Shown: positions 1 through 53,428 of the stretch, in pieces
Position numbering within the stretch: position 1 is the stretch's first letter
Layout of the letters: each line of letters opens with the position of its first letter
Assembly (NCBI GenBank): GCA_023487765.1
Contig: JAMDBW010000052.1
Coordinates: forward strand, 1-53,428
Source of the DNA: Thermoplasmatota archaeon
Lineage (GTDB): Archaea; Thermoplasmatota; Thermoplasmata; Thermoplasmatales; Thermoplasmataceae
Reading direction: 5' to 3'
Length of the DNA: 53,428 nt
The notes under the pieces: generated by a model
Told to the model about the DNA's origin: nothing
The model's database searches: none
What the model saw: the letters and a program-made list of their open reading frames with translations, nothing else
Translations under genes and position numbers: made by a program

Positions 1-180
1 CTGTCTGTCGCCGGACTCGCGCGTAAAGGAATATATCTTAGGGCGCAGAATCGCCAGGTAGTATCAGAGGAAGCTCCGGGAAGCTACAAGGACATAGATG
101 AAGTGATTGAGGCTGTTACCGGTGCCGGTCTGACCAGGCCGGTTGCAAGGCTGGTTCCGGTCGGGGTGGTCAAGGGATGA
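1..180 (+). CDS. rtcB: RNA-splicing ligase RtcB, C-terminal fragment (gene runs off the 5' edge)
   Basis: The frame-1 ORF is open from nt 1 and ends ...EEAPGSYKDIDEVIEAVTGAGLTRPVARLVPVGVVKG*. This resembles the conserved RtcB C-terminal tail as I recall it (..AYKDIDEVV...P..V.KG). Its TGA overlaps the next gene's ATG (ATGA at 177-180). Confidence 0.6.
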   Translation: MSVAGLARKGIYLRAQNRQVVSEEAPGSYKDIDEVIEAVTGAGLTRPVARLVPVGVVKG

Positions 181-1202
181 TCGAGGAATCGCCTAAAAGG
201 ATAGCAGGGCATATTCATATCGATGGTGAACTGAAAAAAGGCACCGCTGTATTTTCAGACGGTTCCATGGAATTCAGGGACAGTATCCATAATGACGCAG
301 TCCCAGGCACCTTGATCCCCGGGTTGATCAATGCCCATACGCACATAGGGGATTCATTTGTCAGGGATGTCCCCTTCGGTTCCATTCCGGAGATAGTTGG
401 TCCGGGAGGTTTCAAGGACCGGACACTCGCTTCAGCCGGCGACGAAGAACTGCTTCATGGCATGCGATGGGCACAGGGGATAATACTCAATTCAGGGACA
501 GTAAGTTTCATGGATTTCAGGGAATCGGGCCTTCATGGGGTGGATTTGCTGAGGAGTCTTTCAGGAGAGGTTCCCGGGCCGATTATTCTCGGGAGGACAG
601 ATGCGAGGAGCAACGCCGGAGATGTTCTCAGAATATCAGACGGTCTCGGGTTGAGTGCCATCAGCGATGACAATTACGATGATATTCTTTCTGCGAGAGA
701 AGAAGCAGGAAAACATGGGAAAATTTTTGCCATTCATTTCAGCGAGAACCTGAGGGAAGACATCGAAAAAATAGTCCAGCTGAAACCAGACTTCATTATA
801 CACTGCATCGCGGCTAATGATCATGATCTGGATATCTTGTCTGAAGAGGGAATCCCGCTGGCCATAACTCCAAGATCCAATATTTTTTACGGCAAAAGGC
901 CTGATTATTCCAGATTCCTCAGGCACGGCATAAAGCTCATGCTTGGTACTGACAATGTAATGGCAACTCCTCCTGACATATTTGCCGAGATGCATTTTCT
1001 GCATCTTTATCAGAGAGGTATCGTGCCAGTAAGCGCGAAGGAGATACTGAGAATGGTTACCGTGAATCCAAGGGACTTCCTGAGCAATTTCGGCGATTAC
1101 ATCCCTCCGCACATGGTGTTCTTTCCCGACAGAATGCTGAGTGAACAGGATATAGTTACAAGAGGTAATTATTTTCAGAGAAAACTATTAAAATTCCCTT
1201 AA
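177..1202 (+). CDS. Metal-dependent amidohydrolase family protein (chlorohydrolase/deaminase-like)
   Basis: 341-aa ORF. It has the N-terminal HxH metal motif 'PGLINAHTHIGDSF' and a later 'AIHFSE'/'GTDN' pattern typical of the amidohydrolase superfamily. Confidence 0.7.
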   Translation: MIEESPKRIAGHIHIDGELKKGTAVFSDGSMEFRDSIHNDAVPGTLIPGLINAHTHIGDSFVRDVPFGSIPEIVGPGGFKDRTLASAGDEELLHGMRWAQGIILNSGTVSFMDFRESGLHGVDLLRSLSGEVPGPIILGRTDARSNAGDVLRISDGLGLSAISDDNYDDILSAREEAGKHGKIFAIHFSENLREDIEKIVQLKPDFIIHCIAANDHDLDILSEEGIPLAITPRSNIFYGKRPDYSRFLRHGIKLMLGTDNVMATPPDIFAEMHFLHLYQRGIVPVSAKEILRMVTVNPRDFLSNFGDYIPPHMVFFPDRMLSEQDIVTRGNYFQRKLLKFP

Positions 1203-1250
1203 TTTTTGAGGTCTCATAACAATATTTATATCAATCGTTTTCCTTAGGCG

Positions 1251-4208
1251 ATGCACGCGAGGAAGATAGTATTGCAGAGAACAAGTTTAATTGCAGTGAT
1301 ATTAACATTACTAATGGTAGGGAGTGCATTTGCACTCATCGGAAACAGCATGGCTATTAATCCTCAGGTCGGAAAAGTCAGTTATAGGGTTAATTACGAT
1401 CTGAATGGTGGTAGCATTGGTCTGGCAAGTTCATCAACGGTTCTGAACATAACAACCCCGGCCGGCATCTTTGTGAAGAGCTATACGGGGAATGGACAGA
1501 CAATATCACTGCCCTATGGCAGCTACATATTCAGCGTGGGTCCAATCGAAACCCAGTCTGGTACAAAACTTGTTATTGCCAATGGAACATCAGCACTGGT
1601 TAACGTTACGCAGTCTACGCCAACAGTTTACCTGAATCAGACTGTATACAACACAAAAAATACAAGTGTCACACTGGTAGGTCTAATCACTGGTTCAGCT
1701 ACCGTGTCATTTGCCACGCCTCAGGGGTTTGTCTTCCAGCGGAATGTAACATCAAACGGTAAAATAGTCGCCAACCTGCCAATTGGTGGAAAATTCTTTA
1801 CTAATGTGGCATACGGCGGCTATGTTTATACCTTTTACAACAATACCACCAGCTCCGGTACACCGGCAACAATGACGGTGAATCTCATTGCCACCTCAAG
1901 CAAATACGGATACGTAGAATCCCCCTCCGGAAGCAGCATTAACAGCTTCAAAGTCGTTGCACTCAATACTTCTGCTCCCAAAACTTATACGGTAACTGGT
2001 TTCAGTGGAGGTAGCTTCCAGATCAATGAACCACAAGGGGCAAGCAATATCTATGTAGTGGAGGCAAACGGGTACCAGCCGTATCAGCTTAATATTAATA
2101 ATTTTAAAAACGGTAATATCGTAACTCTTCAACCCGGTAGCGGTAACGTGAGCTATAACTTCACCATAGGCAACAATCCAGGATACCTTAATGTGTCTGT
2201 AACTTACGATCTTTCCAATTCTACTACATTCCCGTTTGCTGGAAATTCGACAGTAGGTTCTCTGTACTGGCAACAGAAACTTGACACGAAGTTTAATACA
2301 ACTGTCCTGAGCTATATGGGTAATATTATCGGCAACTACACAAACAACTCTATACTGGTTAACGGATACAACTACAATCTCACATACGCTGGAACTGCAT
2401 CAAACACAACACTTCCCAGCAACGGCGAACAATTTAAGGTTAACTTCACCTACAAAAACCTGAACGCCTCATCTATTAACCTCAACAACGGTTTCAATGT
2501 AAAGCTCTATGCTCTCGGAACACTAAATCTTCCAGGAAGCCTGTATTACCATTACCAGTTAAAATACAATGCTTCAGGAGTTGCCCTTACCTCTCCAACC
2601 TCTGTCGGAGAGACATTCAAGAGCCCCGTAAATATCACTCCACAATCCCAGAATGGATGGCTTTCACTATCATTCAGCAAGCCGGCGCCACCAGTTGTGT
2701 ATGCATCTGAAATTAACCTGTTCTGGAGTGGAATGCTTTCACATAATTATCTGGTCAGCAGTTCCGCACTTAACACAACCTTTGTTGCACCGGTTAATAA
2801 GTTAGTGTCTTTCAACCTGTCACAGGCATACCATTCAGCAACTGGTGAGAGCTATCTCAAGGCGCTGAATTACACTTGGGCAACTGCTGCTACTGTTGCA
2901 GGTGAACACACTTACAATATGACAGCAAATTTTACAACAGTAGGCACTCATATGGTTAGTGTCACTTACATAAGCGCCTCCGGTGCCACAAACACTACTT
3001 ACTTCAACGTGACTACAATGTCTCCGGCATCTCCGAACCCGGCTCTGACGGTAAGTTCTACTGGAAAGACGCTGTTCACACAGCCCCCATCCACTAACTC
3101 AACATTCGCATTCGCCGTACCACAATCCAAAGCCATCAGTTTCAGTGCGTACGCTTCAAGTCTGTCTACGGGTGGTATTTCGGTTCCACTGTCTTACGCA
3201 TGGTATTTCCCGGGTGCAAAATACACCGGAGCCAATGTGTCACAGACCTTTAACACGCCTACACTTGGCGGAAGCAATACCACAGGATATCTCGATGTCT
3301 ACAGTGCAATTGGCCCTATGCAGAATGTAACGCTTAGCATACTTGTCAACGACACAACTCCTCCGACCCCCCAGATATCATTCCAGAATGTCACCGGTTC
3401 TTCCATTGCGCAACCGATAGCCGGTCAGATAACAAAATTCTCGGCAAACTTGTCAAGTGATACCTACTACGGAAAACTTAATTTGAGTCCAAAATCAAAA
3501 TGGACGGTCAACTGGACGATAGGTTACGTCAACGGCACACAAGCTCCTCAGGGAAACAGTACCTATGAACTCCTGCCCAACTTCAATAACCAGTCGCTCA
3601 CAAACCAGTCATACATAGTGGTCCAGTTCAACACGCTTAACAGCCTGGTAGTATCTCTTAAGGTCACGAACCCAGCCGGCGTATCTGCCTACAGCAACAG
3701 GACGGTATCGGTCATTGTCCAGTCTCCAAGGCTTGTAATCCAGAGTGTCTACTTCCCGATGACACCTTCTCAGGGTTCCGCAACCATAGTTGATGTAAAT
3801 GTTTCGAACAACGGAACAACAACCGCCAATAGCTTTACCATAGTTGCCTATGTCAACGGGAAGAATATCTCCTGGCAGAAGTACAGCAATAGCAGCCTGG
3901 CAGTTGGAGTTACCAAGGAGTTCAAGTTCAATCTGACATCTCCCAGCTCCGGCAGTGTCCAGTTCCAGTTCGAAGCCCAGAATGTCAGTGAACCACAGTT
4001 CTTCTTCAAGGCAGGTTCTCTGGCTGTAACTCAAACCGTGAACCAGCCAGCTTACAAGACTCCTCTTGTAATTGGAGTGGTTGTAGCGGTTATAGTTCTG
4101 ATTGGAGTTGCGTATTACAAGCTAAGTTCAGGTGGAACATCTTCGAAACCAAAGAAAGAAGCGCAACCCAAGACTCAGCTGAAGAAGCCGGAAGAAAAGA
4201 AGAAATAA
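1251..4208 (+). CDS. Large secreted, membrane-anchored surface (glyco)protein
   Basis: 985-aa ORF with an N-terminal signal/TM segment (LIAVILTLLMVGSAFALIG). The Ser/Thr/Asn-rich body carries dozens of NxS/T sequons. The C-terminus has a TM helix (LVIGVVVAVIVLIGVAYY) and a Lys-rich tail. Confidence 0.6.
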   Translation: MHARKIVLQRTSLIAVILTLLMVGSAFALIGNSMAINPQVGKVSYRVNYDLNGGSIGLASSSTVLNITTPAGIFVKSYTGNGQTISLPYGSYIFSVGPIETQSGTKLVIANGTSALVNVTQSTPTVYLNQTVYNTKNTSVTLVGLITGSATVSFATPQGFVFQRNVTSNGKIVANLPIGGKFFTNVAYGGYVYTFYNNTTSSGTPATMTVNLIATSSKYGYVESPSGSSINSFKVVALNTSAPKTYTVTGFSGGSFQINEPQGASNIYVVEANGYQPYQLNINNFKNGNIVTLQPGSGNVSYNFTIGNNPGYLNVSVTYDLSNSTTFPFAGNSTVGSLYWQQKLDTKFNTTVLSYMGNIIGNYTNNSILVNGYNYNLTYAGTASNTTLPSNGEQFKVNFTYKNLNASSINLNNGFNVKLYALGTLNLPGSLYYHYQLKYNASGVALTSPTSVGETFKSPVNITPQSQNGWLSLSFSKPAPPVVYASEINLFWSGMLSHNYLVSSSALNTTFVAPVNKLVSFNLSQAYHSATGESYLKALNYTWATAATVAGEHTYNMTANFTTVGTHMVSVTYISASGATNTTYFNVTTMSPASPNPALTVSSTGKTLFTQPPSTNSTFAFAVPQSKAISFSAYASSLSTGGISVPLSYAWYFPGAKYTGANVSQTFNTPTLGGSNTTGYLDVYSAIGPMQNVTLSILVNDTTPPTPQISFQNVTGSSIAQPIAGQITKFSANLSSDTYYGKLNLSPKSKWTVNWTIGYVNGTQAPQGNSTYELLPNFNNQSLTNQSYIVVQFNTLNSLVVSLKVTNPAGVSAYSNRTVSVIVQSPRLVIQSVYFPMTPSQGSATIVDVNVSNNGTTTANSFTIVAYVNGKNISWQKYSNSSLAVGVTKEFKFNLTSPSSGSVQFQFEAQNVSEPQFFFKAGSLAVTQTVNQPAYKTPLVIGVVVAVIVLIGVAYYKLSSGGTSSKPKKEAQPKTQLKKPEEKKK

Positions 4209-4211
4209 TTT

Positions 4212-5870
4212 TTACATTTCTTCCAAAATTTTTATTCCCATAATATTAGACGCGTCTTTTACTATATTTTTGTATAAGTGTATTATAAGTACCCTCTTTG
4301 ATCTATCTTCTTCCTTCGCGTTCACCACAGGGCAGTTAGTGTAAAAATCATTGAACTTTCTCGTTAGCTCAAGAAGGTAATTGGCCACGCTTTCCGGTTT
4401 CAGTCCCCTTAATGCCTCTTCAAGGGCATATGGATACAAGTACATCTGCCGGATCAGTGCAGACTCATTGCCGTCATATTCCTGAGAAATGGCAGCTTCA
4501 GGATTTTCCAGTTTCCGGAGAATGCTTGCCGCCCTCGCGTACGAGTACATTACAAACGGTGCGGAATCGCCTTCCAGGCTGAGAGCTTCAGACCATTTGA
4601 ATACCAGTGTCTTGTTTGCATTCAATTTCACAAGCTGGAATCTGATTGCCGAGATCGCAACACTGTCGGCAATCTCATCCAGTCTGTCAGCCGGCAGGTC
4701 AGGTCTTTTTTCCTTCACCACTTTCAGGGATTCCTCCATAGCACGTTCCACGAGTTCATCCAGCGTGACCATATTCCCCTTCCTGGTGGACATTTTTCCC
4801 GACTCCAGTGACACATATGAATAATACACGAAGTCAAGCCTGTGGTCAATTCCCATGAGATCCTTCAGGACGTACTCAAGGTGTTTCATGTGCTCCTTGT
4901 GATTCTCTCCAAGCACATTTATGAGCCAGTCAAAATTCTGGAATTTGTAAAGGTGATATGCAATGTCTCTGGAAAAATACAGCGATGTGCCGTCGCTTCT
5001 CGTGAGGAACATCTTCCTGTCGAGGCTTGTTACGTATCTGGCCCCGTCCTCCTCCTGCAGTTCCTCATCCAGGTTTTCAAGGACTCTCCCAACATCTCCG
5101 GCTCTGATGAGATCGGATTCCCAGGTATAGTCATCGATCTTGATCCCTATCCTGCCAAGTGATTCAGTGATGCTGTTCAGTATCACGGTGCAAATCATCC
5201 TGATGTTCCGGATCGTATCCGGATCCCCCTTCTCGTACTGACGGATGATCTCGTCAACTTCCTCCTGCAGTGAATGATCCTTTTCAAGGGCGTCATTCAC
5301 TCTCCTGTATCCGTCCAGGAGTTCGTTCACATTGGGAGTACTGTCTGCGACGTACCTTTTGTATCCGGCAAAAAGCGTAGCCACCTGTTTCCCGGAATCA
5401 TTTATGAAATACTGTGTGGTAACTCTGTAACCGTATCTTGAAACCAGTCTGGCAAGAGAATCCCCGATAATGGAGTTGCGTATCCTTCCGATGTGTATGG
5501 GGCCGGTCGGGTTCGTGCTGGTGTGTTCAACTGACACTCTCTCCGGTTCCTGAAAAGTGTCCGGATACAGGCCGGTGCCGTCTATCTCCTTCTTCATGGC
5601 CTGCATCATTTTTTCTCGCCTGATCGTGAAATTTATGTATCCGCCGACAGGTTCTATTTTCTCGATAAAATCCTCTTTTCCCAGAGCCTCCGTTATCTGT
5701 CTGCTGATGTCCTCAATGGAGACTTTCTGTTCCTTCATAATCTGGAAGGATCTCAGGGTGAAATCTCCATGTCCGCTCCTGTCAAGAGCCAGATCAGTTC
5801 CTTTCAATCCCGGGAAAATCGTTTTCAATATCTCGAAGATCCTCTTCCAGTAGTCGTCAAAAAGGAGCAT
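4212..5870 (-). CDS. argS: Arginyl-tRNA synthetase
   Basis: 552-aa ORF. It has the class-I HIGH-type motif 'NPTGPIHIGRIRNSIIGD', the 'MSTRKG' (KMSKS-equivalent) motif and a C-terminal DALR-type anticodon-binding region ending in M. Confidence 0.9.
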   Translation of the reverse strand: MLLFDDYWKRIFEILKTIFPGLKGTDLALDRSGHGDFTLRSFQIMKEQKVSIEDISRQITEALGKEDFIEKIEPVGGYINFTIRREKMMQAMKKEIDGTGLYPDTFQEPERVSVEHTSTNPTGPIHIGRIRNSIIGDSLARLVSRYGYRVTTQYFINDSGKQVATLFAGYKRYVADSTPNVNELLDGYRRVNDALEKDHSLQEEVDEIIRQYEKGDPDTIRNIRMICTVILNSITESLGRIGIKIDDYTWESDLIRAGDVGRVLENLDEELQEEDGARYVTSLDRKMFLTRSDGTSLYFSRDIAYHLYKFQNFDWLINVLGENHKEHMKHLEYVLKDLMGIDHRLDFVYYSYVSLESGKMSTRKGNMVTLDELVERAMEESLKVVKEKRPDLPADRLDEIADSVAISAIRFQLVKLNANKTLVFKWSEALSLEGDSAPFVMYSYARAASILRKLENPEAAISQEYDGNESALIRQMYLYPYALEEALRGLKPESVANYLLELTRKFNDFYTNCPVVNAKEEDRSKRVLIIHLYKNIVKDASNIMGIKILEEM

Positions 5871-5920
5871 GATCGCTCATTGTGAGTGCTTATAAGACTA
5901 TTTCTATGTTCCTGCAGGCT

Positions 5921-7027
5921 TTATGGTACGGAGGAGGGATTGTACTCGTACTGTTCCGTGAACGCCCTCAATCCTGAGACAATCCTGTCCCGTTCCATCT
6001 CAAATTTTTCCGGTTTACCGGCCCCCTCCGGAACAACGAAGGATAATTTTCTCAGGTCGATCTGGAATCTTTCCGCAAGGGATTTCAATATATTATCCGT
6101 TCCAATTTCTTTTATGCTGCTCTTTTTCAGGGAATAGCGATCCATCATTGATTTCATGTTTTCCCTTGTTTCTTTTCCCGATATGCCGGATCTCTCTCCA
6201 AGGAACGATTCCAGCATCATTCCCGCCATTATGGCCTCATAGTATTTTGCGCGATTCCTGGACACGTGAAGTATGGTGTCACCGATGATCCTGCCAAAGC
6301 ACAGGGCTTTCCTGTGAAGTTCATCGCTGCTGCCCGCAAGCTCCGATCTCGTCTGGATACTCCTGGATATCAGTCTCACGAGACCGTCACTCTCCTTCAG
6401 GGTCTTCAGATCCTCGGTGTTGCTGAGCATGCTTATCAGTGAATGGTCACCAAGCAGTCCGTATCTGATGATCTCGGATACGCCATCCTTGAAATGTTCA
6501 TTATCCGAATGTCTGGTAAAATGAGTATCAATTATGACTTCTTTTGGAGAATACTTCGTTGACATGACATCCTCAAAGTTTGAGAAGTTTATTCCGTTGA
6601 TGCCGGAAATGGCATTTGAGATCTGGGCAAGAGGGACAGCCGGAACCGGGACGTAGTCGATGCCTCCCCTGAATGTGCATGCTACAAAGCCGGATATGTC
6701 GCATACAGAGGATCCTCCTATTGCAACGATCAGGGAATCCGCCGAAATGTTTCTCTCGATCATGACCCTGATTATTTTCTGGTAATTCCTTATGTTCTTG
6801 AGGTTATCGTCATAATTCAGCATGACTTTTGTGAGTTCTCCCCTGATTCCGCCGAGATCCGGCAGGTGTTCAGAGAAGGTTTCGACGGTGTCGCTTCCGG
6901 TGATCAGTACAACTCTGTCATATCTCTCCGAAATCTCCACAATCCTGTCTATTGTTCGTTCGCCAACCGATACAGGAACGTCTGCGCCATTTATGTTCAG
7001 GCTTATTCGCTCAGAGTTGCCGGCCAT
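5921..7027 (-). CDS. 3-dehydroquinate synthase-like protein (DHQS/Fe-ADH superfamily), divergent
   Basis: 368-aa ORF. 'IVAIGGSSVCDISGFVACTFRGGIDYVPVP..LAQ' matches the GGGxxxDxxGFxA...RG...PT.LLA core of AroB-type enzymes. The downstream metal-binding 'GHT..HA' region is degenerate ('CFGRIIGDTILH'). Confidence 0.55.
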   Translation of the reverse strand: MAGNSERISLNINGADVPVSVGERTIDRIVEISERYDRVVLITGSDTVETFSEHLPDLGGIRGELTKVMLNYDDNLKNIRNYQKIIRVMIERNISADSLIVAIGGSSVCDISGFVACTFRGGIDYVPVPAVPLAQISNAISGINGINFSNFEDVMSTKYSPKEVIIDTHFTRHSDNEHFKDGVSEIIRYGLLGDHSLISMLSNTEDLKTLKESDGLVRLISRSIQTRSELAGSSDELHRKALCFGRIIGDTILHVSRNRAKYYEAIMAGMMLESFLGERSGISGKETRENMKSMMDRYSLKKSSIKEIGTDNILKSLAERFQIDLRKLSFVVPEGAGKPEKFEMERDRIVSGLRAFTEQYEYNPSSVP

Positions 7028-7196
7028 GAAAATACACTGAAGATAAATGGTATTACAACAATATATAATTATGTCCTAATTTCAATGGAATCAATGACGG
7101 AAGTCATGAAGCCTTCACTGACCAGCGAAAAAAATTTCAGAAATGCTACTGTAAGAACATTTTAATAAGTTGATAAAATGCGCAGACCCGTAGCTA

Positions 7197-9071
7197 ATGG
7201 TATTTCAAGGATCAAAAAAATTCAGGAATCTCGCGCAGAACGGATACCTTAAGATTTCTAACCATGGTATGATCGCAAATAACAGGACAGCAGCTTTGGT
7301 GGGATTGAACGGGACAATAGACTGGGCTTGTCTTCCCAATTTCAACTCCGCCCCTGTTTTTGACTCAATACTTGACAGGAACAAAGGCGGTTATTTCTCC
7401 GTAAGGCCGCACGAAGCGGAGGACCTTGAGGTTATCCAGTATTACAAGGAATTTACGAATGTACTGATCACAGAATTCCTCAGGGACACGAAGATTATAC
7501 TCAGGATAACAGATTTCATTCCGGTATCAGATTATCCGACGATCAGTTTCCCGGAGATACACAGGCTCGTTGAGACCCTTTCGGAGGATGTGGCAGTAGA
7601 AGTGGGTTTCAAAGCCACTCTCAACTACGGGAGAGATCCTGTTCATCTGGAGGCCCGCAAGAACGGATTCATATTCCAGTCTGTCAGTTCCAACGTAGGA
7701 ATAGCAGGCGAAATACCCCTCAAGATATCCGGCAGCAAAGTTGCCAGTGTAGAGAAAATTCCCAGGCGGTCGGCAAGATGGCTTATCGCTTTGCAGGGGA
7801 TATCCCACCTGGACAAGATAAGCGATTACAAGTCGTTCCAGAGAATGGAAGAAACCATTGAATACTGGCAGACGTGGAGCGCCATAAGCAAGTACAAAGG
7901 GCTCTACAACAATGATGTCAACAGATCCGCGCTGATGCTGAAGGGTCTTTTCTACGAACCGACCGGGCTGATGGTGGCTGCACCCACTGCGAGCCTGCCT
8001 GAGTGCATAGGCAGCGAGAGGAACTGGGATTACAGATTCACGTGGATCAGGGATACGGCCTATGTAATCGAAGCGCTGGCAATGATCGGTTATAAACACG
8101 AGGCCACAAAGTTCCTCTATGATATGATGGAGCTAATTGAGCGGGAAAAGAAGGTCAGGACGATATATTCAATCAACCAGAGCAATGATCTGGAAGAGAT
8201 GGAACTTGACTACGAAGGATACATGGGGTCAAAGCCGGTCAGAATAGGGAACAAAGCCTCCACCCAGTTGCAGGTCGATCAGTTCGGTTCCATTGTCAAT
8301 GCCATACATTCCCTGAGCGAAGCCGGCGGAATTATCAACTCATATTTGTGGAATTTCGTGGGGGAGACTCTGGACAGCCTTGATGAATTATGGAAAATGC
8401 CGGATTCAAGCATATGGGAATTCAGGACTGAACCGAAACACTATGTTTATTCCAAGGTAGTCTCATGGTCCGCATTCAACCAGGCAATTGAGATGGGCAA
8501 AGAACAGGGTTTTTCCGGGCCGTACAGGAAGTGGAAAGCCATAGCCGACGGGATCAAGGATGATATCATAAAGAACGGATACAATGAGGAACTGAACTCG
8601 TTCACACAGTATTACGGCTCAAGAGAAACTGATTCTTCACTCCTCAGGATGCCTCTGCTGGATTTCCTTCCGGCGAATGACAGGAGGATCAGGGGAACAA
8701 TAGGGAAGATAGAAAAAGACCTGAGGATCACAGACAACCTGTTCAGGAGATACAGGGAAGATGACGGCCTCAACGGAGAGGATAACGCATTCCTGCTGCT
8801 GTCATTCTGGTATGTCGAGGTTCTCCTGAAGATGGGAAAAACAAATGATGCGAAGGAAGTTTTCGATTCTCTCCTGGATCGGGCGAACTATGTCGGTCTC
8901 CTTGCGGAAGAGATCGATTTCAGGACGGGTGATCAGCTTGGTAATTTCCCGCAGGCAATAACGCATCTCGGTGTAATAAGGGGAGCAATAATGCTTAATT
9001 CCGTGCTGAAGAATGGCAAGAGAACGAACGGCAGGAAGCCGGTAAAATCTTATGATCCGGGCAGGTCGTAG
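7197..9071 (+). CDS. Glycoside hydrolase family 15 (glucoamylase/glucodextranase-like)
   Basis: 624-aa ORF. 'SERNWDYRFTWIRDTAY' and 'LAEEID..TGDQLGNFPQAITHL' are hallmark GH15 catalytic-domain motifs. Confidence 0.85.
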   Translation: MVFQGSKKFRNLAQNGYLKISNHGMIANNRTAALVGLNGTIDWACLPNFNSAPVFDSILDRNKGGYFSVRPHEAEDLEVIQYYKEFTNVLITEFLRDTKIILRITDFIPVSDYPTISFPEIHRLVETLSEDVAVEVGFKATLNYGRDPVHLEARKNGFIFQSVSSNVGIAGEIPLKISGSKVASVEKIPRRSARWLIALQGISHLDKISDYKSFQRMEETIEYWQTWSAISKYKGLYNNDVNRSALMLKGLFYEPTGLMVAAPTASLPECIGSERNWDYRFTWIRDTAYVIEALAMIGYKHEATKFLYDMMELIEREKKVRTIYSINQSNDLEEMELDYEGYMGSKPVRIGNKASTQLQVDQFGSIVNAIHSLSEAGGIINSYLWNFVGETLDSLDELWKMPDSSIWEFRTEPKHYVYSKVVSWSAFNQAIEMGKEQGFSGPYRKWKAIADGIKDDIIKNGYNEELNSFTQYYGSRETDSSLLRMPLLDFLPANDRRIRGTIGKIEKDLRITDNLFRRYREDDGLNGEDNAFLLLSFWYVEVLLKMGKTNDAKEVFDSLLDRANYVGLLAEEIDFRTGDQLGNFPQAITHLGVIRGAIMLNSVLKNGKRTNGRKPVKSYDPGRS

Positions 9072-9167
9072 CTTCTTATATCCTTTATAAAAGCCGATTT
9101 CAACTCATTTTCTCATTTTGCCGTGAAGCTATGCCGCTTAATATATATCAATCCATAAACAGGATGG

Positions 9168-9596
9168 ATGCACGGCACTATGAGGATATTCCGCACGGCG
9201 GAATTCAGTATAAGCAATTTCGAGGAATTCCTTAACCTGTTCATAGAGGATTTCCAGAATGTCCATTTCCTTATGTCGGACGGCATAATGCTGGATTTCA
9301 GGAAAATTTTTCCCGAAGCCATGCTGCAGAGAATAATGGTGCAGAGAATCCTGACATGCTACCAGCTTCAGAAAATACTCATGGATTCCGGCGAAAATCC
9401 GCATTACATATCCGCTACCTCATCGGTTATGGAATCATGGCCTTCCAGGATAATTGAGAGTATCCACGACATAATGAAAATAAAGGCTTATTACAGGGGG
9501 ACCGTGATATTTTTCAACGTTGTCGGGAACGGGGGCGTTTTCGAGAAATATCTTGGAAGAAGGATACTGCCGGCAGGTATTCCGGGGTGGAGATGA
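9168..9596 (+). CDS. Hypothetical protein (142 aa), first ORF of a possible operon with the PolB2-like gene
   Basis: The ORF has codon choice like neighbouring genes (AGG/ATA/GAR-rich, purine-biased first positions). It is on the same strand as the two ORFs that follow it. An alternative antisense ORF (9138-9404) cannot be fully excluded. Confidence 0.4.
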   Translation: MHGTMRIFRTAEFSISNFEEFLNLFIEDFQNVHFLMSDGIMLDFRKIFPEAMLQRIMVQRILTCYQLQKILMDSGENPHYISATSSVMESWPSRIIESIHDIMKIKAYYRGTVIFFNVVGNGGVFEKYLGRRILPAGIPGWR

Positions 9597-9604
9597 GTTA
9601 ACTC

Positions 9605-9847
9605 ATGGGGCGCACCATACCAACTATGAGGCAGAGCATGGAAATCCTTTCGGCAAGGATTCAGAAGATGTCGCAGATAATGAGATCGGAGGACATCGAC
9701 CTGATCAGCAGCATGATGCTTAAGGGCAGGAAACATGCGCATGAAATCTCATATTCCGGCCTTGATACGGAATTCGGGTTTATTCTGTCAATTCTTCTGG
9801 AGATGGAAAAAGAGCTGAAACGCATCCGGGAGTCCATGGATGGATGA
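9605..9847 (+). CDS. Hypothetical small helical protein (80 aa), overlaps the PolB2-like start by 8 nt
   Basis: The ORF has coding-like codon usage. Its stop (9845-9847) overlaps the polymerase ATG (9840), which suggests translational coupling. Confidence 0.4.
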   Translation: MGRTIPTMRQSMEILSARIQKMSQIMRSEDIDLISSMMLKGRKHAHEISYSGLDTEFGFILSILLEMEKELKRIRESMDG

Positions 9848-11855
9848 CGTAATAATAAACGCCACAGGAACGGACCTTGTAAAATTATGGTACATAAGGA
9901 ACAGGAAGCTCTCGTTCAGGCGATTCCAGAACAGATCATGGATATTTGTTTCCGGATCGGATTACGATCTGGATTTCCTTTCAGGACAGCTGGACTGTAC
10001 CGATTTGTATGACTACAGTGAACACACTGGAAAAAACGTATACGGGGAGGTAAAAGGACTCAAGATACACGCAAAGCCGTCAGGGATCAGTGATCTCATT
10101 CTTGCTGTGGAAAACATCGGCATGGGGAGGAAATTCAGCATCTACAACGCTGACGTGAACCCAATCCTGAGGTTTATGTCAGAACGCGATCTGGAGTTCT
10201 TTTCAATAGAATCCCCTTATCACCACGATCCGCCGGTGGATTCCGTTTATATTGGCGGGCGGGCACATCTTGGGTCCCCGTCAGAGATCATGATAGACGG
10301 CAGGGTTTACGGGGCAGTCAATTCCCTGTCCCTAAGTGATGTTGCCGACGCCATAATGGACAACGTGATCATAATATACGACAACAAAGACAGGTTCTTC
10401 GAAAAAATCCTCAGGATGATCACGTATCGGGGATACAGTATTCCGGCCATAAGGGGTATCACTGGATCCACGTACGAATCCTATGGCCAGATACACTACA
10501 ACAACCCGAGGATAGCTATTTCGGGCAGGATAGCCATAGAGTCCGGTTCATTTGCCTATTCGGAATGCGGCCTGCCCGGACTCGTGGAAATATCGCGGAT
10601 GTCATCCCTCCCGATAACCACTGCTTCAACCGTTACCACCGGAACAGCAGTGTCCTCAATGGAAGAGTCCCACGCCATAAAGAACGGCATACTGATTCCC
10701 CTGTACAAGGATGACCATGAGCAGGCGAAATGCTCGCTGACGCTAACGGAAACCGACAGGGGTGGAATGGTTCTCCAGCCGGAGCCGGGCATATACCGGG
10801 ATGTTTATGAAATAGATTTCTCCTCTATGTATCCGAGCATAATGGTAAATTATAACCTGTCTCCGGAAACAATAACCGGGAATGGCGATTTCGAGGTTCC
10901 GGGAACGCCATACCGTATCACAGGCAGGAAGCAGGGATTTCTTTCAGATGCACTCAGGCACCTGCTTGAAAAGAGGCTGTTCTACAAATCCATAAAACAC
11001 ATGGACACTGTGTACGGAAACAGGGATGCAGCCTTGAAATGGATGCTTCTCACCTCTTTCGGATATACTGGATATAAAAATGCAAAATTCGGGAAAATAG
11101 AGGTTCATGAAGCTATAACGTCTCTGGGAAGGTGGGCACTCGCAACGGCCATAAATATAGCCAGGGATCATGGGTTTGAAGTAATCCATGGAATAGTGGA
11201 TTCCCTCTGGATCAGGGGAACAGGCAGCATAGACAGGGTACTGGAGGACATTGAACGCAAAACAAGGATTGGAATAGTTGTGGACGGGCACTACAGGTGG
11301 ATTGCATTCATGCCGGCAAGATCCGGGCTCGGCGCCCTCAACAGGTACGTGGGACTCAGGGATGACGGAACATTCAAGGTCAGGGGAATAGAGCTGCGCA
11401 GGCGTGACGTTCCCGGAATATGCATAAAATTCCAGGCGGAGGCGCTGGACATTCTCAGGAAATGCAACACTACTGCAGAAATATGGGCCAGAAGGAAGGA
11501 AATAAAGGATCTTGAAAACCTGTACATGAAGTCCCTCCGGAAAATGCCGAGGGAGAATTTCAGGATGGGAGTGCACGTAACAAGGAGGCTTGAAGAATAC
11601 AGGGTCAACAACCTGCAGAAAAAGCTTCTTGAGGTATCCGGCAGGGCAGGATATGAAATAAATGCGGGAGACACCGTGGATGCCGTGGTAGTCAGCAGGA
11701 AGGGAGGTATTGTCGATCCGGGCGATCAGTACGATGAGGTTGACCTGGAATTTTACAGGAAGTTCCTTCTCAGGGCGTTCGAACCGATAGACTTCATAGT
11801 TTCTTCATGCGGTACGGGAACAGAATCCATCACTCTCCGTGCATTCTACTCATGA
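9840..11855 (+). CDS. Family-B DNA polymerase, PolB2-like (short, degenerate motif C)
   Basis: 671-aa ORF. Motif A is 'EIDFSSMYPSIMVNYNLSPET' and motif B is 'KWMLLTSFGYTGY'. 'EVIHGIVDSLWI' stands in place of the canonical YxDTDS motif C. 'VRGIELRRRD' is the KxY-region equivalent. I could not recognise any Exo I/II/III motifs by eye. Confidence 0.8.
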   Translation: MDDVIINATGTDLVKLWYIRNRKLSFRRFQNRSWIFVSGSDYDLDFLSGQLDCTDLYDYSEHTGKNVYGEVKGLKIHAKPSGISDLILAVENIGMGRKFSIYNADVNPILRFMSERDLEFFSIESPYHHDPPVDSVYIGGRAHLGSPSEIMIDGRVYGAVNSLSLSDVADAIMDNVIIIYDNKDRFFEKILRMITYRGYSIPAIRGITGSTYESYGQIHYNNPRIAISGRIAIESGSFAYSECGLPGLVEISRMSSLPITTASTVTTGTAVSSMEESHAIKNGILIPLYKDDHEQAKCSLTLTETDRGGMVLQPEPGIYRDVYEIDFSSMYPSIMVNYNLSPETITGNGDFEVPGTPYRITGRKQGFLSDALRHLLEKRLFYKSIKHMDTVYGNRDAALKWMLLTSFGYTGYKNAKFGKIEVHEAITSLGRWALATAINIARDHGFEVIHGIVDSLWIRGTGSIDRVLEDIERKTRIGIVVDGHYRWIAFMPARSGLGALNRYVGLRDDGTFKVRGIELRRRDVPGICIKFQAEALDILRKCNTTAEIWARRKEIKDLENLYMKSLRKMPRENFRMGVHVTRRLEEYRVNNLQKKLLEVSGRAGYEINAGDTVDAVVVSRKGGIVDPGDQYDEVDLEFYRKFLLRAFEPIDFIVSSCGTGTESITLRAFYS

Positions 11856-12951
11856 AACTGGTGATTTTTTCCTCCAGGATAGATACCGGTACGTCGTTTA
11901 TGCCAATCATCTTTGAAACGCCTTTCTTGTCGCCTCTTCCCACGATCTTCCCCTCCACTATTCCAAGAGTTTCAAGCCTCTTTACGGTCCTGTAGACCTT
12001 TGAACTTTCGCCGGCATCAACGCCGTACTGTTCGTCCACCACTCTTATTTCCTTTAGAACGCAGGTCATATCGGTGCTGGCTTCAGACTTGAGGCATCTG
12101 CATATTGCCAGTAATACGGCCAGTTCATCAGAATCAAGCTCTCCGAGTTTGCTCTCTGTAACGTATGGATTTATCATTGACTTTGCAGTGCGTACATCTT
12201 CGCTCCCCATGCGATCTCCGTTCCTGTACTGGCATGCGTATGCCGATTTCTGGAGGAGCTCTATTGCGACCCTCGCGCTTCCGAAAGGCTGGGCGATTTC
12301 CCCGATGTATCCCAGAATCTCCTGATCATATGATCCGTATTCAAGCGAAATCCTGGCTCTTTCTTCTATTATCCTGGTAAGTTCCTCTCCGGAATATCTG
12401 TTGAACAGGATTGTTGAGAAAACCCCGAGAGATTTTCTGTCCCTCTCGTTCATGTATACTGATGGATCCTCCATGGAGACCATTATGCTGGATATCGGGG
12501 TCCCATAGATTTCACTGGCTCTCAGGAGGTTGTATACACCGTCCCTGTCAAATTTTATTATATTCGTGGCTTCATCCATGATAAGTACGATGTTCCTGTC
12601 CTTCTCCTGGCTGATGCGCTTCATGGCCCTGAAAATGTCCGGATATGCGAGATTTTTTGTTCCGGTTATTCTCCCCAGCCTCGAGAGGGCATCGGCAAGC
12701 AGCAGCCTCATGCTTCCGAAGGAGAGGGCGTTTTCATACACCATGAGGAACCTCTTCTCTTCCCTGATAAGATACCGCATGGTGGAGGTTTTCCCGGTTC
12801 CGGAGTCGCCGAACGCCACAAGGTTGGAGCATATCCCGGCCTTCAGGGGCTCGAGCATGAGCTTTCTTACCGTGTCGATCTGGTTCTCTCTGAACCTGAG
12901 ATTCTGCGGAACATATGAAAAATCAAGCGGATCAGGGTTCTTTATTATCAA
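11830..12951 (-). CDS. cdc6: Orc1/Cdc6 replication initiator
   Basis: 373-aa ORF with AAA+ Walker A 'GDSGTGKTS' and Walker B 'IVLIMDEA'. The C-terminal winged-helix region is '..VYRTVKRLETLGIVEGKI'. The 3' end overlaps the convergent polymerase gene by 26 nt. Confidence 0.9.
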   Translation of the reverse strand: MIIKNPDPLDFSYVPQNLRFRENQIDTVRKLMLEPLKAGICSNLVAFGDSGTGKTSTMRYLIREEKRFLMVYENALSFGSMRLLLADALSRLGRITGTKNLAYPDIFRAMKRISQEKDRNIVLIMDEATNIIKFDRDGVYNLLRASEIYGTPISSIMVSMEDPSVYMNERDRKSLGVFSTILFNRYSGEELTRIIEERARISLEYGSYDQEILGYIGEIAQPFGSARVAIELLQKSAYACQYRNGDRMGSEDVRTAKSMINPYVTESKLGELDSDELAVLLAICRCLKSEASTDMTCVLKEIRVVDEQYGVDAGESSKVYRTVKRLETLGIVEGKIVGRGDKKGVSKMIGINDVPVSILEEKITSFMSRMHGE

Positions 12952-12989
12952 CAGAAAGAGATAACTGTGAAATGGTTATTATATTTGGG

Positions 12990-14669
12990 TCAGGCATTGC
13001 TGATGGATGCAAGGGTCGAAAATTCGGCATTTCGTTCGATACCCCATCTCTTCACTTTCTCTATGTCAACGCCATTCTTCCTGGCTACAGATTCTATATA
13101 TTTCAGCATCATGAATCCTCCGCCGGAAATTATTGATCCGGTGCCAAGCCTTGTCACGAAGTTTCCGCGGGAATCCCTGTAGCCATCTCTTGCAGCCATC
13201 TTCGCCAGGTGCCTGTATGAAGCGTAATAGACTGCGAGCTGGTTTTCCGTAAGCATATTCCTGTTCAGGCTCCGAGACTTTATCCTTCCAAGAGGAACGT
13301 TTACGAGAGGAGTGACTGTGAATTCGAATGGTCTTCCGCCTGCATAGGAGTTGCTGAGCCTGTTAATCATGGCTATGGTGTCCCATTCGTCCTCTGCAGT
13401 TTCACCCTCCTGGCCAACCTGAACAGTGAACGCCGGTCTCCAGTAGTTCATGGTCTCAACGTGGACACCCTGCCATACTATTTCCTGCCAGCTTCCGTCC
13501 GGGCCAATCCTGAGCGGCATGGTCTTGTTCGGCATGTGTTTCAGGGCCAGATTATCACTCCCGGTTTCCACACCTGTCTGGACGCCAATCCAGTTCGACG
13601 GACCGGCCCTGAGGATTCCGGATAGCTTCTCCATCATTTCCGGGTATGCGGCGGGTATTGAAATCCTGCCGTGCGTCGGATTGGCAGTTTCCACCCCCCT
13701 GATTGCGGTAACAGATCTGAACAGTTCCTCAAGTGCTTCCTCATTGGGGATGAACCTGTTCCCATGTTTGTAGCCGAATATCTCGTCAGAATGCAGCCAG
13801 GCATTGGTCAGGCCTGCGTTGGCATTTGTCCGGACCTCGCTGGTTATTCTGTCAAGGGAGTTATATCTCAAAGGTCTCAGCGTCACCTCACAGAAATCGC
13901 AGCCCACTCCACAGCCCCGCATAACCTCAACCATGCCCTTGTTGGCAGGTCCGGCTATTTCCGGTATGTCCTCAATTCTCGGATACGAGGGCCCGGCAAT
14001 GCCCCTTGTTATGAACAGGTCATCATTTTTCTGTATTCGCCTGAAGCTGCCGTCATAGGTAACGTATCCCCTCCGGAATACCGTGCCGTCTATGCTGCCC
14101 TCACTGATCTGTTCAAACAGCAAGTCGGCAATGTCATCAATTTCCCCCTGGACAATGTAATCAAAATTGTATTTCTCTATCTCATCTCTCAAGACAGTGA
14201 ATTCCCAGACTCCCGGACCGCCGACGACGAGTTTCGCTTTCTTTCCCGATCTGATGACATTGATCTTCCCGATAAGTGAATCCCACTCTTTCCTTACCCA
14301 TGCCATCATTTCTCCGCCGAAGAGTGCGTGATATGACATCGTGGTCGGGCCTATGCCAAGCGGATCCATGGTTGTAACTCCTATTATCTCTGTATCGTCG
14401 GTTATGAAGCGATCAAGGTAATCCTCGTGAGCCACGACGACTTCATTTCTTTGAAATTTTCTGAGCAGTGACGCTTCAAGCTTCCTCAGCCCGTAGGGGG
14501 CAAAGACGGCCTCGCCACCGGGATGTGAAGGCGGAAGAGAACCTCTGAGAAACCTGTATATCGGCGCCGGTATCGCTTTGCCGGGGGCACTCGGAAGAAA
14601 ATCCAGCAAAGGAAAATTCCGGTATTCATAGCTCAGGGTTGAATCGGAAACCAAAACAAATCGTGTCAC
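12990..14669 (-). CDS. Radical SAM protein with N-terminal B12-binding-like domain
   Basis: 559-aa ORF with a CxxxCxxC cluster in 'VEVMRGCGVGCDFCEV'. The N-terminal Rossmann-like region is typical of COG1032-type radical SAM enzymes. Confidence 0.8.
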   Translation of the reverse strand: MTRFVLVSDSTLSYEYRNFPLLDFLPSAPGKAIPAPIYRFLRGSLPPSHPGGEAVFAPYGLRKLEASLLRKFQRNEVVVAHEDYLDRFITDDTEIIGVTTMDPLGIGPTTMSYHALFGGEMMAWVRKEWDSLIGKINVIRSGKKAKLVVGGPGVWEFTVLRDEIEKYNFDYIVQGEIDDIADLLFEQISEGSIDGTVFRRGYVTYDGSFRRIQKNDDLFITRGIAGPSYPRIEDIPEIAGPANKGMVEVMRGCGVGCDFCEVTLRPLRYNSLDRITSEVRTNANAGLTNAWLHSDEIFGYKHGNRFIPNEEALEELFRSVTAIRGVETANPTHGRISIPAAYPEMMEKLSGILRAGPSNWIGVQTGVETGSDNLALKHMPNKTMPLRIGPDGSWQEIVWQGVHVETMNYWRPAFTVQVGQEGETAEDEWDTIAMINRLSNSYAGGRPFEFTVTPLVNVPLGRIKSRSLNRNMLTENQLAVYYASYRHLAKMAARDGYRDSRGNFVTRLGTGSIISGGGFMMLKYIESVARKNGVDIEKVKRWGIERNAEFSTLASISNA

Positions 14670-14877
14670 ATTTACCAGTCTCCATTAACCGATTTATTCT
14701 GAATTTGAATAAATATTTTACTGATTTCCGGACTGAAACAATGGATAGTTCAGTTGGCAAACTGTTTTCATGGTTTAGTTCCTTAATCCTGCAAATTAAG
14801 GCAAAATTCGCATAATCCGGAACGCACCGGTTTCCTGCCTGCGAAACTTTATTATAAAAAGATAAGTAGGGATTGAA

Positions 14878-15462
14878 ATGCTGCAGGCATCGTTTCTCAC
14901 ACTATTCTGGCCACTCGCGTCCAACGTTACATCAGGAAGCACACCCGGCACCGCTTCACAACTGGCAGGCACCAGTTTTTTTCTCGTACTGGTTGCCCTG
15001 GTGATTGCAAGAAGGGTGCTTGGCGGCGTTCGTGGCAGAATCTACAGCGAAAGGCGCGTTCTGATGATTCCCGTTATCTACATTCTTCTGACTGTTCTTT
15101 CCGTCGCTGCTCTAGGATACATTCACGAAATCATCCTTGGTACACTGGCTCTGCTTCCTGCCGGAGTTTTGTTCGGTTCAAAATTCGGGACAAAGGTTGA
15201 ATTTTTCTGGAAGAACGGGATGATATATTACAGGAGATCGCCAGTTGTCCTCATTCTGTGGCTGGGTTCGTTCATTGTCAGGGTTCTGCTTGAAACGATA
15301 TATCCCGGGAATCTGCAAGTCGAAATCGTTATTGATGCGGTTCTTTCCTTAACTGCCGGGCTTCTGCTGGGTGAGGCGATGAACATTCTTGGAAAGAGGA
15401 AGAAATTTAACGAGAATGCCCCTGATCAGAGCCAGCCGGAACCATTCATCATAAACCAGTGA
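14878..15462 (+). CDS. Integral membrane protein (about 4 TM), function unknown
   Basis: 194-aa ORF with several hydrophobic helices. It follows a 208-nt AT-rich intergenic region. Confidence 0.5.
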   Translation: MLQASFLTLFWPLASNVTSGSTPGTASQLAGTSFFLVLVALVIARRVLGGVRGRIYSERRVLMIPVIYILLTVLSVAALGYIHEIILGTLALLPAGVLFGSKFGTKVEFFWKNGMIYYRRSPVVLILWLGSFIVRVLLETIYPGNLQVEIVIDAVLSLTAGLLLGEAMNILGKRKKFNENAPDQSQPEPFIINQ

Positions 15463-15499
15463 TCAGGGGGAACCACTCCTCCTTTTCTGTTCTTTCTTT

Positions 15500-16135
15500 T
15501 CAGCATTTGAATCCCGGTACAATGAATTTCTCTATCTCGCTTCTCAGTCTCCTGCACGCGCTGAAAGGATCAGCAGACGAGAAAATGCTTGAGATGACTG
15601 CAACGCCGCTGATGCCGTACTGCATAATCTGCCCGACGTTGTCCTCATTTATGCCGCCAATGGCAAATATCGGGATATTCAGGATTTTCTTTGCCTCCTC
15701 AAGAACCGGGAGGTCACACAGCTCTGCACCCTCCTTCGACGTTGTCGGGAAGAACGATCCGAAAGCAACGTATGAAGCGCCGTCTTTCTGACCCTGCAGG
15801 GCCCGCTGTATGTCGCCATAGGTGGAATACCCTATTATCACGTCTCCGAGAATTTCCCTGACTTCGGCTATGGAAGGGTCATCCCTGCCGACATGGACGC
15901 CATCTGCATAGCATTCGCCAGCCAGGGCCGGATCATCGTCTATTATAAGGGGAACGTCATAATCCACAGTGATGCGCCTGATTCTCCTGGAAACCTCAAG
16001 CTTCACGCTGTATGGATTGATCTTGTCTCTGTACTGGAGCAAGTCTATGCCGGCATCAAGCGCCAGCTGAAGTTTCTGGAAGAATCCCTCGCCGTAATAG
16101 TCCGGTGTCAGCAGGTAAAGTCCCTGAAGCCTCAT
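15500..16135 (-). CDS. thiE: Thiamine-phosphate synthase
   Basis: 211-aa ORF with 'LLQYRDK', 'ADGVHVGRDD' and 'IFAIGGIN' motifs of ThiE. It is the last gene of the thi operon. Confidence 0.85.
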   Translation of the reverse strand: MRLQGLYLLTPDYYGEGFFQKLQLALDAGIDLLQYRDKINPYSVKLEVSRRIRRITVDYDVPLIIDDDPALAGECYADGVHVGRDDPSIAEVREILGDVIIGYSTYGDIQRALQGQKDGASYVAFGSFFPTTSKEGAELCDLPVLEEAKKILNIPIFAIGGINEDNVGQIMQYGISGVAVISSIFSSADPFSACRRLRSEIEKFIVPGFKC

Positions 16136-17205
16136 TTTAGTCTCCTGGAAACTCCATAATTTATTGCTTTCCAGTAATCATCATGCCCCGGGGGATCAAT
16201 ATTTTTCAGCATGCCGGAATCCTCTATTTTCCTGCCAAAGCTCCCCTCTTTCATGTATCCTGCAATTACGCTTTCTATCCCCTTCGCGTTCAGCCTTTTT
16301 ACGAAAGCCTCCGCCTTATCGGGTACAGCAGTTATCAGGAGAGTGCCTTCACTTATTGATCTGTATGGATTCATCCCGAACAGTTCTGATATCCTGGAGA
16401 CTTCCGGTGACAGGGGCAGTTTGTCCTTCTCAATGAGGATCCCGTTTCCCGAGGCATCCGCTATCTCGTAGAGAGCACCAAGGACGCCCCCCTCCGTGGC
16501 ATCATGCATGGAAGTTATGCCTCTGCTTCTCAGTCCGAATTTGGCAGCTTCCATAGACTCATCTACTGTAGTCATCCTGTAGAACATGGAATCCAGTTTC
16601 CTGAAATCGCCGGTACCGAGTTCTTTTTCAACGTACTGCGGGAACATTGCGGTAAGCATGGCTGCTGCCTCTATCGCCACAGTTTTGGTTATTATGACGG
16701 CATCACCGGGTCTCGACATTGCGGAAGTTATGTATTCATCCTCGCTCCCTGTTCCCATCATCGTGGCACCGCCGACCATCGGGTAGTCCGTTCCGTCATA
16801 CCTGGCAGTATGTCCTGTGACAACCGCAACTCCGTATTTCCTGCATTCCTCGTGCACTGTGTCCCACATTTCGCTTATCTCCCCGTCCTTTATGGAAACG
16901 GGCAGGTTCAGGTCTACGCTCAGGTACTCCGGTGGAAGGCCGGATGTGCAAAGATCGGAAGCTATGATATGAAATGCGAACCATGCGGCTTTATGCCATC
17001 CCAGAGACGGATGTATCGCGAACGGGTCTGTAGTCACGGCCATTACTCTTCCCGGAGCAATTCTTATCACTCCTGTGTCCACGCCGCTTTTTGGCGGCAC
17101 GATAACCTCACTTCTCTTTGCTCCGGTTTTCGGGAGTATGTATTTCTCGAAGTAAACCTTGGTTATTTTTCCAGCTTCATTTGCCATTTTTATTCCTCCA
17201 CCCAT
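16132..17205 (-). CDS. AIR synthase-related protein (PurM/ThiL/HypE superfamily)
   Basis: 357-aa ORF. Its N-terminal 'DTGV..'/'TTDPF' and 'ASDL' segments and its C-terminal domain are typical of the PurM-like fold. It overlaps thiE by 4 nt and thiD by 29 nt. Confidence 0.7.
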   Translation of the reverse strand: MGGGIKMANEAGKITKVYFEKYILPKTGAKRSEVIVPPKSGVDTGVIRIAPGRVMAVTTDPFAIHPSLGWHKAAWFAFHIIASDLCTSGLPPEYLSVDLNLPVSIKDGEISEMWDTVHEECRKYGVAVVTGHTARYDGTDYPMVGGATMMGTGSEDEYITSAMSRPGDAVIITKTVAIEAAAMLTAMFPQYVEKELGTGDFRKLDSMFYRMTTVDESMEAAKFGLRSRGITSMHDATEGGVLGALYEIADASGNGILIEKDKLPLSPEVSRISELFGMNPYRSISEGTLLITAVPDKAEAFVKRLNAKGIESVIAGYMKEGSFGRKIEDSGMLKNIDPPGHDDYWKAINYGVSRRLK

Positions 17206-17983
17206 GATTCAGGGAACCGAATCCCTTTCCCATGATCAGTGAGTTAATGATCGCGCCCTGGAGATATTCTCTCGCCATGGTGACGGAGGACACGAGATCA
17301 TTGCCCAGTGCGAGGAAGGAGGCAATGGCGGAAGAGTAAGTATCTCCGGTCCCGTGGGTGTTCTTTGTATCTATCCTCAGTTCCACGAATTCTCTGAAAC
17401 CGGAACCGTCGTAGAGGACATCTTCCACGTATTTCCCTGTGGAGTGTCCTCCCTTGATCAGGACCCTGCAGCCCGTATCCGCAAATATTTTCTCAGCAGC
17501 CTTTCTTGCATGGTCTCCTCGCGATATGCTTAAACCGGAAAGTATCTCGGCTTCAGGTACGTTCGGCGTGACGAGATCGGCTATCCCCAGCAGTCCCGAT
17601 TTAAGCGTCTCCACTGCGTTTCCATTCAGGAGTCTTGCACCGGTCTTGGACACCATTACGGGGTCTACGATCACGTTTTTCACGGAGTATTCAGTGAATT
17701 TTGAACGCACAGCATCTATGATCTCACCGGAATAGAGCATGCCGGTCTTGGCAGCATCAGCCCCTATGTCTGAAAGAACGGCATCCATCTGCTTTCCCAC
17801 GAAATCAGGATCCATAGGAAAAATTCCGGATACCTCAACGGAATTCTGGGCGGTCACTGCGGTGACGGCGGATGTTCCAAATACGCCCAGCGCAGTCATG
17901 GTTTTCAGGTCAGCCTGTAATCCGGCTCCTCCGCCGGAATCTGAACCGGCCACCGTAAGTACTACCGGAAGCCCTCTTTTCAT
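17177..17983 (-). CDS. thiD: Hydroxymethylpyrimidine/phosphomethylpyrimidine kinase
   Basis: 268-aa ORF. '[21 protein letters not shown]' and 'KGGH' are canonical ThiD (ribokinase-fold) motifs. Confidence 0.85.
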
Positions 17984-19218
17984 GCCAGGCTTACCCTCCC
18001 GGTTTCATTTCCCCTGATGAACCACACCACGGATCCGATGAATCCTATTGACCACATCATGGTTGCAAATATCATGTAATTCAGGGTTGAAAAGTTTACC
18101 AGCAGAAAGAGAGAAGCGATGTATATGCCATAAGCTATACCCCTGACGGAAGCGATGCCTCTCCCGCGCCATCCGGTGTCGAAAAGTTCGGGCTGCAGAA
18201 GTTCACGGGAAGCCCAGCCCAGTTCACTGAAGAACGAATTGACAAGTACCAGCACAACAAACAGCATCAGGGAGGATGAGAAGAACAGGTAGGGTATGAA
18301 CAGCGTCATTGACAGGAATCCTCCTGTGTATGCAAAAAGTGCAAGGAGTTTCCTGGGTACCCTGTCAATGAAGAAAATTGCGAGAATACCGGTCGCTGAC
18401 GTCCCCAGGCCTGACGAAAATGCTATCAGGCTTACGTACATGGGGAATTTGTACGGTCCCATAACAAAAGTCACCAGCGCGAAAGTGAGGACTATTGTGA
18501 TGGCGAATGACAGCAGGACGAGGAATTTCAGTATCCCCCTTGAATTGATTTCCGGTTTCGCTGCGACGGACCGGGAAACATACCTCCATCTTATGCTCTC
18601 CGGGATCCTCACTCTGGCGTAAACGGCTATAATAAGCCCGGCAACCGCCATTATCCCGAAAAGAAGCTTCTGGAGGTAAATATTGGCAGGAGTCAGGAGA
18701 AATACTCCTGAAAGGACTGCCACACCGATATTTGCAGAGTTTGACGCAAGGATCAGGACTTTGCCGCGATACCTTGCAGGGAACAGTTCTGCCATGAATG
18801 CCAGTGAGACGGTTTCTTCACCGCCGAATCCCATTTCCGCCAGAATAATTGATATGATGATCTCAAGAACGTTAGCGGAGAGGATTATGCCGGAGATTCC
18901 AACGGCCCCCATCACCATGGTTGTCATGAAGATCTTCTTCCTGCCAAACCTGTCTGCAAGGAATCCCATGAGTATGTTGCCAATCAGGAGGCCAGCCGGA
19001 GATGCGAGAAGGATGTAAGTTGTGTAATCCCGGGGAACTACGGGCCATTCAGTTACCAGTGGGGCAACAACCAGTAACATGCCCCAGACAAAGAAGCTCG
19101 TGACCATTGTCATCAGCATAAGTGAATGGGTTCTGGTCCACGTCATTCCATCAAGGGTTTTCCTGAGATCGCCGTAATTGTTGAACATGGACGGGTCGAC
19201 GGAATTAAGATCGCTCAT
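17980..19218 (-). CDS. MFS transporter (candidate thiamine/HMP-precursor transporter)
   Basis: About 12 TM helices and the MFS signature '[11 protein letters not shown]'. The ORF track starts at a TTG (19257). I prefer the ATG at 19218 ('MSDLNS..'), which has GGAGG 10 nt upstream. It is the first gene behind the TPP riboswitch. Confidence 0.75.
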
Positions 19219-19319
19219 CACCGCACAGCCTCCCGACAGAACAACCCGGAAGAGCAAACATTTCCATTGCTTACATGACAGCTATATGAAGCCGGTTCAA
19301 GTCCTAAATCTACGATATA

Positions 19320-19410
19320 CACTAACATCCCTCCGCCAGCATTACCTGGATCAGGTTCTAAGGGTCGACCGCAAGGTCCTCTCAGCTTCATCAGAAGCTC
19401 CCCTAGTGCC
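19320..19410 (-). promoter_or_regulatory. TPP (THI-box) riboswitch
   Basis: The minus strand reads GCACUAGGGGAGCUUCUGAUGAAGCUGAGAGGACCUUGCGGUCGACCCUUAGAACCUGAUCCAGGUAAUGCUGGCGGAGGGAUGUUAGUG. It contains the conserved GGGG.GC, CUGAGA and ACCCUU.GAACCUGAUC.GG.UAAUGC..GCG.AGGGA blocks. A closing P1 helix forms (CACUA/UAGUG). The element lies about 100 nt upstream of the MFS-thiD-thiE operon. Confidence 0.85.
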
Positions 19411-19487
19411 CGTTCATTTAAATTCAATACTTAAGGATTATTGAAACGAAACCTTTTAAGTCCAGAGAGTTCTAAGGGCACCCGGAG

Positions 19488-20147
19488 TTGGAAACTGGCT
19501 TGACAAAAAAATCACAGATATTGTGGAATGCCTCCGATCCGGTGTTCCGGTCGATACTGGCTCATCCTTTCATAGAAGGCCTGAAGAATGAGTCACTGGC
19601 GGAAAATGCCTTCAAATTTTATATTCTGCAGGATTCCATATATCTCAGATATTTCGGGAAGATATTGCAAAAAATCTCGCTGGATTCCAGTGATCCAGTC
19701 ACATCAGCGGTCTTCAGGAAACATTATGAGGCCTCACTGCTCGTGGAGAAAGGCCTGCATGAGAGTTACCTGAAATCGTGGAACCTTTCCAGGGACTTCG
19801 TGAAGCAGTCCCAGGACAATCTCTCCTACATATCATTTCTGGAATATACATCAAAATACGGTACCATGGCGCAAAGGATATCATCCGTGCTCCCCTGTTA
19901 CTGGATATATCTTGAGGTCGGAAAGCATCTGGCTTCAACAGTGAAACCGGAAAACAGGTTCTACTCCTGGATAAAGACATACGGATCCAATGAGAACTAC
20001 GAGAACTCCGTTCGGGAAGTCATCAGCATATTTGACGCAATGAACATAGAAAGCGGGGAGATGACGGAATGCATAAGCACCTTCAGGACAGCCTCTGTCT
20101 ATGAATACCTGTTCTGGGACAGTGCCTGCAGGAATCCCATGCCGTGA
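19488..20147 (+). CDS. tenA: Thiaminase II / aminopyrimidine aminohydrolase
   Basis: 219-aa ORF. 'HPFIEGLKNESL..AFKFYILQDSIYLRYF' is the characteristic TenA N-terminal pattern. No in-frame ATG exists near the 5' end, so a TTG start (19488 or 19500) is implied. Confidence 0.8.
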   Translation: METGLTKKSQILWNASDPVFRSILAHPFIEGLKNESLAENAFKFYILQDSIYLRYFGKILQKISLDSSDPVTSAVFRKHYEASLLVEKGLHESYLKSWNLSRDFVKQSQDNLSYISFLEYTSKYGTMAQRISSVLPCYWIYLEVGKHLASTVKPENRFYSWIKTYGSNENYENSVREVISIFDAMNIESGEMTECISTFRTASVYEYLFWDSACRNPMP

Positions 20148-20237
20148 GACGCTGCTGTAACAGGATTGCAATTTTTTGAAAATAGTGTTACATCACTTAT
20201 TTATAGCAAATTTGAATGATTGCGAAGGTCATATTTC

Positions 20238-20840
20238 ATGATAAGGTTCGATTTCTACGATGATGGCAATTTGAGCGGGATGCCATTCAAAAGCAAAATC
20301 CCCGGAGATCACCAGAGTGCGGGAAAACCCGCAGGCATTGCCGGAAACTTGCAGGACCCACCATTTTACGGTTCGCTGGACAGGAAGATGGATTTTGACG
20401 CAATATTTTCTGTCGTCAAGACATCGGTGAAAGCTGCCACGGGCAGGGAAAGATCCGGAATCGGACTGGCCATGTCGGATTTGCCTGCCACTCTCGGGGC
20501 TTTCTGGCAGATAGGAGGCAATTACATAGTTATGAACGAAGTCCTGGTCCATGCAATGTCAGAAATGGCATCAGGCACGACAGAGTTCAATTCATACGTT
20601 TACATGATACTGACCCACGAATATCTGCATTCTCTTGGTTTTACTGACGAAATGGAGGCGAGGAGGATGACCGCAATGGTCGCCGCAAAGTCGTTCGGGG
20701 AGAACCATCCTGCTTTTACCATGAGCAATGGTGATCTGTGGACCCTTTACCCGGGCCTGAGGAATCTCATCGGCGGGCGGGGGGAAAATATAAGGATCAT
20801 AAACAACTTCGACAGTTCAGCTACCTCGTACATAGCCTGA
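20238..20840 (+). CDS. Hypothetical protein with HExxH zinc-metallopeptidase-like motif
   Basis: The ORF contains 'MILTHEYLHSLGF' (HExxH). The ATG at 20238 is preferred over the TTG at 20220. Confidence 0.5.
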   Translation: MIRFDFYDDGNLSGMPFKSKIPGDHQSAGKPAGIAGNLQDPPFYGSLDRKMDFDAIFSVVKTSVKAATGRERSGIGLAMSDLPATLGAFWQIGGNYIVMNEVLVHAMSEMASGTTEFNSYVYMILTHEYLHSLGFTDEMEARRMTAMVAAKSFGENHPAFTMSNGDLWTLYPGLRNLIGGRGENIRIINNFDSSATSYIA

Positions 20841-20870
20841 ATCAATTGATTTTCTATGCGGGTTCAGGAA

Positions 20871-21722
20871 TCAGGACCTTTTTCCACCCGTGATCTTCCG
20901 GAGATCATTCCACTGTTCATCTGTCACGCCTGAGAGAAAGTTGAACTGCCCGGAAGACGCGACAAATTCCCCGCCGTCAATTATTACGGCCTCTCCGTTT
21001 ATGAATGAGGCCTGGTCAGATATAAGGAATGACGCAAGGTTTGCCAGTTCTTCCGGAGTTCCGAATCTGCCTGCCGGAATCTTCTCCCTCATTTTGCCGG
21101 AAAGGTCAGGCGTTGGAGCCAGTCTGCTCCAGGCACCTTCCGTAGGAAATGCTCCGGGAGCAATTGCCACGTGTCGAATTCCATGCTTCCCCCACTCTGC
21201 AGCCAGGGATCTTGTCACCGCCAGAACACCTGCTTTAGCGGCAGCTGAAGGAACCACATATCCGGAACCTGAAAATGCATACGTCGTTACGATGTTGAGA
21301 ACCGTGCCCTTGATCTTTCCCTCAATCCATCTCTTTCCCATTTCTATGGTGCAGTACATCGTTCCGTGCAAAACAATGTCGAGAATACTGTCAACTGCAT
21401 TTGGCGAAAGTTTTTCGGTCGGGCTTATAAAATTCCCGGCAGCATTGTTGATAAGCACGTTTATTCCGCCGAGTTCTCTTTCAATTTTGTTCACGGCCGC
21501 TTTAATTTCATCAGGTTTTCTGACGTCTCCCACGGCATAGCCTGATTTTATCCCCCTGGACTCGAATTCTTCATGTGCCAGTTTCAGGTTCTCTTCCTTT
21601 CTGCTCATGATACCGACGCCGGCACCCAGTTCTCCGAATCGGAGAGCCATCGCTCTGCCAAGCCCGGTAGCTCCTCCTGTTATGAGTATGACCTTGTTTT
21701 CAAGAAGGCGATCCTTGAACAT
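20871..21722 (-). CDS. Short-chain dehydrogenase/reductase (2,4-dienoyl-CoA-reductase-like)
   Basis: 283-aa ORF with the NAD(P)-binding motif 'ITGGATGLGRAMA', 'NNAAGNF' and an active-site region 'PSAAAKAGV'. Confidence 0.85.
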   Translation of the reverse strand: MFKDRLLENKVILITGGATGLGRAMALRFGELGAGVGIMSRKEENLKLAHEEFESRGIKSGYAVGDVRKPDEIKAAVNKIERELGGINVLINNAAGNFISPTEKLSPNAVDSILDIVLHGTMYCTIEMGKRWIEGKIKGTVLNIVTTYAFSGSGYVVPSAAAKAGVLAVTRSLAAEWGKHGIRHVAIAPGAFPTEGAWSRLAPTPDLSGKMREKIPAGRFGTPEELANLASFLISDQASFINGEAVIIDGGEFVASSGQFNFLSGVTDEQWNDLRKITGGKRS

Positions 21723-21801
21723 AGGTGGATGAGGTGGCAGAAGCTTAAGGAATTTGTTAAGCGATTAAAATTTCAAGTTTTGAATTACGAGGAAAAATGA
21801 A

Positions 21802-22389
21802 TTACGGGATCACTGAAATTTTGCCGTACATCCCGTTCTGCGCGTGCCCAGGATATGTGCACAGATACCACAGAGTCCCGGTGCTGCTGAAAGTGGAAGT
21901 CATATTGTAGTAGTTGAGGTTTCCGCCGGAACCCGGTGAAAGCATCATGGACGATCCATACATCCCGGTATTTCCCCCGCCCATCATTCCCGAACCGGAC
22001 ATGTAAGTGTAGGGCGGAGACGCTGAAGTTATGACAAAGTTGTGACTGGCATCGCTGTCAACGTTGACTACTACGAACTTTAACTCGACTCCCTGCTTCA
22101 CGACGATTTCAGGATTAATCATGCCGGAGATTTCGAAGGAGTACATCGAGACGTTTGCTTTCATGGGGCCTGTTTCAACCAGTATTGTTGCCGGGCCGGA
22201 TACGTATATACTATTGGCAGTTCCGTTCACGGATATATTGGCTTCAGGGACAGCGAGTGCGGACAACTGACCCTGACTCATGTATCCGTACTGTTCCGGG
22301 GCGCTCGTCGGATATACAAAGAATGAAGCGGCAGCTACGATGATGAGCAGAGCCACTGAGGCCAGAGCAAATGCCTTGTATGTGTTCAT
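21802..22389 (-). CDS. Type-1 blue copper protein, sulfocyanin-like
   Basis: 195-aa ORF with an N-terminal TM/signal segment. The C-terminal copper-ligand motif is 'CTYPGHAQNGMYG' (C-x2-P-G-H-x4-M), with an upstream His in 'DASHNF'. Confidence 0.7.
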   Translation of the reverse strand: MNTYKAFALASVALLIIVAAASFFVYPTSAPEQYGYMSQGQLSALAVPEANISVNGTANSIYVSGPATILVETGPMKANVSMYSFEISGMINPEIVVKQGVELKFVVVNVDSDASHNFVITSASPPYTYMSGSGMMGGGNTGMYGSSMMLSPGSGGNLNYYNMTSTFSSTGTLWYLCTYPGHAQNGMYGKISVIP

Positions 22390-22390
22390 G

Positions 22391-22747
22391 TCAGTTCCCC
22401 CTCAGTTCCTTGAGCTTTTCGCGATACTCATTCTCGTTTATTTCTCCCCTGGCATACCTTCTCCTGAGTATTTCCATGGCATCAGGCTCTCCATGATCTC
22501 GTGCAAATCCAGTTTCGTGTACGCTTTCAGTCAGGAAATATATGAAGAGGAATATGACCAGTACCGAAACGACTGCCATTACCGGCATGAAAATATACAT
22601 TCCATAGTACGGGTATCCTCCCATCATTCCGTAGCCTGCCGGAGTGGTACTTCCCCTGTACAGCAACTGGGGAATCAGGCTAAGCACCGCGATTATGGCG
22701 ATGATTCCAATTATGACCCAGATCAATTTCTCTGTCTGATTTCTCAT
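22391..22747 (-). CDS. Small membrane protein with C-terminal SHOCT domain
   Basis: 118-aa ORF with two TM helices followed by 'AMEILRRRYARGEINENEYREKLKEL' (SHOCT-type motif). Its stop lies directly upstream of the copper-protein start. Confidence 0.7.
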   Translation of the reverse strand: MRNQTEKLIWVIIGIIAIIAVLSLIPQLLYRGSTTPAGYGMMGGYPYYGMYIFMPVMAVVSVLVIFLFIYFLTESVHETGFARDHGEPDAMEILRRRYARGEINENEYREKLKELRGN

Positions 22748-22809
22748 AAAGTTAAGTATGCTGAAAAAGCTGATAACCGTTATCTGAAATGCATTTCATG
22801 AAATTGTTT

Positions 22810-23364
22810 TCATCGCATTTCAAGCAGGATTTCATTGGTCATGCCGTGTCTTTTTCTCTCCACCAGCCCCTTGTTTTCCAGTGAAATAAGTATTCGTGTC
22901 ACAGTGGGACCGGACATGTTAACCTCCCTGACAATGGAGTTCTGCAGCATCCGTCCGCCATTCTTCCTGAGAATTTCCAGTATGAGTTCTTCGTTCTGGT
23001 TCAGGCCGGGCACCGTTACCTGTCCGCCATTCTTCACTTCACGGCTTGCGGTGCCGGCGCGGGCCGGCTGTTCAGTCCTGGAAGAAATGAATTTTCTGTA
23101 ACCCCGGAGGGTCCCCATAGCCGAGAAGTAAAGCGTGACCAGGTTTGTTATAACAATAACCGAGTACAACAGTTCTTCCAGAGGCTGGAAGCCGTTCATC
23201 AGGAAACCGACCACCAGGAAAACGGAAGTTGAAACTGCCAGGGATAGAAGTGCAAAAACCGTAATTATGGCGAACAGTACAAGTGTCAACTGGTCACTGT
23301 CTTTACCGATCCGCATTCTGGTGTTGCTATCCGTTTCAGGCATATTTACCATGCGCACTGGCAT
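22810..23364 (-). CDS. Membrane-associated winged-helix transcription regulator (COG2512-like)
   Basis: TM helices are followed by 'ELILEILRKNGGRMLQNSIVREVNMSGPTVTRILISLENKGLVERKRHG' (wHTH). The track ORF begins at 23472 inside the upstream GT gene. The ATG at 23364 lies just downstream of the GT stop, so I prefer it. Confidence 0.65.
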   Translation of the reverse strand: MPVRMVNMPETDSNTRMRIGKDSDQLTLVLFAIITVFALLSLAVSTSVFLVVGFLMNGFQPLEELLYSVIVITNLVTLYFSAMGTLRGYRKFISSRTEQPARAGTASREVKNGGQVTVPGLNQNEELILEILRKNGGRMLQNSIVREVNMSGPTVTRILISLENKGLVERKRHGMTNEILLEMR

Positions 23365-23371
23365 GCATGAA

Positions 23372-24487
23372 CTATTTTCTGTCGCGGATAAGGTGTTCGT
23401 ATATGCCGAAAAGACGGTCACAGTGTTTCTGTTTACTGAAATTGGCAGTGGCGAAATTCCTGGCACCGTCATTCAGTTCCAGAAGGTCATTCCTTCTGTT
23501 CTTCAGCCCGGATATCTTCTCGGCAATATTGCGTGGATCGGTGAAATCCATTCCAACTATGCCCGACGTACCTATGCCGTCGTACTGGATCAATGGAAAA
23601 TCCTGAGGGACAATTGCCGGAACTCCAGAGGCCAGGGCTTCCAGTACAGATATGCCGAAGGTGTCGGTGTTGGACGGATATATGAACAGCTTTGCAGAAG
23701 AGAGCAGATCTATCTTCATCGGTTCGTCTACATATCCTGTAAGGGAAACACTTTTTTCCAGGCCCCTGCTTATAATTTCCTTCCTGAGATTTATTTCTTC
23801 AGGCCCGGTTCCGGAAATTACAAACTTGATTCCGGAATCCTCTCTGAGATAATGTGCAACGTCCAGGACCCTGAAGACCCCCTTATCCCTGGTTATCCTT
23901 CCGAGAAACTGCACAGTGAAACCGTTCTGCAACTTATCAAGTGCATTGAACCGGTCTGTATCAACAAATAATGGGAGTTCTTCCGCATTTTCCACGCCAT
24001 TCGACCTGAGGTAATCTCTGGTTTTTATGCTGGGTGCGAGAACTGCGTCGCATCTCCTGTAAAGATAGAGGTTATATTTCCATGTAAGGTTGAACAGCGT
24101 GTTCCTGAATGGCATATTCACCGATTCCTTCATCTGGATGAAATCAGTGTGGAAAGTGGCAACGGCCGGGATGTCCAGGGCCTTGGAAAGACGGAAGCCG
24201 ATGGATCCCATGAACGGATCATGGATGTGTATTATGTCAAACCCTATCTTGCGGGCTAGCCTGTACATGGAAACAGGAAACGGATTGATCGGGAAACTGT
24301 ACTGCGTATACAGCGGAAAAGGCAGCGTCGGAGGTATGTGTACATTATTCTCTTTCCTGTCTCCGGTATAGGAAAAAACGTGAACTTCGTGCCCTCTTCT
24401 CTCCATCTCAAGCTTCACGTCTTTGAGATAATGTGAAACACCGTCCGGGGTAGGATAATACGTAGTTGTAAAGAGGCCTATTTTCAT
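23372..24487 (-). CDS. Glycosyltransferase, GT4 family
   Basis: 371-aa ORF. It has an N-terminal 'YYPTPDGVSHY' GT4 N-domain and a C-terminal 'TDTFGISVLEALASGVPAIV' (E-x7-E region). Confidence 0.85.
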   Translation of the reverse strand: MKIGLFTTTYYPTPDGVSHYLKDVKLEMERRGHEVHVFSYTGDRKENNVHIPPTLPFPLYTQYSFPINPFPVSMYRLARKIGFDIIHIHDPFMGSIGFRLSKALDIPAVATFHTDFIQMKESVNMPFRNTLFNLTWKYNLYLYRRCDAVLAPSIKTRDYLRSNGVENAEELPLFVDTDRFNALDKLQNGFTVQFLGRITRDKGVFRVLDVAHYLREDSGIKFVISGTGPEEINLRKEIISRGLEKSVSLTGYVDEPMKIDLLSSAKLFIYPSNTDTFGISVLEALASGVPAIVPQDFPLIQYDGIGTSGIVGMDFTDPRNIAEKISGLKNRRNDLLELNDGARNFATANFSKQKHCDRLFGIYEHLIRDRK

Positions 24488-24556
24488 GTTTCAGGACATC
24501 CGGTTAATTCGAGACGATACTTAAATTATGCATGAAATAACGAAATCACTTCGTCG

Positions 24557-24778
24557 TTATTTGAAAAGGTCATATTTTATCGAAACGTCCCTCCAGTTCT
24601 CTGGAGGTATCTGGAAATCTTTGCAGATTTGCGGGACTTCTACCCCTTTCCTCAGGAGTTTCCTGATAACTCTCGCTTCCTTTTTAGTCAGTTCTTTCAA
24701 AGCTTCACCCCGGATGTGCTCATATAATATACGCTGCAGTGATTTTAATCTTTCACCGGAAAGTCGGATGCAATTCAC
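24557..24778 (-). CDS. Small hypothetical protein, HTH-like (73 aa)
   Basis: The ORF has balanced composition. 'KEARVIRKLLRKGVEVPQICKDFQIP' resembles a helix-turn-helix. The opposite-strand ORF (24528-24791) looks low-complexity. Confidence 0.35.
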   Translation of the reverse strand: MNCIRLSGERLKSLQRILYEHIRGEALKELTKKEARVIRKLLRKGVEVPQICKDFQIPPENWRDVSIKYDLFK

Positions 24779-24885
24779 GACGGACGGGTAAAGTCCTTGT
24801 AAAATAAATTGTCACCGGACTTGCAAATGCAGGAATTCAGACCTCAATAAGATTTATTAGGCAACATCAGGTTATATAGTCCAGT

Positions 24886-27441
24886 ATGGGAAAACTTACG
24901 GGTCTAATTCTGGGAGTTAGTGCTGCACTCTTCATGGCATACTACGTACTGGCTTCGGCCTATGTGCAGTTAACAGACTGGTTAAGTCCCGTATTGGGCC
25001 CGTCGTTTTCCCTAATGCTGTCGCTTCTGTACCTGCTCCTGGGAAATCCCGTGAATCATCCGGTTCTCTTCGCTGTGTGGATCACCGTGGGTGCCGTCAC
25101 AGGGATAGGGGCAAGGAGGGGCGGAAGAGCGGCAGGGGCTGCTTTCACCACTTATATGATTATCTGGTCATTCCTGTCACTGACAGTGATGTCCATGCTT
25201 CTCGGCGCCGGTCTTGGTTCTCCTTCGGGAACGGGGTTCGCAGGAGGCATCGGAGGGTTTCCGCCGCTTCCGCCCGGAACCAGCATATCATCTATTCTGA
25301 CGGAACCTCTTATGCAAAGGCTGATCCAGTTGTTTGGCATGATTGGAAGCCTGTCCGGATTAACCGGACTCCCGCTGACCAGCTATGGTTCCCCGGCTCT
25401 CACCGGTAGCGTCCTGACACCTGTTGCGGGCCTTATTCCGGGCATAATATCACTTTTTCTCCCTTACCTCATCTTAAACTTCGTGATACTGGTACTGACT
25501 GCATACTTCACGGGAAGGGTACTGCACCTCATCATTGAACCGCGGGGACAGAACGGAAACGGCGGGAATCACAATGGAAGGGAAAAGAAAAAATCGCAGA
25601 AAGTCAGGAAAGTCAGGGTGAAAAGAGTCAGGCAGGCACGCTATGCTATGTTCGTAGCATCCCTGTTCGTTTTCTCAGCCATTGCGCTTCAGCTGGGAAA
25701 TGCCGGATATGCCCAGATCGACTCTTCGGGACTGGCACACGCAGTACATTACAACTCGGATTCCGTAGCAGCAGGCTCGCCGGGAAACACTTCGGCAGAC
25801 ACTTACCTTAACCTGTTCAAGACCCTAAGCACCGTAGGCCCGAACACTGTCAATACAACGCGGATCGGAAACCAGACCCAGCTGTATTACTCTTCAGGCA
25901 TTGTGGGAACCTACGGGAACGTTTACAACACGTACGGATTCCTCGGTGAGTTAAACTCGACAACCGGGTGGGAAGCTTCACAGCAGGCTAAATCTTCCCT
26001 GTTCACAATAGTCGCGGTATCTGACAACTTAAGCTCCCTGATCAGCGGCATCTCGCAAAACGGACTGTCAGCCGGATCATCATCTACTGCAGGCAATTTC
26101 CTTGGAGCCATACCACGGCTGGTGATCATAAGTGCATATTCCGGAAATCAGGCGCAGACAGAGCCATCCGCCAACAGCGTGGCGGTACAGATCGTAAACG
26201 CAACTGGAGGACACAGCCTCATCAAGCTGTTATCGTTTACAGGCGGAAACGGGCTATTCGGTGCATCCGGCGGCAATGTATCCATATACATATATTCAGC
26301 TGATGCCAGTCTGTATCCCGCAGAAAACGGTCTAGCCGGGCAAATGAGCACCAGTTTCAACGGCAGTGGAATACTGGACCTTTTCAGGAACGGAATGTCT
26401 TCCGGATATCTCGTGCCGGGTTACACGCCAGCCAGCGTTGACGCGTCATTCTTCATTTCCGGAGTGATCAACGTCCGGAATCTCAGCCTTCCGATCCCCT
26501 CATTCTCCGGCGTCCAGCTTAACAGCAGCGTGGTAAAATACACCAATGTTGCATTCATGGGTGGATTTTTCAACAAAAACTATGTTTTACACTCATCTTC
26601 ATCCCGGCACAATATCAGCGCGGCCGCTATTTTCGATTACAAAGGAAATATTACTTTTGCAAATCCGTCCGTGGTATATGCACTGAGCCTGGCGTATCCG
26701 AACGAAACCTCCAGCGGCTCGGGATCGCTTTCAGGCATATACCGGATATTTACATTCACCACAATACCGGGAAACAACAACACGACCAGCGTGACTGGAA
26801 ATAACACAGTTATAGTGAAACCATACGGTTCAGCGATAAACCTGTCAAACCTGACCATTGAAACCAACGCGACGTTCCCTGCAAATATGCCGATCACGAT
26901 ATCGGTAAATATGACCAATAAAACCGCAGCCAGGATCATTACAACTGTCACGGTGAATGACAGCGACACTGTGACAAACTTGAGTATAAACCAAAGCAGT
27001 ATACTGTCTTCCTACAGTTCCTCTGTCATGTTGACATCCGGCAAAATTTCGTCGGGAAATATATCTTCACTTGGCCCGAATCAAAGTGTGCAGCTCAAAT
27101 TCGAGCTTTATTTTAAGAATCCGGGATCTTACGTTATCCTGAGCCCCATGGTCACATATACCATGAACAACAGAACTTTCACGGTTACCGGGAGTCCGCA
27201 GGTTGTTGCTATAGCCAACCCTCCCCTGATCACGAGCATAAACAATATGGAGAAAAACTCGGCAGCGGTAATATCAACGGTGATACATAACCGCATTCTG
27301 ACTGAACAGATATTCCCCGGCTTCTACGTGTTCGACCTGATACCTCTGCTGATAGTCCTGGTGGATATCCGCATAGAATACAAGTCATTCAGGAAATGGC
27401 TTATGCTGAGAAAAGGGCAGACGGGACAGCTACCACCGTGA
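24886..27441 (+). CDS. Large polytopic/surface protein: N-terminal multi-TM Gly-rich domain plus sequon-rich ectodomain plus C-terminal TM
   Basis: 851-aa ORF with about 5 N-terminal TM helices. A Lys/Arg-rich stretch is followed by a signal-like segment (..RYAMFVASLFVFSAIALQLGNAGYAQ). A long Ser/Asn/Thr-rich region has many NxS/T sequons. The C-terminal TM helix is FYVFDLIPLLIVLV. Confidence 0.6.
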   Translation: MGKLTGLILGVSAALFMAYYVLASAYVQLTDWLSPVLGPSFSLMLSLLYLLLGNPVNHPVLFAVWITVGAVTGIGARRGGRAAGAAFTTYMIIWSFLSLTVMSMLLGAGLGSPSGTGFAGGIGGFPPLPPGTSISSILTEPLMQRLIQLFGMIGSLSGLTGLPLTSYGSPALTGSVLTPVAGLIPGIISLFLPYLILNFVILVLTAYFTGRVLHLIIEPRGQNGNGGNHNGREKKKSQKVRKVRVKRVRQARYAMFVASLFVFSAIALQLGNAGYAQIDSSGLAHAVHYNSDSVAAGSPGNTSADTYLNLFKTLSTVGPNTVNTTRIGNQTQLYYSSGIVGTYGNVYNTYGFLGELNSTTGWEASQQAKSSLFTIVAVSDNLSSLISGISQNGLSAGSSSTAGNFLGAIPRLVIISAYSGNQAQTEPSANSVAVQIVNATGGHSLIKLLSFTGGNGLFGASGGNVSIYIYSADASLYPAENGLAGQMSTSFNGSGILDLFRNGMSSGYLVPGYTPASVDASFFISGVINVRNLSLPIPSFSGVQLNSSVVKYTNVAFMGGFFNKNYVLHSSSSRHNISAAAIFDYKGNITFANPSVVYALSLAYPNETSSGSGSLSGIYRIFTFTTIPGNNNTTSVTGNNTVIVKPYGSAINLSNLTIETNATFPANMPITISVNMTNKTAARIITTVTVNDSDTVTNLSINQSSILSSYSSSVMLTSGKISSGNISSLGPNQSVQLKFELYFKNPGSYVILSPMVTYTMNNRTFTVTGSPQVVAIANPPLITSINNMEKNSAAVISTVIHNRILTEQIFPGFYVFDLIPLLIVLVDIRIEYKSFRKWLMLRKGQTGQLPP

Positions 27442-27719
27442 CATGACGAGGTACGGTTGCGGACAGCACACAAAGGTCCAGTGACTGAACAGGCATCGCC
27501 GGGTCTATCCTGACGGCTAAAACTGAAATATAGGCCGCGGCCTCGTTTATCATTGTAGAGTGACTGATGTTTCCAGTATTATTCAAGGATACAGGTTGAA
27601 TCTCCTATAGAATTCAACGTCAGTATTTACCTTCCCCGGTTCAGCCTTTCTCCCGTATTTTTGTGACTCTCCAGGCTGGTAAACCAGACATGACTGCAAG
27701 CATCACATTTTGAAAACGT

Positions 27720-28205
27720 CTATTGCAGATATACTGCCGAGATCAAAAAAGCACCCTCAGGTTTTCCAAAGAAATTACCATCGGGGTAGACAGTTAGCTC
27801 ATACCTTTCGTTGCTGTACGTATGAAAACAAAAGCTCCATTCATCATTACCGAAATATCGAAGCCGGCACAGATGAACGGGAGTATTTCTGAGGCGCTCA
27901 GCATACTCTTCCAGCGTTTCCGGCCAGTCTTTTGAAAGCGGCAGATCATATACTTCATGCTCCTGATATGCATCGATGTAGCAGAAACAACCTCTGAACC
28001 GGATGTCCAGGCGCGTATACTTTCCTTTGTAATTATCATTCGCGACTTTTTCAATGCGACTTATCACGTCCCTCTTTACAGTTTCCGGAATCGCTATTCC
28101 TCCGGCATTTGGATCAAAGTACCACATTCTGCCTGGCATGATCACCATCTCCGCAAGTCTTGCATCTTCACCACAACAATATGAATCATCTTTCCCATCT
28201 CTCAA
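27720..28205 (-). CDS. DUF3024-like hypothetical protein
   Basis: 161-aa ORF. 'LDIRFRGCFCYIDAY...PVHLCRLRYFGNDEWSFCFHTYSNERYE' resembles the DUF3024 pattern as I recall it (..ARLRY....W.LYW.....H.Y). It overlaps the upstream gene by 20 nt, and the true start may be the internal 'MVIMPGRMWYF'. Confidence 0.5.
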   Translation of the reverse strand: MRDGKDDSYCCGEDARLAEMVIMPGRMWYFDPNAGGIAIPETVKRDVISRIEKVANDNYKGKYTRLDIRFRGCFCYIDAYQEHEVYDLPLSKDWPETLEEYAERLRNTPVHLCRLRYFGNDEWSFCFHTYSNERYELTVYPDGNFFGKPEGAFLISAVYLQ

Positions 28206-28758
28206 AATTACTCTTTACAAACATGTCCATCTCGTCAGGAAGCGAGGGATCCCTGTTTATTTTCCGCCATTCCTCAAGAACCTGCTCGAAGTTATTCTTT
28301 GGAACATCAGTGACCCAGTCCTGAAACTCCGAGGTGGCTTCTACTTCAAATCTGTAAATTCCTTCCAGTATTCCCATACAATGCAATTTGGCTTCCCTGT
28401 AAAGGGAGAGCTTGTGGCATTTTCTCATTTCCTCAAGATAAGGTTCTAATGCTTCCTCAAACATGTCTGATGCCAGCTCGTAAGGATCAATGTACCCATA
28501 TCTCGTCCTTCCTGAGTTTTGCCAGACATCTTCAACCTCAATGCCATTCAGGCTCAAAAAAACTTCATCGGCAATTACATCTGGTTCGATTTCCGAAAGA
28601 TATTCACGTGCAAGTACATTTGCCCGTTTCGAAATATTTGCATCTTCATTTGCAAGCCTTTTCAGAATTTCAAGTCCCTGGCTTGGGCTCAGTTCTTCAA
28701 GAACGCTGCTTTTCCCGGCAGCGGGCGGAGAAGGAAATTTGCCTGTTTTTCCTGTCAT
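28186..28758 (-). CDS. Hypothetical acidic alpha-helical protein (190 aa)
   Basis: The ORF has coding-like composition and I recognise no motif in it. It sits upstream of, and overlaps, the DUF3024-like gene. It is transcribed divergently from the PLD/ATPase gene. Confidence 0.5.
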   Translation of the reverse strand: MTGKTGKFPSPPAAGKSSVLEELSPSQGLEILKRLANEDANISKRANVLAREYLSEIEPDVIADEVFLSLNGIEVEDVWQNSGRTRYGYIDPYELASDMFEEALEPYLEEMRKCHKLSLYREAKLHCMGILEGIYRFEVEATSEFQDWVTDVPKNNFEQVLEEWRKINRDPSLPDEMDMFVKSNFERWER

Positions 28759-28948
28759 ATTTACTTTTTCATGCTCTCAGAGGATTAAATATTTCTCATG
28801 GCATCGAAAACCCGCCTTTTTCAATTTTTGGCAAGGAATGGTATTTTTTCTTCCCGTCGTTATTTTCCGGTCCTCGAAATAGTGGATGTGCTGAGACCAT
28901 AACTTAAGGGGTGTACTGCTTCTATCTATTTTTAAGTATATCAATGGC

Positions 28949-30916
28949 ATGTCATCCTGCTATAGGGGAAAAATGTCAGGAAGGGATCTCAACAACTCGG
29001 GTTTCAGCACTTTCATTGCCGGTAATGAGGCTGAACTCGAGGCACATTTCTCTGGATTCAGTGCACTGAGAGCAGTTTCCTATGTTGTTTCAATAAAGTG
29101 GATTCTGGAGTTTCTGGAAAGAAATCAATTTGAAAGCATCGAGATCGTGGTGGGAAAGGAGGTTTCCGATCTAAACCCCGCCGAATTGCTTAAGGATGAG
29201 GTTGCAAGCGATAAGGGAAATCTTGCCTGTCAAATCCTCGGGATGATGGAGCAGGGAAGGTTGAAGATATACACCTCGGATCGTATTGTGCATTCCAAGT
29301 TCTACATTTTAACCGGCAGAGGGGCTATAAGGGTTATTCAGGGCTCAGCTAACCTGACCACGTCAGCGAGGAAAGGGAAACAGGTGAACTATCTCTGGAA
29401 GTGGGATCTGGAACCCGGAGCTGACAAGTCGCTTATTGAGAGATTCAACGCAGATTATGAGCTGCACAAGAAATATTGCTCTCTATTCATGCAGGATCTC
29501 CAGGATATGCTCAAGGAAGCAGGAGATGAAGATAGGGAAAGGGTGCTCAATAACTGGCTTGGAAGAAATGTTGAGCCACAGGAAATCGGGATAATGCCCA
29601 TGCTCACGCAGATGGCCACAGAGGTCCTGGTCGGTGACAGCGGCGAACCGGTATACCGGATGATGCTGCCTGCAGAACCATCAAAACGAAAACCCATAGA
29701 ACAGTTCCTCCGGCCCGTAAAACACGAAATAGAATCATCTCAAATAGTCTTCCTGAAAAAGGATTTCCTTAACAGCGAAAATCTGTTTGTCCCAATAATG
29801 CGGGTGGATTTTGAAAATCACAGAATAGTCTTCAACATCAGGGCCGAAAAAATCACAGTAGGTGATGCCACACCTCCCGGTGAGGAAGTGAACACATGTC
29901 TGGCCAATATTGAGGAGTACATCAAATCTATCGACATGGGCAAGACAAGGAACAGGACAATCAACAACATGACCAAGATGAGCGTATATGAAGGGCTGAT
30001 CTACTTCCTGTCATCACCTTTCCTGAACCAGTATATGAGAATAAAGAGGGCCAAGGTGGGAAGAGTCGATGAAAGGGGTCCGAGATTTCTTTTCATATCG
30101 GGAGGATCAAGCAACGGAAAGACCACTTTTATTAAGTACGCGCTGAAACTTCTGACGGGTAAAGACATCAATCCAATAGACAAATCAAATTTCAGGAAAC
30201 AGAATATTCTCACGGCAGCGGGGCTGGGCACGAATTTTCCCCTCGTTTTTGACGACGTACCTCCCCAGCGGCTGAATTCTTCTGATATGGAAACAACCAT
30301 CAAGAGTTACTGGGAAACCTGGTGGAATGGCCAGAGCATCTTCCCGACAATTATAGTCTCTTCAAATGCCAAGTCTACCAAGGAATGGCACCAGACACGT
30401 GTCAAGACTCTTAATTTCGATGTTCATTTTGAACCTTCAATGAAGGCCAGGGAGAAACTCAACGACATTTTCAATCAGCAGAATAGTATTTTTTCTGCGT
30501 TCGCTTCATATTATTTCACACATTTTAGTGAAGACATATCGGACGATGAACTTGAACATGGGAGAAGAACAATGCTGAGGTTATATGATTACGCCGGCAG
30601 ACAGGTACCGGAATATTTCCCAAAAGCGCCGGTGGAAACAATTTATGATCCCGACAGGCTAAAATGGCGTGAACTCATAGACCTTGGAAAGGTCAGCATC
30701 GTGGAAAAGAACGACTCGATGGAGTTAACATTTCTGGAGGGATTCAACCGATCCGATGTGGAGCACTATGCTGATTCCATCAGACACGCAAAACACCGAA
30801 TAGTCGGAAATACTATTATAATAGAAAGCCCGGAGGACTTTCGGAAGTGGCTGGGGCTGGAGGAGAATGCCAGTCCGGGAATATTTGAAAAACTGTTCAG
30901 GAGGAGGAACAGGTAA
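28949..30916 (+). CDS. PLD-family (HKD) nuclease domain fused to SF3/D5-P4-type P-loop NTPase
   Basis: 655-aa ORF. The N-terminus has a single HKD-type motif 'IVHSKFYILTGRGAIRVIQGSANLTTSA' (HxK...GSxN). The C-terminal half has Walker A 'FISGGSSNGKTTFIKYALKLLTG', Walker B 'FPLVFDDV' and an SF3 motif-C-like 'TIIVSSN'. An alternative start at 28973 sits about 35 nt downstream of a TATA-like 'TTTTTAAGTATAT'. Confidence 0.7.
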   Translation: MSSCYRGKMSGRDLNNSGFSTFIAGNEAELEAHFSGFSALRAVSYVVSIKWILEFLERNQFESIEIVVGKEVSDLNPAELLKDEVASDKGNLACQILGMMEQGRLKIYTSDRIVHSKFYILTGRGAIRVIQGSANLTTSARKGKQVNYLWKWDLEPGADKSLIERFNADYELHKKYCSLFMQDLQDMLKEAGDEDRERVLNNWLGRNVEPQEIGIMPMLTQMATEVLVGDSGEPVYRMMLPAEPSKRKPIEQFLRPVKHEIESSQIVFLKKDFLNSENLFVPIMRVDFENHRIVFNIRAEKITVGDATPPGEEVNTCLANIEEYIKSIDMGKTRNRTINNMTKMSVYEGLIYFLSSPFLNQYMRIKRAKVGRVDERGPRFLFISGGSSNGKTTFIKYALKLLTGKDINPIDKSNFRKQNILTAAGLGTNFPLVFDDVPPQRLNSSDMETTIKSYWETWWNGQSIFPTIIVSSNAKSTKEWHQTRVKTLNFDVHFEPSMKAREKLNDIFNQQNSIFSAFASYYFTHFSEDISDDELEHGRRTMLRLYDYAGRQVPEYFPKAPVETIYDPDRLKWRELIDLGKVSIVEKNDSMELTFLEGFNRSDVEHYADSIRHAKHRIVGNTIIIESPEDFRKWLGLEENASPGIFEKLFRRRNR

Positions 30917-30958
30917 TGTCCTGACTCTCAATTTATACGGGAATCATGTGGTGGTATT

Positions 30959-31519
30959 ATGAAAAGCGGAATTACTGCAATATACAGGTTCAAGGTTGCA
31001 TTGAAGGGCAGACGAGGCATCTGGCGCCGCATAGAAATCAGGGGAGACCAGACACTTGCTGACCTGGACAGGATTATACGAATTGCCTTTAATCATGACA
31101 CATGGGATCACCTCGGGGAATTTTATTCCGGAAAGCCCTGGTATCGATCAGGTTATGGAGAAATCAATCCGAATGGAGGAGGCGAAGGGGCGAAGATCCC
31201 GATAGCCTCCTTAGGGTTACAGGAGGATGACAGGATAGGCTATGTATACGATTTTGGCTCCGAAATCCATCACTACGTCACTCTTGAGAGCATGTCGGAA
31301 AGTACGGATCCTGCAGCCAGATATCCCCTTATTGTATCACGAAACAATCCGAGGTACAAGTATTGTGTGGAGTGTGCGGCGTCCGGCAAGAAAAATGTCG
31401 CAACTCAGGTCTGTCTCGATTGCTCTACCGAAGATGGCTCTGAACCCGAATATATCTGTGAGGACTGTGGATATGCAGACAAGCATGAGGAACATTTTCT
31501 TGAAGATATTGTGTATTGA
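30959..31519 (+). CDS. MM3350-like (plasmid pRiA4b ORF-3 family) domain protein with C-terminal Cys-rich zinc finger
   Basis: 186-aa ORF. 'YRFKVALKGRRGIWRRIEIRGDQTLADLDRIIRIAFNHDTWDHLGEFY' matches the PRiA4_ORF3/MM3350 N-terminal signature. The C-terminus has CxxC-x12-CxxC-x11-CxxC-x5-HxxH. Confidence 0.7.
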   Translation: MKSGITAIYRFKVALKGRRGIWRRIEIRGDQTLADLDRIIRIAFNHDTWDHLGEFYSGKPWYRSGYGEINPNGGGEGAKIPIASLGLQEDDRIGYVYDFGSEIHHYVTLESMSESTDPAARYPLIVSRNNPRYKYCVECAASGKKNVATQVCLDCSTEDGSEPEYICEDCGYADKHEEHFLEDIVY

Positions 31520-31632
31520 GCCATTCATGACTCCGAAGAACGGTAGAGGTAATACCTTTTGGAAGGTTTATGAACAAGGCTTGAAATACTGCATTACACA
31601 TCATGTCACAGAAGGAGTAATTACGCCGATTC

Positions 31633-32826
31633 GTGTTTGCAACTACAGATTGGGAGGAATGCATCCTGGGCGATAACAAGAGACCGGACAGCAGGGAATC
31701 TAATTCGAGTTCTATAACCAGAGAGGACGTACCGAACTTACCAGTGATCAGGGAAATGATACAGAAGGACATCGACTACTCCCAGGCTTTATTCGAGTAT
31801 GCCCAGGAGTACTATGACAGGGAGTGCAGGCTGTATGCTTATGAATGCCCGGACAACACAGACCTCTCCGCCGAACTGCGCTATAAACAAATCTACTTAT
31901 GGTTCATCACCGAAAAGGTCCTGCCTTCCAGAGGTCGTACTGTTCTGGAGGAATTCGTGGAGAAATACATTGCCCCAAAAGATCCGGAGGTTGCAAAAAG
32001 GTTACTTCGGTCAAAGAGCATGATAAGGGGTTCCTTTAAGGTTCTCGACGTAACATATTACCCCTGTGTACTCGTGGATCATCTGGAATCCGGGAAAAGA
32101 TATCTTGCCGTTACCAAGATTCCTCCATCGCCACAGGCGAAAGAGACATTTCTCCCTGAGAAGGTAATAAAAGGAAAAATTCATCCATGGTGGGATAAGT
32201 ACTTCATTTTTGACGGGATTCTGACCAGGGAGCCAACGCGTGAAGAAATTGCCAGTCAAATGGGGTTCATCTTTGATCCCGGCATAATTATGGAGCGATA
32301 CGAGAGTGATCAGATCAGAAAATTTGAGTCAATATCGCTAAATCTTAAAACAACGCTCTCATCTGCGTTTAACAAATATCCGTCACAATGGGTTGACGGA
32401 ATGTGTTCGGCATCCGGTATCAGCATAAAGCAGGTAAGAACTAAACGAGACAAGATCGATGCTCTTGTTTCCAAGCTTGAAAATGGATATGCTGATTACC
32501 TTCTCAGGGAGAGATTCACGGAGAAGCAGATTGCTATCCTGGAAATGCTTCACAGAGGTGGCTGGGTCCTGAAATATGGTCAACTGACAAAACAATTTTC
32601 ATCGGAAACAACTTTCTGGTGGGTTGAGGATCCTCCAACATCTGATATCGGCGTTCTGCGATTGCATGGATTTATTGTAATCGGCAAACTCCCCGAGGGA
32701 GGAAAGCACTATAAGGTGGCTGTTGTTCCGGTTGAGTTAAGATCCACGGTCAAAAACTTCCTCACTGCCAGGGCAAAGTATCCATCACGTCATCTACGCT
32801 TGAGACCTACCGGGTCATGTCAATGA
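31633..32826 (+). CDS. Hypothetical protein (up to 397 aa)
   Basis: Long ORF on the same strand as its neighbours. The track start is a GTG, and the first ATG is at 31756 ('MIQKDIDY'). I recognise no catalytic motif. The C-terminal part (..EKQIAILEMLHRGGWVLKYGQLTKQF..) could be a wHTH. Confidence 0.5.
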   Translation: MFATTDWEECILGDNKRPDSRESNSSSITREDVPNLPVIREMIQKDIDYSQALFEYAQEYYDRECRLYAYECPDNTDLSAELRYKQIYLWFITEKVLPSRGRTVLEEFVEKYIAPKDPEVAKRLLRSKSMIRGSFKVLDVTYYPCVLVDHLESGKRYLAVTKIPPSPQAKETFLPEKVIKGKIHPWWDKYFIFDGILTREPTREEIASQMGFIFDPGIIMERYESDQIRKFESISLNLKTTLSSAFNKYPSQWVDGMCSASGISIKQVRTKRDKIDALVSKLENGYADYLLRERFTEKQIAILEMLHRGGWVLKYGQLTKQFSSETTFWWVEDPPTSDIGVLRLHGFIVIGKLPEGGKHYKVAVVPVELRSTVKNFLTARAKYPSRHLRLRPTGSCQ

Positions 32827-33106
32827 ACGGGACTTGAGCAAGGGTCATGAAAATACCGGAGAAACATAGTTTTCCCGCCCGCCAGTGAGTAGACTTGCAA
32901 ATAACTCACATAAATTGAGTGTGAAGAAAACCGCTCAGGGTCGGACTTGTTTTGACAGGCATTCAGGCAAATGACCTGCCCGTTCGTAGTAGCCATAACA
33001 TGGGGGCACAAGTCTTCAAAAAGATCGAAGAGTGTTGATCAGGCCATTGAGATGGTGACAGGCATATATGTAATTTCAGGGGATAGAACGGAAACATCCT
33101 GAGACA

Positions 33107-34994
33107 GTGGAACCCGTAACAAAGGAAAACAGGAATTTTATCGCAATCCCGGACTTAAGGGTATACTTGCCTCCCGCTGATTCGCAAACAATCGGGATAA
33201 ATGCCCGGTTTCAGGATATCATTATTTTGTACTGCGGACAAAGGGAGTGCATATTAAACTGGAAAGGATCAGATGATGGTGGGAGCATACCAAAGAATCC
33301 GGGAATGAGAGATTTTGTGGATCAAGTCAGGGAGAAGCTGGAAACGTATTCACCAGAGACGGTGAAGGATATTATCATAAGGTGGGCCATTAGCACCCCT
33401 CCGGGAAAGAGAATTGAATTTCTGGACAGACTGACCCACTTATCTCCGAAGGAAAACACGCACATTGGCGGCCCAGAACTCATTGATGAGATAAACGGGC
33501 TTGCAAAACGCGTCGAGAACGGAAATTACGGTGAGTACAGGGGAGAGGATGATTATCCCTACGGCGAGGATTTCAGCGATGAAAGTTGGGCTGATGAAAT
33601 CGACACATTCATGGAAGATGCCCGCTCCAATATGAAATCCGGCAGCTACGCGCTGGCTCGCGACGCATACAGTATGTTATTCAGGATTCTGGAATCAGGC
33701 GAAGAATCAGGTCACCTTCCCGGGAACTATGATCCTGCCAGTATGCTCAGTACAGACTTGAACGAAGCCCGCTCCTGTTACCTGTTGTCCGTCTATTTCA
33801 CGTCACCGCCTGAGATGCGTCCGGTGAACTTATATGAAGGTATGCAGCGATTTGCTACTCTTGTCGGGGATGATCTGAACCTCAGGTCAATGAAAAGTGC
33901 AGGATTAGAAATTCTTCCGGATTTCGACGAATTCCTGGAAGCGTGGATTGAACTGCTGAGAGGCAAAAACTCCACGTTCACCCGTTATCTTCTGCGCGAG
34001 GCTGTTATCTTATCCGGAGGCATAAATGCCATAGCGGAACTGGCACAAAAAACTGGTAGTGAACATCCCAGTGCATACATCGCGTGGATTGAGATGCTGG
34101 AGAAAGAAGGGAATTTCGTGGATATGGCAAGAGCAGCTGAGAAAGGACTTGCCAGTGTACCGGGCGATTATGTCAGGAGAGCTGAAATCGGAGAATGCCT
34201 GGTCAGAGCCGGAGAACATCTTGGCAACATAGATTTACAGATTTCCGGCTCCCACGAAGCATTTTATTCTTTTCCCTCTCTGAAAAATCTTTTGTCGTTA
34301 TTACTCATTGCAGAAAAGCAGAATGGCTACTATGGAGAGATCGAGGCAGCAATTAGCAGGATAGATTCGCTGATTCGAGATAAGAGGAAAAACAATGTGC
34401 CTGTATCAATGGAAGATGAGGAATCCTCGAAGTCTTTTGCAGGTGACAGTTTACTGGTTCAAACTTTTCTGCTCGGCGGGCGCTATGAGGACGCCTTTAA
34501 TTCCATTATTTCGAAACCTTCCGCTGGGCTGGAGCTATGGCGACAACCAAAAAGGACTCGTACTGGCATTCTTCCTGAAACTACTTGCAGGAGAGAAAGA
34601 TGCACATTCTGCATCTAACATCGAACGGCTATGGGAAGATTCTACAGGGCACACTGGCTTTTTATTCATGGATCAGGAAGGGATTGCCAAAAGATTCGGC
34701 ACGGCAATGGATAAGATATTTCGTTCTGCAAAGCTCTCAGACGATGAAAAAGTGAAGTACACAAAATGGTGCGTTGAAGAAACCGGCAAGAGGACTGACG
34801 CAATAGTCGGAGGGAAACACCGGAATAGTTACAATAAGGCCGCCGTCGTGCTTGTCGCATGTGCTGAAATGCTCAGTAAACATGGAGAGCGATCAGCTGG
34901 TAAGGAACTGGTGGAAGGATATCGTTCAAAATATAACCGCCATTCTGCGTTTCAGGGTGAACTTCGGAACGCTTTGAGGATCGCCAGTCTTTAA
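33107..34994 (+). pseudogene. Large helical-repeat protein (~629 aa) interrupted by a +1 frameshift
   Basis: Two overlapping ORFs (33107-34618 and 34395-34994) read as one protein if the frame changes near 34500-34520: ...GGRYEDAFNSIISK | LPLGWSYGDNQKGLVLAFFLKLLAGEK.... After that point the first frame becomes basic and Cys-rich nonsense (RQPKRTRTGILPETTCRRERCTFCI*). Confidence 0.55.
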
Positions 34995-35245
34995 AGAAGA
35001 GGAGAATGGCGGGCAACGCGTTCGAATCAACACTTTTCCCCCCTCATCCGCTGCTTACTCGAACTGACGTTTTTCTCAAATCGCCTGATGCTGTGATTAC
35101 TCGGTGAAAATTACATGGAAGTCGCCCTGAAATATCCGTTCATCCTGGAAACTATTGAATGAACTGTCCGCACTTCACCTTCGTCAGGCAACTTTGTGTA
35201 ACAAATCCATAAATACCATCGCTTCATGTTTATGTGTAGAGGCTT

Positions 35246-36064
35246 ATGAAAACCAAGGAAATGGAGCTACTTGTAAAAACGCATGACGGTACGGACATTA
35301 AGACATTCATTGCGAGACCGGATGATGACAGACCACATCCCGGCGTTCTCGTGATAATGGAAATCTGGGGAGTGACCGACTTTATAAGAACCGTGTGTCG
35401 CAGGCTTGCTGAACATGGTTACGTTGCCCTGGCGCCCCACCTTTACTCAAGGAAGGAGCAGTTTGACCTGTTCACTGAGGAGAACATAATGGATGCCATG
35501 AGGCCGTTCTGGGCACTTCCGCCTGAAAAAAGGGGAGATCAGGAAACAGTCAGGGAGGTCCTCTCCAGAGCCTCAGAGAACTCCAGGAAGATTGTCAATG
35601 AGGTGATGTTCAACAGGCAGAAATTGGAGGAAAACATGATAAAGGACCTGGAGTATGCCTACAGTTACCTGTTCAAGGAGTGCAATACAACCAGGAAAGG
35701 CGTTGTCGGTTTCTGTCTCGGCGGAGGCCTTGCATTCCAGCTTTCAACACAGGTCGAATTTGACGCCTCAGTAATATTTTACGGGGCCAACCCGAGAAAA
35801 ATAGACGATCTGGAAAGGATCAGGGGGGCTGTCATGGGATTGTACGCCGGTGAGGACGGGAGCATCAATGCCGGCCTTCCGGATCTGCTGAAAAACGTTG
35901 TGAAGCACAAGGTGAATTTCGAGATGAAGATCTATCCGGGAACCTTCCATGCATTCTTCAATCACACTGGAATGAGTTACAACGAACCGGCAAGCAGGGA
36001 TGCGTGGAAAATGCTTTACAGGTTCTATGCCGAAAATCTTGGTGGGCTGAATGGCGGAAACTGA
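35246..36064 (+). CDS. Dienelactone hydrolase family protein
   Basis: 272-aa ORF. It has 'GVLVIMEIWGV', the nucleophile motif 'VVGFCLGGGLA' (G-x-C-x-G-G) and a C-terminal 'YPGTFHAFFN'. Confidence 0.8.
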   Translation: MKTKEMELLVKTHDGTDIKTFIARPDDDRPHPGVLVIMEIWGVTDFIRTVCRRLAEHGYVALAPHLYSRKEQFDLFTEENIMDAMRPFWALPPEKRGDQETVREVLSRASENSRKIVNEVMFNRQKLEENMIKDLEYAYSYLFKECNTTRKGVVGFCLGGGLAFQLSTQVEFDASVIFYGANPRKIDDLERIRGAVMGLYAGEDGSINAGLPDLLKNVVKHKVNFEMKIYPGTFHAFFNHTGMSYNEPASRDAWKMLYRFYAENLGGLNGGN

Positions 36065-36277
36065 CGGGGAAGGGCTGCTGGACGGATGCTTTTTCACGTG
36101 GGTGCAGGTGACGGAACATTACAGCAGGAAGGGAGAGATAGACGAAAAGACAAAGAACTTCAGGGGAGAGAAGAAACGGTAGCTTGCGGAGATCTTCAGG
36201 CAAATTTGTGGTTGCAATCCATAATCTAAGGCCGTGATTCAACCATGCTCATTTCTTAACCGGGAAAACCGCGACAT

Positions 36278-37504
36278 CTAGAACCGGCTGGTTATTTCTG
36301 CATTTGTTTCAAGACCATTGGAGGACAGGAAACTGGATAGTTCGATCTCAGAATCCATTGTGGAAATCGAATCTATATCCTTAAGGATGTGCCCTGTTAT
36401 TATGGAAACTACTGAATCTGTCCTGTCAATTAGCCCTTCGTTGACAAGCTTCCTGACGCCAGCCACCGATGCGGCGGAAGCCGGCTCACAACCAATACCG
36501 GCAGAATCAATTTTCCTCTTTGCCTCCATGATCTCTGTGTCTGAAACAGTTGTAACGATACCATTGGTGAATCTTATGCTTTTCAGTGCCTTCTCCCAGT
36601 TCACCGGATTACCTATTCTTATGGCGGATGCGATAGTGTTTGCCTTGACAGGGACCAGATTTTCTGTTTTTCCGGACCACAGGTTATAAAATGGACTCGC
36701 TCCTTCTGCCTGCACAGAAATAATCCTTGGAACTTTGTCAATGACCCCCATCTCCTTCAGTTCCATGAGTCCTTTGCCTATTGCTGTGGTGTTTCCCAGG
36801 TTTCCCGCGGGAAGAGAGATGAAATCAATATCCGGGTTCTTCTCCATTATCTCGAAGGCAATGGTTTTCTGCCCCTCTATTCTCCATGGGTTCAGGGAAT
36901 TGAGGAGGTAGTATTCGTGGTTTTTTTCAATGATGGTTTCAAGCTGCGACATGGCAGCGTCAAAATCTCCGGAAACACTGACTATTCTAGCTCCATAGGC
37001 TATTGCTTGGGCAAGTTTAGCCCGAGACACGTTCTTCTTTGGTATGAGCACATAGCTGTCTATGCCTGCAATAGAACTGTATGAGGCTGCGGAAGCAGAA
37101 GTATTACCCGTGGAAGCGCAAATTGTAGCCCTGACTCCGAGCCGCAAAGCCTCGGAGACGGCAAGGGTCATTCCCCTGTCCTTGAAGCTTCCCGTCGGAT
37201 TCTCTCCCTCGTGCTTCATGGATATGTTATCCACACCAGTCCATTCACTCACTTTTCTGTGTGAGTAATGATGGGTGTTACCCTCTCCTCTTGAAATTAT
37301 AAATTTATCCGGAACTGACGGATGAATAATTTTCTTGTATCTCCAGACACCGGAAATTTCTGAATCGAACCACGCATCTCCAAGTTTGTGCCTCACTTCC
37401 AGTATTCCATTGCAACTGTCACACCTGTACTTCTTTCTGTTTATGGTGTACTCTTTTCCGCATCTGAAGCATTTCAGGAATGATTCTGTCATATCCGTTC
37501 CCAT
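36278..37504 (-). CDS. thrC: Threonine synthase
   Basis: 408-aa ORF with an N-terminal zinc ribbon (CFRCG..CDSCNG). The PLP-lysine motif is 'ENPTGSFKDRGM', with 'STGNTSASAA' following. Confidence 0.85.
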   Translation of the reverse strand: MGTDMTESFLKCFRCGKEYTINRKKYRCDSCNGILEVRHKLGDAWFDSEISGVWRYKKIIHPSVPDKFIISRGEGNTHHYSHRKVSEWTGVDNISMKHEGENPTGSFKDRGMTLAVSEALRLGVRATICASTGNTSASAASYSSIAGIDSYVLIPKKNVSRAKLAQAIAYGARIVSVSGDFDAAMSQLETIIEKNHEYYLLNSLNPWRIEGQKTIAFEIMEKNPDIDFISLPAGNLGNTTAIGKGLMELKEMGVIDKVPRIISVQAEGASPFYNLWSGKTENLVPVKANTIASAIRIGNPVNWEKALKSIRFTNGIVTTVSDTEIMEAKRKIDSAGIGCEPASAASVAGVRKLVNEGLIDRTDSVVSIITGHILKDIDSISTMDSEIELSSFLSSNGLETNAEITSRF

Positions 37505-37611
37505 CTTAATATCCGGTCCAAAGGTTGCAGTATCGTAATGTTAGGCCAACCTGCCTCGACTGTATCGCCAGCATGTACAAATTATGTTCTGAAAGAACCC
37601 CGAGAAGAGTA

Positions 37612-38541
37612 TCATCCCTCATACATGGTCGCACCTCCGGCTATGTTGCACTGCACGAACTCTGTATCAATACCGCGCTGCTTCATAAGTGGCTTCACCC
37701 TCAGCTTAATGTTCTCCACGTTCGTTTCATCATCCACGAGAAGGATCATGCTTGGCCCGGCGCCGCTTACGGATACGCCTATTGCATTTTCCTGCAGGCA
37801 TATCTCCTTCACTTCCGGGTAGAATGGAAACAGGGAAAGCCTGGAGGTTTCAACAATATTGTCATTCATTCCTTCCCTTAGAAGGCTCCTGTCACCGCCA
37901 GTCAGGCCCAGAACCAGCAGGGACATCAGTCTTGAATTCCCTATGGCGCTATCCATGTGAACCATTTCCGGCACCATGCTTCTGGCCATTTTTGTCTTGC
38001 CGCGTATCTCTATTCTGGGTATTATGAGCATAATCCGGTTCATGCAATGCGGCCCCAGTGGAAGTACTCTGAGTGGTTTCGTCGATTTGACGAAAACAAC
38101 GCCTCCAAATATGCTTGCAGCCACATTATCAGCGTGCGGAGAACCAGAAGAGGCTCCTTCACCAAGCATTGCGTAGTGTGTCAGCATTTCCTTGCTGAGG
38201 TCGAGATCGAGGAGCCTGTTGGCAGCTATCACAGATCCTGCGGCCGAGGCTCCACTGCTACCAAGTCCCAGTCCCTCAGGAATTCCTTTCTCAACTGAAA
38301 TTAAGAATCTCCCTTTTATGTCCAGATCCTCAGCCATTTTCATGAAAGCATAGCTTGCCGTGTTCTTCACAGGATCCGCCTGGATCCCGTCGTGAATAAT
38401 GCTTACTTCCAATGCTCCTGTATTCTCCACCATATTGAGGGTTATCTTGTCACGGAATGCATCATGAGCAAGTGCCAGGGTATCGAATCCAGATCCCAGG
38501 TTTGCAGATGACGAATAGGATATTGCTGTTAGTTTTTTCAA
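37612..38541 (-). CDS. thrB: Homoserine kinase
   Basis: 309-aa ORF with the GHMP-kinase motif 'IPEGLGLGSSGASAAG'. It is adjacent to thrC on the same strand. Confidence 0.85.
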   Translation of the reverse strand: MKKLTAISYSSSANLGSGFDTLALAHDAFRDKITLNMVENTGALEVSIIHDGIQADPVKNTASYAFMKMAEDLDIKGRFLISVEKGIPEGLGLGSSGASAAGSVIAANRLLDLDLSKEMLTHYAMLGEGASSGSPHADNVAASIFGGVVFVKSTKPLRVLPLGPHCMNRIMLIIPRIEIRGKTKMARSMVPEMVHMDSAIGNSRLMSLLVLGLTGGDRSLLREGMNDNIVETSRLSLFPFYPEVKEICLQENAIGVSVSGAGPSMILLVDDETNVENIKLRVKPLMKQRGIDTEFVQCNIAGGATMYEG

Positions 38542-38791
38542 ATGGGAATTGGATTTACTTTGTTGAATAAAAGCCTTTCATGCTTGGAATCCTGAAATTG
38601 ATATAAAAAAGTCATAAATTGCGACATTTTCCATGGAGTTCCAGTGGATTCAGGTTGAAATGCCGGGAAGAAATGATTCCAGCAGACTCCCGACGGGGCA
38701 GTGGAGTGCATCTGACGCGTGAGGTGTTCTTCCCCCGTAACCGGCGTCATCGCCAGGGGAAGTATAAATTCATGACACTGATGGCAGGAAG

Positions 38792-39316
38792 ATGGCTCAC
38801 AAAGATGGCTCAGATCCATCCGAAATAAGCACCAGGGCGGCCACGATTTCAGATTCGGATTCCATTGCCGCTATCTATAATCAGGGGATTGAAGACAGGA
38901 TTGCGACGTTTGAGACCGTTCCGAGGACGGCTGATGCCGTCAGGAAATGGTTCGACCCCGTTCATCCCATAGTTGTTGCGGAACATGGCCAGAAGATAGT
39001 GGCGTTTGCAGCCACTTTCCCTTACAGCAATCGTGAATGCTATTCTGGAATCGCAGAATTCTCGGTATACGTGGAGCGTCACATGAGAGGTAAAGGCGCA
39101 GGCAGGGCCGCAATGAATCTCCTTATTGACGAATGCCGTAAATCCGGCATGTGGAAACTTGTCTCAAGGGTATTTGTGGAAAACAGGTCAAGCAGGTCAC
39201 TATTGCAATCGCTTGGTTTTCGCGAAGTGGGAATTTACGAAAAGCATGCGAAACTCCACGGAGTTTGGAAGGACACGGTCATTGTCGAATACATTATCCG
39301 GGAAAATATTGCGTGA
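38792..39316 (+). CDS. GNAT N-acetyltransferase (phosphinothricin/L-amino-acid acetyltransferase-like)
   Basis: 174-aa ORF. 'IAAIYNQGIEDRIATFETVPRT' and 'MRGKGAGRAAMNLLI' (acetyl-CoA-binding R/Q-x-x-G-x-G/A) are typical of PAT-type GNATs. Confidence 0.8.
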   Translation: MAHKDGSDPSEISTRAATISDSDSIAAIYNQGIEDRIATFETVPRTADAVRKWFDPVHPIVVAEHGQKIVAFAATFPYSNRECYSGIAEFSVYVERHMRGKGAGRAAMNLLIDECRKSGMWKLVSRVFVENRSSRSLLQSLGFREVGIYEKHAKLHGVWKDTVIVEYIIRENIA

Positions 39317-39587
39317 ACCATTGTCAGCAAAATTAACAGGCAAAGTCCGGAATAGAGCTTTGTCCCTGCTTTCATTTTTACGTAGTTTGCTCATGTGATC
39401 TGAATGCATGCCTGAATCGTGCAAAGGCCCGGGCTGTCACTACTACAGGCATACAATATTCATGGACTGCCGCCGGGGATTTTAGATTCCTGCAGGCGTC
39501 ATTTTGATATATTCTCCCGAGCCAGAGCCTGCAAGAGCACGTCCCCGGAATCACAATTTTTGTCTGATAAGTATATAGGGCAATTTC

Positions 39588-40523
39588 TCACATATTTTCA
39601 AACATGTCCACACAGTGTATGTCAAGCTCCCACTCCTTAAATTTATCTGTTGTTTTGTAGAGTACCCCGAAGAATTCGGGAAGCACAATCTCCGGCACCA
39701 CAGTTGCGAATGAGAAAGTCTTACCCAGAAGTTTCTGCGGCATTCCGAGGGTCACGACGGAGTTCCCAGAGACTTCATCGATAAAGAATTGAATCAGCGG
39801 GTTTGAGAAGGCTGTTTCATAAATCCGGTGCTCTTTCGAGATCTCGTTGATCCAGTCTTCCTTCTTCCTCAAGAGTGCGTTTTTGTCGTAATACACCGCT
39901 CTGATTTCATCCTCGAGCAGATACTTCAACTCCCTCGTCCAGTTCACTCCCAGGTTCGTAATAACCGGATCACTAACGATGTTCATTGCAGAAACTGGAA
40001 CGGATCCGTTGACCTCCACGTACTTAAGAGGAAATGCGGAGGAAATCTCTCTGAAAGTGCTGATAACTCCTTCACTTTTGCCGATGTATCTGACAGCAAA
40101 TCTGTCGAAGTTAACCAGTGTCGATCTCATTGCCCTGGTTACCTTGTTTTCGTCGCTGGAATGGAACCTGAAATACAGGTAGTAATAACCACCATTGTGG
40201 AGGATACAGTCTACAACGACGGACGGAACTCTGTTCAATGTTTTGAAAGCCTCAAGAAAAGGGTTTCCCGACAGGTCCACCTTTACCATCACAGCATCAG
40301 GAGATAATCTAACATCACGGCCCTTCAGGATCTTTGGCAGTTCCTCCTCGTCTATTCCATCCCGTTCGAAGTTGAATATGGCAAATCCTCCGCTCTTGGT
40401 TACGCGTGTTCTCACTATGGCAGTTATTCCGTTCTCGTTCAGGAATTCTGTAATAGGGGTACCGGTGGAAAAGGAAACAATACACTGTCTGTCAAGGATA
40501 TCATTTATCTCTTTTATTATCAT
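39588..40523 (-). CDS. Hypothetical protein (311 aa)
   Basis: Long ORF with ordinary composition and no motif I recognise. It is the first gene of the A+T-richer patch. Confidence 0.5.
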   Translation of the reverse strand: MIIKEINDILDRQCIVSFSTGTPITEFLNENGITAIVRTRVTKSGGFAIFNFERDGIDEEELPKILKGRDVRLSPDAVMVKVDLSGNPFLEAFKTLNRVPSVVVDCILHNGGYYYLYFRFHSSDENKVTRAMRSTLVNFDRFAVRYIGKSEGVISTFREISSAFPLKYVEVNGSVPVSAMNIVSDPVITNLGVNWTRELKYLLEDEIRAVYYDKNALLRKKEDWINEISKEHRIYETAFSNPLIQFFIDEVSGNSVVTLGMPQKLLGKTFSFATVVPEIVLPEFFGVLYKTTDKFKEWELDIHCVDMFENM

Positions 40524-40945
40524 TAATGAGATAAGTCACAAAGGGTTGATTATAGTTTTCAGTGCATATTTTTTCCGTTTCATCATTCCCGGGTCATTTC
40601 ACAGATTGAGCCCACCTTCTCCTTCGTGAGGGAGGAAAACTGAATTTGCCGACATTTATGAAGCCCGGAAGATGGTGGAGTACGCCTTCAATGATTACAA
40701 CCAGGTAATGCCGTATTCATCGGTTATATATTTACCTCCGTCAGAGTTCAGAAGAAGATGGAAATCCAGTGAGGAATTCAGGACGGAATACGTGAAATTC
40801 CCTGCCAGCGCAAAGAGGAAACAGGAAAATATGAGAATAAAACGAAGGAAGTTGAGGCGAATGGAATCTAAAATGGGAGAAAAGTGTTCCAAATTTTGCT
40901 GGAGCGGATCAGCCCTGAAGAAAACGACGGTATCAACAACAGCCT

Positions 40946-41464
40946 TCATTTCTTCTGATTTCTGTTATAAGCTTGCATAATGTAATCTTCTGTCAGGCTG
41001 TTCTCATCATAGAATTTCTCGAAATACGAATAGATTACATCTCTCCTTAGAGCAGACTTAACAGTAAACATAGGAAATTTTGAGTACACATATTTCGAGA
41101 GACCGTCGATGGAGTTGAAGTTATACTGCTCTTTTATTCTAATTACGGCCACGGTTTCAGATGTTCCCATGCTTCTCCAAACTGAAGCTGCTTTCTTGAA
41201 ACCTAACGGCGTTAACCTTATTCCATCATCTTCATCAATAAGACCCTTGTATACAAGAAGATTCAAGTCATCCCTTAGTTCAGCAGAAAACGGCCCATAA
41301 TAATGGGGTTTAAACTCATATTCCTTAGACTTTGAAAATATTGTTTCTTTCATCAGCAGAAACATTTCCTTCTGCAAGTGCGTTTCAGATGGAATTTTTT
41401 CATTATCCTTCAAGGTCTTCCCCCTTCCATAGATCAATGCCAATAGAAGGTCCCTTCTCTCCAT
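40946..41464 (-). CDS. YwgA / Panacea(SocA, DUF4065)-like protein
   Basis: 172-aa ORF. 'RRDLLLALIY...ETHLQKEMFLLMKE....YEFKPHYYGPFSAELRDDLNLLVYKGLI' matches the pattern (..LQK..FL....Y.F..Y.YGP.S.EL..DL..L...GLI) that I associate with YwgA/Panacea-type proteins. Confidence 0.5.
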   Translation of the reverse strand: MERRDLLLALIYGRGKTLKDNEKIPSETHLQKEMFLLMKETIFSKSKEYEFKPHYYGPFSAELRDDLNLLVYKGLIDEDDGIRLTPLGFKKAASVWRSMGTSETVAVIRIKEQYNFNSIDGLSKYVYSKFPMFTVKSALRRDVIYSYFEKFYDENSLTEDYIMQAYNRNQKK

Positions 41465-41723
41465 TCCAATAACTCCACTTACTAACTGTATTTATTTCTT
41501 CTTACAGTGCAGTATCACATGCATATAAATCAGGATGATCTAAAATTCGGGTGAAATAGTAGGAGTTATAACACTAAAAACAAAAGAATGACGTTTTCTA
41601 GAAATCCATGTCAATCTTGAAACCTTTCCAGATTGGATGTGCATTCAGGCCTCTGTTTTCCGGACTTGACTGACCATTGTTGATAACTGAACCTTTATTC
41701 ATGCCGGTTTCATGTGCATTATA

Positions 41724-42196
41724 ATGAGTTCATTACGTGATTTCAGCATCCCTGAAGCGTATAAGCAGCATGGATACACTTGCACGTCTAGAACCCATGG
41801 CGGACTGGGACTCACTCAAGTCCAAGGGGGTCATCCCTTTTCAGGAATAAGACCGACAAGGGCGGAAGGTCTAACACCGACGACGTTACCATGATCAAAA
41901 CGCTGTTCGTACAGGAATTTTACGGCCTTACAGACGAATCAACCGAGAGGGAACTCTATGACAAGACCACCTTCAGGCATTTCCTTCGCTATCCGGACAA
42001 GATGCCTGACGCAAGAACCATCCGGCTGTTCAAGGAGAGACCGTCATCTTCAGGCATGGACAGGAAATTATGGGATGCCATCTGGAAACAGTTCAATGAT
42101 AGGGGCATAAGGATCGAAAAAGGGGTGATACAGGACGCTTCACACATGGAATCTGATGATGGGAAGCACGAAAGGAAGAAGACCGGAAAGAGATGA
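41724..42196 (+). mobile_element. Decayed IS5-family transposase gene: N-terminal (DUF772/InsH-N) part only, multiply frameshifted, DDE domain missing
   Basis: Three frames together spell a transposase N-terminus: 'MSSLRDFSIPEAYK', then 'SSMDTLARLEPMADWDSLKSKG', then 'NKTDKGGRSNTDDVTMIKTLFVQEFYGLTDESTERELYDKTTFRHFLRYPDKMPDARTIRLFKER...GVIQDAS'. The ORF ends at 42196 with no catalytic domain following. Confidence 0.65.
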
Positions 42197-42270
42197 GAAA
42201 GTGGGTTGAGGGGTGGGAATAACCCTGCAAGTCAGCAAATAATTTGATCCTTGAAGCTTTAATAGGTTCC

Positions 42271-42663
42271 TCAAGTCCTATTCTGCTTTACCGTGTGCTT
42301 TTTCATATCAAGTTGCAAACCAATGTCTTGCATAAATTCGTGGCCTATAAGAACATCATCGCCAATCTCCAGAATTACGAATCCAGGATTTCTTATCCTT
42401 GTTCCAGCGATGTCAATCCAATCAAAAACAGCATAATCCAACCATTTAGCATCATCTTCTTCCGTCTGGCCCGGCAGAAAAATTGAAACAGATTCGGGCA
42501 AATATTCATTGACACCAATTTCATCGATGGTCTGGCCATTAGACAACTTGGGTCTTATGACGCTGTAATCGGCTCCCGTGTCGAAAATGGACAGTAACTT
42601 TGTCTCTTGCAGTTTGCCTCCGATGGTGACAAGATCTCTAATGATCCCCATTTGAATATTCAC
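42271..42663 (-). CDS. Clan AA (retropepsin-like) aspartic protease
   Basis: 130-aa ORF with the catalytic 'IFDTGADYSVI' (D-T-G-A) and a C-terminal 'VLIGHEFMQDIG' (hydrophobic-hydrophobic-G region). The size fits a homodimeric retropepsin. The start is a GTG at 42663 or the ATG at 42651. Confidence 0.7.
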   Translation of the reverse strand: MNIQMGIIRDLVTIGGKLQETKLLSIFDTGADYSVIRPKLSNGQTIDEIGVNEYLPESVSIFLPGQTEEDDAKWLDYAVFDWIDIAGTRIRNPGFVILEIGDDVLIGHEFMQDIGLQLDMKKHTVKQNRT

Positions 42664-42667
42664 CCAT

Positions 42668-42970
42668 CTACTTCAGGTAGGGGTTAATTTTCAAGATGTC
42701 GCCAGTCTTTGAATCCACCGTCACCATTGCAGCAACCGGGATTTTTAAAGTTTGTCCGGCGGTGGATGGGAATTCCTGGGCGTAAGATATCCCGATGAAC
42801 CATACCTCATTGTCCAATGAAGCAGTTACTATTCTGAAATCATCTATATCCAAGATCTTTTTTAAGCGATCCTTTACTTTTTCCTTTACTTCAAGCAAAG
42901 TAAGCGTCATGTTTACTATCATGTCATAAGCGACACCAAGATAATAAGCATTGTCCGTTAATGCCTGCAC
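42668..42970 (-). CDS. Hypothetical 100-aa protein, possibly PepSY-like, coupled to the protease gene
   Basis: The ORF ends 4 nt before the protease start. Its C-terminal 'AAMVTVDSKTGDILKI' resembles the end of PepSY-type domains (..V.VDA.TG.VL..). The domain assignment is weak. Confidence 0.45.
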   Translation of the reverse strand: MQALTDNAYYLGVAYDMIVNMTLTLLEVKEKVKDRLKKILDIDDFRIVTASLDNEVWFIGISYAQEFPSTAGQTLKIPVAAMVTVDSKTGDILKINPYLK

Positions 42971-43419
42971 ACAGCCACTTTAGCTTAGGCGTTGTAATAT
43001 CCGCATTTTATAAGCATTCTCTTTTCTCATTTCTCGTGGGCATCGCATTCTATTAGGTTTATTGAAAATCAAGTGAGATGCATGAACAGAAAAGAAGAAA
43101 CGCTGTATGTGCCTGACGACACTGAGATTCAGGCAGCGAGAAAGGAAGGATACCAGAGTGGCTGGAACGACAGGAAATAATTTGATTCCGACCTCAATGA
43201 AGACGCAATAAACCAGAGCAGGGACTTCAGGGAATTAGCAATACAGCTGAAAGAGGGATCGGGGAAGACTAGAGAAACGAGTCAGTGAACCGTTTTGACA
43301 TGGAATTCTGGAATGGAGGATTGAAAGTGCTTATTCTCGTCGCAGAAAAGCTTTCGGAATTGGAAAGAAAAGGATCTCGTAAATAGGGAAGGGGAGGGCG
43401 CAACCTAGACTACATGGTA

Positions 43420-43494
43420 TGCTCCGACCGGGATTCGGACCCGGGTCGTCGGCTCGAAAGGCCGAAATGCTTGGCCGGACTACACCATCGGAGC
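43420..43494 (-). tRNA. tRNA-Glu (anticodon UUC)
   Basis: The minus strand reads GCTCCGA TG GTGT AGTCCGGCCAA GCAT T TCGGC CTTTCGA GCCGA CGAC CCGGG TCCGAAT CCCGG TCGGAGC A. This folds as a full 75-nt cloverleaf with a 7-bp acceptor stem and a 5-bp anticodon stem around loop C-U-UUC-G-A. There is no intron. CCA is not encoded directly after the discriminator (trailer TACCA). Confidence 0.92.
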
Positions 43495-43518
43495 AGAACA
43501 CTCCCTAAACTCACATTC

Positions 43519-43528
43519 TTATATTTAT
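43519..43528 (-). promoter_or_regulatory. TATA box of the tRNA-Glu promoter
   Basis: The minus strand reads ATAAATATAA, spanning -25 to -34 relative to the tRNA 5' end. This is standard archaeal TATA spacing. Confidence 0.45.
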
Positions 43529-43569
43529 CTTTGCCAGCGTGATGCAGGACTGTGAATGAGAGGATCCAG

Positions 43570-44610
43570 TCAGTTCTTAACCCTGTACCTTAAAATCGCA
43601 CAGTATCCGCCGAAGCTGGAAACCATCTTTCCGTGATCTCCGGAGGAGCTTATTATGTGTATTTTTGATGAATAAGAACCGGCAAGGTCCAGCAAAATTA
43701 TACCTTCCTCAGTTCTGAATTTATCCTCTGAAATCAAAAGAATCTCCACTGCACCAAGTTCAAGCATCCTCTTTACTTCATCATAACCGTATGCCGCCTG
43801 TTCATCTGTTTTCAAGTGCCTGAGAAAGTTCTCAACAAGTCGTGAATCACCTGACAGCCTGAAATTCTCAAGAATCCTGTCAGATTCTCCTGAATTCAGG
43901 AATTCCCACACAGCTCCTTCATCAGGCCTGCTGGCCGGGAAGCTGTATATAGTGAATTTCAGCTGGTTTGCCTTCATGGTCGTTACCATTTTCTCTCTGG
44001 TGAATCCCGGTCCGAGGACGATTATGCTGGACCCCTCCGGAATCATTCTTCTTGCGGAATCTGTGATCTCCTTGAGATATCTGTCTTCGGAATAGTCTGA
44101 CGAATAATCTTTGCCTGTCTTATGGGATTCTATCTTACCAAGGTTTTGAATGCCATAACTCTTAAGCAGCAGCATAGATGCTTCCTCATCGTCCAGAACA
44201 ATGAAGTAGTATCTGTCAGAAAATTTGTTCTCCAGAGCCTCATCAAGAAGTTTGCGTTGCTCAGCGTTCCAGACAGATTTACTGAGCAGAAAAGTTTCAC
44301 CGGTGGTAAAGGCAAAGGACTGATGAAGCCCAATCAGGTCCTCGCTCCCGTGAACGATTTTTCCAAGAACTCTCAACGAGCCGGAAAATTCCTGAAATTC
44401 CATGGACTCCACTTCAACAGTGAGTGTGACAGGCTTTCTCGAGGTTTCTTTGGAACGTGTCATATCCTGCTGTTTTTCAATTCTCCTCAGTGTGGTCATC
44501 TTAACCATGTCACCAGGTGCAATTATATTCCTGAGATACCAGAGATCATCGTCAGAATCTATGTGTACCGATAAGAATTCAGAATCAGAACTATTGTCAA
44601 GAAGCCTCAT
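43570..44610 (-). CDS. pelA: Pelota (Dom34 homologue), ribosome rescue / mRNA surveillance factor
   Basis: 346-aa ORF. The N-terminus 'MRLL...EFLSVHIDSDDDLWYLRNIIAPGDMV' and the eRF1-like middle and C-terminal domains are typical of archaeal Pelota. Confidence 0.9.
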   Translation of the reverse strand: MRLLDNSSDSEFLSVHIDSDDDLWYLRNIIAPGDMVKMTTLRRIEKQQDMTRSKETSRKPVTLTVEVESMEFQEFSGSLRVLGKIVHGSEDLIGLHQSFAFTTGETFLLSKSVWNAEQRKLLDEALENKFSDRYYFIVLDDEEASMLLLKSYGIQNLGKIESHKTGKDYSSDYSEDRYLKEITDSARRMIPEGSSIIVLGPGFTREKMVTTMKANQLKFTIYSFPASRPDEGAVWEFLNSGESDRILENFRLSGDSRLVENFLRHLKTDEQAAYGYDEVKRMLELGAVEILLISEDKFRTEEGIILLDLAGSYSSKIHIISSSGDHGKMVSSFGGYCAILRYRVKN

Positions 44611-45065
44611 GGGGCGGTCTCCGAAATGATATCTTCCAGGGCTTTCCTGATGGAATCAAAATGACTCCCTTCCCAGTATACTTTCCCGCAGTTGCTGCAA
44701 TGGAATACCCTGGTGTACTTTCCTCTTATCCCGTCCGGAATATCCCCCTTGAAAATCTCCATTGGAATGATCCTGAGTTCAGAATTGCAGAGCGGGCATC
44801 TGCTGAAAAATAGTTCTTCTGACGGTTCGTGAGTACCTATGAATACCTTTATCTGATCGCGATAATCATCGGATTTTATGTAAAGAGAATCCCTGTACCT
44901 CTGCGAGAGTTCCCTGTCCCTTGTCAGGAGAATCAGGGAATTCTGCCTGCAGTAGCTCAGTATTTCAGTGTCGTTTTTATCTGGCGTCGCGTACTCCACG
45001 GAAAACCCCATCAACCTCAACCATCTTGCCAGCTTTCCAAGCATGCTGTCTGCAAAGAACTTCAA
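44607..45065 (-). CDS. Mut7-C (DUF82) PIN-like RNase domain protein with zinc ribbon
   Basis: 152-aa ORF. 'KFFADSMLGKLARWLRLMGFSVEY' and the C-terminal 'RCPLCNSEL....FHCSNCGKVYWEGSHF' match the Mut7-C family. It starts at a TTG. Its TGA overlaps the pelota ATG (ATGA at 44607-44610). Confidence 0.85.
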   Translation of the reverse strand: MKFFADSMLGKLARWLRLMGFSVEYATPDKNDTEILSYCRQNSLILLTRDRELSQRYRDSLYIKSDDYRDQIKVFIGTHEPSEELFFSRCPLCNSELRIIPMEIFKGDIPDGIRGKYTRVFHCSNCGKVYWEGSHFDSIRKALEDIISETAP

Positions 45066-45069
45066 TTGA

Positions 45070-45240
45070 CTACTCCTTCCATGGCATGGAGACGTAATTA
45101 CTATTGCGAATTGAAGATGGCGGTCTTGCCATGGGGTTTACCCCATCTTCCAGTTCATCACGGGCGGTGTGATTGGACGCAAAGTTATATGCCAGAGGGT
45201 TTCCGGAATATCCATTTGATCCCGTTGCCATTTTTTCCAT
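45070..45240 (-). CDS. Small ORF (56 aa) immediately upstream of the Mut7-C gene
   Basis: Not in the supplied track because it is under 60 aa. The ATG at 45240 gives MEKMATGSNGYSGNPLAYNFASNHTARDELEDGVNPMARPPSSIRNSNYVSMPWKE*, which I translated by hand. The stop lies 4 nt before the Mut7-C start. Codon choice looks coding-like but is unverified. Confidence 0.3.
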   Translation of the reverse strand: MEKMATGSNGYSGNPLAYNFASNHTARDELEDGVNPMARPPSSIRNSNYVSMPWKE

Positions 45241-45294
45241 GCATTCCAAATTCTTCAGTTAAAATATAAAGCTGCAATATATAAAAAATTAGAA

Positions 45295-45870
45295 TCATTT
45301 TCTTCTGTTGAAATAGAAGTACAATATGAACATCGCAGCAATTATGGCGGCGATTATCCCGATATTCCGGTATTCTGTGGCAAGGCCATGAACTTTTGGC
45401 GTCGACCACGAGAACCCGGGATAAGCTCCGGCATTCAGGGCTTCCAGGTTTGTCAGTTTACCGCCGTTTCCGGTAACGAAAGACTCCTGATTGGCCGTCT
45501 TGTTGAAGGCGAGAGTGAAATTATGCACATCAGGGAAACCGATCTGGGACAATGCATAGACCAGTTGCATGCCGTAGGGGTTCAGTCCGGAATACGATAG
45601 ATCAAACACTATCAGGTCCTGCGTGGCATTCTGGCTCCAGTTATATGTCACGTATGTTTTGTTGTCTATTATGTCGTTAAAGAAATTCAACCATTCGGAG
45701 TCCGTGATCGTGTAATGTGATGACCCGCCATTTATGTAGTATGTAACAGAGGGAAGATTGAACGGGGCAGGATTGAGGGTAGGTCCACTGGCCGCTGAGG
45801 CGAAAGGGCTTAAAGAAACCGCAAAGAAGGCAACTAATGTGATGACAGCCAGGTACTGATTCTTGTTCAT
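45295..45870 (-). CDS. Secreted, C-terminally membrane-anchored protein (191 aa)
   Basis: The ORF has a signal peptide (LAVITLVAFFAVSLSPFASAAS), NxS/T sequons and a C-terminal TM (IGIIAAIIAAMFILYFYF) followed by RRK. It lies 49 nt downstream of the 1252-aa surface-protein gene on the same strand. Confidence 0.55.
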   Translation of the reverse strand: MNKNQYLAVITLVAFFAVSLSPFASAASGPTLNPAPFNLPSVTYYINGGSSHYTITDSEWLNFFNDIIDNKTYVTYNWSQNATQDLIVFDLSYSGLNPYGMQLVYALSQIGFPDVHNFTLAFNKTANQESFVTGNGGKLTNLEALNAGAYPGFSWSTPKVHGLATEYRNIGIIAAIIAAMFILYFYFNRRK

Positions 45871-45919
45871 GTTGATCCGGTTCTTGCGTTATAGGTATTT
45901 TCCTATAAAATTTTTCAGT

Positions 45920-48900
45920 TCATTTTTTTTGAGTTGCCATCATTATGTACGTCCTTCCGTCAGGATCGCTCTTGAATTTTATTATCCCCTGATCATTCAG
46001 TCTGGACATGGCTTTCCTGATGACTTTCGAGTCGATTCTCTCTCGCCTTGCCTCTGATATTATGGTGTGTTTTTCAGCTCCTGCATTCTTAAGAATCAGT
46101 TCTCTTGCCATTTCCATATCCTTTATGCTCGTGACCCTTCTGCGATAGATCAGGATACTGACGAAGACCAGAATAAGCAACTCTGGAATGAACCCGGGTA
46201 CGAAAATGTGGTAACTCTTTACAATCTCGGTTGAATGATATTGCACGATGAGGGTAATATTGTGGTATCCAGGCATTATAAATGTGAAAAAGCTGGCACT
46301 CCTGCTGGCTGTGTGTCCATCCACCAGCCAGGTCAGGTTTATTGGCTTGAGATTAATCCCGGAAATACCGGAGGAGAAGAACGAGACGCCCATGAACATA
46401 TCAAGCCGCGGGGCAATTCCACTGATGTCAGAGAAATAGTAGTTGCTGAACCTGACCGTTGAACTTACATTTCTGTTGCCGCTCCTGTCAACTGCAGCAA
46501 CCGTAACATTGAAGGTGCCGTCGCGGGTGAGGTTTAATATAAAAGATCCGGAGGAATACAGTGTTCCGGCGTCCAACGTTTTGTTGTCCAGGCTGACTTG
46601 AATCCCTGACAGCGGAACCTGATCGACGATGGAGTAGTCAACGATCGCATAATGCGTCCATATGAGCGTACTGTTTTCTGCAGACACCATTATTTCCGGT
46701 TTGGAGTTCGAATAATATACCGTGACAACTGACGTATTGCTGTTCCCCCACGCGGATGTTGCGGTCAGTCGCAATGTATTGTTGAATCCGGGGACGCTGA
46801 TGTTTTCGCCTGATTTGCGCAGCATTCCGGAAAACCGGGTTCCGTTTCCGGATATCGTGTAATTATAGGTCACATTCGGGAGAAGCCTGATACTGAGCGG
46901 GAAGTAGCTTGAATTTGTGTATGAAGTCCCGTTTAATAGCGGGTTTACGGGTATTGTGTTATTCAGGTCGATGTAAAAAATCTCTGAGGTTCTCTCTCCG
47001 CTCAGATCTACTGCAGTGACGTTCATAATGTAGATTCCGTTTCCCTGAAGATTGAAATCGGCAGGATCAATTACAAAACTCCCGAAGTTTCCCGCAGATG
47101 AAAATGTCTCCTTTTCTCCTCCCGGCGAAGTGATGTTCAGGAATAACGATGAAGTAACGTTTGAGGTCACGTTGATCTGCATTCGATCGAGGTTCGAATT
47201 TCCGGAGAATGAATAAAAATAACCCGTCGTCCGGTTTACGCTGATCTCCGGGGAATAGTTCTCAACGGTCACATATTCATTGCCCACAGAAGTGAAATTT
47301 CCATCGAGGAGCGTGGCATTGAGGAATATCCTGTAAGAACCGTCAGGTAATTCCAGTAACGAAAAGTTCTGTGAAGTATTGTAGGCCAGCCGATGTCCGC
47401 TTGAAACGACAGTCAGGCAGTAATAGCTATGATATGCGACCTGTTTCCAGCTGAAATTGAATTTGTTGAAAGGCAGGTATGAATTGTTATTAATATTTGC
47501 AGAGAAATTCGTTATTTCACTATGGACAACATTGTATTCGAATCTGTATGCCCTCAAAATACCAAACTGATCCTTCAGATCAAGGGTGAGATTCATGACG
47601 CTTGTGTTGGAGGTTCCCGTGAAATTAAACGCATTTCCTGTAAACGAATAGTTGAAAAAACCAGACGATACGCTGGAATACAACTGGCCGGAGATGTTGC
47701 TTATGGATATGCTGAATAACTGATCCTGGGAAATATACGACATATTTCCCGGATCAATTTTAATCGCGGGTTTGTAGTTGTCAACATGCACCTTCTTTAC
47801 CAGCGAAAGTGTGTAACCTGCGTCGTTGGTGGCATTGAGATAGAGGAGACATGTTCCGTTTCCTATTTCTGTGCTTGAGAAATTCAGGTAACCATTCAAA
47901 GGGGCGATGGTTAAATTTCCAATTTGCGAGCTCTCAGTGCAGTTCAGCCCGGAGGAAATACTGTAATTGAAGGAGACGTTTCCGGTCAGTACTGAAGGGC
48001 CGTTCAGGCTTCCGTTGATTGAGTATCCGGAGAACGGGAACTTCCCGGCAAAGAATATCGACAAATAACTGCCGTTCGCAAGGAATCCGAATGAGAGATT
48101 ACCCTCGAAATAAGCATATGCGGCTGTTCCGGGCAGATTAGTATCGTGCGTTATGTTTCCGGAGACTACTTCCATGGTGCTTCCGGATGAAATTACGCTT
48201 AACTCAGGATCGGACCACAGGGGAGCTGTTGAAGCGGCCTGGATGGCAACCGGGGAATAAATGCTGTTTCCAAAGAGATATCCGCCGGGAATATTATTTC
48301 CCGGATGAATTTCCGAGCTGAAGCAATTGGACAGATTTGACGAAGCCGTTATGACAGTGGAAGTATCAAACATCTGTGCGTTGTACAAATTGCTATTTTC
48401 CGACAGGGAACCGCTGGCATCGAGACTGTAGTTTGATATTTCCCTGGAACTTGAGTTCATGGCCATAAGGATAATCTGCTGATTCTGGACGGACGACAGG
48501 ATCACTTTCTGTTCGAAGTCAGAGGAAATGTTTGCCCATCGGCTGACGCTACCGGTCGCATTATAAATCCAGACTTTGCCGCTCTCGTTGATAAGGAAAA
48601 AATTCATGCCGAGGACAGTGAGTTTCGGGGAGTCTATCTTTATTGGTCCAAAGTTGTATTTCACAACAGAGAGTGAAGTGGTGTTTATCCTGAACAGATT
48701 AGAATTATCCTGAAATAAAACGAAGAAGTACGCATAATTCCCGTCGGAATATGAAGCAGCCCAATCTGCACTGTTTGAAATATTTGCCAGGATCAGCGTG
48801 GTATTGTTATAGTAATTGAAGAGATAAATTCCCGGCATCTTCCCTGTCTCCATGAACATGATGCTGTTCAGTTTCCAGTCAGCAACAGGATAAGCTCCGA

Positions 48901-49678
48901 AGGTGCCATTTCCCGTCACGTTGCGGTGCGTGTTGAATTTCTGGACATTGTAGGTAATGGATGGTCCCGGGCCGAGGATACCGAATCCGGGCGTGCCGTG
49001 CGCCAGATAAATGTTGTATATTGTGGCATTTGAGAAACCGCCTCCAATGACTGCCTGCAGGGAACCGTTCCTGAAGGTGCCGTTCAAATTTATCGAATAC
49101 GGGAGACCTGATGTCGAATTCCATCCTCCCGTGATTCCAAAATATCCCGTTTTCCCGCTGTCAGGCACTGAAAGCTGAAGCGTGTAAAAAGAAGAGAAAG
49201 CAGGAGTACTGCCAAGATCGTATGAACCTGTTCCGTTCACGTACGCCGAGGTGTGGTACAAAGGACCGAATGCAAGATTCAGCAGCCTGCTGTTATTCTG
49301 TTCAAATATCATATTGTCCCATGTCAGTGCCTCATTATTCCTGTAATTCCATGAGAACGTAATCTTCAATGTGAAATTGGACGGGACACTCATGTTCATG
49401 GTCAGAAAACTGTTTTTGCTTGTTGTTGCAGGTTGTGTGGATATCTGTAAACCCTGTCCTATTGAGGTTTTGTTAATCCTGGCATAGGATAAGGAATTCA
49501 TGGAGGATTCGAAGGTGATCCAGCTCCTGTTCGACGGGAAGGTGCCGGGAGAAAGGCTGGAGAAGTTATAGTCCGATACAGGGATTCCTTGTGGAATTGT
49601 TGACCCGTAACTACTGTTTAGGGTTATTCCCGATAGTATAATTATAATAATTAATACCATAATGCTAATTACTTTCAT
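45920..49678 (-). CDS. Giant surface protein (1252 aa) with single TM and cytoplasmic winged-helix-like C-terminal tail
   Basis: The ORF has an N-terminal signal/TM segment (ISIMVLIIIIILSGITL) and an ectodomain of about 1150 aa that is extremely rich in N/S/T/Y/F with very many NxS/T sequons. A TM helix (FIPELLILVFVSILIY) is followed by a 74-aa tail: 'RRRVTSIKDMEMARELILKNAGAEKHTIISEARRERIDSKVIRKAMSRLNDQGIIKFKSDPDGRTYIMM'. Confidence 0.65.
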   Translation of the reverse strand: MKVISIMVLIIIIILSGITLNSSYGSTIPQGIPVSDYNFSSLSPGTFPSNRSWITFESSMNSLSYARINKTSIGQGLQISTQPATTSKNSFLTMNMSVPSNFTLKITFSWNYRNNEALTWDNMIFEQNNSRLLNLAFGPLYHTSAYVNGTGSYDLGSTPAFSSFYTLQLSVPDSGKTGYFGITGGWNSTSGLPYSINLNGTFRNGSLQAVIGGGFSNATIYNIYLAHGTPGFGILGPGPSITYNVQKFNTHRNVTGNGTFGAYPVADWKLNSIMFMETGKMPGIYLFNYYNNTTLILANISNSADWAASYSDGNYAYFFVLFQDNSNLFRINTTSLSVVKYNFGPIKIDSPKLTVLGMNFFLINESGKVWIYNATGSVSRWANISSDFEQKVILSSVQNQQIILMAMNSSSREISNYSLDASGSLSENSNLYNAQMFDTSTVITASSNLSNCFSSEIHPGNNIPGGYLFGNSIYSPVAIQAASTAPLWSDPELSVISSGSTMEVVSGNITHDTNLPGTAAYAYFEGNLSFGFLANGSYLSIFFAGKFPFSGYSINGSLNGPSVLTGNVSFNYSISSGLNCTESSQIGNLTIAPLNGYLNFSSTEIGNGTCLLYLNATNDAGYTLSLVKKVHVDNYKPAIKIDPGNMSYISQDQLFSISISNISGQLYSSVSSGFFNYSFTGNAFNFTGTSNTSVMNLTLDLKDQFGILRAYRFEYNVVHSEITNFSANINNNSYLPFNKFNFSWKQVAYHSYYCLTVVSSGHRLAYNTSQNFSLLELPDGSYRIFLNATLLDGNFTSVGNEYVTVENYSPEISVNRTTGYFYSFSGNSNLDRMQINVTSNVTSSLFLNITSPGGEKETFSSAGNFGSFVIDPADFNLQGNGIYIMNVTAVDLSGERTSEIFYIDLNNTIPVNPLLNGTSYTNSSYFPLSIRLLPNVTYNYTISGNGTRFSGMLRKSGENISVPGFNNTLRLTATSAWGNSNTSVVTVYYSNSKPEIMVSAENSTLIWTHYAIVDYSIVDQVPLSGIQVSLDNKTLDAGTLYSSGSFILNLTRDGTFNVTVAAVDRSGNRNVSSTVRFSNYYFSDISGIAPRLDMFMGVSFFSSGISGINLKPINLTWLVDGHTASRSASFFTFIMPGYHNITLIVQYHSTEIVKSYHIFVPGFIPELLILVFVSILIYRRRVTSIKDMEMARELILKNAGAEKHTIISEARRERIDSKVIRKAMSRLNDQGIIKFKSDPDGRTYIMMATQKK

Positions 49679-49774
49679 AAATTAATTAAATTACCTGATC
49701 ACCAGAAGCATAAAAAATATTTTCCAGGCAGTGAAGTCTAATCATTATATTCATCCTGAGAATTTGCATATGAT

Positions 49775-50791
49775 ATGATCAAAGTCGGCATAAACGGTTA
49801 TGGAACCATAGGTAGACGGGTTGCCCAGGCAATCATGCTGCAAAAGGACATGACGGTAACCGGTATTGTCAAAACAAAGCCGGATTATGTGGCACGCTTT
49901 GCAAGCCATAATTTCAAGCTGTTCTCTCCTGATGACGAATCAAGGAAGCAGTTGGAGGAAGGAGGATTAAGGGTATCAGGAACACTTGAGAATCTGATAG
50001 ACGATTCCGATATAATTGTTGACGCCACACCCGAAGGTGTAGGGGCGAAAAACCTGCCGGCATACAAGAAAGCCGGAATAAAAGCCACTTTTCAGGGTGG
50101 TGAGGAGCCCTCTGTTGCAGAAGCAAGCTTTAACGCTTACGCCAACTTCGAAGAATCCACCGGGAAAAACTACGTCAGGGTCGTATCCTGCAATACTACG
50201 GGCCTTGCCAGAACGCTCTCCTCAATAAAGAGTGCATACGGTATAAAACACGTGAATGCCACGTTAATAAGAAGGGCAACAGATCCAAATGACAGCAGGA
50301 AAGGGCCTATAAACGCGGTGGAACCCGGCCTGAAATTTCCGTCGCACCATGCCCCAGATCTGAGGACCGTGCTTGGAGACGTGGACATTGACACTGTTGC
50401 AGTGAAGGTACCCACCACGCTGATGCATGTGCACGTGATCCAGGTCGATCTTTCAAAAGAAACAAGCGCTGAGCAGGTGCTTGAAAATTTCCTGAGGTAT
50501 CAGAGGATACTCGTGGTCTCCGGAAAGGACGGATTGACTTCTACGGCGCAGATAATGGACTTTGCGAGAGAGAGAAGCAGAAACAGGTCCGATCTTTATG
50601 AAGTTGCTGTCTGGAGAGAAAGCGTAAACTTAAAAGGCATGAAGCTCAATTACATACAGGCAGTTCATCAGGAGAGTGACGTGGTACCGGAGAATGTGGA
50701 CGCCATCAGGGCTATGTTCGAAACCATGGACAGGGAAAAGTCCTTGTCTGCTACTGATATGACGCTAAATATTGGAAATAAGGTGTTCTAA
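49775..50791 (+). CDS. gap: Glyceraldehyde-3-phosphate dehydrogenase, archaeal type
   Basis: 338-aa ORF with '[15 protein letters not shown]' (Rossmann) and the active-site '[10 protein letters not shown]'. Its length and C-terminus are typical of the archaeal class. Confidence 0.9.
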
Positions 50792-50833
50792 TGGCAGGGA
50801 AAACTGTAGAAAAAGAAGAGAAGAAAATCACCA

Positions 50834-51667
50834 TTGAAGATTTACCGGGAGTCGGCGGAAGGTTCGGCTACAAAGATCATAGCGGCAGCAAGAAAATCTG
50901 CTGATATAGGTAACTTTGAGACGGGAGAGGAGATACTTGAGAGGAGGAAAGGAGTATCCAAGCTTACAAGCGGTAGCAAGAATCTGGACAATCTTCTTGG
51001 GGGCGGATTCGAGACTCAGTCCATAACGGAATTTTTTGGAGAATTCGGTTCAGGGAAAACCCAGATTATGCACCAGGCCGCAGTAAACGCCACCATGCCC
51101 GCGGAGACCGGCGGTTTTGACTGTGACGTCCTGATCATAGATACTGAAAATACTTTCAGGCCGGAGAGGATTATACAGATGTCGAAAGCAAAAGGTCTTG
51201 ATCCCGAGGTCGTCCTGAAAAGAATACATGTGGCGAGAGCATACAACTCACACCATCAGATATTACTGGCCGAAAGAGCATCGGAACTGGCCAAGGAATT
51301 TCCAATCAGGCTGCTTATTGTGGACTCACTTACTTCGCATTTCCGTTCGGAATACATGGGAAGGGGTGCGCTATCGGAAAGACAGCAGCTGCTCAACAGA
51401 CACATGCATGAACTCCTCAAGTTCTCCACCATTTACAACGCGGTAATAGCTGTGACAAACCAGGTTTCCGCGCGCCCGGACGTTTTCTTCGGAGACCCTA
51501 CGGCACCAATAGGAGGAAATATTGTCGGCCATACGGCAACCTTCAGGATTTATCTCAGGAAGAGCAAGGGCGGAAAGAGAATAGCGAGACTCATCGACTC
51601 ACCGTATCTCCCGGAAGGAGAGACTGTTATCCAGGTTTCAGAAGACGGAATAACCGACGGAGTCTGA
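50834..51667 (+). CDS. radA: RadA recombinase: ATPase core plus polymerisation linker, with the N-terminal HhH domain missing or out of frame
   Basis: Walker A is 'GEFGSGKTQ' and Walker B is '[13 protein letters not shown]'. The linker is '[26 protein letters not shown]'. The only in-frame start after the upstream stop is a TTG at 50834. The conserved '..[10 protein letters not shown]' lies in a different frame (50791-50904). Confidence 0.8.
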
Positions 51668-51686
51668 CGAGTCAGCAGGTTGGGAG

Positions 51687-52202
51687 ATGTGGAGCTACAT
51701 TAAGGGGAATTTCAGGAAATACCCGTCGCAGATGAAGGTCCTGAAGAAATTCATCTCCATCGGGTTATCAGTGAAAAAGGACAACGAAGGCAATCCGAGG
51801 ATTTACTGCAGCGATATCGAGGTAAAGGCATCATCGGTCGCCATTGCACTTGAGGTTGACAGACGCGCGGTCCTCGATGTTCTTGGAAAAATAATCAGCG
51901 ATCCTGAGCTTTCAAGATTCTTCGCTGATCTCGGCCCTGTTCCGGATTTCGGAAAAGTCAGTTCCAGACTGGGACTCGGGGTTCTTCAGATAGTGGCCAC
52001 GTCTGCTGCACAGCCCGGTATTATATCCGGAGTATCCCAGATAATTTCAAGAGAGAACATAAGCATAAGACAGGTCATCGTGGATGATCCGGAACTGGTC
52101 GACAATCCTAAGGCGACAATAGTAACCGAAAGTCCTATTCCGGGGAGGCTCCTGGAGGAAATGAAATCAGTTCCGGGCGTGGAAGCGGTTGTCATCCTCT
52201 GA
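51687..52202 (+). CDS. ACT-domain regulator of amino-acid metabolism (COG2150-like)
   Basis: 171-aa ORF with an N-terminal wHTH-like part. The C-terminal 'LQIVATSAAQPGIISGVSQIISRENISIRQV' follows an ACT-domain beta-alpha-beta pattern. Confidence 0.65.
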   Translation: MWSYIKGNFRKYPSQMKVLKKFISIGLSVKKDNEGNPRIYCSDIEVKASSVAIALEVDRRAVLDVLGKIISDPELSRFFADLGPVPDFGKVSSRLGLGVLQIVATSAAQPGIISGVSQIISRENISIRQVIVDDPELVDNPKATIVTESPIPGRLLEEMKSVPGVEAVVIL

Positions 52203-53282
52203 TTAGAGGAATTCATCAGGTTCGTTTCCATACACTATTTCCGTAAGTTTTTTTATCTTCGAATGTACCTCTTCAATGGTTTCCGCTGTGACATTTATGT
52301 GCCCGGCCTTTCTTCCTCTCCGGATACCGTTCTTGCCGTACCAGTAAAATTGTGTTTCCGGAAGTCTGAGTATATCTTCAACAGTCTTTCTGTCAGGGTT
52401 CACACCAATCAGGTTCAGGATGCCGCTCGGCCTGTAAAGGACAGGCTCCGGAATCTCATAACCACATATTGCCCGAATGTGCTGTTCAAATTGTGAAATT
52501 GAGGAACCCATCAGGGTGTGGTGACCTGTATTATGGACTCTCGGGGCAAATTCGTTGATTATCGTTTTACCGTAAGCAATAAAAAATTCCACGCCTATGA
52601 CACCAACATAATCCAATTCCGCAAGCAGACGCTTTACAGCGTCATTCATGCCATTATCAGAAACCGGAGCGGCGTTGTAGAAGAGCATCCCTTTACGATT
52701 GAGGTTGAACGACGGTCTGTGCATACGGATTGTCCCGTCCTGCGAACGTGAAGCTATGACTGATGCCTCATACTGGAATTTTATAAATTTTTCAACGACA
52801 TACTTCCCGTCGGGGATGCTGGAGGGAACCTTTCCGTCTTTCACGAAATGCTGTCCCTTGCCGTCATATCCTCCGGAAGCAGACTTTATGACGCAATCAC
52901 CGAAATTTTCTGCAATTTCCAGTGCTTCGACGGCGTTCGGCGCAATCCTGTATTCGGCCACGGGCAGGCCTTTAGAATACAGGAAATCTTTTTCCATAGA
53001 CCGGTCTCTTTTCAACTTCACGGGAAATATTCCCGGTTTCAGCTTCCCCTCGCTTTCGGCATAATCAAGGACTCTTCCGTCAACATGTTCAAACTCGTAG
53101 GTAACTACATCGCTACGGTCGACAAATTCCCTGTAATCTTCATAAATGAACGATCTGTCAGCGATCCGTGATGCAGGTCCGTCAAGGTCCTGGCCTATTA
53201 CATTGAAGTTTATGCCCAGCTTTCTGGATTCAAGAATCATCATGTAACCCAGCTGGCCGGATCCAGCGATGCCTACATTCAT
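52203..53282 (-). CDS. purK: N5-carboxyaminoimidazole ribonucleotide synthase
   Basis: 359-aa ATP-grasp ORF. It has 'VGIAGSGQLGYMM', 'GYDGKGQ' and 'NEFAPRVHNTGHHT', which are characteristic of PurK. Its ATG overlaps the purE stop. Confidence 0.85.
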   Translation of the reverse strand: MNVGIAGSGQLGYMMILESRKLGINFNVIGQDLDGPASRIADRSFIYEDYREFVDRSDVVTYEFEHVDGRVLDYAESEGKLKPGIFPVKLKRDRSMEKDFLYSKGLPVAEYRIAPNAVEALEIAENFGDCVIKSASGGYDGKGQHFVKDGKVPSSIPDGKYVVEKFIKFQYEASVIASRSQDGTIRMHRPSFNLNRKGMLFYNAAPVSDNGMNDAVKRLLAELDYVGVIGVEFFIAYGKTIINEFAPRVHNTGHHTLMGSSISQFEQHIRAICGYEIPEPVLYRPSGILNLIGVNPDRKTVEDILRLPETQFYWYGKNGIRRGRKAGHINVTAETIEEVHSKIKKLTEIVYGNEPDEFL

Positions 53283-53428
53283 GCCAGTTTTTCACCAAGA
53301 ATTTTTTCTGTCTGGCTTCTGGCATATTCACTGACTTTGTTCATAATTTCCGGGTGCTTTAATCCAAGTATCCTCGCAGCAAGAAGTGCCGCATTCTTCG
53401 AGTTCCCTATTGCAACCGTTGCAACGGG
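53279..53428 (-). CDS. purE: N5-CAIR mutase PurE, C-terminal fragment (gene runs off the 3' edge)
   Basis: The minus-strand frame reads PVATVAIGNSKNAALLAARILGLKHPEIMNKVSEYARSQTEKILGEKLA*. '(G)VPVATVAIG...NAALLAA.IL' is the conserved PurE C-terminal region. Confidence 0.8.
   Translation of the reverse strand, partial: PVATVAIGNSKNAALLAARILGLKHPEIMNKVSEYARSQTEKILGEKLA

Follow-up and report, generated by a model that had tools for sequence, protein, structure and literature searches.

The best structural matches of G3, the protein on which this report centres, are restriction enzymes: on its predicted model, the single-HKD PLD domain and the small beta domain that follows together resemble the R subunit of NgoAVII, an ATP-dependent restriction enzyme. 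Type IV restriction enzymes, which are methylase-less, provide a second comparison, as G3 likewise stands without a methylase partner at the locus described here. HUH-SF3 Rep proteins would be the analogue of G3 if the locus were the remnant of a replicon, an explanation weighed below.

G3 lies in a 7.3-kb patch of the window, by which we mean the whole analysed stretch of 53,428 nucleotides from a Thermoplasmatota archaeon (contig JAMDBW010000052.1). On balance we favour the reading that this stretch is an accessory patch of defence-island type in a Thermoplasmata chromosome, small, quick in its turnover and built of independent modules, with the autonomous ATP-dependent PLD nuclease G3 as its key gene. 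The piece worth attention is G3 itself, an uncharacterised nuclease-motor fusion that at other loci neighbours genes for Argonaute or DNA methylases.

Gene layout and the G3 protein

A sequence-only reading had described the patch as six genes forming a candidate conflict system, and all six ORFs were recovered at the coordinates proposed there when the ORFs of the window were checked (Table 1). The flanks were also as described, with an 851-aa, Pfam-less, Asn/Ser/Thr-rich surface-type protein on one side and a DLH-family hydrolase on the other. Profile searches with Pfam, PADLOC and NCBIfam detected no methylase, cas, Piwi, integrase or capsid gene in the cluster, and its proteins matched no named system in PADLOC or NCBIfam, in agreement with the initial claims; the G3 family is absent from PADLOC. 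The divergent spacer at 28759-28948 is indeed AT-rich (GC 37%, against 46.8% in the window), and the G2-G3 intergenic region presumably carries promoters in both directions, a sigma-70 promoter scan being uninformative for an archaeal host. G3, G4 and G5 are co-directional and separated by gaps of 42 and 113 nt.

Table 1. Positions of the genes and of the G3 sequence elements in the window
Feature	Position	Strand	Description
G1	27720..28148	-	unnamed ~140-aa family; probable start, ORF 27720-28205 extends to TTG 28205; treated as passenger
G2	28186..28758	-	190-aa acidic lineage-restricted orphan, divergent from G3; ORF 28186-28758
G2-G3 divergent intergenic region	28759..28972	.	AT-rich; 190 bp up to first ATG, 214 bp up to probable G3 start
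G3	28973..30916	+	Aq_aa27 (PF27394); central gene of the finding; probable start, ORF 28949-30916
G3 PLD nuclease domain	29003..29473	+	residues ~19-175 of 655-aa ORF; invariant HxK...N
G3 predicted catalytic residues	H115 29291-29293; K117 29297-29299; N135 29351-29353	+	invariant in alignment
G3 SF3-type ATPase core	30071..30433	+	residues ~375-495; invariant alignment columns, Foldseek
G3 Walker A	30101-30127	+	G385-T393; alignment
G3 Walker B	30251-30256	+	D435-D436; alignment
G3 motif C and candidate arginine finger		+	SSN ending N473; R484; alignment
G4	30959..31519	+	PRiA4_ORF3 domain and C-terminal CxxC-rich zinc-ribbon-like tail; paired with G5; ORF 30959-31519
G5	31633..32826	+	397 aa; small archaeal family without Pfam model; ORF 31633-32826
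G6	33107..34994	+	~628-aa helical, TPR-like protein broken by 1-nt insertion; ORFs 33107-34618 and 34395-34994 in two frames; treated as passenger/pseudogene

The description of G3 as a single-HKD PLD nuclease fused to an SF3-type ATPase was borne out by both motifs and structural matches. G3 belongs to the Aq_aa27 family (PF27394), a model that matched those of its 62 homologues that share 60-99% identity, and comparison with relatives that are 94-99% identical places its start probably at the ATG at 28973, giving a protein of 647 aa. An AF2 model (pLDDT 81.8) was obtained, and the domain order is a PLD nuclease, a small beta domain, a helical collar, the P-loop ATPase and a small C-terminal alpha/beta domain. 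Alignment of G3 with 20 homologues shows conservation of the HxK...N motif, Walker A (GGSSNGKT), Walker B (FDD), motif C (SSN) and R484, and the motifs are retained in relatives at 21-28% identity, including the PLD motif in haloarchaeal homologues linked to pAgo. Pfam PLDc_2 matched G3 at 19 bits, under the gathering score of 27, and structural matches to the PLD domain reached a Foldseek probability of 1.0. Matches of the model included R.NgoAVII and SauUSI (1e-7 each), the SCCmec Cch helicase, Nuc and Tdp1, while those of the ATPase included viral SF3, D5, DUF927, VirE and primase-helicases; a weak PHROG DNA-primase match spans residues 380-434.

Co-occurrence of the six families

The proposal that the six genes form one system is not supported: their families travel independently of one another and do not co-occur as a set. 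The cluster is accessory rather than core, since its gene content differs between the present genome and a sister species. The sister lineage (87-88% nucleotide identity, same left flank) is without G1 and G6 and carries IS elements after G5; it lacks window bases 27585-28098, most of G1, and its homology stops at window position 32703. At locus L043 an IS607-type element replaces G4, G5 is split and G6 is inverted, with G3 intact, and a Thermoplasmata G3 relative at 60% identity (L045-47) has none of the other five genes adjacent. Only G3, G4 and G5 stay close together, and only inside one Thermoplasmata clade; only the G4-G5 pair recurs across long evolutionary distance.

G3 and G5 lie at most 5 kb apart in every Thermoplasmata lineage whose G3 shares at least 67% identity, or whose G5 shares at least 61%, with the copy in the window. 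This proximity spans three arrangements and at least three flanking contexts (window/L048, L002, L043 and L096), goes beyond mere inheritance of gene order and could reflect functional coupling. It is therefore possible, at a probability well short of even, that G3, G4 and G5, perhaps with G6 and G2, make up a genuine multi-gene defence system of one Thermoplasmata clade, in which the PRiA4_ORF3 protein and its OB/winged-helix partner would sense or bind invader nucleic acid and control the PLD-SF3 nuclease, G1 being unrelated. The three genes are adjacent, co-directional and close in the window, in the sister lineage (L048-L051), in L001 and in L002 (67% G3 identity); G3, G5 and G6 occur together in a different flanking context in L043, and in yet another (L096) a distance of 4.1 kb separates G5 from a G3 N-terminus. 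However, the association is restricted to close sequences. At 60% G3 identity (L045-47) neither G4, G5 nor G6 is found beside G3, G3 is missing beside every G5 homologue with usable flanks whose identity is 57% or lower, and from all 27 metagenomic G5 loci; among bacterial G3 loci, none of 37 has G4, G5 or any other of the five families. G4 is fragmentary in L002, and this together with the state of L043 indicates that G3 persists without its supposed partners.

On the favoured reading, G4-G5 is a separate two-gene module, distinct from G3, that probably binds nucleic acid. The assignment of G4 to the PRiA4_ORF3 (MM3350-like) family with a Cys-rich C-terminus was upheld by a match to PF07929 above the gathering score (E 4.8e-18, 65.9 bits), and residues 128-181 gave weak zf-UBR and DZR matches in Pfam. 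None of the 28 homologues of G5 has a Pfam match. In the AF2 model of G5 (pLDDT 80.4), a helical N-terminal part is followed by an OB-fold barrel (~residues 131-199) and, at the C-terminus, by a helix/strand unit that may resemble a winged helix; its best local Foldseek matches are the OB folds of IF1/eIF1A (E ~1e-2, TM(target) 0.6), and G5 itself probably binds nucleic acid. Mostly found without G3, G5 homologues have a PRiA4_ORF3 gene immediately upstream in L058, L059 and L060 and nearby in L087, L088 and L092. At 35% G5 identity the pair lies between cas6 and cas8/7/5/3 in type I cas operons, a position compatible with an immune accessory role, which counts in favour of a clade-specific system.

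Genomic contexts of the G3 family and a proposed mode of action

Among 185,579 species representatives, at least 42 loci of the G3 family were found, a count that is a lower bound limited by the search patterns; G4 and G5 were present at just the two closest. Over 40 genomes of bacteria and archaea carry G3 but none of the other five families. Using crude longest-ORF calls and scanning two genes per side, we found 114 neighbours of the 37 bacterial homologues, among which no Pfam family recurs more than three times and DNA methyltransferases are commonest. In L007, L017 and L032 a Type ISP-like or IIG methyltransferase gene lies 26-73 nt upstream of the G3 homologue, and in some Dehalococcoidia the homologue follows a motor-less Type IIG/ISP-like methyltransferase. 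Other next-door genes encode SNF2-SWIM, HsdR, helicase-PLD and HerA proteins. On haloarchaeal megaplasmids a G3 homologue directly follows a pAgo gene; such Piwi-PLD operons were present in four of five haloarchaeal plasmids inspected, and the Piwi genes were confirmed as true pAgo. Thermoplasmata relatives of G3 are surrounded by HEPN/NTase, DUF234 ATPases, PLD-SNF2-DUF3427, Fic and CcdA, and AbiE and type I cas genes are also among the defence-type company of the family. Thus, of the original conflict-system idea, the part that stands is that the G3 family keeps defence-type neighbours elsewhere; the part that does not is a single system of six genes. Many bacterial homologues sit amid ordinary metabolic genes, so that the case for a defence role of G3 rests on the smaller share of its contexts.

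Several of these metabolic settings are compatible with a different function, namely that G3 is a housekeeping-type, Tdp1-like DNA repair enzyme acting on protein-DNA or 3' adducts with the help of its helicase-like motor, with no conflict role and with unrelated neighbours. Some relatives are annotated as tyrosyl-DNA phosphodiesterase and have a Tyr-DNA_phospho Pfam match, many Foldseek matches are Tdp1, and G3 is under purifying selection at a housekeeping level. We nevertheless judge a repair role highly improbable, given that the family is rare and patchy, is scattered over unrelated phyla and plasmids and repeatedly shares operons with pAgo and R-M methyltransferase genes, and that its best structural matches are restriction enzymes rather than Tdp1.

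It is also unlikely that the cluster is a decayed integrated plasmid or virus in which G3 would serve replication or mobilisation, combining an SF3 replicative helicase with a PLD-type nicking enzyme that links covalently to DNA through phospho-histidine. Consistent with such an origin, the ATPase resembles viral and plasmid primase-helicases and SCCmec Cch, with the weak PHROG primase match; the name Aq_aa27 is taken from an Aquifex plasmid gene, homologues occur on 29 plasmid records, one on an Arcobacter plasmid adjoins parAB, and in relatives the cluster lies among IS elements and pseudogenes. However, that Arcobacter plasmid encodes a Rep and a DnaB of its own, and G3 is 94% identical to the sister species copy, a conservation on par with that of housekeeping neighbours. 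The window holds no GC or other compositional anomaly, flanking direct repeat, att-like repeat, adjacent tRNA, integrase or capsid gene, and the cluster has no viral match in 50,697 phage records or IMG/VR, so that an integrated element is not indicated. Most G3 homologues are chromosomal single genes, some in pAgo or DNA methyltransferase operons, which fits an effector and not a replicon.

Returning to the favoured reading, G3 may be a stand-alone ATP-dependent nuclease, judging from its motifs and model. If G3 works like Nuc, BfiI, NgoAVII and SauUSI, a single catalytic centre would arise from two copies, each supplying a half-site PLD domain. The SF3 module would oligomerise on DNA, and ATP would drive translocation or remodelling, which in turn may license the cleavage of foreign DNA. 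By their gene context, G3-type proteins are plug-in effectors for different sensors: pAgo on haloarchaeal megaplasmids and, in Dehalococcoidia, Type IIG/ISP-like methyltransferase-specificity proteins that have neither motor nor nuclease. With neither kind of partner in the window, G3 would act in a Type IV-like manner or be otherwise regulated. Against this reading, a solitary methylase-less nuclease needs some way to spare host DNA, and a search for an empty site in a close relative found none.

G1, G2 and G6

The remaining genes are best read as unrelated passengers, G6 being a pseudogene in the present strain. G1 had been called DUF3024-like, an identity that does not hold: none of 32 members (G1 and 31 relatives) matched DUF3024 at E<=0.01. 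Its family has no name, comprises 489 cluster representatives at E<=1e-3 and is usually 135-145 aa long. The reported 20-nt overlap of G1 with G2 rests on the TTG start at 28205, which homologues do not support; relatives align only from residue ~23, so the true start is probably M20 or M23 (28148 or 28139) and the overlap becomes a gap of ~37 nt. On plasmids of Nostoc, Acaryochloris and Halococcus, homologues of G1 occur by themselves, and one family member is fused to UPF0158.

G2 is acidic as described (pI 4.6) and has no match in Pfam, PADLOC, NCBIfam, PHROGs or PDB, nor on plasmids. The sole homologue found, 79% identical, is the gene that takes its place in the sister lineage's locus (L048-L051), at the same position.

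The frameshift noted in G6 is real and consists of a single G inserted near 34525. An intact 628-aa copy (P0091) in another assembly is 100% identical over 94% of the query. Distant members show a faint TPR_14 match, and G6 homologues (L061-L065) stand alone among housekeeping genes or adjoin cas genes.

Conservation of the six-gene cluster

All six open reading frames (G1–G6) were found where the sequence-only reading had placed them (Table), as was the AT-rich divergent spacer between G2 and G3 (37% GC compared with 46.8% for the window). The proposal that these genes constitute a single undescribed defence system was not borne out, since the component families do not co-occur in unrelated genomes. 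A combined pattern and tblastn scan for G3, the PLD nuclease/SF3 ATPase fusion, covered 185,579 species genomes and recovered 42 loci (a lower bound). Both G4 (a PRiA4_ORF3 protein) and G5 (a 397-aa OB-fold protein) lay beside G3 in only two of the 42, the closest (94% and 67% identity), and G1, G2 and the helical, TPR-like G6 were found in none. When the ORFs of these loci were compared by all-against-all BLAST, the apparently conserved G3 "neighbour families" proved to be alternative-frame ORFs inside high-GC G3 genes and were discarded.

Close relatives show how the cluster is rearranged. A sister Thermoplasmata lineage (L048–L051; 87-88% nucleotide identity, left flank common to the window) keeps G2-G3-G4-G5 and has lost most of G1, window positions 27585-28098 being missing. 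Its homology ends at window 32703, without G6, and IS elements, DUF998 and PIN genes are found instead. G3 is 94% identical between the two lineages, compared with 94-95% for the neighbouring GT4 and SDR, indicating that purifying selection acts on it as on the housekeeping genes nearby. In a Thermoplasmataceae relative (L043) with an 80% identical G3, the context is different: nucleotidyltransferase/HEPN genes lie upstream, an IS607-type serine resolvase and OrfB/TnpB sit exactly at the position of G4, the G5 homologue is split into ORFs of 175 aa and 163 aa, and an intact G6 homologue is encoded on the opposite strand. Another locus, L096, encodes a 67% identical G5 and no G4; 4.1 kb further downstream is a G3 N-terminus, separated from G5 by genes for a 658-aa protein, a DUF1186/SEC-C protein and a PIN/VapB pair. 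Where G3 identity falls to 60% (Thermoplasmata relatives L045–L047), none of the other five genes is adjacent, and DUF234-type ATPases, PLD-SNF2-DUF3427, Fic and CcdA are present instead. At greater distance only the G4-G5 pairing recurs, that of G3 with G5 being confined to one Thermoplasmata clade.

These arrangements bear on a narrower proposal, namely a Thermoplasmata-specific system of G3, G4 and G5, possibly with G6. In every lineage whose copies reach 61-67% identity or more to those of the window, G3 and G5 lie within 5 kb of each other, and this proximity spans three arrangements and several flanking contexts. However, G3 remains intact where G4 has been lost and G5 broken, and its link to G5 disappears in more distant genomes; we regard such a system as doubtful.

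In L045 (L045:873-5697), roughly 6 kb away from the G3 relative at 60% identity, a gene for a 436-aa PRiA4_ORF3 protein is followed by one for a 530-aa TPR protein, with a divergent gene for a 500-aa unknown, an order reminiscent of G4/G6. This pair was considered as a counterpart of G4/G5/G6 and rejected, as the PRiA4 domain alone matches and the G6 profile misses the TPR protein.

The absence of a named system was upheld. PADLOC-DB v2.0.0 returned only a marginal ZacB match (E 0.022), on the PLD core of G3, and none for the other five proteins; bacterial G3 homologues likewise had no PADLOC match. Across Pfam, NCBIfam, PADLOC and PHROGs, the six proteins gave only PLD and primase traces in G3 (the latter a marginal phage-primase match in PHROGs) and the PRiA4_ORF3 domain in G4. 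The cluster is accessory, conflict-flavoured DNA matching no named system, as the sequence-only reading held; the six-gene "system" should not be carried forward as a unit.

Positions of the genes, domains, loci and other features discussed in the text
Feature	Source	Positions	Strand	Basis
G1	window	27720-28205	-	ORF call
G2	window	28186-28758	-	ORF call
G3	window	28949-30916	+	ORF call
G4	window	30959-31519	+	ORF call
G5	window	31633-32826	+	ORF call
G6, two overlapping frames	window	33107-34618 and 34395-34994	+	ORF call
PLD domain	G3 model, residues	~19-175		AF2
Helical linker	G3 model, residues			AF2
Small beta domain	G3 model, residues	~235-305		AF2
Long collar helices	G3 model, residues			AF2
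P-loop core	G3 model, residues	~375-495		AF2
Helical and small alpha/beta C-terminus	G3 model, residues			AF2
Methyltransferase and G3 homologue	L007	3496-11527		
Methyltransferase and G3 homologue	L017	6-4272		
Methyltransferase and G3 homologue	L032	6523-14999		
Long pAgo gene, then full-length Aq_aa27-family gene	L052	4217-9085		
Long pAgo gene, then full-length Aq_aa27-family gene	L053	4310-9154		
Long pAgo gene, then full-length Aq_aa27-family gene	L099	3077-7716		
Long pAgo gene, then full-length Aq_aa27-family gene	L101	3312-8004		
PRiA4_ORF3 and G5-family pair in type I CRISPR-cas operon	L058	218-9830		
PRiA4_ORF3 and G5-family pair in type I CRISPR-cas operon	L059	2629-11347		
PRiA4_ORF3 and G5-family pair in type I CRISPR-cas operon	L060			
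G1-like/UPF0158 network	L067	2966-3925		
G1-like/UPF0158 network	P0120; L068, L080, L081, L055/L072			
Serine resolvase and OrfB/TnpB at position of G4	L043	12066-13884		
671-aa ORF	window	9840-11855		
Orc1/Cdc6 gene	window	11830-12951	-	
559-aa ORF	window	12990-14669	-	
851-aa ORF	window	24886-27441	+	
Sole tRNA	window	43419-43495		
1252-aa ORF	window	45920-49678	-	
21-nt inverted repeat, two arms	window	32148-32168 / 32495-32515		

Domains and relatives of the PLD-SF3 protein

The assignment of G3 as a PLD nuclease/SF3-type P-loop fusion is correct, because its AF2 model matches PLD restriction enzymes and, in the ATPase half, SF3/D5 helicases, and both halves carry invariant motifs. In an alignment of 20 sequences the PLD catalytic motif of the N-terminus, HxK...GSAN (H115, K117, G-S133-A134-N135), was invariant, with Leu replacing the Asp expected four residues after the Lys in HxK(x)4D(x)6G(S/T)xN. 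Tdp1-type members of the PLD superfamily likewise lack this Asp. The HKD motif is kept in relatives at 21-28% identity, and the nuclease site looks catalytically competent. The ATPase half contains Walker A, Walker B, motif C and the arginine finger in SF3 order (G385xxxxGKT393, F434-D435-D436, S-S-N473 and R484), invariant or nearly so among 20 homologues. Sequence profiles detected very little: Pfam PLDc_2 scored below its gathering cut-off on G3 (19 bits versus 27), G3 homologues gave weak RE_NgoFVII or Tyr-DNA_phospho matches, and single-protein and profile searches of PDB sequences returned nothing significant.

The AF2 model (pLDDT 81.8) displayed the PLD fold, matching R.NgoAVII, SauUSI, Nuc, Tdp1 and Zucchini at a match probability of 1.0. 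R.NgoAVII (4rct) and SauUSI (7clg) were the top PDB matches, each with E about 1e-7, followed by the SCCmec Cch helicase (5dgk), Nuc, Tdp1 and Zucchini. For the ATPase half, which has the SF3/D5 fold, BFVD matches were D5-ATPase-helicase, DUF927, VirE and primase-helicases, and further a mavirus SF3 helicase and a polyomavirus helicase.

Relatives of G3 form 62 clusters, the close ones from Thermoplasmata and those at 33-38% identity from Elusimicrobia and Dehalococcoidia. A recent Pfam family, PF27394 (Aq_aa27), is assigned in precomputed annotations to the 94-99% identical relatives of G3 and to most homologues; through them the window protein is a putative member. A look-up of the exact G3 sequence from the window matched no record. 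NCBI annotates the family as "phospholipase D family protein"; a literature search for PF27394/Aq_aa27 found no paper, and there was no PDB entry by sequence.

G3 resembles NgoAVII/CglI and SauUSI in that its N-terminus is a single-HKD PLD nuclease with a small beta domain after it; those enzymes combine a nuclease with an NTP-hydrolysing motor and depend on ATP hydrolysis for cleavage (PMC4267654, PMC4267653, PMC7913695). Unlike these enzymes, which use an SF2 DEAD/Z1 helicase, G3 has an SF3/D5-type P-loop ATPase as its motor, fused within one chain rather than forming a separate ATPase subunit as in NgoAVII/CglI. Moreover, sequence similarity to these enzymes is undetectable outside the PLD core, and neither an SRA-type nor a B3-type specificity domain was recognised in G3. 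PbeA of the Dnd-Pbe system was rejected as the identity of G3 because it pairs PLD with an SF2 helicase.

G3 shares its ATPase fold and motif order with HUH-SF3 Reps and primase-SF3 helicases (D5, P4 alpha, DUF927/VirE, SCCmec Cch), and like them it places a DNA-processing catalytic domain N-terminal to the SF3 module, although this domain is a PLD nuclease and not a primase or HUH nickase. This SF3 resemblance, together with the occurrence of homologues on plasmids, would suit a replication protein of an integrated element, acting as PLD nickase and SF3 helicase. However, searches for an integrase, att site, tRNA, compositional signal and viral relatives were all negative: direct repeat, inverted repeat and tRNA searches located no element boundaries or flanking direct repeats at the cluster, its composition is not odd (45.6% GC against 46.8%), and neither G3 nor G5 had a homologue in phage and IMG/VR collections. 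Furthermore, in contrast to plasmid and viral Reps, the contexts of G3 are chromosomal and of defence type, not replicons. We consider a replication role improbable.

Genomic partners of G3 homologues and a proposed mechanism

As in CglI/NgoAVII, some G3 homologues share an operon with a DNA methyltransferase. Three bacterial homologues (L007, L017, L032) lie co-directionally 26-73 nt downstream of genes for large N6-adenine methyltransferases, two of which (L007, L017) carry a Type ISP C-terminal specificity domain; the complete L007 enzyme (1034 aa) lacks helicase and nuclease domains. These loci look like split R-M-type systems in which the PLD-SF3 protein is the cutting subunit. The gene after the G3 homologue encodes a helicase-PLD fusion in L007 and a HerA-like ATPase in L032. 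Besides the methyltransferases, the genes directly next to G3 homologues encode, among others, an AAA_11/12 helicase-PLD fusion, a HerA-like ATPase, a Type I HsdR and an SNF2-SWIM helicase. Among 114 proteins flanking 37 bacterial homologues, each Pfam family occurred in at most three, the commonest being DNA methyltransferases, and the remaining flanks mixed defence and housekeeping genes. Unlike CglI/NgoAVII, the window cluster has no cognate methylase, there being zero methyltransferases among its six genes, and it does not correspond to an R-M system of the CglI/NgoAVII-like or Type IIG/ISP-like kind.

A second association involves prokaryotic Argonautes, for which PLD nucleases have been listed as partners of catalytically inactive members (PMC6299218). 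Haloarchaeal megaplasmids of Haloferax, Salinigranum, Natrinema and Natrarchaeobaculum encode full-length G3 homologues (26-32% identity, 79-99% coverage) in which the HKD motif, Walker B and motif C are preserved; in Walker A the GK is still present, with Gly for the usual Ser/Thr. In four of the five records inspected a Piwi gene, scoring as pAgo at E=0 in PADLOC, lies immediately 5' of the homologue, which itself matches only PLD cores there (ZacB, PLD_Helicase, PbeA, DrmC). In two cases the next genes after the pair are UvrD-like, PD-(D/E)XK and helicase genes. The literature names this partner class just as "PLD", and no description of the SF3 ATPase fusion was found. While these homologues resemble the pAgo-associated nucleases, the window cluster and about 40 other genomes show no pAgo link to G3, and the absence of a Piwi gene from the six sets the cluster apart from a pAgo system with a PLD effector.

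A pure Tdp1-like role of G3 in DNA repair fits poorly with its patchy distribution and operon partners, and we judge it highly improbable. Instead, sequence, model and genomic context suggest that G3 acts autonomously as an ATP-dependent nuclease, either a restriction enzyme or an effector, on the basis of an intact single-HKD PLD domain with an adjoining R.NgoAVII-like beta domain, an intact SF3-type ATPase, and operonic linkage in other genomes to pAgo or to motor-less methyltransferase-specificity proteins. By analogy with Nuc, BfiI, NgoAVII and SauUSI (PMC4267654, PMC4267653, PMC7913695), two G3 chains would pair their PLD domains to form one active centre, and ATP hydrolysis by the motor would drive translocation or remodelling that licenses cleavage. 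As to how host DNA is spared by the window protein, our guess is modification-dependent (Type IV-like) recognition; a rival idea is that G4/G5 control G3.

Of continuing interest is the Aq_aa27 family as a modular nuclease-motor: an uncharacterised single-chain PLD nuclease and SF3 ATPase, absent from PADLOC, which is reused beside pAgo and beside motor-less Type IIG/ISP-like methyltransferases and also occurs on its own. Should the family prove to be an ATP-dependent nuclease, the ATP-dependent restriction enzymes would gain an SF3-driven class, and the "PLD" partner of haloarchaeal Argonautes a testable identity. Little of archaeal immunity outside CRISPR and R-M has been mapped; no other system was detected in nearly a third of archaeal genomes (PMC12988326).

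The G4-G5 pair, the remaining genes and the surrounding chromosome

G4 was confirmed as MM3350-like, matching PF07929 over residues 8-127 (65.9 bits versus a cut-off of 26.6, E 4.8e-18). The PRiA4_ORF3/MM3350-like family has no assigned function, and a literature search found incidental mentions only. None of the 28 clusters homologous to G5 carries a Pfam domain; the G5 model (pLDDT 80.4) shows an OB barrel, for which IF1/eIF1A-type matches were weak, and, as read from its secondary structure, a C-terminal unit that looks like a winged helix. At 35% identity to G5, homologues have a 176-180-aa PRiA4_ORF3 protein directly upstream, and the pair is situated between cas6 and cas8/cas7/cas5/cas3 (L058–L060). 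This suggests an undescribed cas-associated accessory pair, and no description of such a pairing, or of its siting inside type I cas operons, was found in the literature. A PRiA4-type gene is also near the G5 homologue in L087, L088 and L092, whereas most G5 homologues lack one and have integrase-core, nucleotidyltransferase, ATPase_2/MCM_C or TPR proteins upstream instead. G3 was present in none of 27 metagenomic G5 loci, and G5 had no match in phage, IMG/VR and plasmid searches. We therefore view G4-G5 as a two-gene module of its own, which probably binds nucleic acid. Along with the Aq_aa27 family this pair remains of interest, since its presence in cas operons offers a first clue to what a widespread, functionally unassigned domain does.

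One could also envisage G3-G4-G5 as an undescribed three-part archaeal immune system, in which the PRiA4_ORF3 and OB/winged-helix pair senses invader nucleic acid and switches on the PLD-SF3 nuclease-motor, the sensor pair being exchangeable and serving type I CRISPR-Cas as well, and the nuclease-motor likewise serving pAgo and methyltransferase systems. We think this unlikely.

G1, G2 and G6 are passengers. The sequence-only reading was largely right in its observations, the exceptions being two annotations around G1. The DUF3024 assignment failed, with no match for G1 at E<=0.1 and none at E<=0.01 when 31 members of its family were examined with it; G1 is instead part of a coherent family of ~140-aa proteins, of which 489 representatives were counted at E<=1e-3. 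Its relatives align only from residue ~23, and therefore the TTG start and the resulting 20-nt overlap with G2 are doubtful. On Nostoc, Acaryochloris and Halococcus plasmids, members of the G1 family are solitary and lie beside transposases, and one member (P0120, 333 aa) is fused to UPF0158. In one sediment clade, a G5 homologue is followed some 2 kb downstream by neighbouring G1-like and UPF0158 genes, a second co-occurrence of G1 and G5 that may reflect no more than shared island residency. The sole detectable relative of G2 is the sister-lineage copy, a plasmid search having given no match. G6 is frameshifted in the assembly: a single G is inserted near 34525 when it is compared with an intact 628-aa protein, identical in all other respects, that a different assembly encodes. 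Barring an assembly error, this insertion inactivates G6 in this strain. G6 homologues occur alone among housekeeping genes, before a UPF0158 gene (L062–L064) or after a type I cas operon. The G1 family, UPF0158, G5 and G6 form a loose network of families of unknown function; literature searches on UPF0158 and DUF3024 gave nothing relevant.

The window around the cluster is ordinary chromosome of a Thermoplasmata archaeon, its nearest relatives being Thermoplasmata/Thermoplasmataceae metagenome bins. It encodes ArgRS, DHQ synthase, GH15 glucoamylase, a PolB-like protein, Orc1/Cdc6, GT4 glycosyltransferase, DLH hydrolase, threonine synthase, GHMP kinase, a Ta1207-family protein and an eRF1-like protein. 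The Orc1/Cdc6 gene converges on the 671-aa ORF with a 26-nt overlap; this ORF matches family-B DNA polymerase only partially (residues 297-444), and the region may be origin-proximal or contain an inactivated PolB paralogue. Three large ORFs (1252, 559 and 851 aa) lack any Pfam match, the last encoding an Asn/Ser/Thr-rich protein of surface type that borders the cluster on its left. A promoter and terminator scan used bacterial models and was thus uninformative for an archaeon.

The G3 start is most likely ATG 28973, because the 94-99% identical relatives are 647 aa long. Within the G5 coding sequence lie both arms of an inverted repeat (95% complementary, 326 nt apart). Finally, G4 is in frame with G3, the G3 stop and 14 sense codons separating them (window 30914-30961; the stop-to-stop frame begins at 30917), and this shared frame is probably a coincidence because the two genes occupy different frames in the sister lineage.

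Follow-up and report, generated by a model that had tools for sequence, protein, structure and literature searches.

AgaP, a characterised homologue of the protein described here, is the PLD partner of the long-A Argonaute (pAgo) of Natrinema pellirubrum (Cheng et al. 2024, mLife, PMC11442185). AgaP alone is toxic in Haloarcula; the toxicity of the Natrinema protein (NpAgaP) depends on its HxK and GSxN residues, is abolished by mutation of H105/K107, and is suppressed by pAgo, while the pAgo-AgaP pair restricts plasmid DNA via the PLD centre (PMC11442185). The genes of the two proteins form the APAP operon, in which they are separated by 31-64 bp (PMC11442185). In that paper AgaP is described as a PLD protein only, and the terms ATPase, Walker and P-loop do not occur (PMC11442185). 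A PLD orthogroup near pAgos was listed, without further detail, by Ryazansky 2018, and PLD is not mentioned by Makarova 2009. In the literature searched, the ATPase half of AgaP and its family appears to be unreported, as does the large clade of pAgo-free single genes to be described below; searches for PLD together with SF3 and defence, or for APAP follow-up, returned nothing past Cheng et al. 2024.

The gene analysed here lies in a stretch of 53,428 nucleotides from a Thermoplasmatota archaeon (GCA_023487765.1, JAMDBW010000052.1), referred to as the window. The encoded protein was compared in an alignment of 25 full-length homologues of 32-80% identity (A1), as well as in an alignment with AgaPs including NpAgaP (A3; identity 26-28%). 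The features discussed are as follows:

28949..30916, plus strand: complete ORF of the PLD-ATPase fusion, 655 aa (ORF listing of the window)
29003..29473, plus strand: PLD-fold nuclease domain, about residues 19-175, with one HKD-type motif (structure model, Foldseek, Pfam)
29291..29311, plus strand: HSKFYIL, containing H115 and K117 (translation)
29291..29299, plus strand: HxK catalytic dyad H115, K117, invariant in A1 and A3
29342..29359, plus strand: GSANLT, residues 132-137, the GSxN half of the PLD active site; S133 and N135 invariant
29474..30070, plus strand: helical linker (176-230), beta-rich middle domain (about 235-304) and two long helices (311-373), from predicted secondary structure
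30071..30433, plus strand: P-loop ATPase core, residues 375-495, SF3/D5-like (Foldseek; weak DUF5906, DUF927 and PPV_E1_C; PHROG)
30101..30127, plus strand: Walker A GGSSNGKTT, residues 385-393; G385, N389, G390, K391 and T393 invariant (A1, A3)
30242..30259, plus strand: Walker B LVFDDV, residues 432-437; D435 and D436 invariant (A1, A3)
30302..30328, plus strand: KSYWETWWN, between Walker B and motif C; K452, W455, E456 and W459 invariant (A1)
30350..30367, plus strand: motif C / sensor 1 IIVSSN, residues 468-473; N473 invariant (A1, A3)
30398..30400, plus strand: R484, invariant Arg 11 residues past N473 (A1, A3), a candidate arginine finger
30440..30868, plus strand: C-terminal helical region and small alpha/beta domain, residues 498-640 (A1, structure model)
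30959..31519, plus strand: gene with a PRiA4_ORF3 domain, 43 nt downstream of the fusion gene (context only)

Domain composition of the fusion protein

The ORF was recovered at exactly the coordinates given in the initial annotation, and the motifs quoted there (HSKFYIL, GSANLT, GGSSNGKTT, LVFDDV and IIVSSN) each translate where expected, but the start of the gene should probably be moved. The true start, as judged from the sequence, is probably the ATG at 28973 rather than 28949, giving a protein of 647 aa, because two almost identical proteins in the database, P0001 and P0002, have this length and begin at residue 9 of the ORF, and because AGGGGA is found about 5 nt upstream of this ATG. Six-frame translation of the window gives 38 ORFs of 200 aa or more. 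The fusion ORF is the only one of them with the HxK...GSxN pattern and the only one that combines this pattern with a Walker A motif. Its predicted structure has a pLDDT of 82.

The N-terminal domain is, by its sequence and its structure model, a PLD fold with one HKD-type motif, in agreement with the original proposal. In the Foldseek search, the top PLD matches (4rct and 7clg) belong to NgoAVII and SauUSI, with E-values of 1.1e-7 for the NgoAVII R-protein and 1.6e-7 for SauUSI, and they are accompanied by Nuc (1byr; E 3.9e-5, TMt 0.64) and many TDP1 chains. The SauUSI match would be best explained by the common PLD domain. Of the Pfam models, RE_NgoFVII matches 16 of the 25 homologues (best E 3.9e-8) and Tyr-DNA_phospho eight (best E 2e-7), while in the window protein PLDc_2 matches residues 73-141 at E 1.3e-3, with 19 bits against a gathering score of 27. 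Pfam and the structure model indicate a single PLD domain per chain, and the HxK...GSxN motif is read once from the sequence, implying that an active site would be formed by a PLD dimer.

The remaining part of the protein was initially annotated as an SF3 ATPase of the D5/P4 type, which holds for the fold and the motifs and does not extend to sequence profiles. In the search of the PDB with the model of the C-terminal half (residues 230-655; pLDDT 83.5, pTM 0.81), the best Foldseek match is SCCmec Cch (5dgk; E 3e-6), aligned over 387 columns at low TM-scores of 0.27-0.31. It is followed by the SaPI5 primase-helicase (7ola; 2e-3), MPOX E5 (8wh3; 4e-3) and ASFV PrimPol (8e-3), and further matches include NrS-1 CTR, B19V NS1 and PriRep1. 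Classical AAA+ proteins appear lower down, with weaker matches of lower probability than those of D5/DUF927-type helicases. The middle region, the ATPase and the C-terminal domain align with the N-domain/ATPase/C-domain layout of Cch. A structure search of BFVD gave 49 matches with E < 1e-3, mostly to primase-helicases, DUF927, VirE and LT-type helicases, and 'DNA primase' matches in PHROG have E-values of about 1.5e-3. Against this, the SF3 models of Pfam remain far from significance in the 25 members (DUF5906, best E 0.011, 8/25; DUF927, 0.0096, one member; PPV_E1_C, 0.1, one member). The hhalign comparison of the C-half profile with P4 alpha, a weak test given its single-sequence template, aligned 27 columns around Walker A only, with a probability of 3.6%. 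When the protein and the family profile were searched directly against PDB sequences, nothing beyond noise at the level of Walker A emerged, namely FtsE at E 0.12 and a chance match to PTS IIA. The match to FtsE is limited to the Walker A region, and the ABC signature motif is absent from the protein. At the level of fold and motifs only, the C-terminal half thus fits better with SF3/D5-like ATPases than with classical AAA+ or ABC proteins, as had been anticipated in the initial annotation.

The catalytic residues of both halves are conserved together in all 25 homologues of A1, where H115, K117, S133, A134, N135 and T137 of the nuclease, and G385, N389, G390, K391, T393, D435, D436, N473 and R484 of the ATPase, are invariant; S472 is conserved in at least 90% of A1 and invariant in A3. 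Since these residues do not vary among homologues of 32-80% identity, the conservation of the motifs in this alignment is not due to chance. The KSYWETWWN segment may occupy the place expected for the SF3 B' motif. Its region is modelled as a helix, where the SF3 B' would be a beta-hairpin, and for this reason translocase or helicase activity of the protein is uncertain. Beyond the ATPase core, DDEL (532-535), R539, Y546, R551, P554, F557, W573, K615, G620 and W634 are invariant, and the C-terminal region is presumed to be a DNA-binding or oligomerisation domain.

Family membership and relation to AgaP

While the initial annotation knew of no such fused architecture, it is that of a conserved family, represented in Pfam by PF27394 ("Aq_aa27") and comprising at least 431 clusters at 50% identity. 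In haloarchaea the family is represented by AgaP, the experimentally studied PLD effector of the "APAP" (pAgo-PLD) system (PMC11442185). The family is found in Thermoplasmata, Dehalococcoidia, Elusimicrobia, haloarchaea, Methanoperedens and others, with a patchy distribution over distant phyla. The window protein is very likely a PF27394 member by proxy, because P0001, which is 99% identical to its residues 9-655, and 57 of 61 other homologues bear this entry in the precomputed annotation (the remaining four have no record). The members are labelled 'phospholipase D family protein' by NCBI, several AgaPs are labelled 'tyrosyl-DNA phosphodiesterase' in RefSeq, and the literature search for 'aq_aa27' gave accidental string matches only. 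No NCBIfam model matches the protein, and PADLOC has no model for the family, its sole match being a weak one to ZacB PLD (E 0.022). By Pfam, the SF2 domains DEAD/ResIII and Helicase_C are absent from the protein and its homologues, as is any Rep or HUH match. An exchange of effector domains within the family was considered and rejected, as the longer relatives (680-760 aa), matched mostly via the C-terminal half, still have PLD domains; PLD-less forms (P0141, P0149) are rare and possibly fragmentary.

The homology with AgaP extends from end to end, with the PLD domain, linker, middle domain, P-loop ATPase and C-terminal domain in the same order. BLASTP aligned the window protein with the AgaP of Haloferax over its full length (27% identity, E 2e-50), and with that of Halomontanus in the C-terminal half (33%, E 1e-58) and in the PLD domain (28%, E 2e-8). 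NpAgaP was located at L015:6966-9119, and its residue numbers agree with those of the publication. In A3, H115 and K117 of the window protein correspond to H105 and K107 of NpAgaP, and GSANLT to its G157, S158 and N160; the HxK and GSxN residues, the Walker A Lys, the Walker B Asp, the motif C Asn and R484 are all kept. The Natrinema-type AgaPs differ in two acidic elements, an insertion of about 50 aa that separates HxK from GSxN, and a long linker. Both are lacking in the window protein, where only 14 residues separate K117 from G132 and the catalytic motif is not split by some 50 residues.

The second difference concerns the partner. Whereas AgaP adjoins pAgo, the window gene and all examined non-haloarchaeal relatives have no adjacent pAgo: Pfam, run on large ORFs, and a pAgo HMM revealed no Piwi-like ORF in the 53-kb window, nor was one found within 10 kb at any of the 50-odd non-haloarchaeal loci. 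In haloarchaea, the gene is directly downstream of a Piwi gene at four loci, two of which also adjoin a trio of UvrD, PD-(D/E)XK and helicase genes. At the fifth, plasmid-borne locus (L013), the same trio is located just upstream, a full pAgo is not adjacent, and an ORF of 376 aa with weak pAgo similarity lies near the AgaP-like gene. The solitary clade greatly exceeds the pAgo-linked one in size and is also broader in its taxonomic range.

Genomic neighbourhood and alternative explanations

No conserved partner gene of any kind was found across the window copy and the 50-odd non-haloarchaeal loci. The PRiA4_ORF3 gene was rejected as a functional partner, as it is syntenic, together with the following gene of 397 aa, only in Thermoplasmata relatives of at least 67% identity, and is found neither beside Thermoplasmata copies of 60% identity nor beside any bacterial copy. 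In bacteria the gene occurs singly, with toxin-antitoxin pairs (HicAB, Phd/ParE, TacAT, MNT/HEPN) on its flanks, and some copies adjoin type IIG restriction-modification, DRT-, ZorD- or DpdE-like genes. Two Thermoplasmata copies (L005, L006) are located among genes of a PLD-SNF2-DUF3427 protein, Fic, CcdA and DUF234 ATPases. Enrichment of the family in defence islands is nevertheless anecdotal, because many of the bacterial neighbours are housekeeping genes (ArgJ, ArgB, an aminotransferase, tRNA synthetases). The window gene region does not stand out as a compositional island either, its GC content of 0.44-0.46 showing no clear departure from the window.

Several other explanations of the gene have to be weighed against a nuclease with a D5-like motor acting in defence. 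The C-terminal P-loop might belong to a STAND/ORC-like or other non-SF3 NTPase serving as a pure nucleotide switch, with its D5 likeness being of a generic ASCE kind. The commonest Pfam matches over the P-loop, AAA_16 (21/25, best E 4.6e-5) followed by ATPase_2 and AAA_22, are in line with such a switch, as are the low TM-scores to Cch and the limitation of the P4 alpha alignment to Walker A. We consider it unlikely, since in the window protein AAA_16 covers residues 369-405 only, which is the P-loop itself, the only significant PDB matches of the C-terminal half are D5/DUF927-type helicases, and the core is SF3-like in being compact (about 110 residues) and in having an SSN motif C followed 11 residues later by an Arg; the missing ABC signature and the weak FtsE match argue likewise. 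The solitary genes might also be AgaPs that have drifted away from a pAgo or other sensor encoded elsewhere in the genome and that act as its effectors in trans. A partner of this kind would explain how the hosts tolerate a protein whose relative is toxic unless suppressed by pAgo, and the AgaP-like gene of L013, with its weakly pAgo-like ORF as the only neighbour of this type, could illustrate such drift. Given the lack of Piwi-like ORFs in the window and near the non-haloarchaeal loci, the size and breadth of the solitary clade, and the absence of the AgaP-specific acidic PLD insertion from the window protein, this seems quite unlikely.

The repair of DNA, in which a motor-coupled phosphodiesterase resembling TDP1 would clear covalent protein-DNA adducts or blocked ends such as trapped topoisomerases, could account for the Tyr-DNA_phospho and TDP1 matches, the RefSeq names of several AgaPs, and the adjacency of haloarchaeal copies to UvrD and AddAB-like helicase-nucleases; titles of publications also tie pAgos to topoisomerase-inhibitor tolerance. 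TDP1, however, has two HKN motifs per chain where the family has one, and the matches to RE_NgoFVII and to NgoAVII/SauUSI are wider and stronger. The sporadic distribution resembles that of horizontally transferred genes rather than lineage-wide conservation, and the PLD-dependent toxicity and plasmid restriction of AgaP speak against housekeeping repair, which makes this role very unlikely in our view. The protein could finally be the replication initiator of an unrecognised mobile element, in which a PLD nickase acting via a covalent phospho-histidine replaces HUH and the helicase-like half unwinds DNA from the nick. Covalent intermediates are established for the PLD enzymes BfiI and TDP1, a nuclease joined to SF3 is the architecture of Rep proteins, and the structures nearest to the C-terminal half all belong to mobile-element replication helicases (Cch, SaPI5 Rep, P4/D5-like primase-helicases, parvovirus NS1). 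Plasmid-borne copies are known as well, on haloarchaeal megaplasmids, on an Arcobacter plasmid beside parAB and, in degenerate form, on Aquifex ece1. The Arcobacter plasmid, however, has its own Rep and DnaB-like helicase, no copy of the family was found among 50,697 phage records, and integrase, capsid or other mobile-element genes are not consistently adjacent. In several cases a lone copy is inserted between housekeeping genes, argJ and argB for instance, and at the window gene the search for flanking iterons or terminal repeats yielded short repeats of chance level only, with no notable inverted repeats. As, in addition, the characterised homologue AgaP is toxic and acts in immunity, an initiator role appears highly improbable.

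Proposed function and comparison with described systems

On balance, the gene probably encodes a self-contained, ATP-gated and oligomerisation-dependent DNA nuclease acting in defence against invading DNA such as that of plasmids or viruses. The ATP-driven, oligomerisation-dependent DNA-cleaving machine proposed in the initial annotation would still be the best mechanistic reading. Because each chain has one HxK...GSxN motif, and hence half of a PLD active site, cleavage would need the pairing of two N-terminal domains, an established requirement for single-motif PLD enzymes such as Nuc and BfiI. The cleavage of DNA would be metal-independent, as in PLD nucleases of this type, with indirect support from the genetics of AgaP (PMC11442185). 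The C-terminal two-thirds of the protein, judged by fold resemblance, is laid out like self-loading replicative helicases of mobile elements, with an N-domain, an SF3/D5-like core and a C-terminal domain. ATP-dependent assembly of a ring or higher oligomer on DNA could bring the PLD domains together and so license cutting, and the motor might perhaps also translocate along or unwind the substrate DNA. In haloarchaea, AgaP is coupled to the long-A Argonaute, which restrains its toxicity and may also direct it. For the solitary clade we infer a role in defence as well. With no partner of the pAgo type, its members would have to recognise their targets and inhibit themselves unaided, presumably through the ATPase switch together with the middle and C-terminal domains; that some restraint is needed is suggested by the toxicity of AgaP alone in Haloarcula.

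The conserved Walker A and B motifs, sensor Asn and Arg predict that ATP binding or hydrolysis controls AgaP, so far analysed as a PLD nuclease only. If AgaP were a motor-nuclease, this would explain the destruction of double-stranded plasmid DNA by a pAgo that is unable to unwind a duplex, and it would bear on how long-A pAgos handle double-stranded targets. The pAgo-free clade, which occurs in Dehalococcoidia, Elusimicrobia, Thermoplasmata, Methanoperedens and others, belongs to a family of hundreds of sequence clusters and is a candidate for a defence system of one gene that PADLOC does not cover. We propose, tentatively, a wider reading: an SF3/D5-like ring motor of replication initiators may have been taken into cellular immunity to gate a half-site PLD nuclease within one polypeptide, in which case the solitary clade would constitute a new single-gene defence system of Bacteria and Archaea that works independently of Argonaute, and AgaP would be an ATP-driven motor-nuclease. 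Known engines of defence nucleases are SF1, SF2, HerA, SMC and STAND, while, to our knowledge, SF3/D5-like ring motors have so far been met in replication initiators of viruses and mobile elements. Were the proposal true, SF3/D5-type motors would join the former, and the family would exemplify host exaptation of a mobile-element replication module.

The proposed dependence of the PLD nuclease on an NTP-hydrolysing DNA motor is shared with the PLD and SF2 fusions SauUSI, PbeA and those of the DUF3427 type, as well as with the two-component NgoAVII/CglI systems, and the role in restriction or defence proposed for the window protein is also that of SauUSI/NgoAVII-type systems. Their motor, however, is a two-lobed SF2 helicase, while that of the window protein is predicted to be a D5/Cch-type P-loop ring-ATPase. 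This motor lies C-terminal to the nuclease, in a chain that measures about 650 aa and shows no domain for DNA recognition of the B3-like or SRA-like kind. The nucleases Nuc, BfiI and NgoFVII have one HxK...GSxN per PLD-fold chain, the same as the window protein, but are ATP-independent and either stand alone (Nuc) or carry a DNA-recognition domain (BfiI), whereas the nuclease described here carries an ATPase part of about 450 aa.

With the self-loading helicases (Cch, SaPI5 Rep, P4 alpha, poxvirus D5/E5 and ASFV PrimPol), to which residues 230-655 are closest in fold, the window protein shares a Walker A of the GxxxNGK[ST]T form, followed by the SSN motif C and a downstream Arg, at sequence-profile similarity below threshold and TM-scores of about 0.3. 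It differs from them in having a nuclease in place of a primase or origin-binding module and in being encoded outside mobile-element replication modules. The proposed coupling of an effector nuclease to a ring ATPase that oligomerises follows a logic akin to that of the defence pairs DUF4297-HerA and Sir2-HerA, and a nuclease N-terminal to an SF3 motor in a single chain is found in HUH and SF3 Rep proteins. HerA, however, is FtsK-like and separately encoded, and the Rep proteins use a HUH nuclease in replication, while the N-terminal domain of the window protein is of the PLD fold, with no apparent homology to HUH or to the nuclease partners of HerA.

The fusion gene and its family

The ORF listing of the window contains, exactly at the coordinates assigned by the initial annotation (28949..30916, plus strand), an ORF of 655 aa, and all five motifs quoted for it were located at the expected positions of its translation.

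Motifs of the fusion ORF (residue numbers refer to the 655-aa ORF)
29291-29311, plus strand: HSKFYIL, residues 115-121
29342-29359, plus strand: GSANLT, residues 132-137
30101-30127, plus strand: GGSSNGKTT (Walker A), residues 385-393
30242-30259, plus strand: LVFDDV (Walker B), residues 432-437
30350-30367, plus strand: IIVSSN (motif C), residues 468-473

Among the 38 window ORFs of at least 200 aa obtained by six-frame translation, the HxK...GSxN pattern is present in this one only (1/38), as is its combination with a Walker A motif. The true start is probably at 28973 rather than 28949, because near-identical database proteins are 647 aa long and begin at residue 9 of the window ORF, and because an AGGGGA sequence lies just 5' of the ATG at 28973.

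A word-indexed search returned 62 relatives of the window protein, nearly all of 640-680 aa and with more than 93% of the query aligned; their identity to it is 60-99% in Thermoplasmata and 32-39% in bacteria (Elusimicrobia and others). Among 1.84 billion cluster representatives, an exhaustive search yielded 431 matches at E <=1e-3 and 110 at E <=1e-30, mostly full length. The PLD-ATPase fusion is a conserved family and not a one-off. In the alignment of 25 sequences, the invariant residues comprise H115, K117, S133, A134, N135 and T137 of the PLD domain, G385, N389, G390, K391, T393, D435, D436, N473 and R484 of the ATPase, and a further run in the C-terminal 150 aa. The H, K and GSxN Asn, whose conservation along with the Walker residues had been left to such an alignment, are thus invariant together with them.

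The precomputed Pfam label of the relatives is PF27394 (Aq_aa27), and the assignment rests on this annotation, as the local Pfam copy does not include the PF27394 model; the NCBI name of family members is "phospholipase D family protein". A degenerate, split copy was detected with the family profile on the minus strand of Aquifex aeolicus plasmid ece1 (24782-26184), where separate ORFs encode a PLD fragment (E 1e-9) and, after it, a P-loop fragment (E 5.5e-6). Probably, the name Aq_aa27 derives from an uncharacterised ece1 gene that would be this very copy. Two cluster representatives (P0141 and P0149) of about 400-420 aa comprise the family ATPase and C-terminal domains; instead of the PLD domain each has an unrelated N-terminus of about 100 aa, and they may be either fragments or genuine variants lacking the nuclease.

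Fold and class of the two halves

The assignment of the N-terminus to a single-HKD PLD fold held in both profile and structure searches. In the window protein alone, Pfam PLDc_2 matches residues 73-141 below threshold (E 1.3e-3), and among the 25 family members RE_NgoFVII is found in 16 (best E 3.9e-8) and Tyr-DNA_phospho in eight (best E 2e-7). A Foldseek search of the PDB with the full-length AlphaFold model (mean pLDDT 82.1) indicated similarity to the NgoAVII R-protein (E 1.1e-7), SauUSI (E 1.6e-7), Nuc (E 3.9e-5, TMt 0.64), and many TDP1 chains and the PLD-like domains of FAM83 (E 8e-5 to 1.6e-3). In Nuc and BfiI the complete PLD catalytic centre is built from two chains. Since the window protein also has one HKD-type motif per chain, its full catalytic centre would likewise need two chains.

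The sequence evidence on the class of the C-terminal half is weak and generic, while the structural evidence is clearer. AAA_16 matches 21 of the 25 family members but spans only the P-loop of the window protein (residues 369-405); DUF5906 matches eight (best E 0.011), and DUF927 and PPV_E1_C one each. PHROG "DNA primase" families match at E ~1.5e-3, the sole match of a profile search of PDB sequences is the Walker A of FtsE, and the hhalign alignment to P4 alpha is confined to Walker A. The non-PLD matches of the full-length model are SCCmec Cch (E 1.9e-6) and ASFV PrimPol. In the viral structure library, 49 matches at E < 1e-3 are mostly TOPRIM/primase-helicases, DUF927 proteins, NrS-1-type helicase domains, VirE, D5-ATPase-helicases, and LT helicases of adomaviruses and polyomaviruses. 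When residues 230-655 were modelled separately (pLDDT 83.5, pTM 0.81), the best structural match was again Cch (E 3e-6, 387 aligned columns), followed by the SaPI5 primase-helicase (E 2e-3), MPOX E5 (E 4e-3) and ASFV PrimPol (E 8e-3); NrS-1 CTR, B19V NS1 and PriRep1 are weaker, and classical AAA+ proteins (Vps4, Hsp104/ClpB, p97) come next, their scores weaker and their probabilities lower.

The ATPase core is compact (~110 residues): Walker A follows strand 1, Walker B lies on LVFDD, and an invariant Arg stands 11 residues past an SSN motif C. The order of Walker A, Walker B, SSN motif C and an Arg soon after agrees with the SF3 layout. The earlier assignment to a D5/P4-type SF3 ATPase is therefore retained as to fold and motif order, but profile matches and the P4 alpha alignment did not bear it out. 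As the TM-scores of this half to its structural matches are low (~0.3) and the model has a helix, KSYWExWW, where the B' segment would be, we regard an SF3/D5-like class as the best-supported assignment, probable yet not proven.

Genomic contexts with and without Argonaute

Of 29 plasmid records matched by tblastn, 22 are haloarchaeal megaplasmids. The gene immediately follows one annotated as "Piwi domain-containing protein" in Haloferax alexandrinus, Salinigranum marinum, Halomontanus rarus and Natrinema pellirubrum, and in the first two of these it is itself followed by a UvrD / PD-(D/E)XK / helicase trio. This AddAB-like trio (UvrD-like helicase, PD-(D/E)XK nuclease and large ATP-dependent helicase) is conserved beside haloarchaeal AgaP genes whether or not a pAgo is present (L010 10091-16505, L014 10160-16580, L013 1-6148); the AgaP paper mentions nearby only "a helicase-encoding gene" (PMC11442185). 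On the Haloplanus sp. GX21 plasmid (L013), an AgaP-like gene without a full pAgo adjoins a divergently oriented gene for a 376-aa hypothetical protein (6148-7278, minus strand); this protein weakly matches the haloarchaeal pAgo profile (E 1e-5) and could represent either a short pAgo or the remnant of one.

The N. pellirubrum gene encodes AgaP of the APAP (long-A pAgo + PLD) system (Cheng et al. 2024, PMC11442185). It is an intact 717-aa ORF (6966-9119 of locus L015, NC_019963.1), whose H105, K107, G157, S158 and N160 agree exactly with the published residues; in RefSeq, the annotation is confined to its C-terminal 375 aa, as "hypothetical protein", and to two small ORFs antisense to the PLD part. 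AgaP by itself is toxic in Haloarcula hispanica; its toxicity depends on all five of these residues, and pAgo suppresses it; the pAgo-AgaP pair restricts plasmid DNA via the PLD centre, and AgaP strengthens the immunity that pAgo confers against an ssDNA virus (PMC11442185). The terms ATPase, Walker and P-loop are absent from that paper, and the C-terminal part of AgaP is not discussed in it. The window protein aligns with the Halomontanus AgaP over the C-terminal half (33% identity, E 1e-58) and the PLD domain (E 2e-8), and with the Haloferax AgaP over the full length (E 2e-50). Because of these alignments, and because AgaPs keep G385, G390, K391, D435, S472, N473 and R484, the characterised AgaP has the same PLD + ATPase architecture as the window protein.

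Outside haloarchaea, the pAgo HMM gave zero matches. The genome scan revealed 48 loci, mostly in Dehalococcoidia and Elusimicrobia MAGs, and also in Thermoplasmata, Methanoperedens, Ignavibacteriales, Gemmatimonadaceae and others. Apart from the four pAgo loci, all-against-all clustering of neighbours detected no partner that is conserved, and no Pfam family occurs more than three times among 135 neighbour ORFs of 41 non-haloarchaeal loci. No homologue was found in 50,697 phage records. The solitary copies occur either as lone insertions between housekeeping genes or in defence-type surroundings. In a Dehalococcoidales MAG (L007, 7486-10019) the family gene and a HicAB pair lie between argJ and argB, and another such copy is beside Phd/ParE, TacAT, MNT/HEPN and BrnT modules. 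In Dehalococcoidales MAGs, genes of the fusion family adjoin arginine-biosynthesis genes, and L059 and L045 have an aminotransferase neighbour in common with L007. A type IIG R-M gene is immediately upstream at two loci, and DRT-, ZorD- and DpdE-like neighbours occur at some. Neighbours of Thermoplasmata relatives include PLD-SNF2-DUF3427, Fic, CcdA and DUF234 ATPases; at L005/L006 (11979-18305), three paralogous ATPase_2/AAA_14/DUF234 genes surround that for a 1038-aa PLD + SNF2 helicase + DUF3427 protein, which with Fic and CcdA form a dense defence-like island.

The window represents ordinary chromosomal DNA of a Thermoplasmata archaeon, and genomes with close relatives of its fusion gene are named Thermoplasmata or Thermoplasmataceae MAGs. 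According to Pfam searches of its large ORFs, it encodes arginyl-tRNA synthetase, family B DNA polymerase, a Ta1207-family protein, an eRF1-like protein, a pyridoxal-phosphate-dependent (PALP-family) enzyme and a GHMP-family kinase; neither these searches nor the pAgo HMM found a Piwi-like ORF within its 53,428 nt. Its GC content indicates no clear compositional island, and no meaningful repeats flank the fusion gene. A PRiA4_ORF3 gene 43 nt downstream and the 397-aa gene after it were dropped as partners, as their synteny is kept only in relatives at least 67% identical.

The region 30959-34994 contains three genes, for a PRiA4_ORF3 protein (186 aa, E 4.8e-18, zinc-ribbon-like C-terminal tail), the 397-aa protein (no Pfam match) and one of 503 aa that matches TPR faintly. 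A similar pair (436-aa PRiA4_ORF3 protein and 530-aa TPR protein) is encoded 6 kb upstream of the fusion homologue in L005/L006; PRiA4+TPR looks like an independent module moving within the same variable regions as the fusion. The 503-aa ORF (33107-34618) overlaps a 199-aa ORF (34395-34994) by 224 nt in a different frame; the overlap may be genuine, or the two may be parts of one longer gene interrupted by a frameshift or a sequencing error. The 94%-identical relative L001 has a homologue of neither ORF. Conserved in L001 is an 851-aa protein (24886-27441) that has transmembrane segments at its N-terminus and a long Ser/Thr/Asn-rich region with abundant N-x-S/T sequons; it has no significant Pfam match and is probably a surface glycoprotein. 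The 1252-aa ORF at 45920-49678 (minus strand) matches no Pfam family at E <=1e-3.

Proposed mechanism and comparison with known systems

The window protein combines a half-site PLD nuclease domain with a complete, conserved set of NTPase motifs. Its modelled fold resembles self-loading ring helicases, and it is homologous to AgaP, a toxic effector acting PLD-dependently in immunity. ATP-driven assembly on DNA would join PLD domains into active sites, and the motor would perhaps translocate or unwind DNA. In haloarchaea, pAgo would restrain the enzyme and may target it, with plasmid restriction by the pair requiring the AgaP PLD centre; in the solitary clade, recognition and autoinhibition would be built into the protein. 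We slightly favour this overall explanation, an ATP-driven, assembly-gated PLD nuclease that is pAgo-restrained in haloarchaea and self-contained elsewhere.

That the C-terminal half is a non-SF3 nucleotide switch is unlikely given the Cch match and motif order, even with the low TM-scores, and would bear on the motor class only. Slightly less likely is that the window gene, like its haloarchaeal homologues, serves as effector of a pAgo, here one encoded elsewhere in the genome; the pAgo profile matched only in haloarchaea. A TDP1-like repair enzyme with a motor would agree with the Tyr-DNA_phospho and TDP1 matches, but the stronger resemblance to NgoAVII R and SauUSI and the toxicity of AgaP make it doubtful. 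The least probable is a Rep-like initiator with PLD in place of HUH, which the primase-helicase likeness of the motor might suggest and the immune role of AgaP disfavours. The assembly-gated nuclease remains our preferred reading.

PLD nucleases with SF2 motors are known (SauUSI, NgoAVII/CglI, PbeA), and the 1038-aa DUF3427 protein of L005 also belongs to this type. A PLD nuclease on an SF3/D5-like motor was not found in the literature searched; this architecture is, however, already present, unremarked, in the published AgaP. The initial annotation, to which no such fusion was known, is thus corrected by the conserved PF27394 family and by AgaP, both of which carry it. The window gene belongs to the Aq_aa27/AgaP family, and differs from the APAP system in that both the pAgo linkage and the split PLD motif of the latter are missing.
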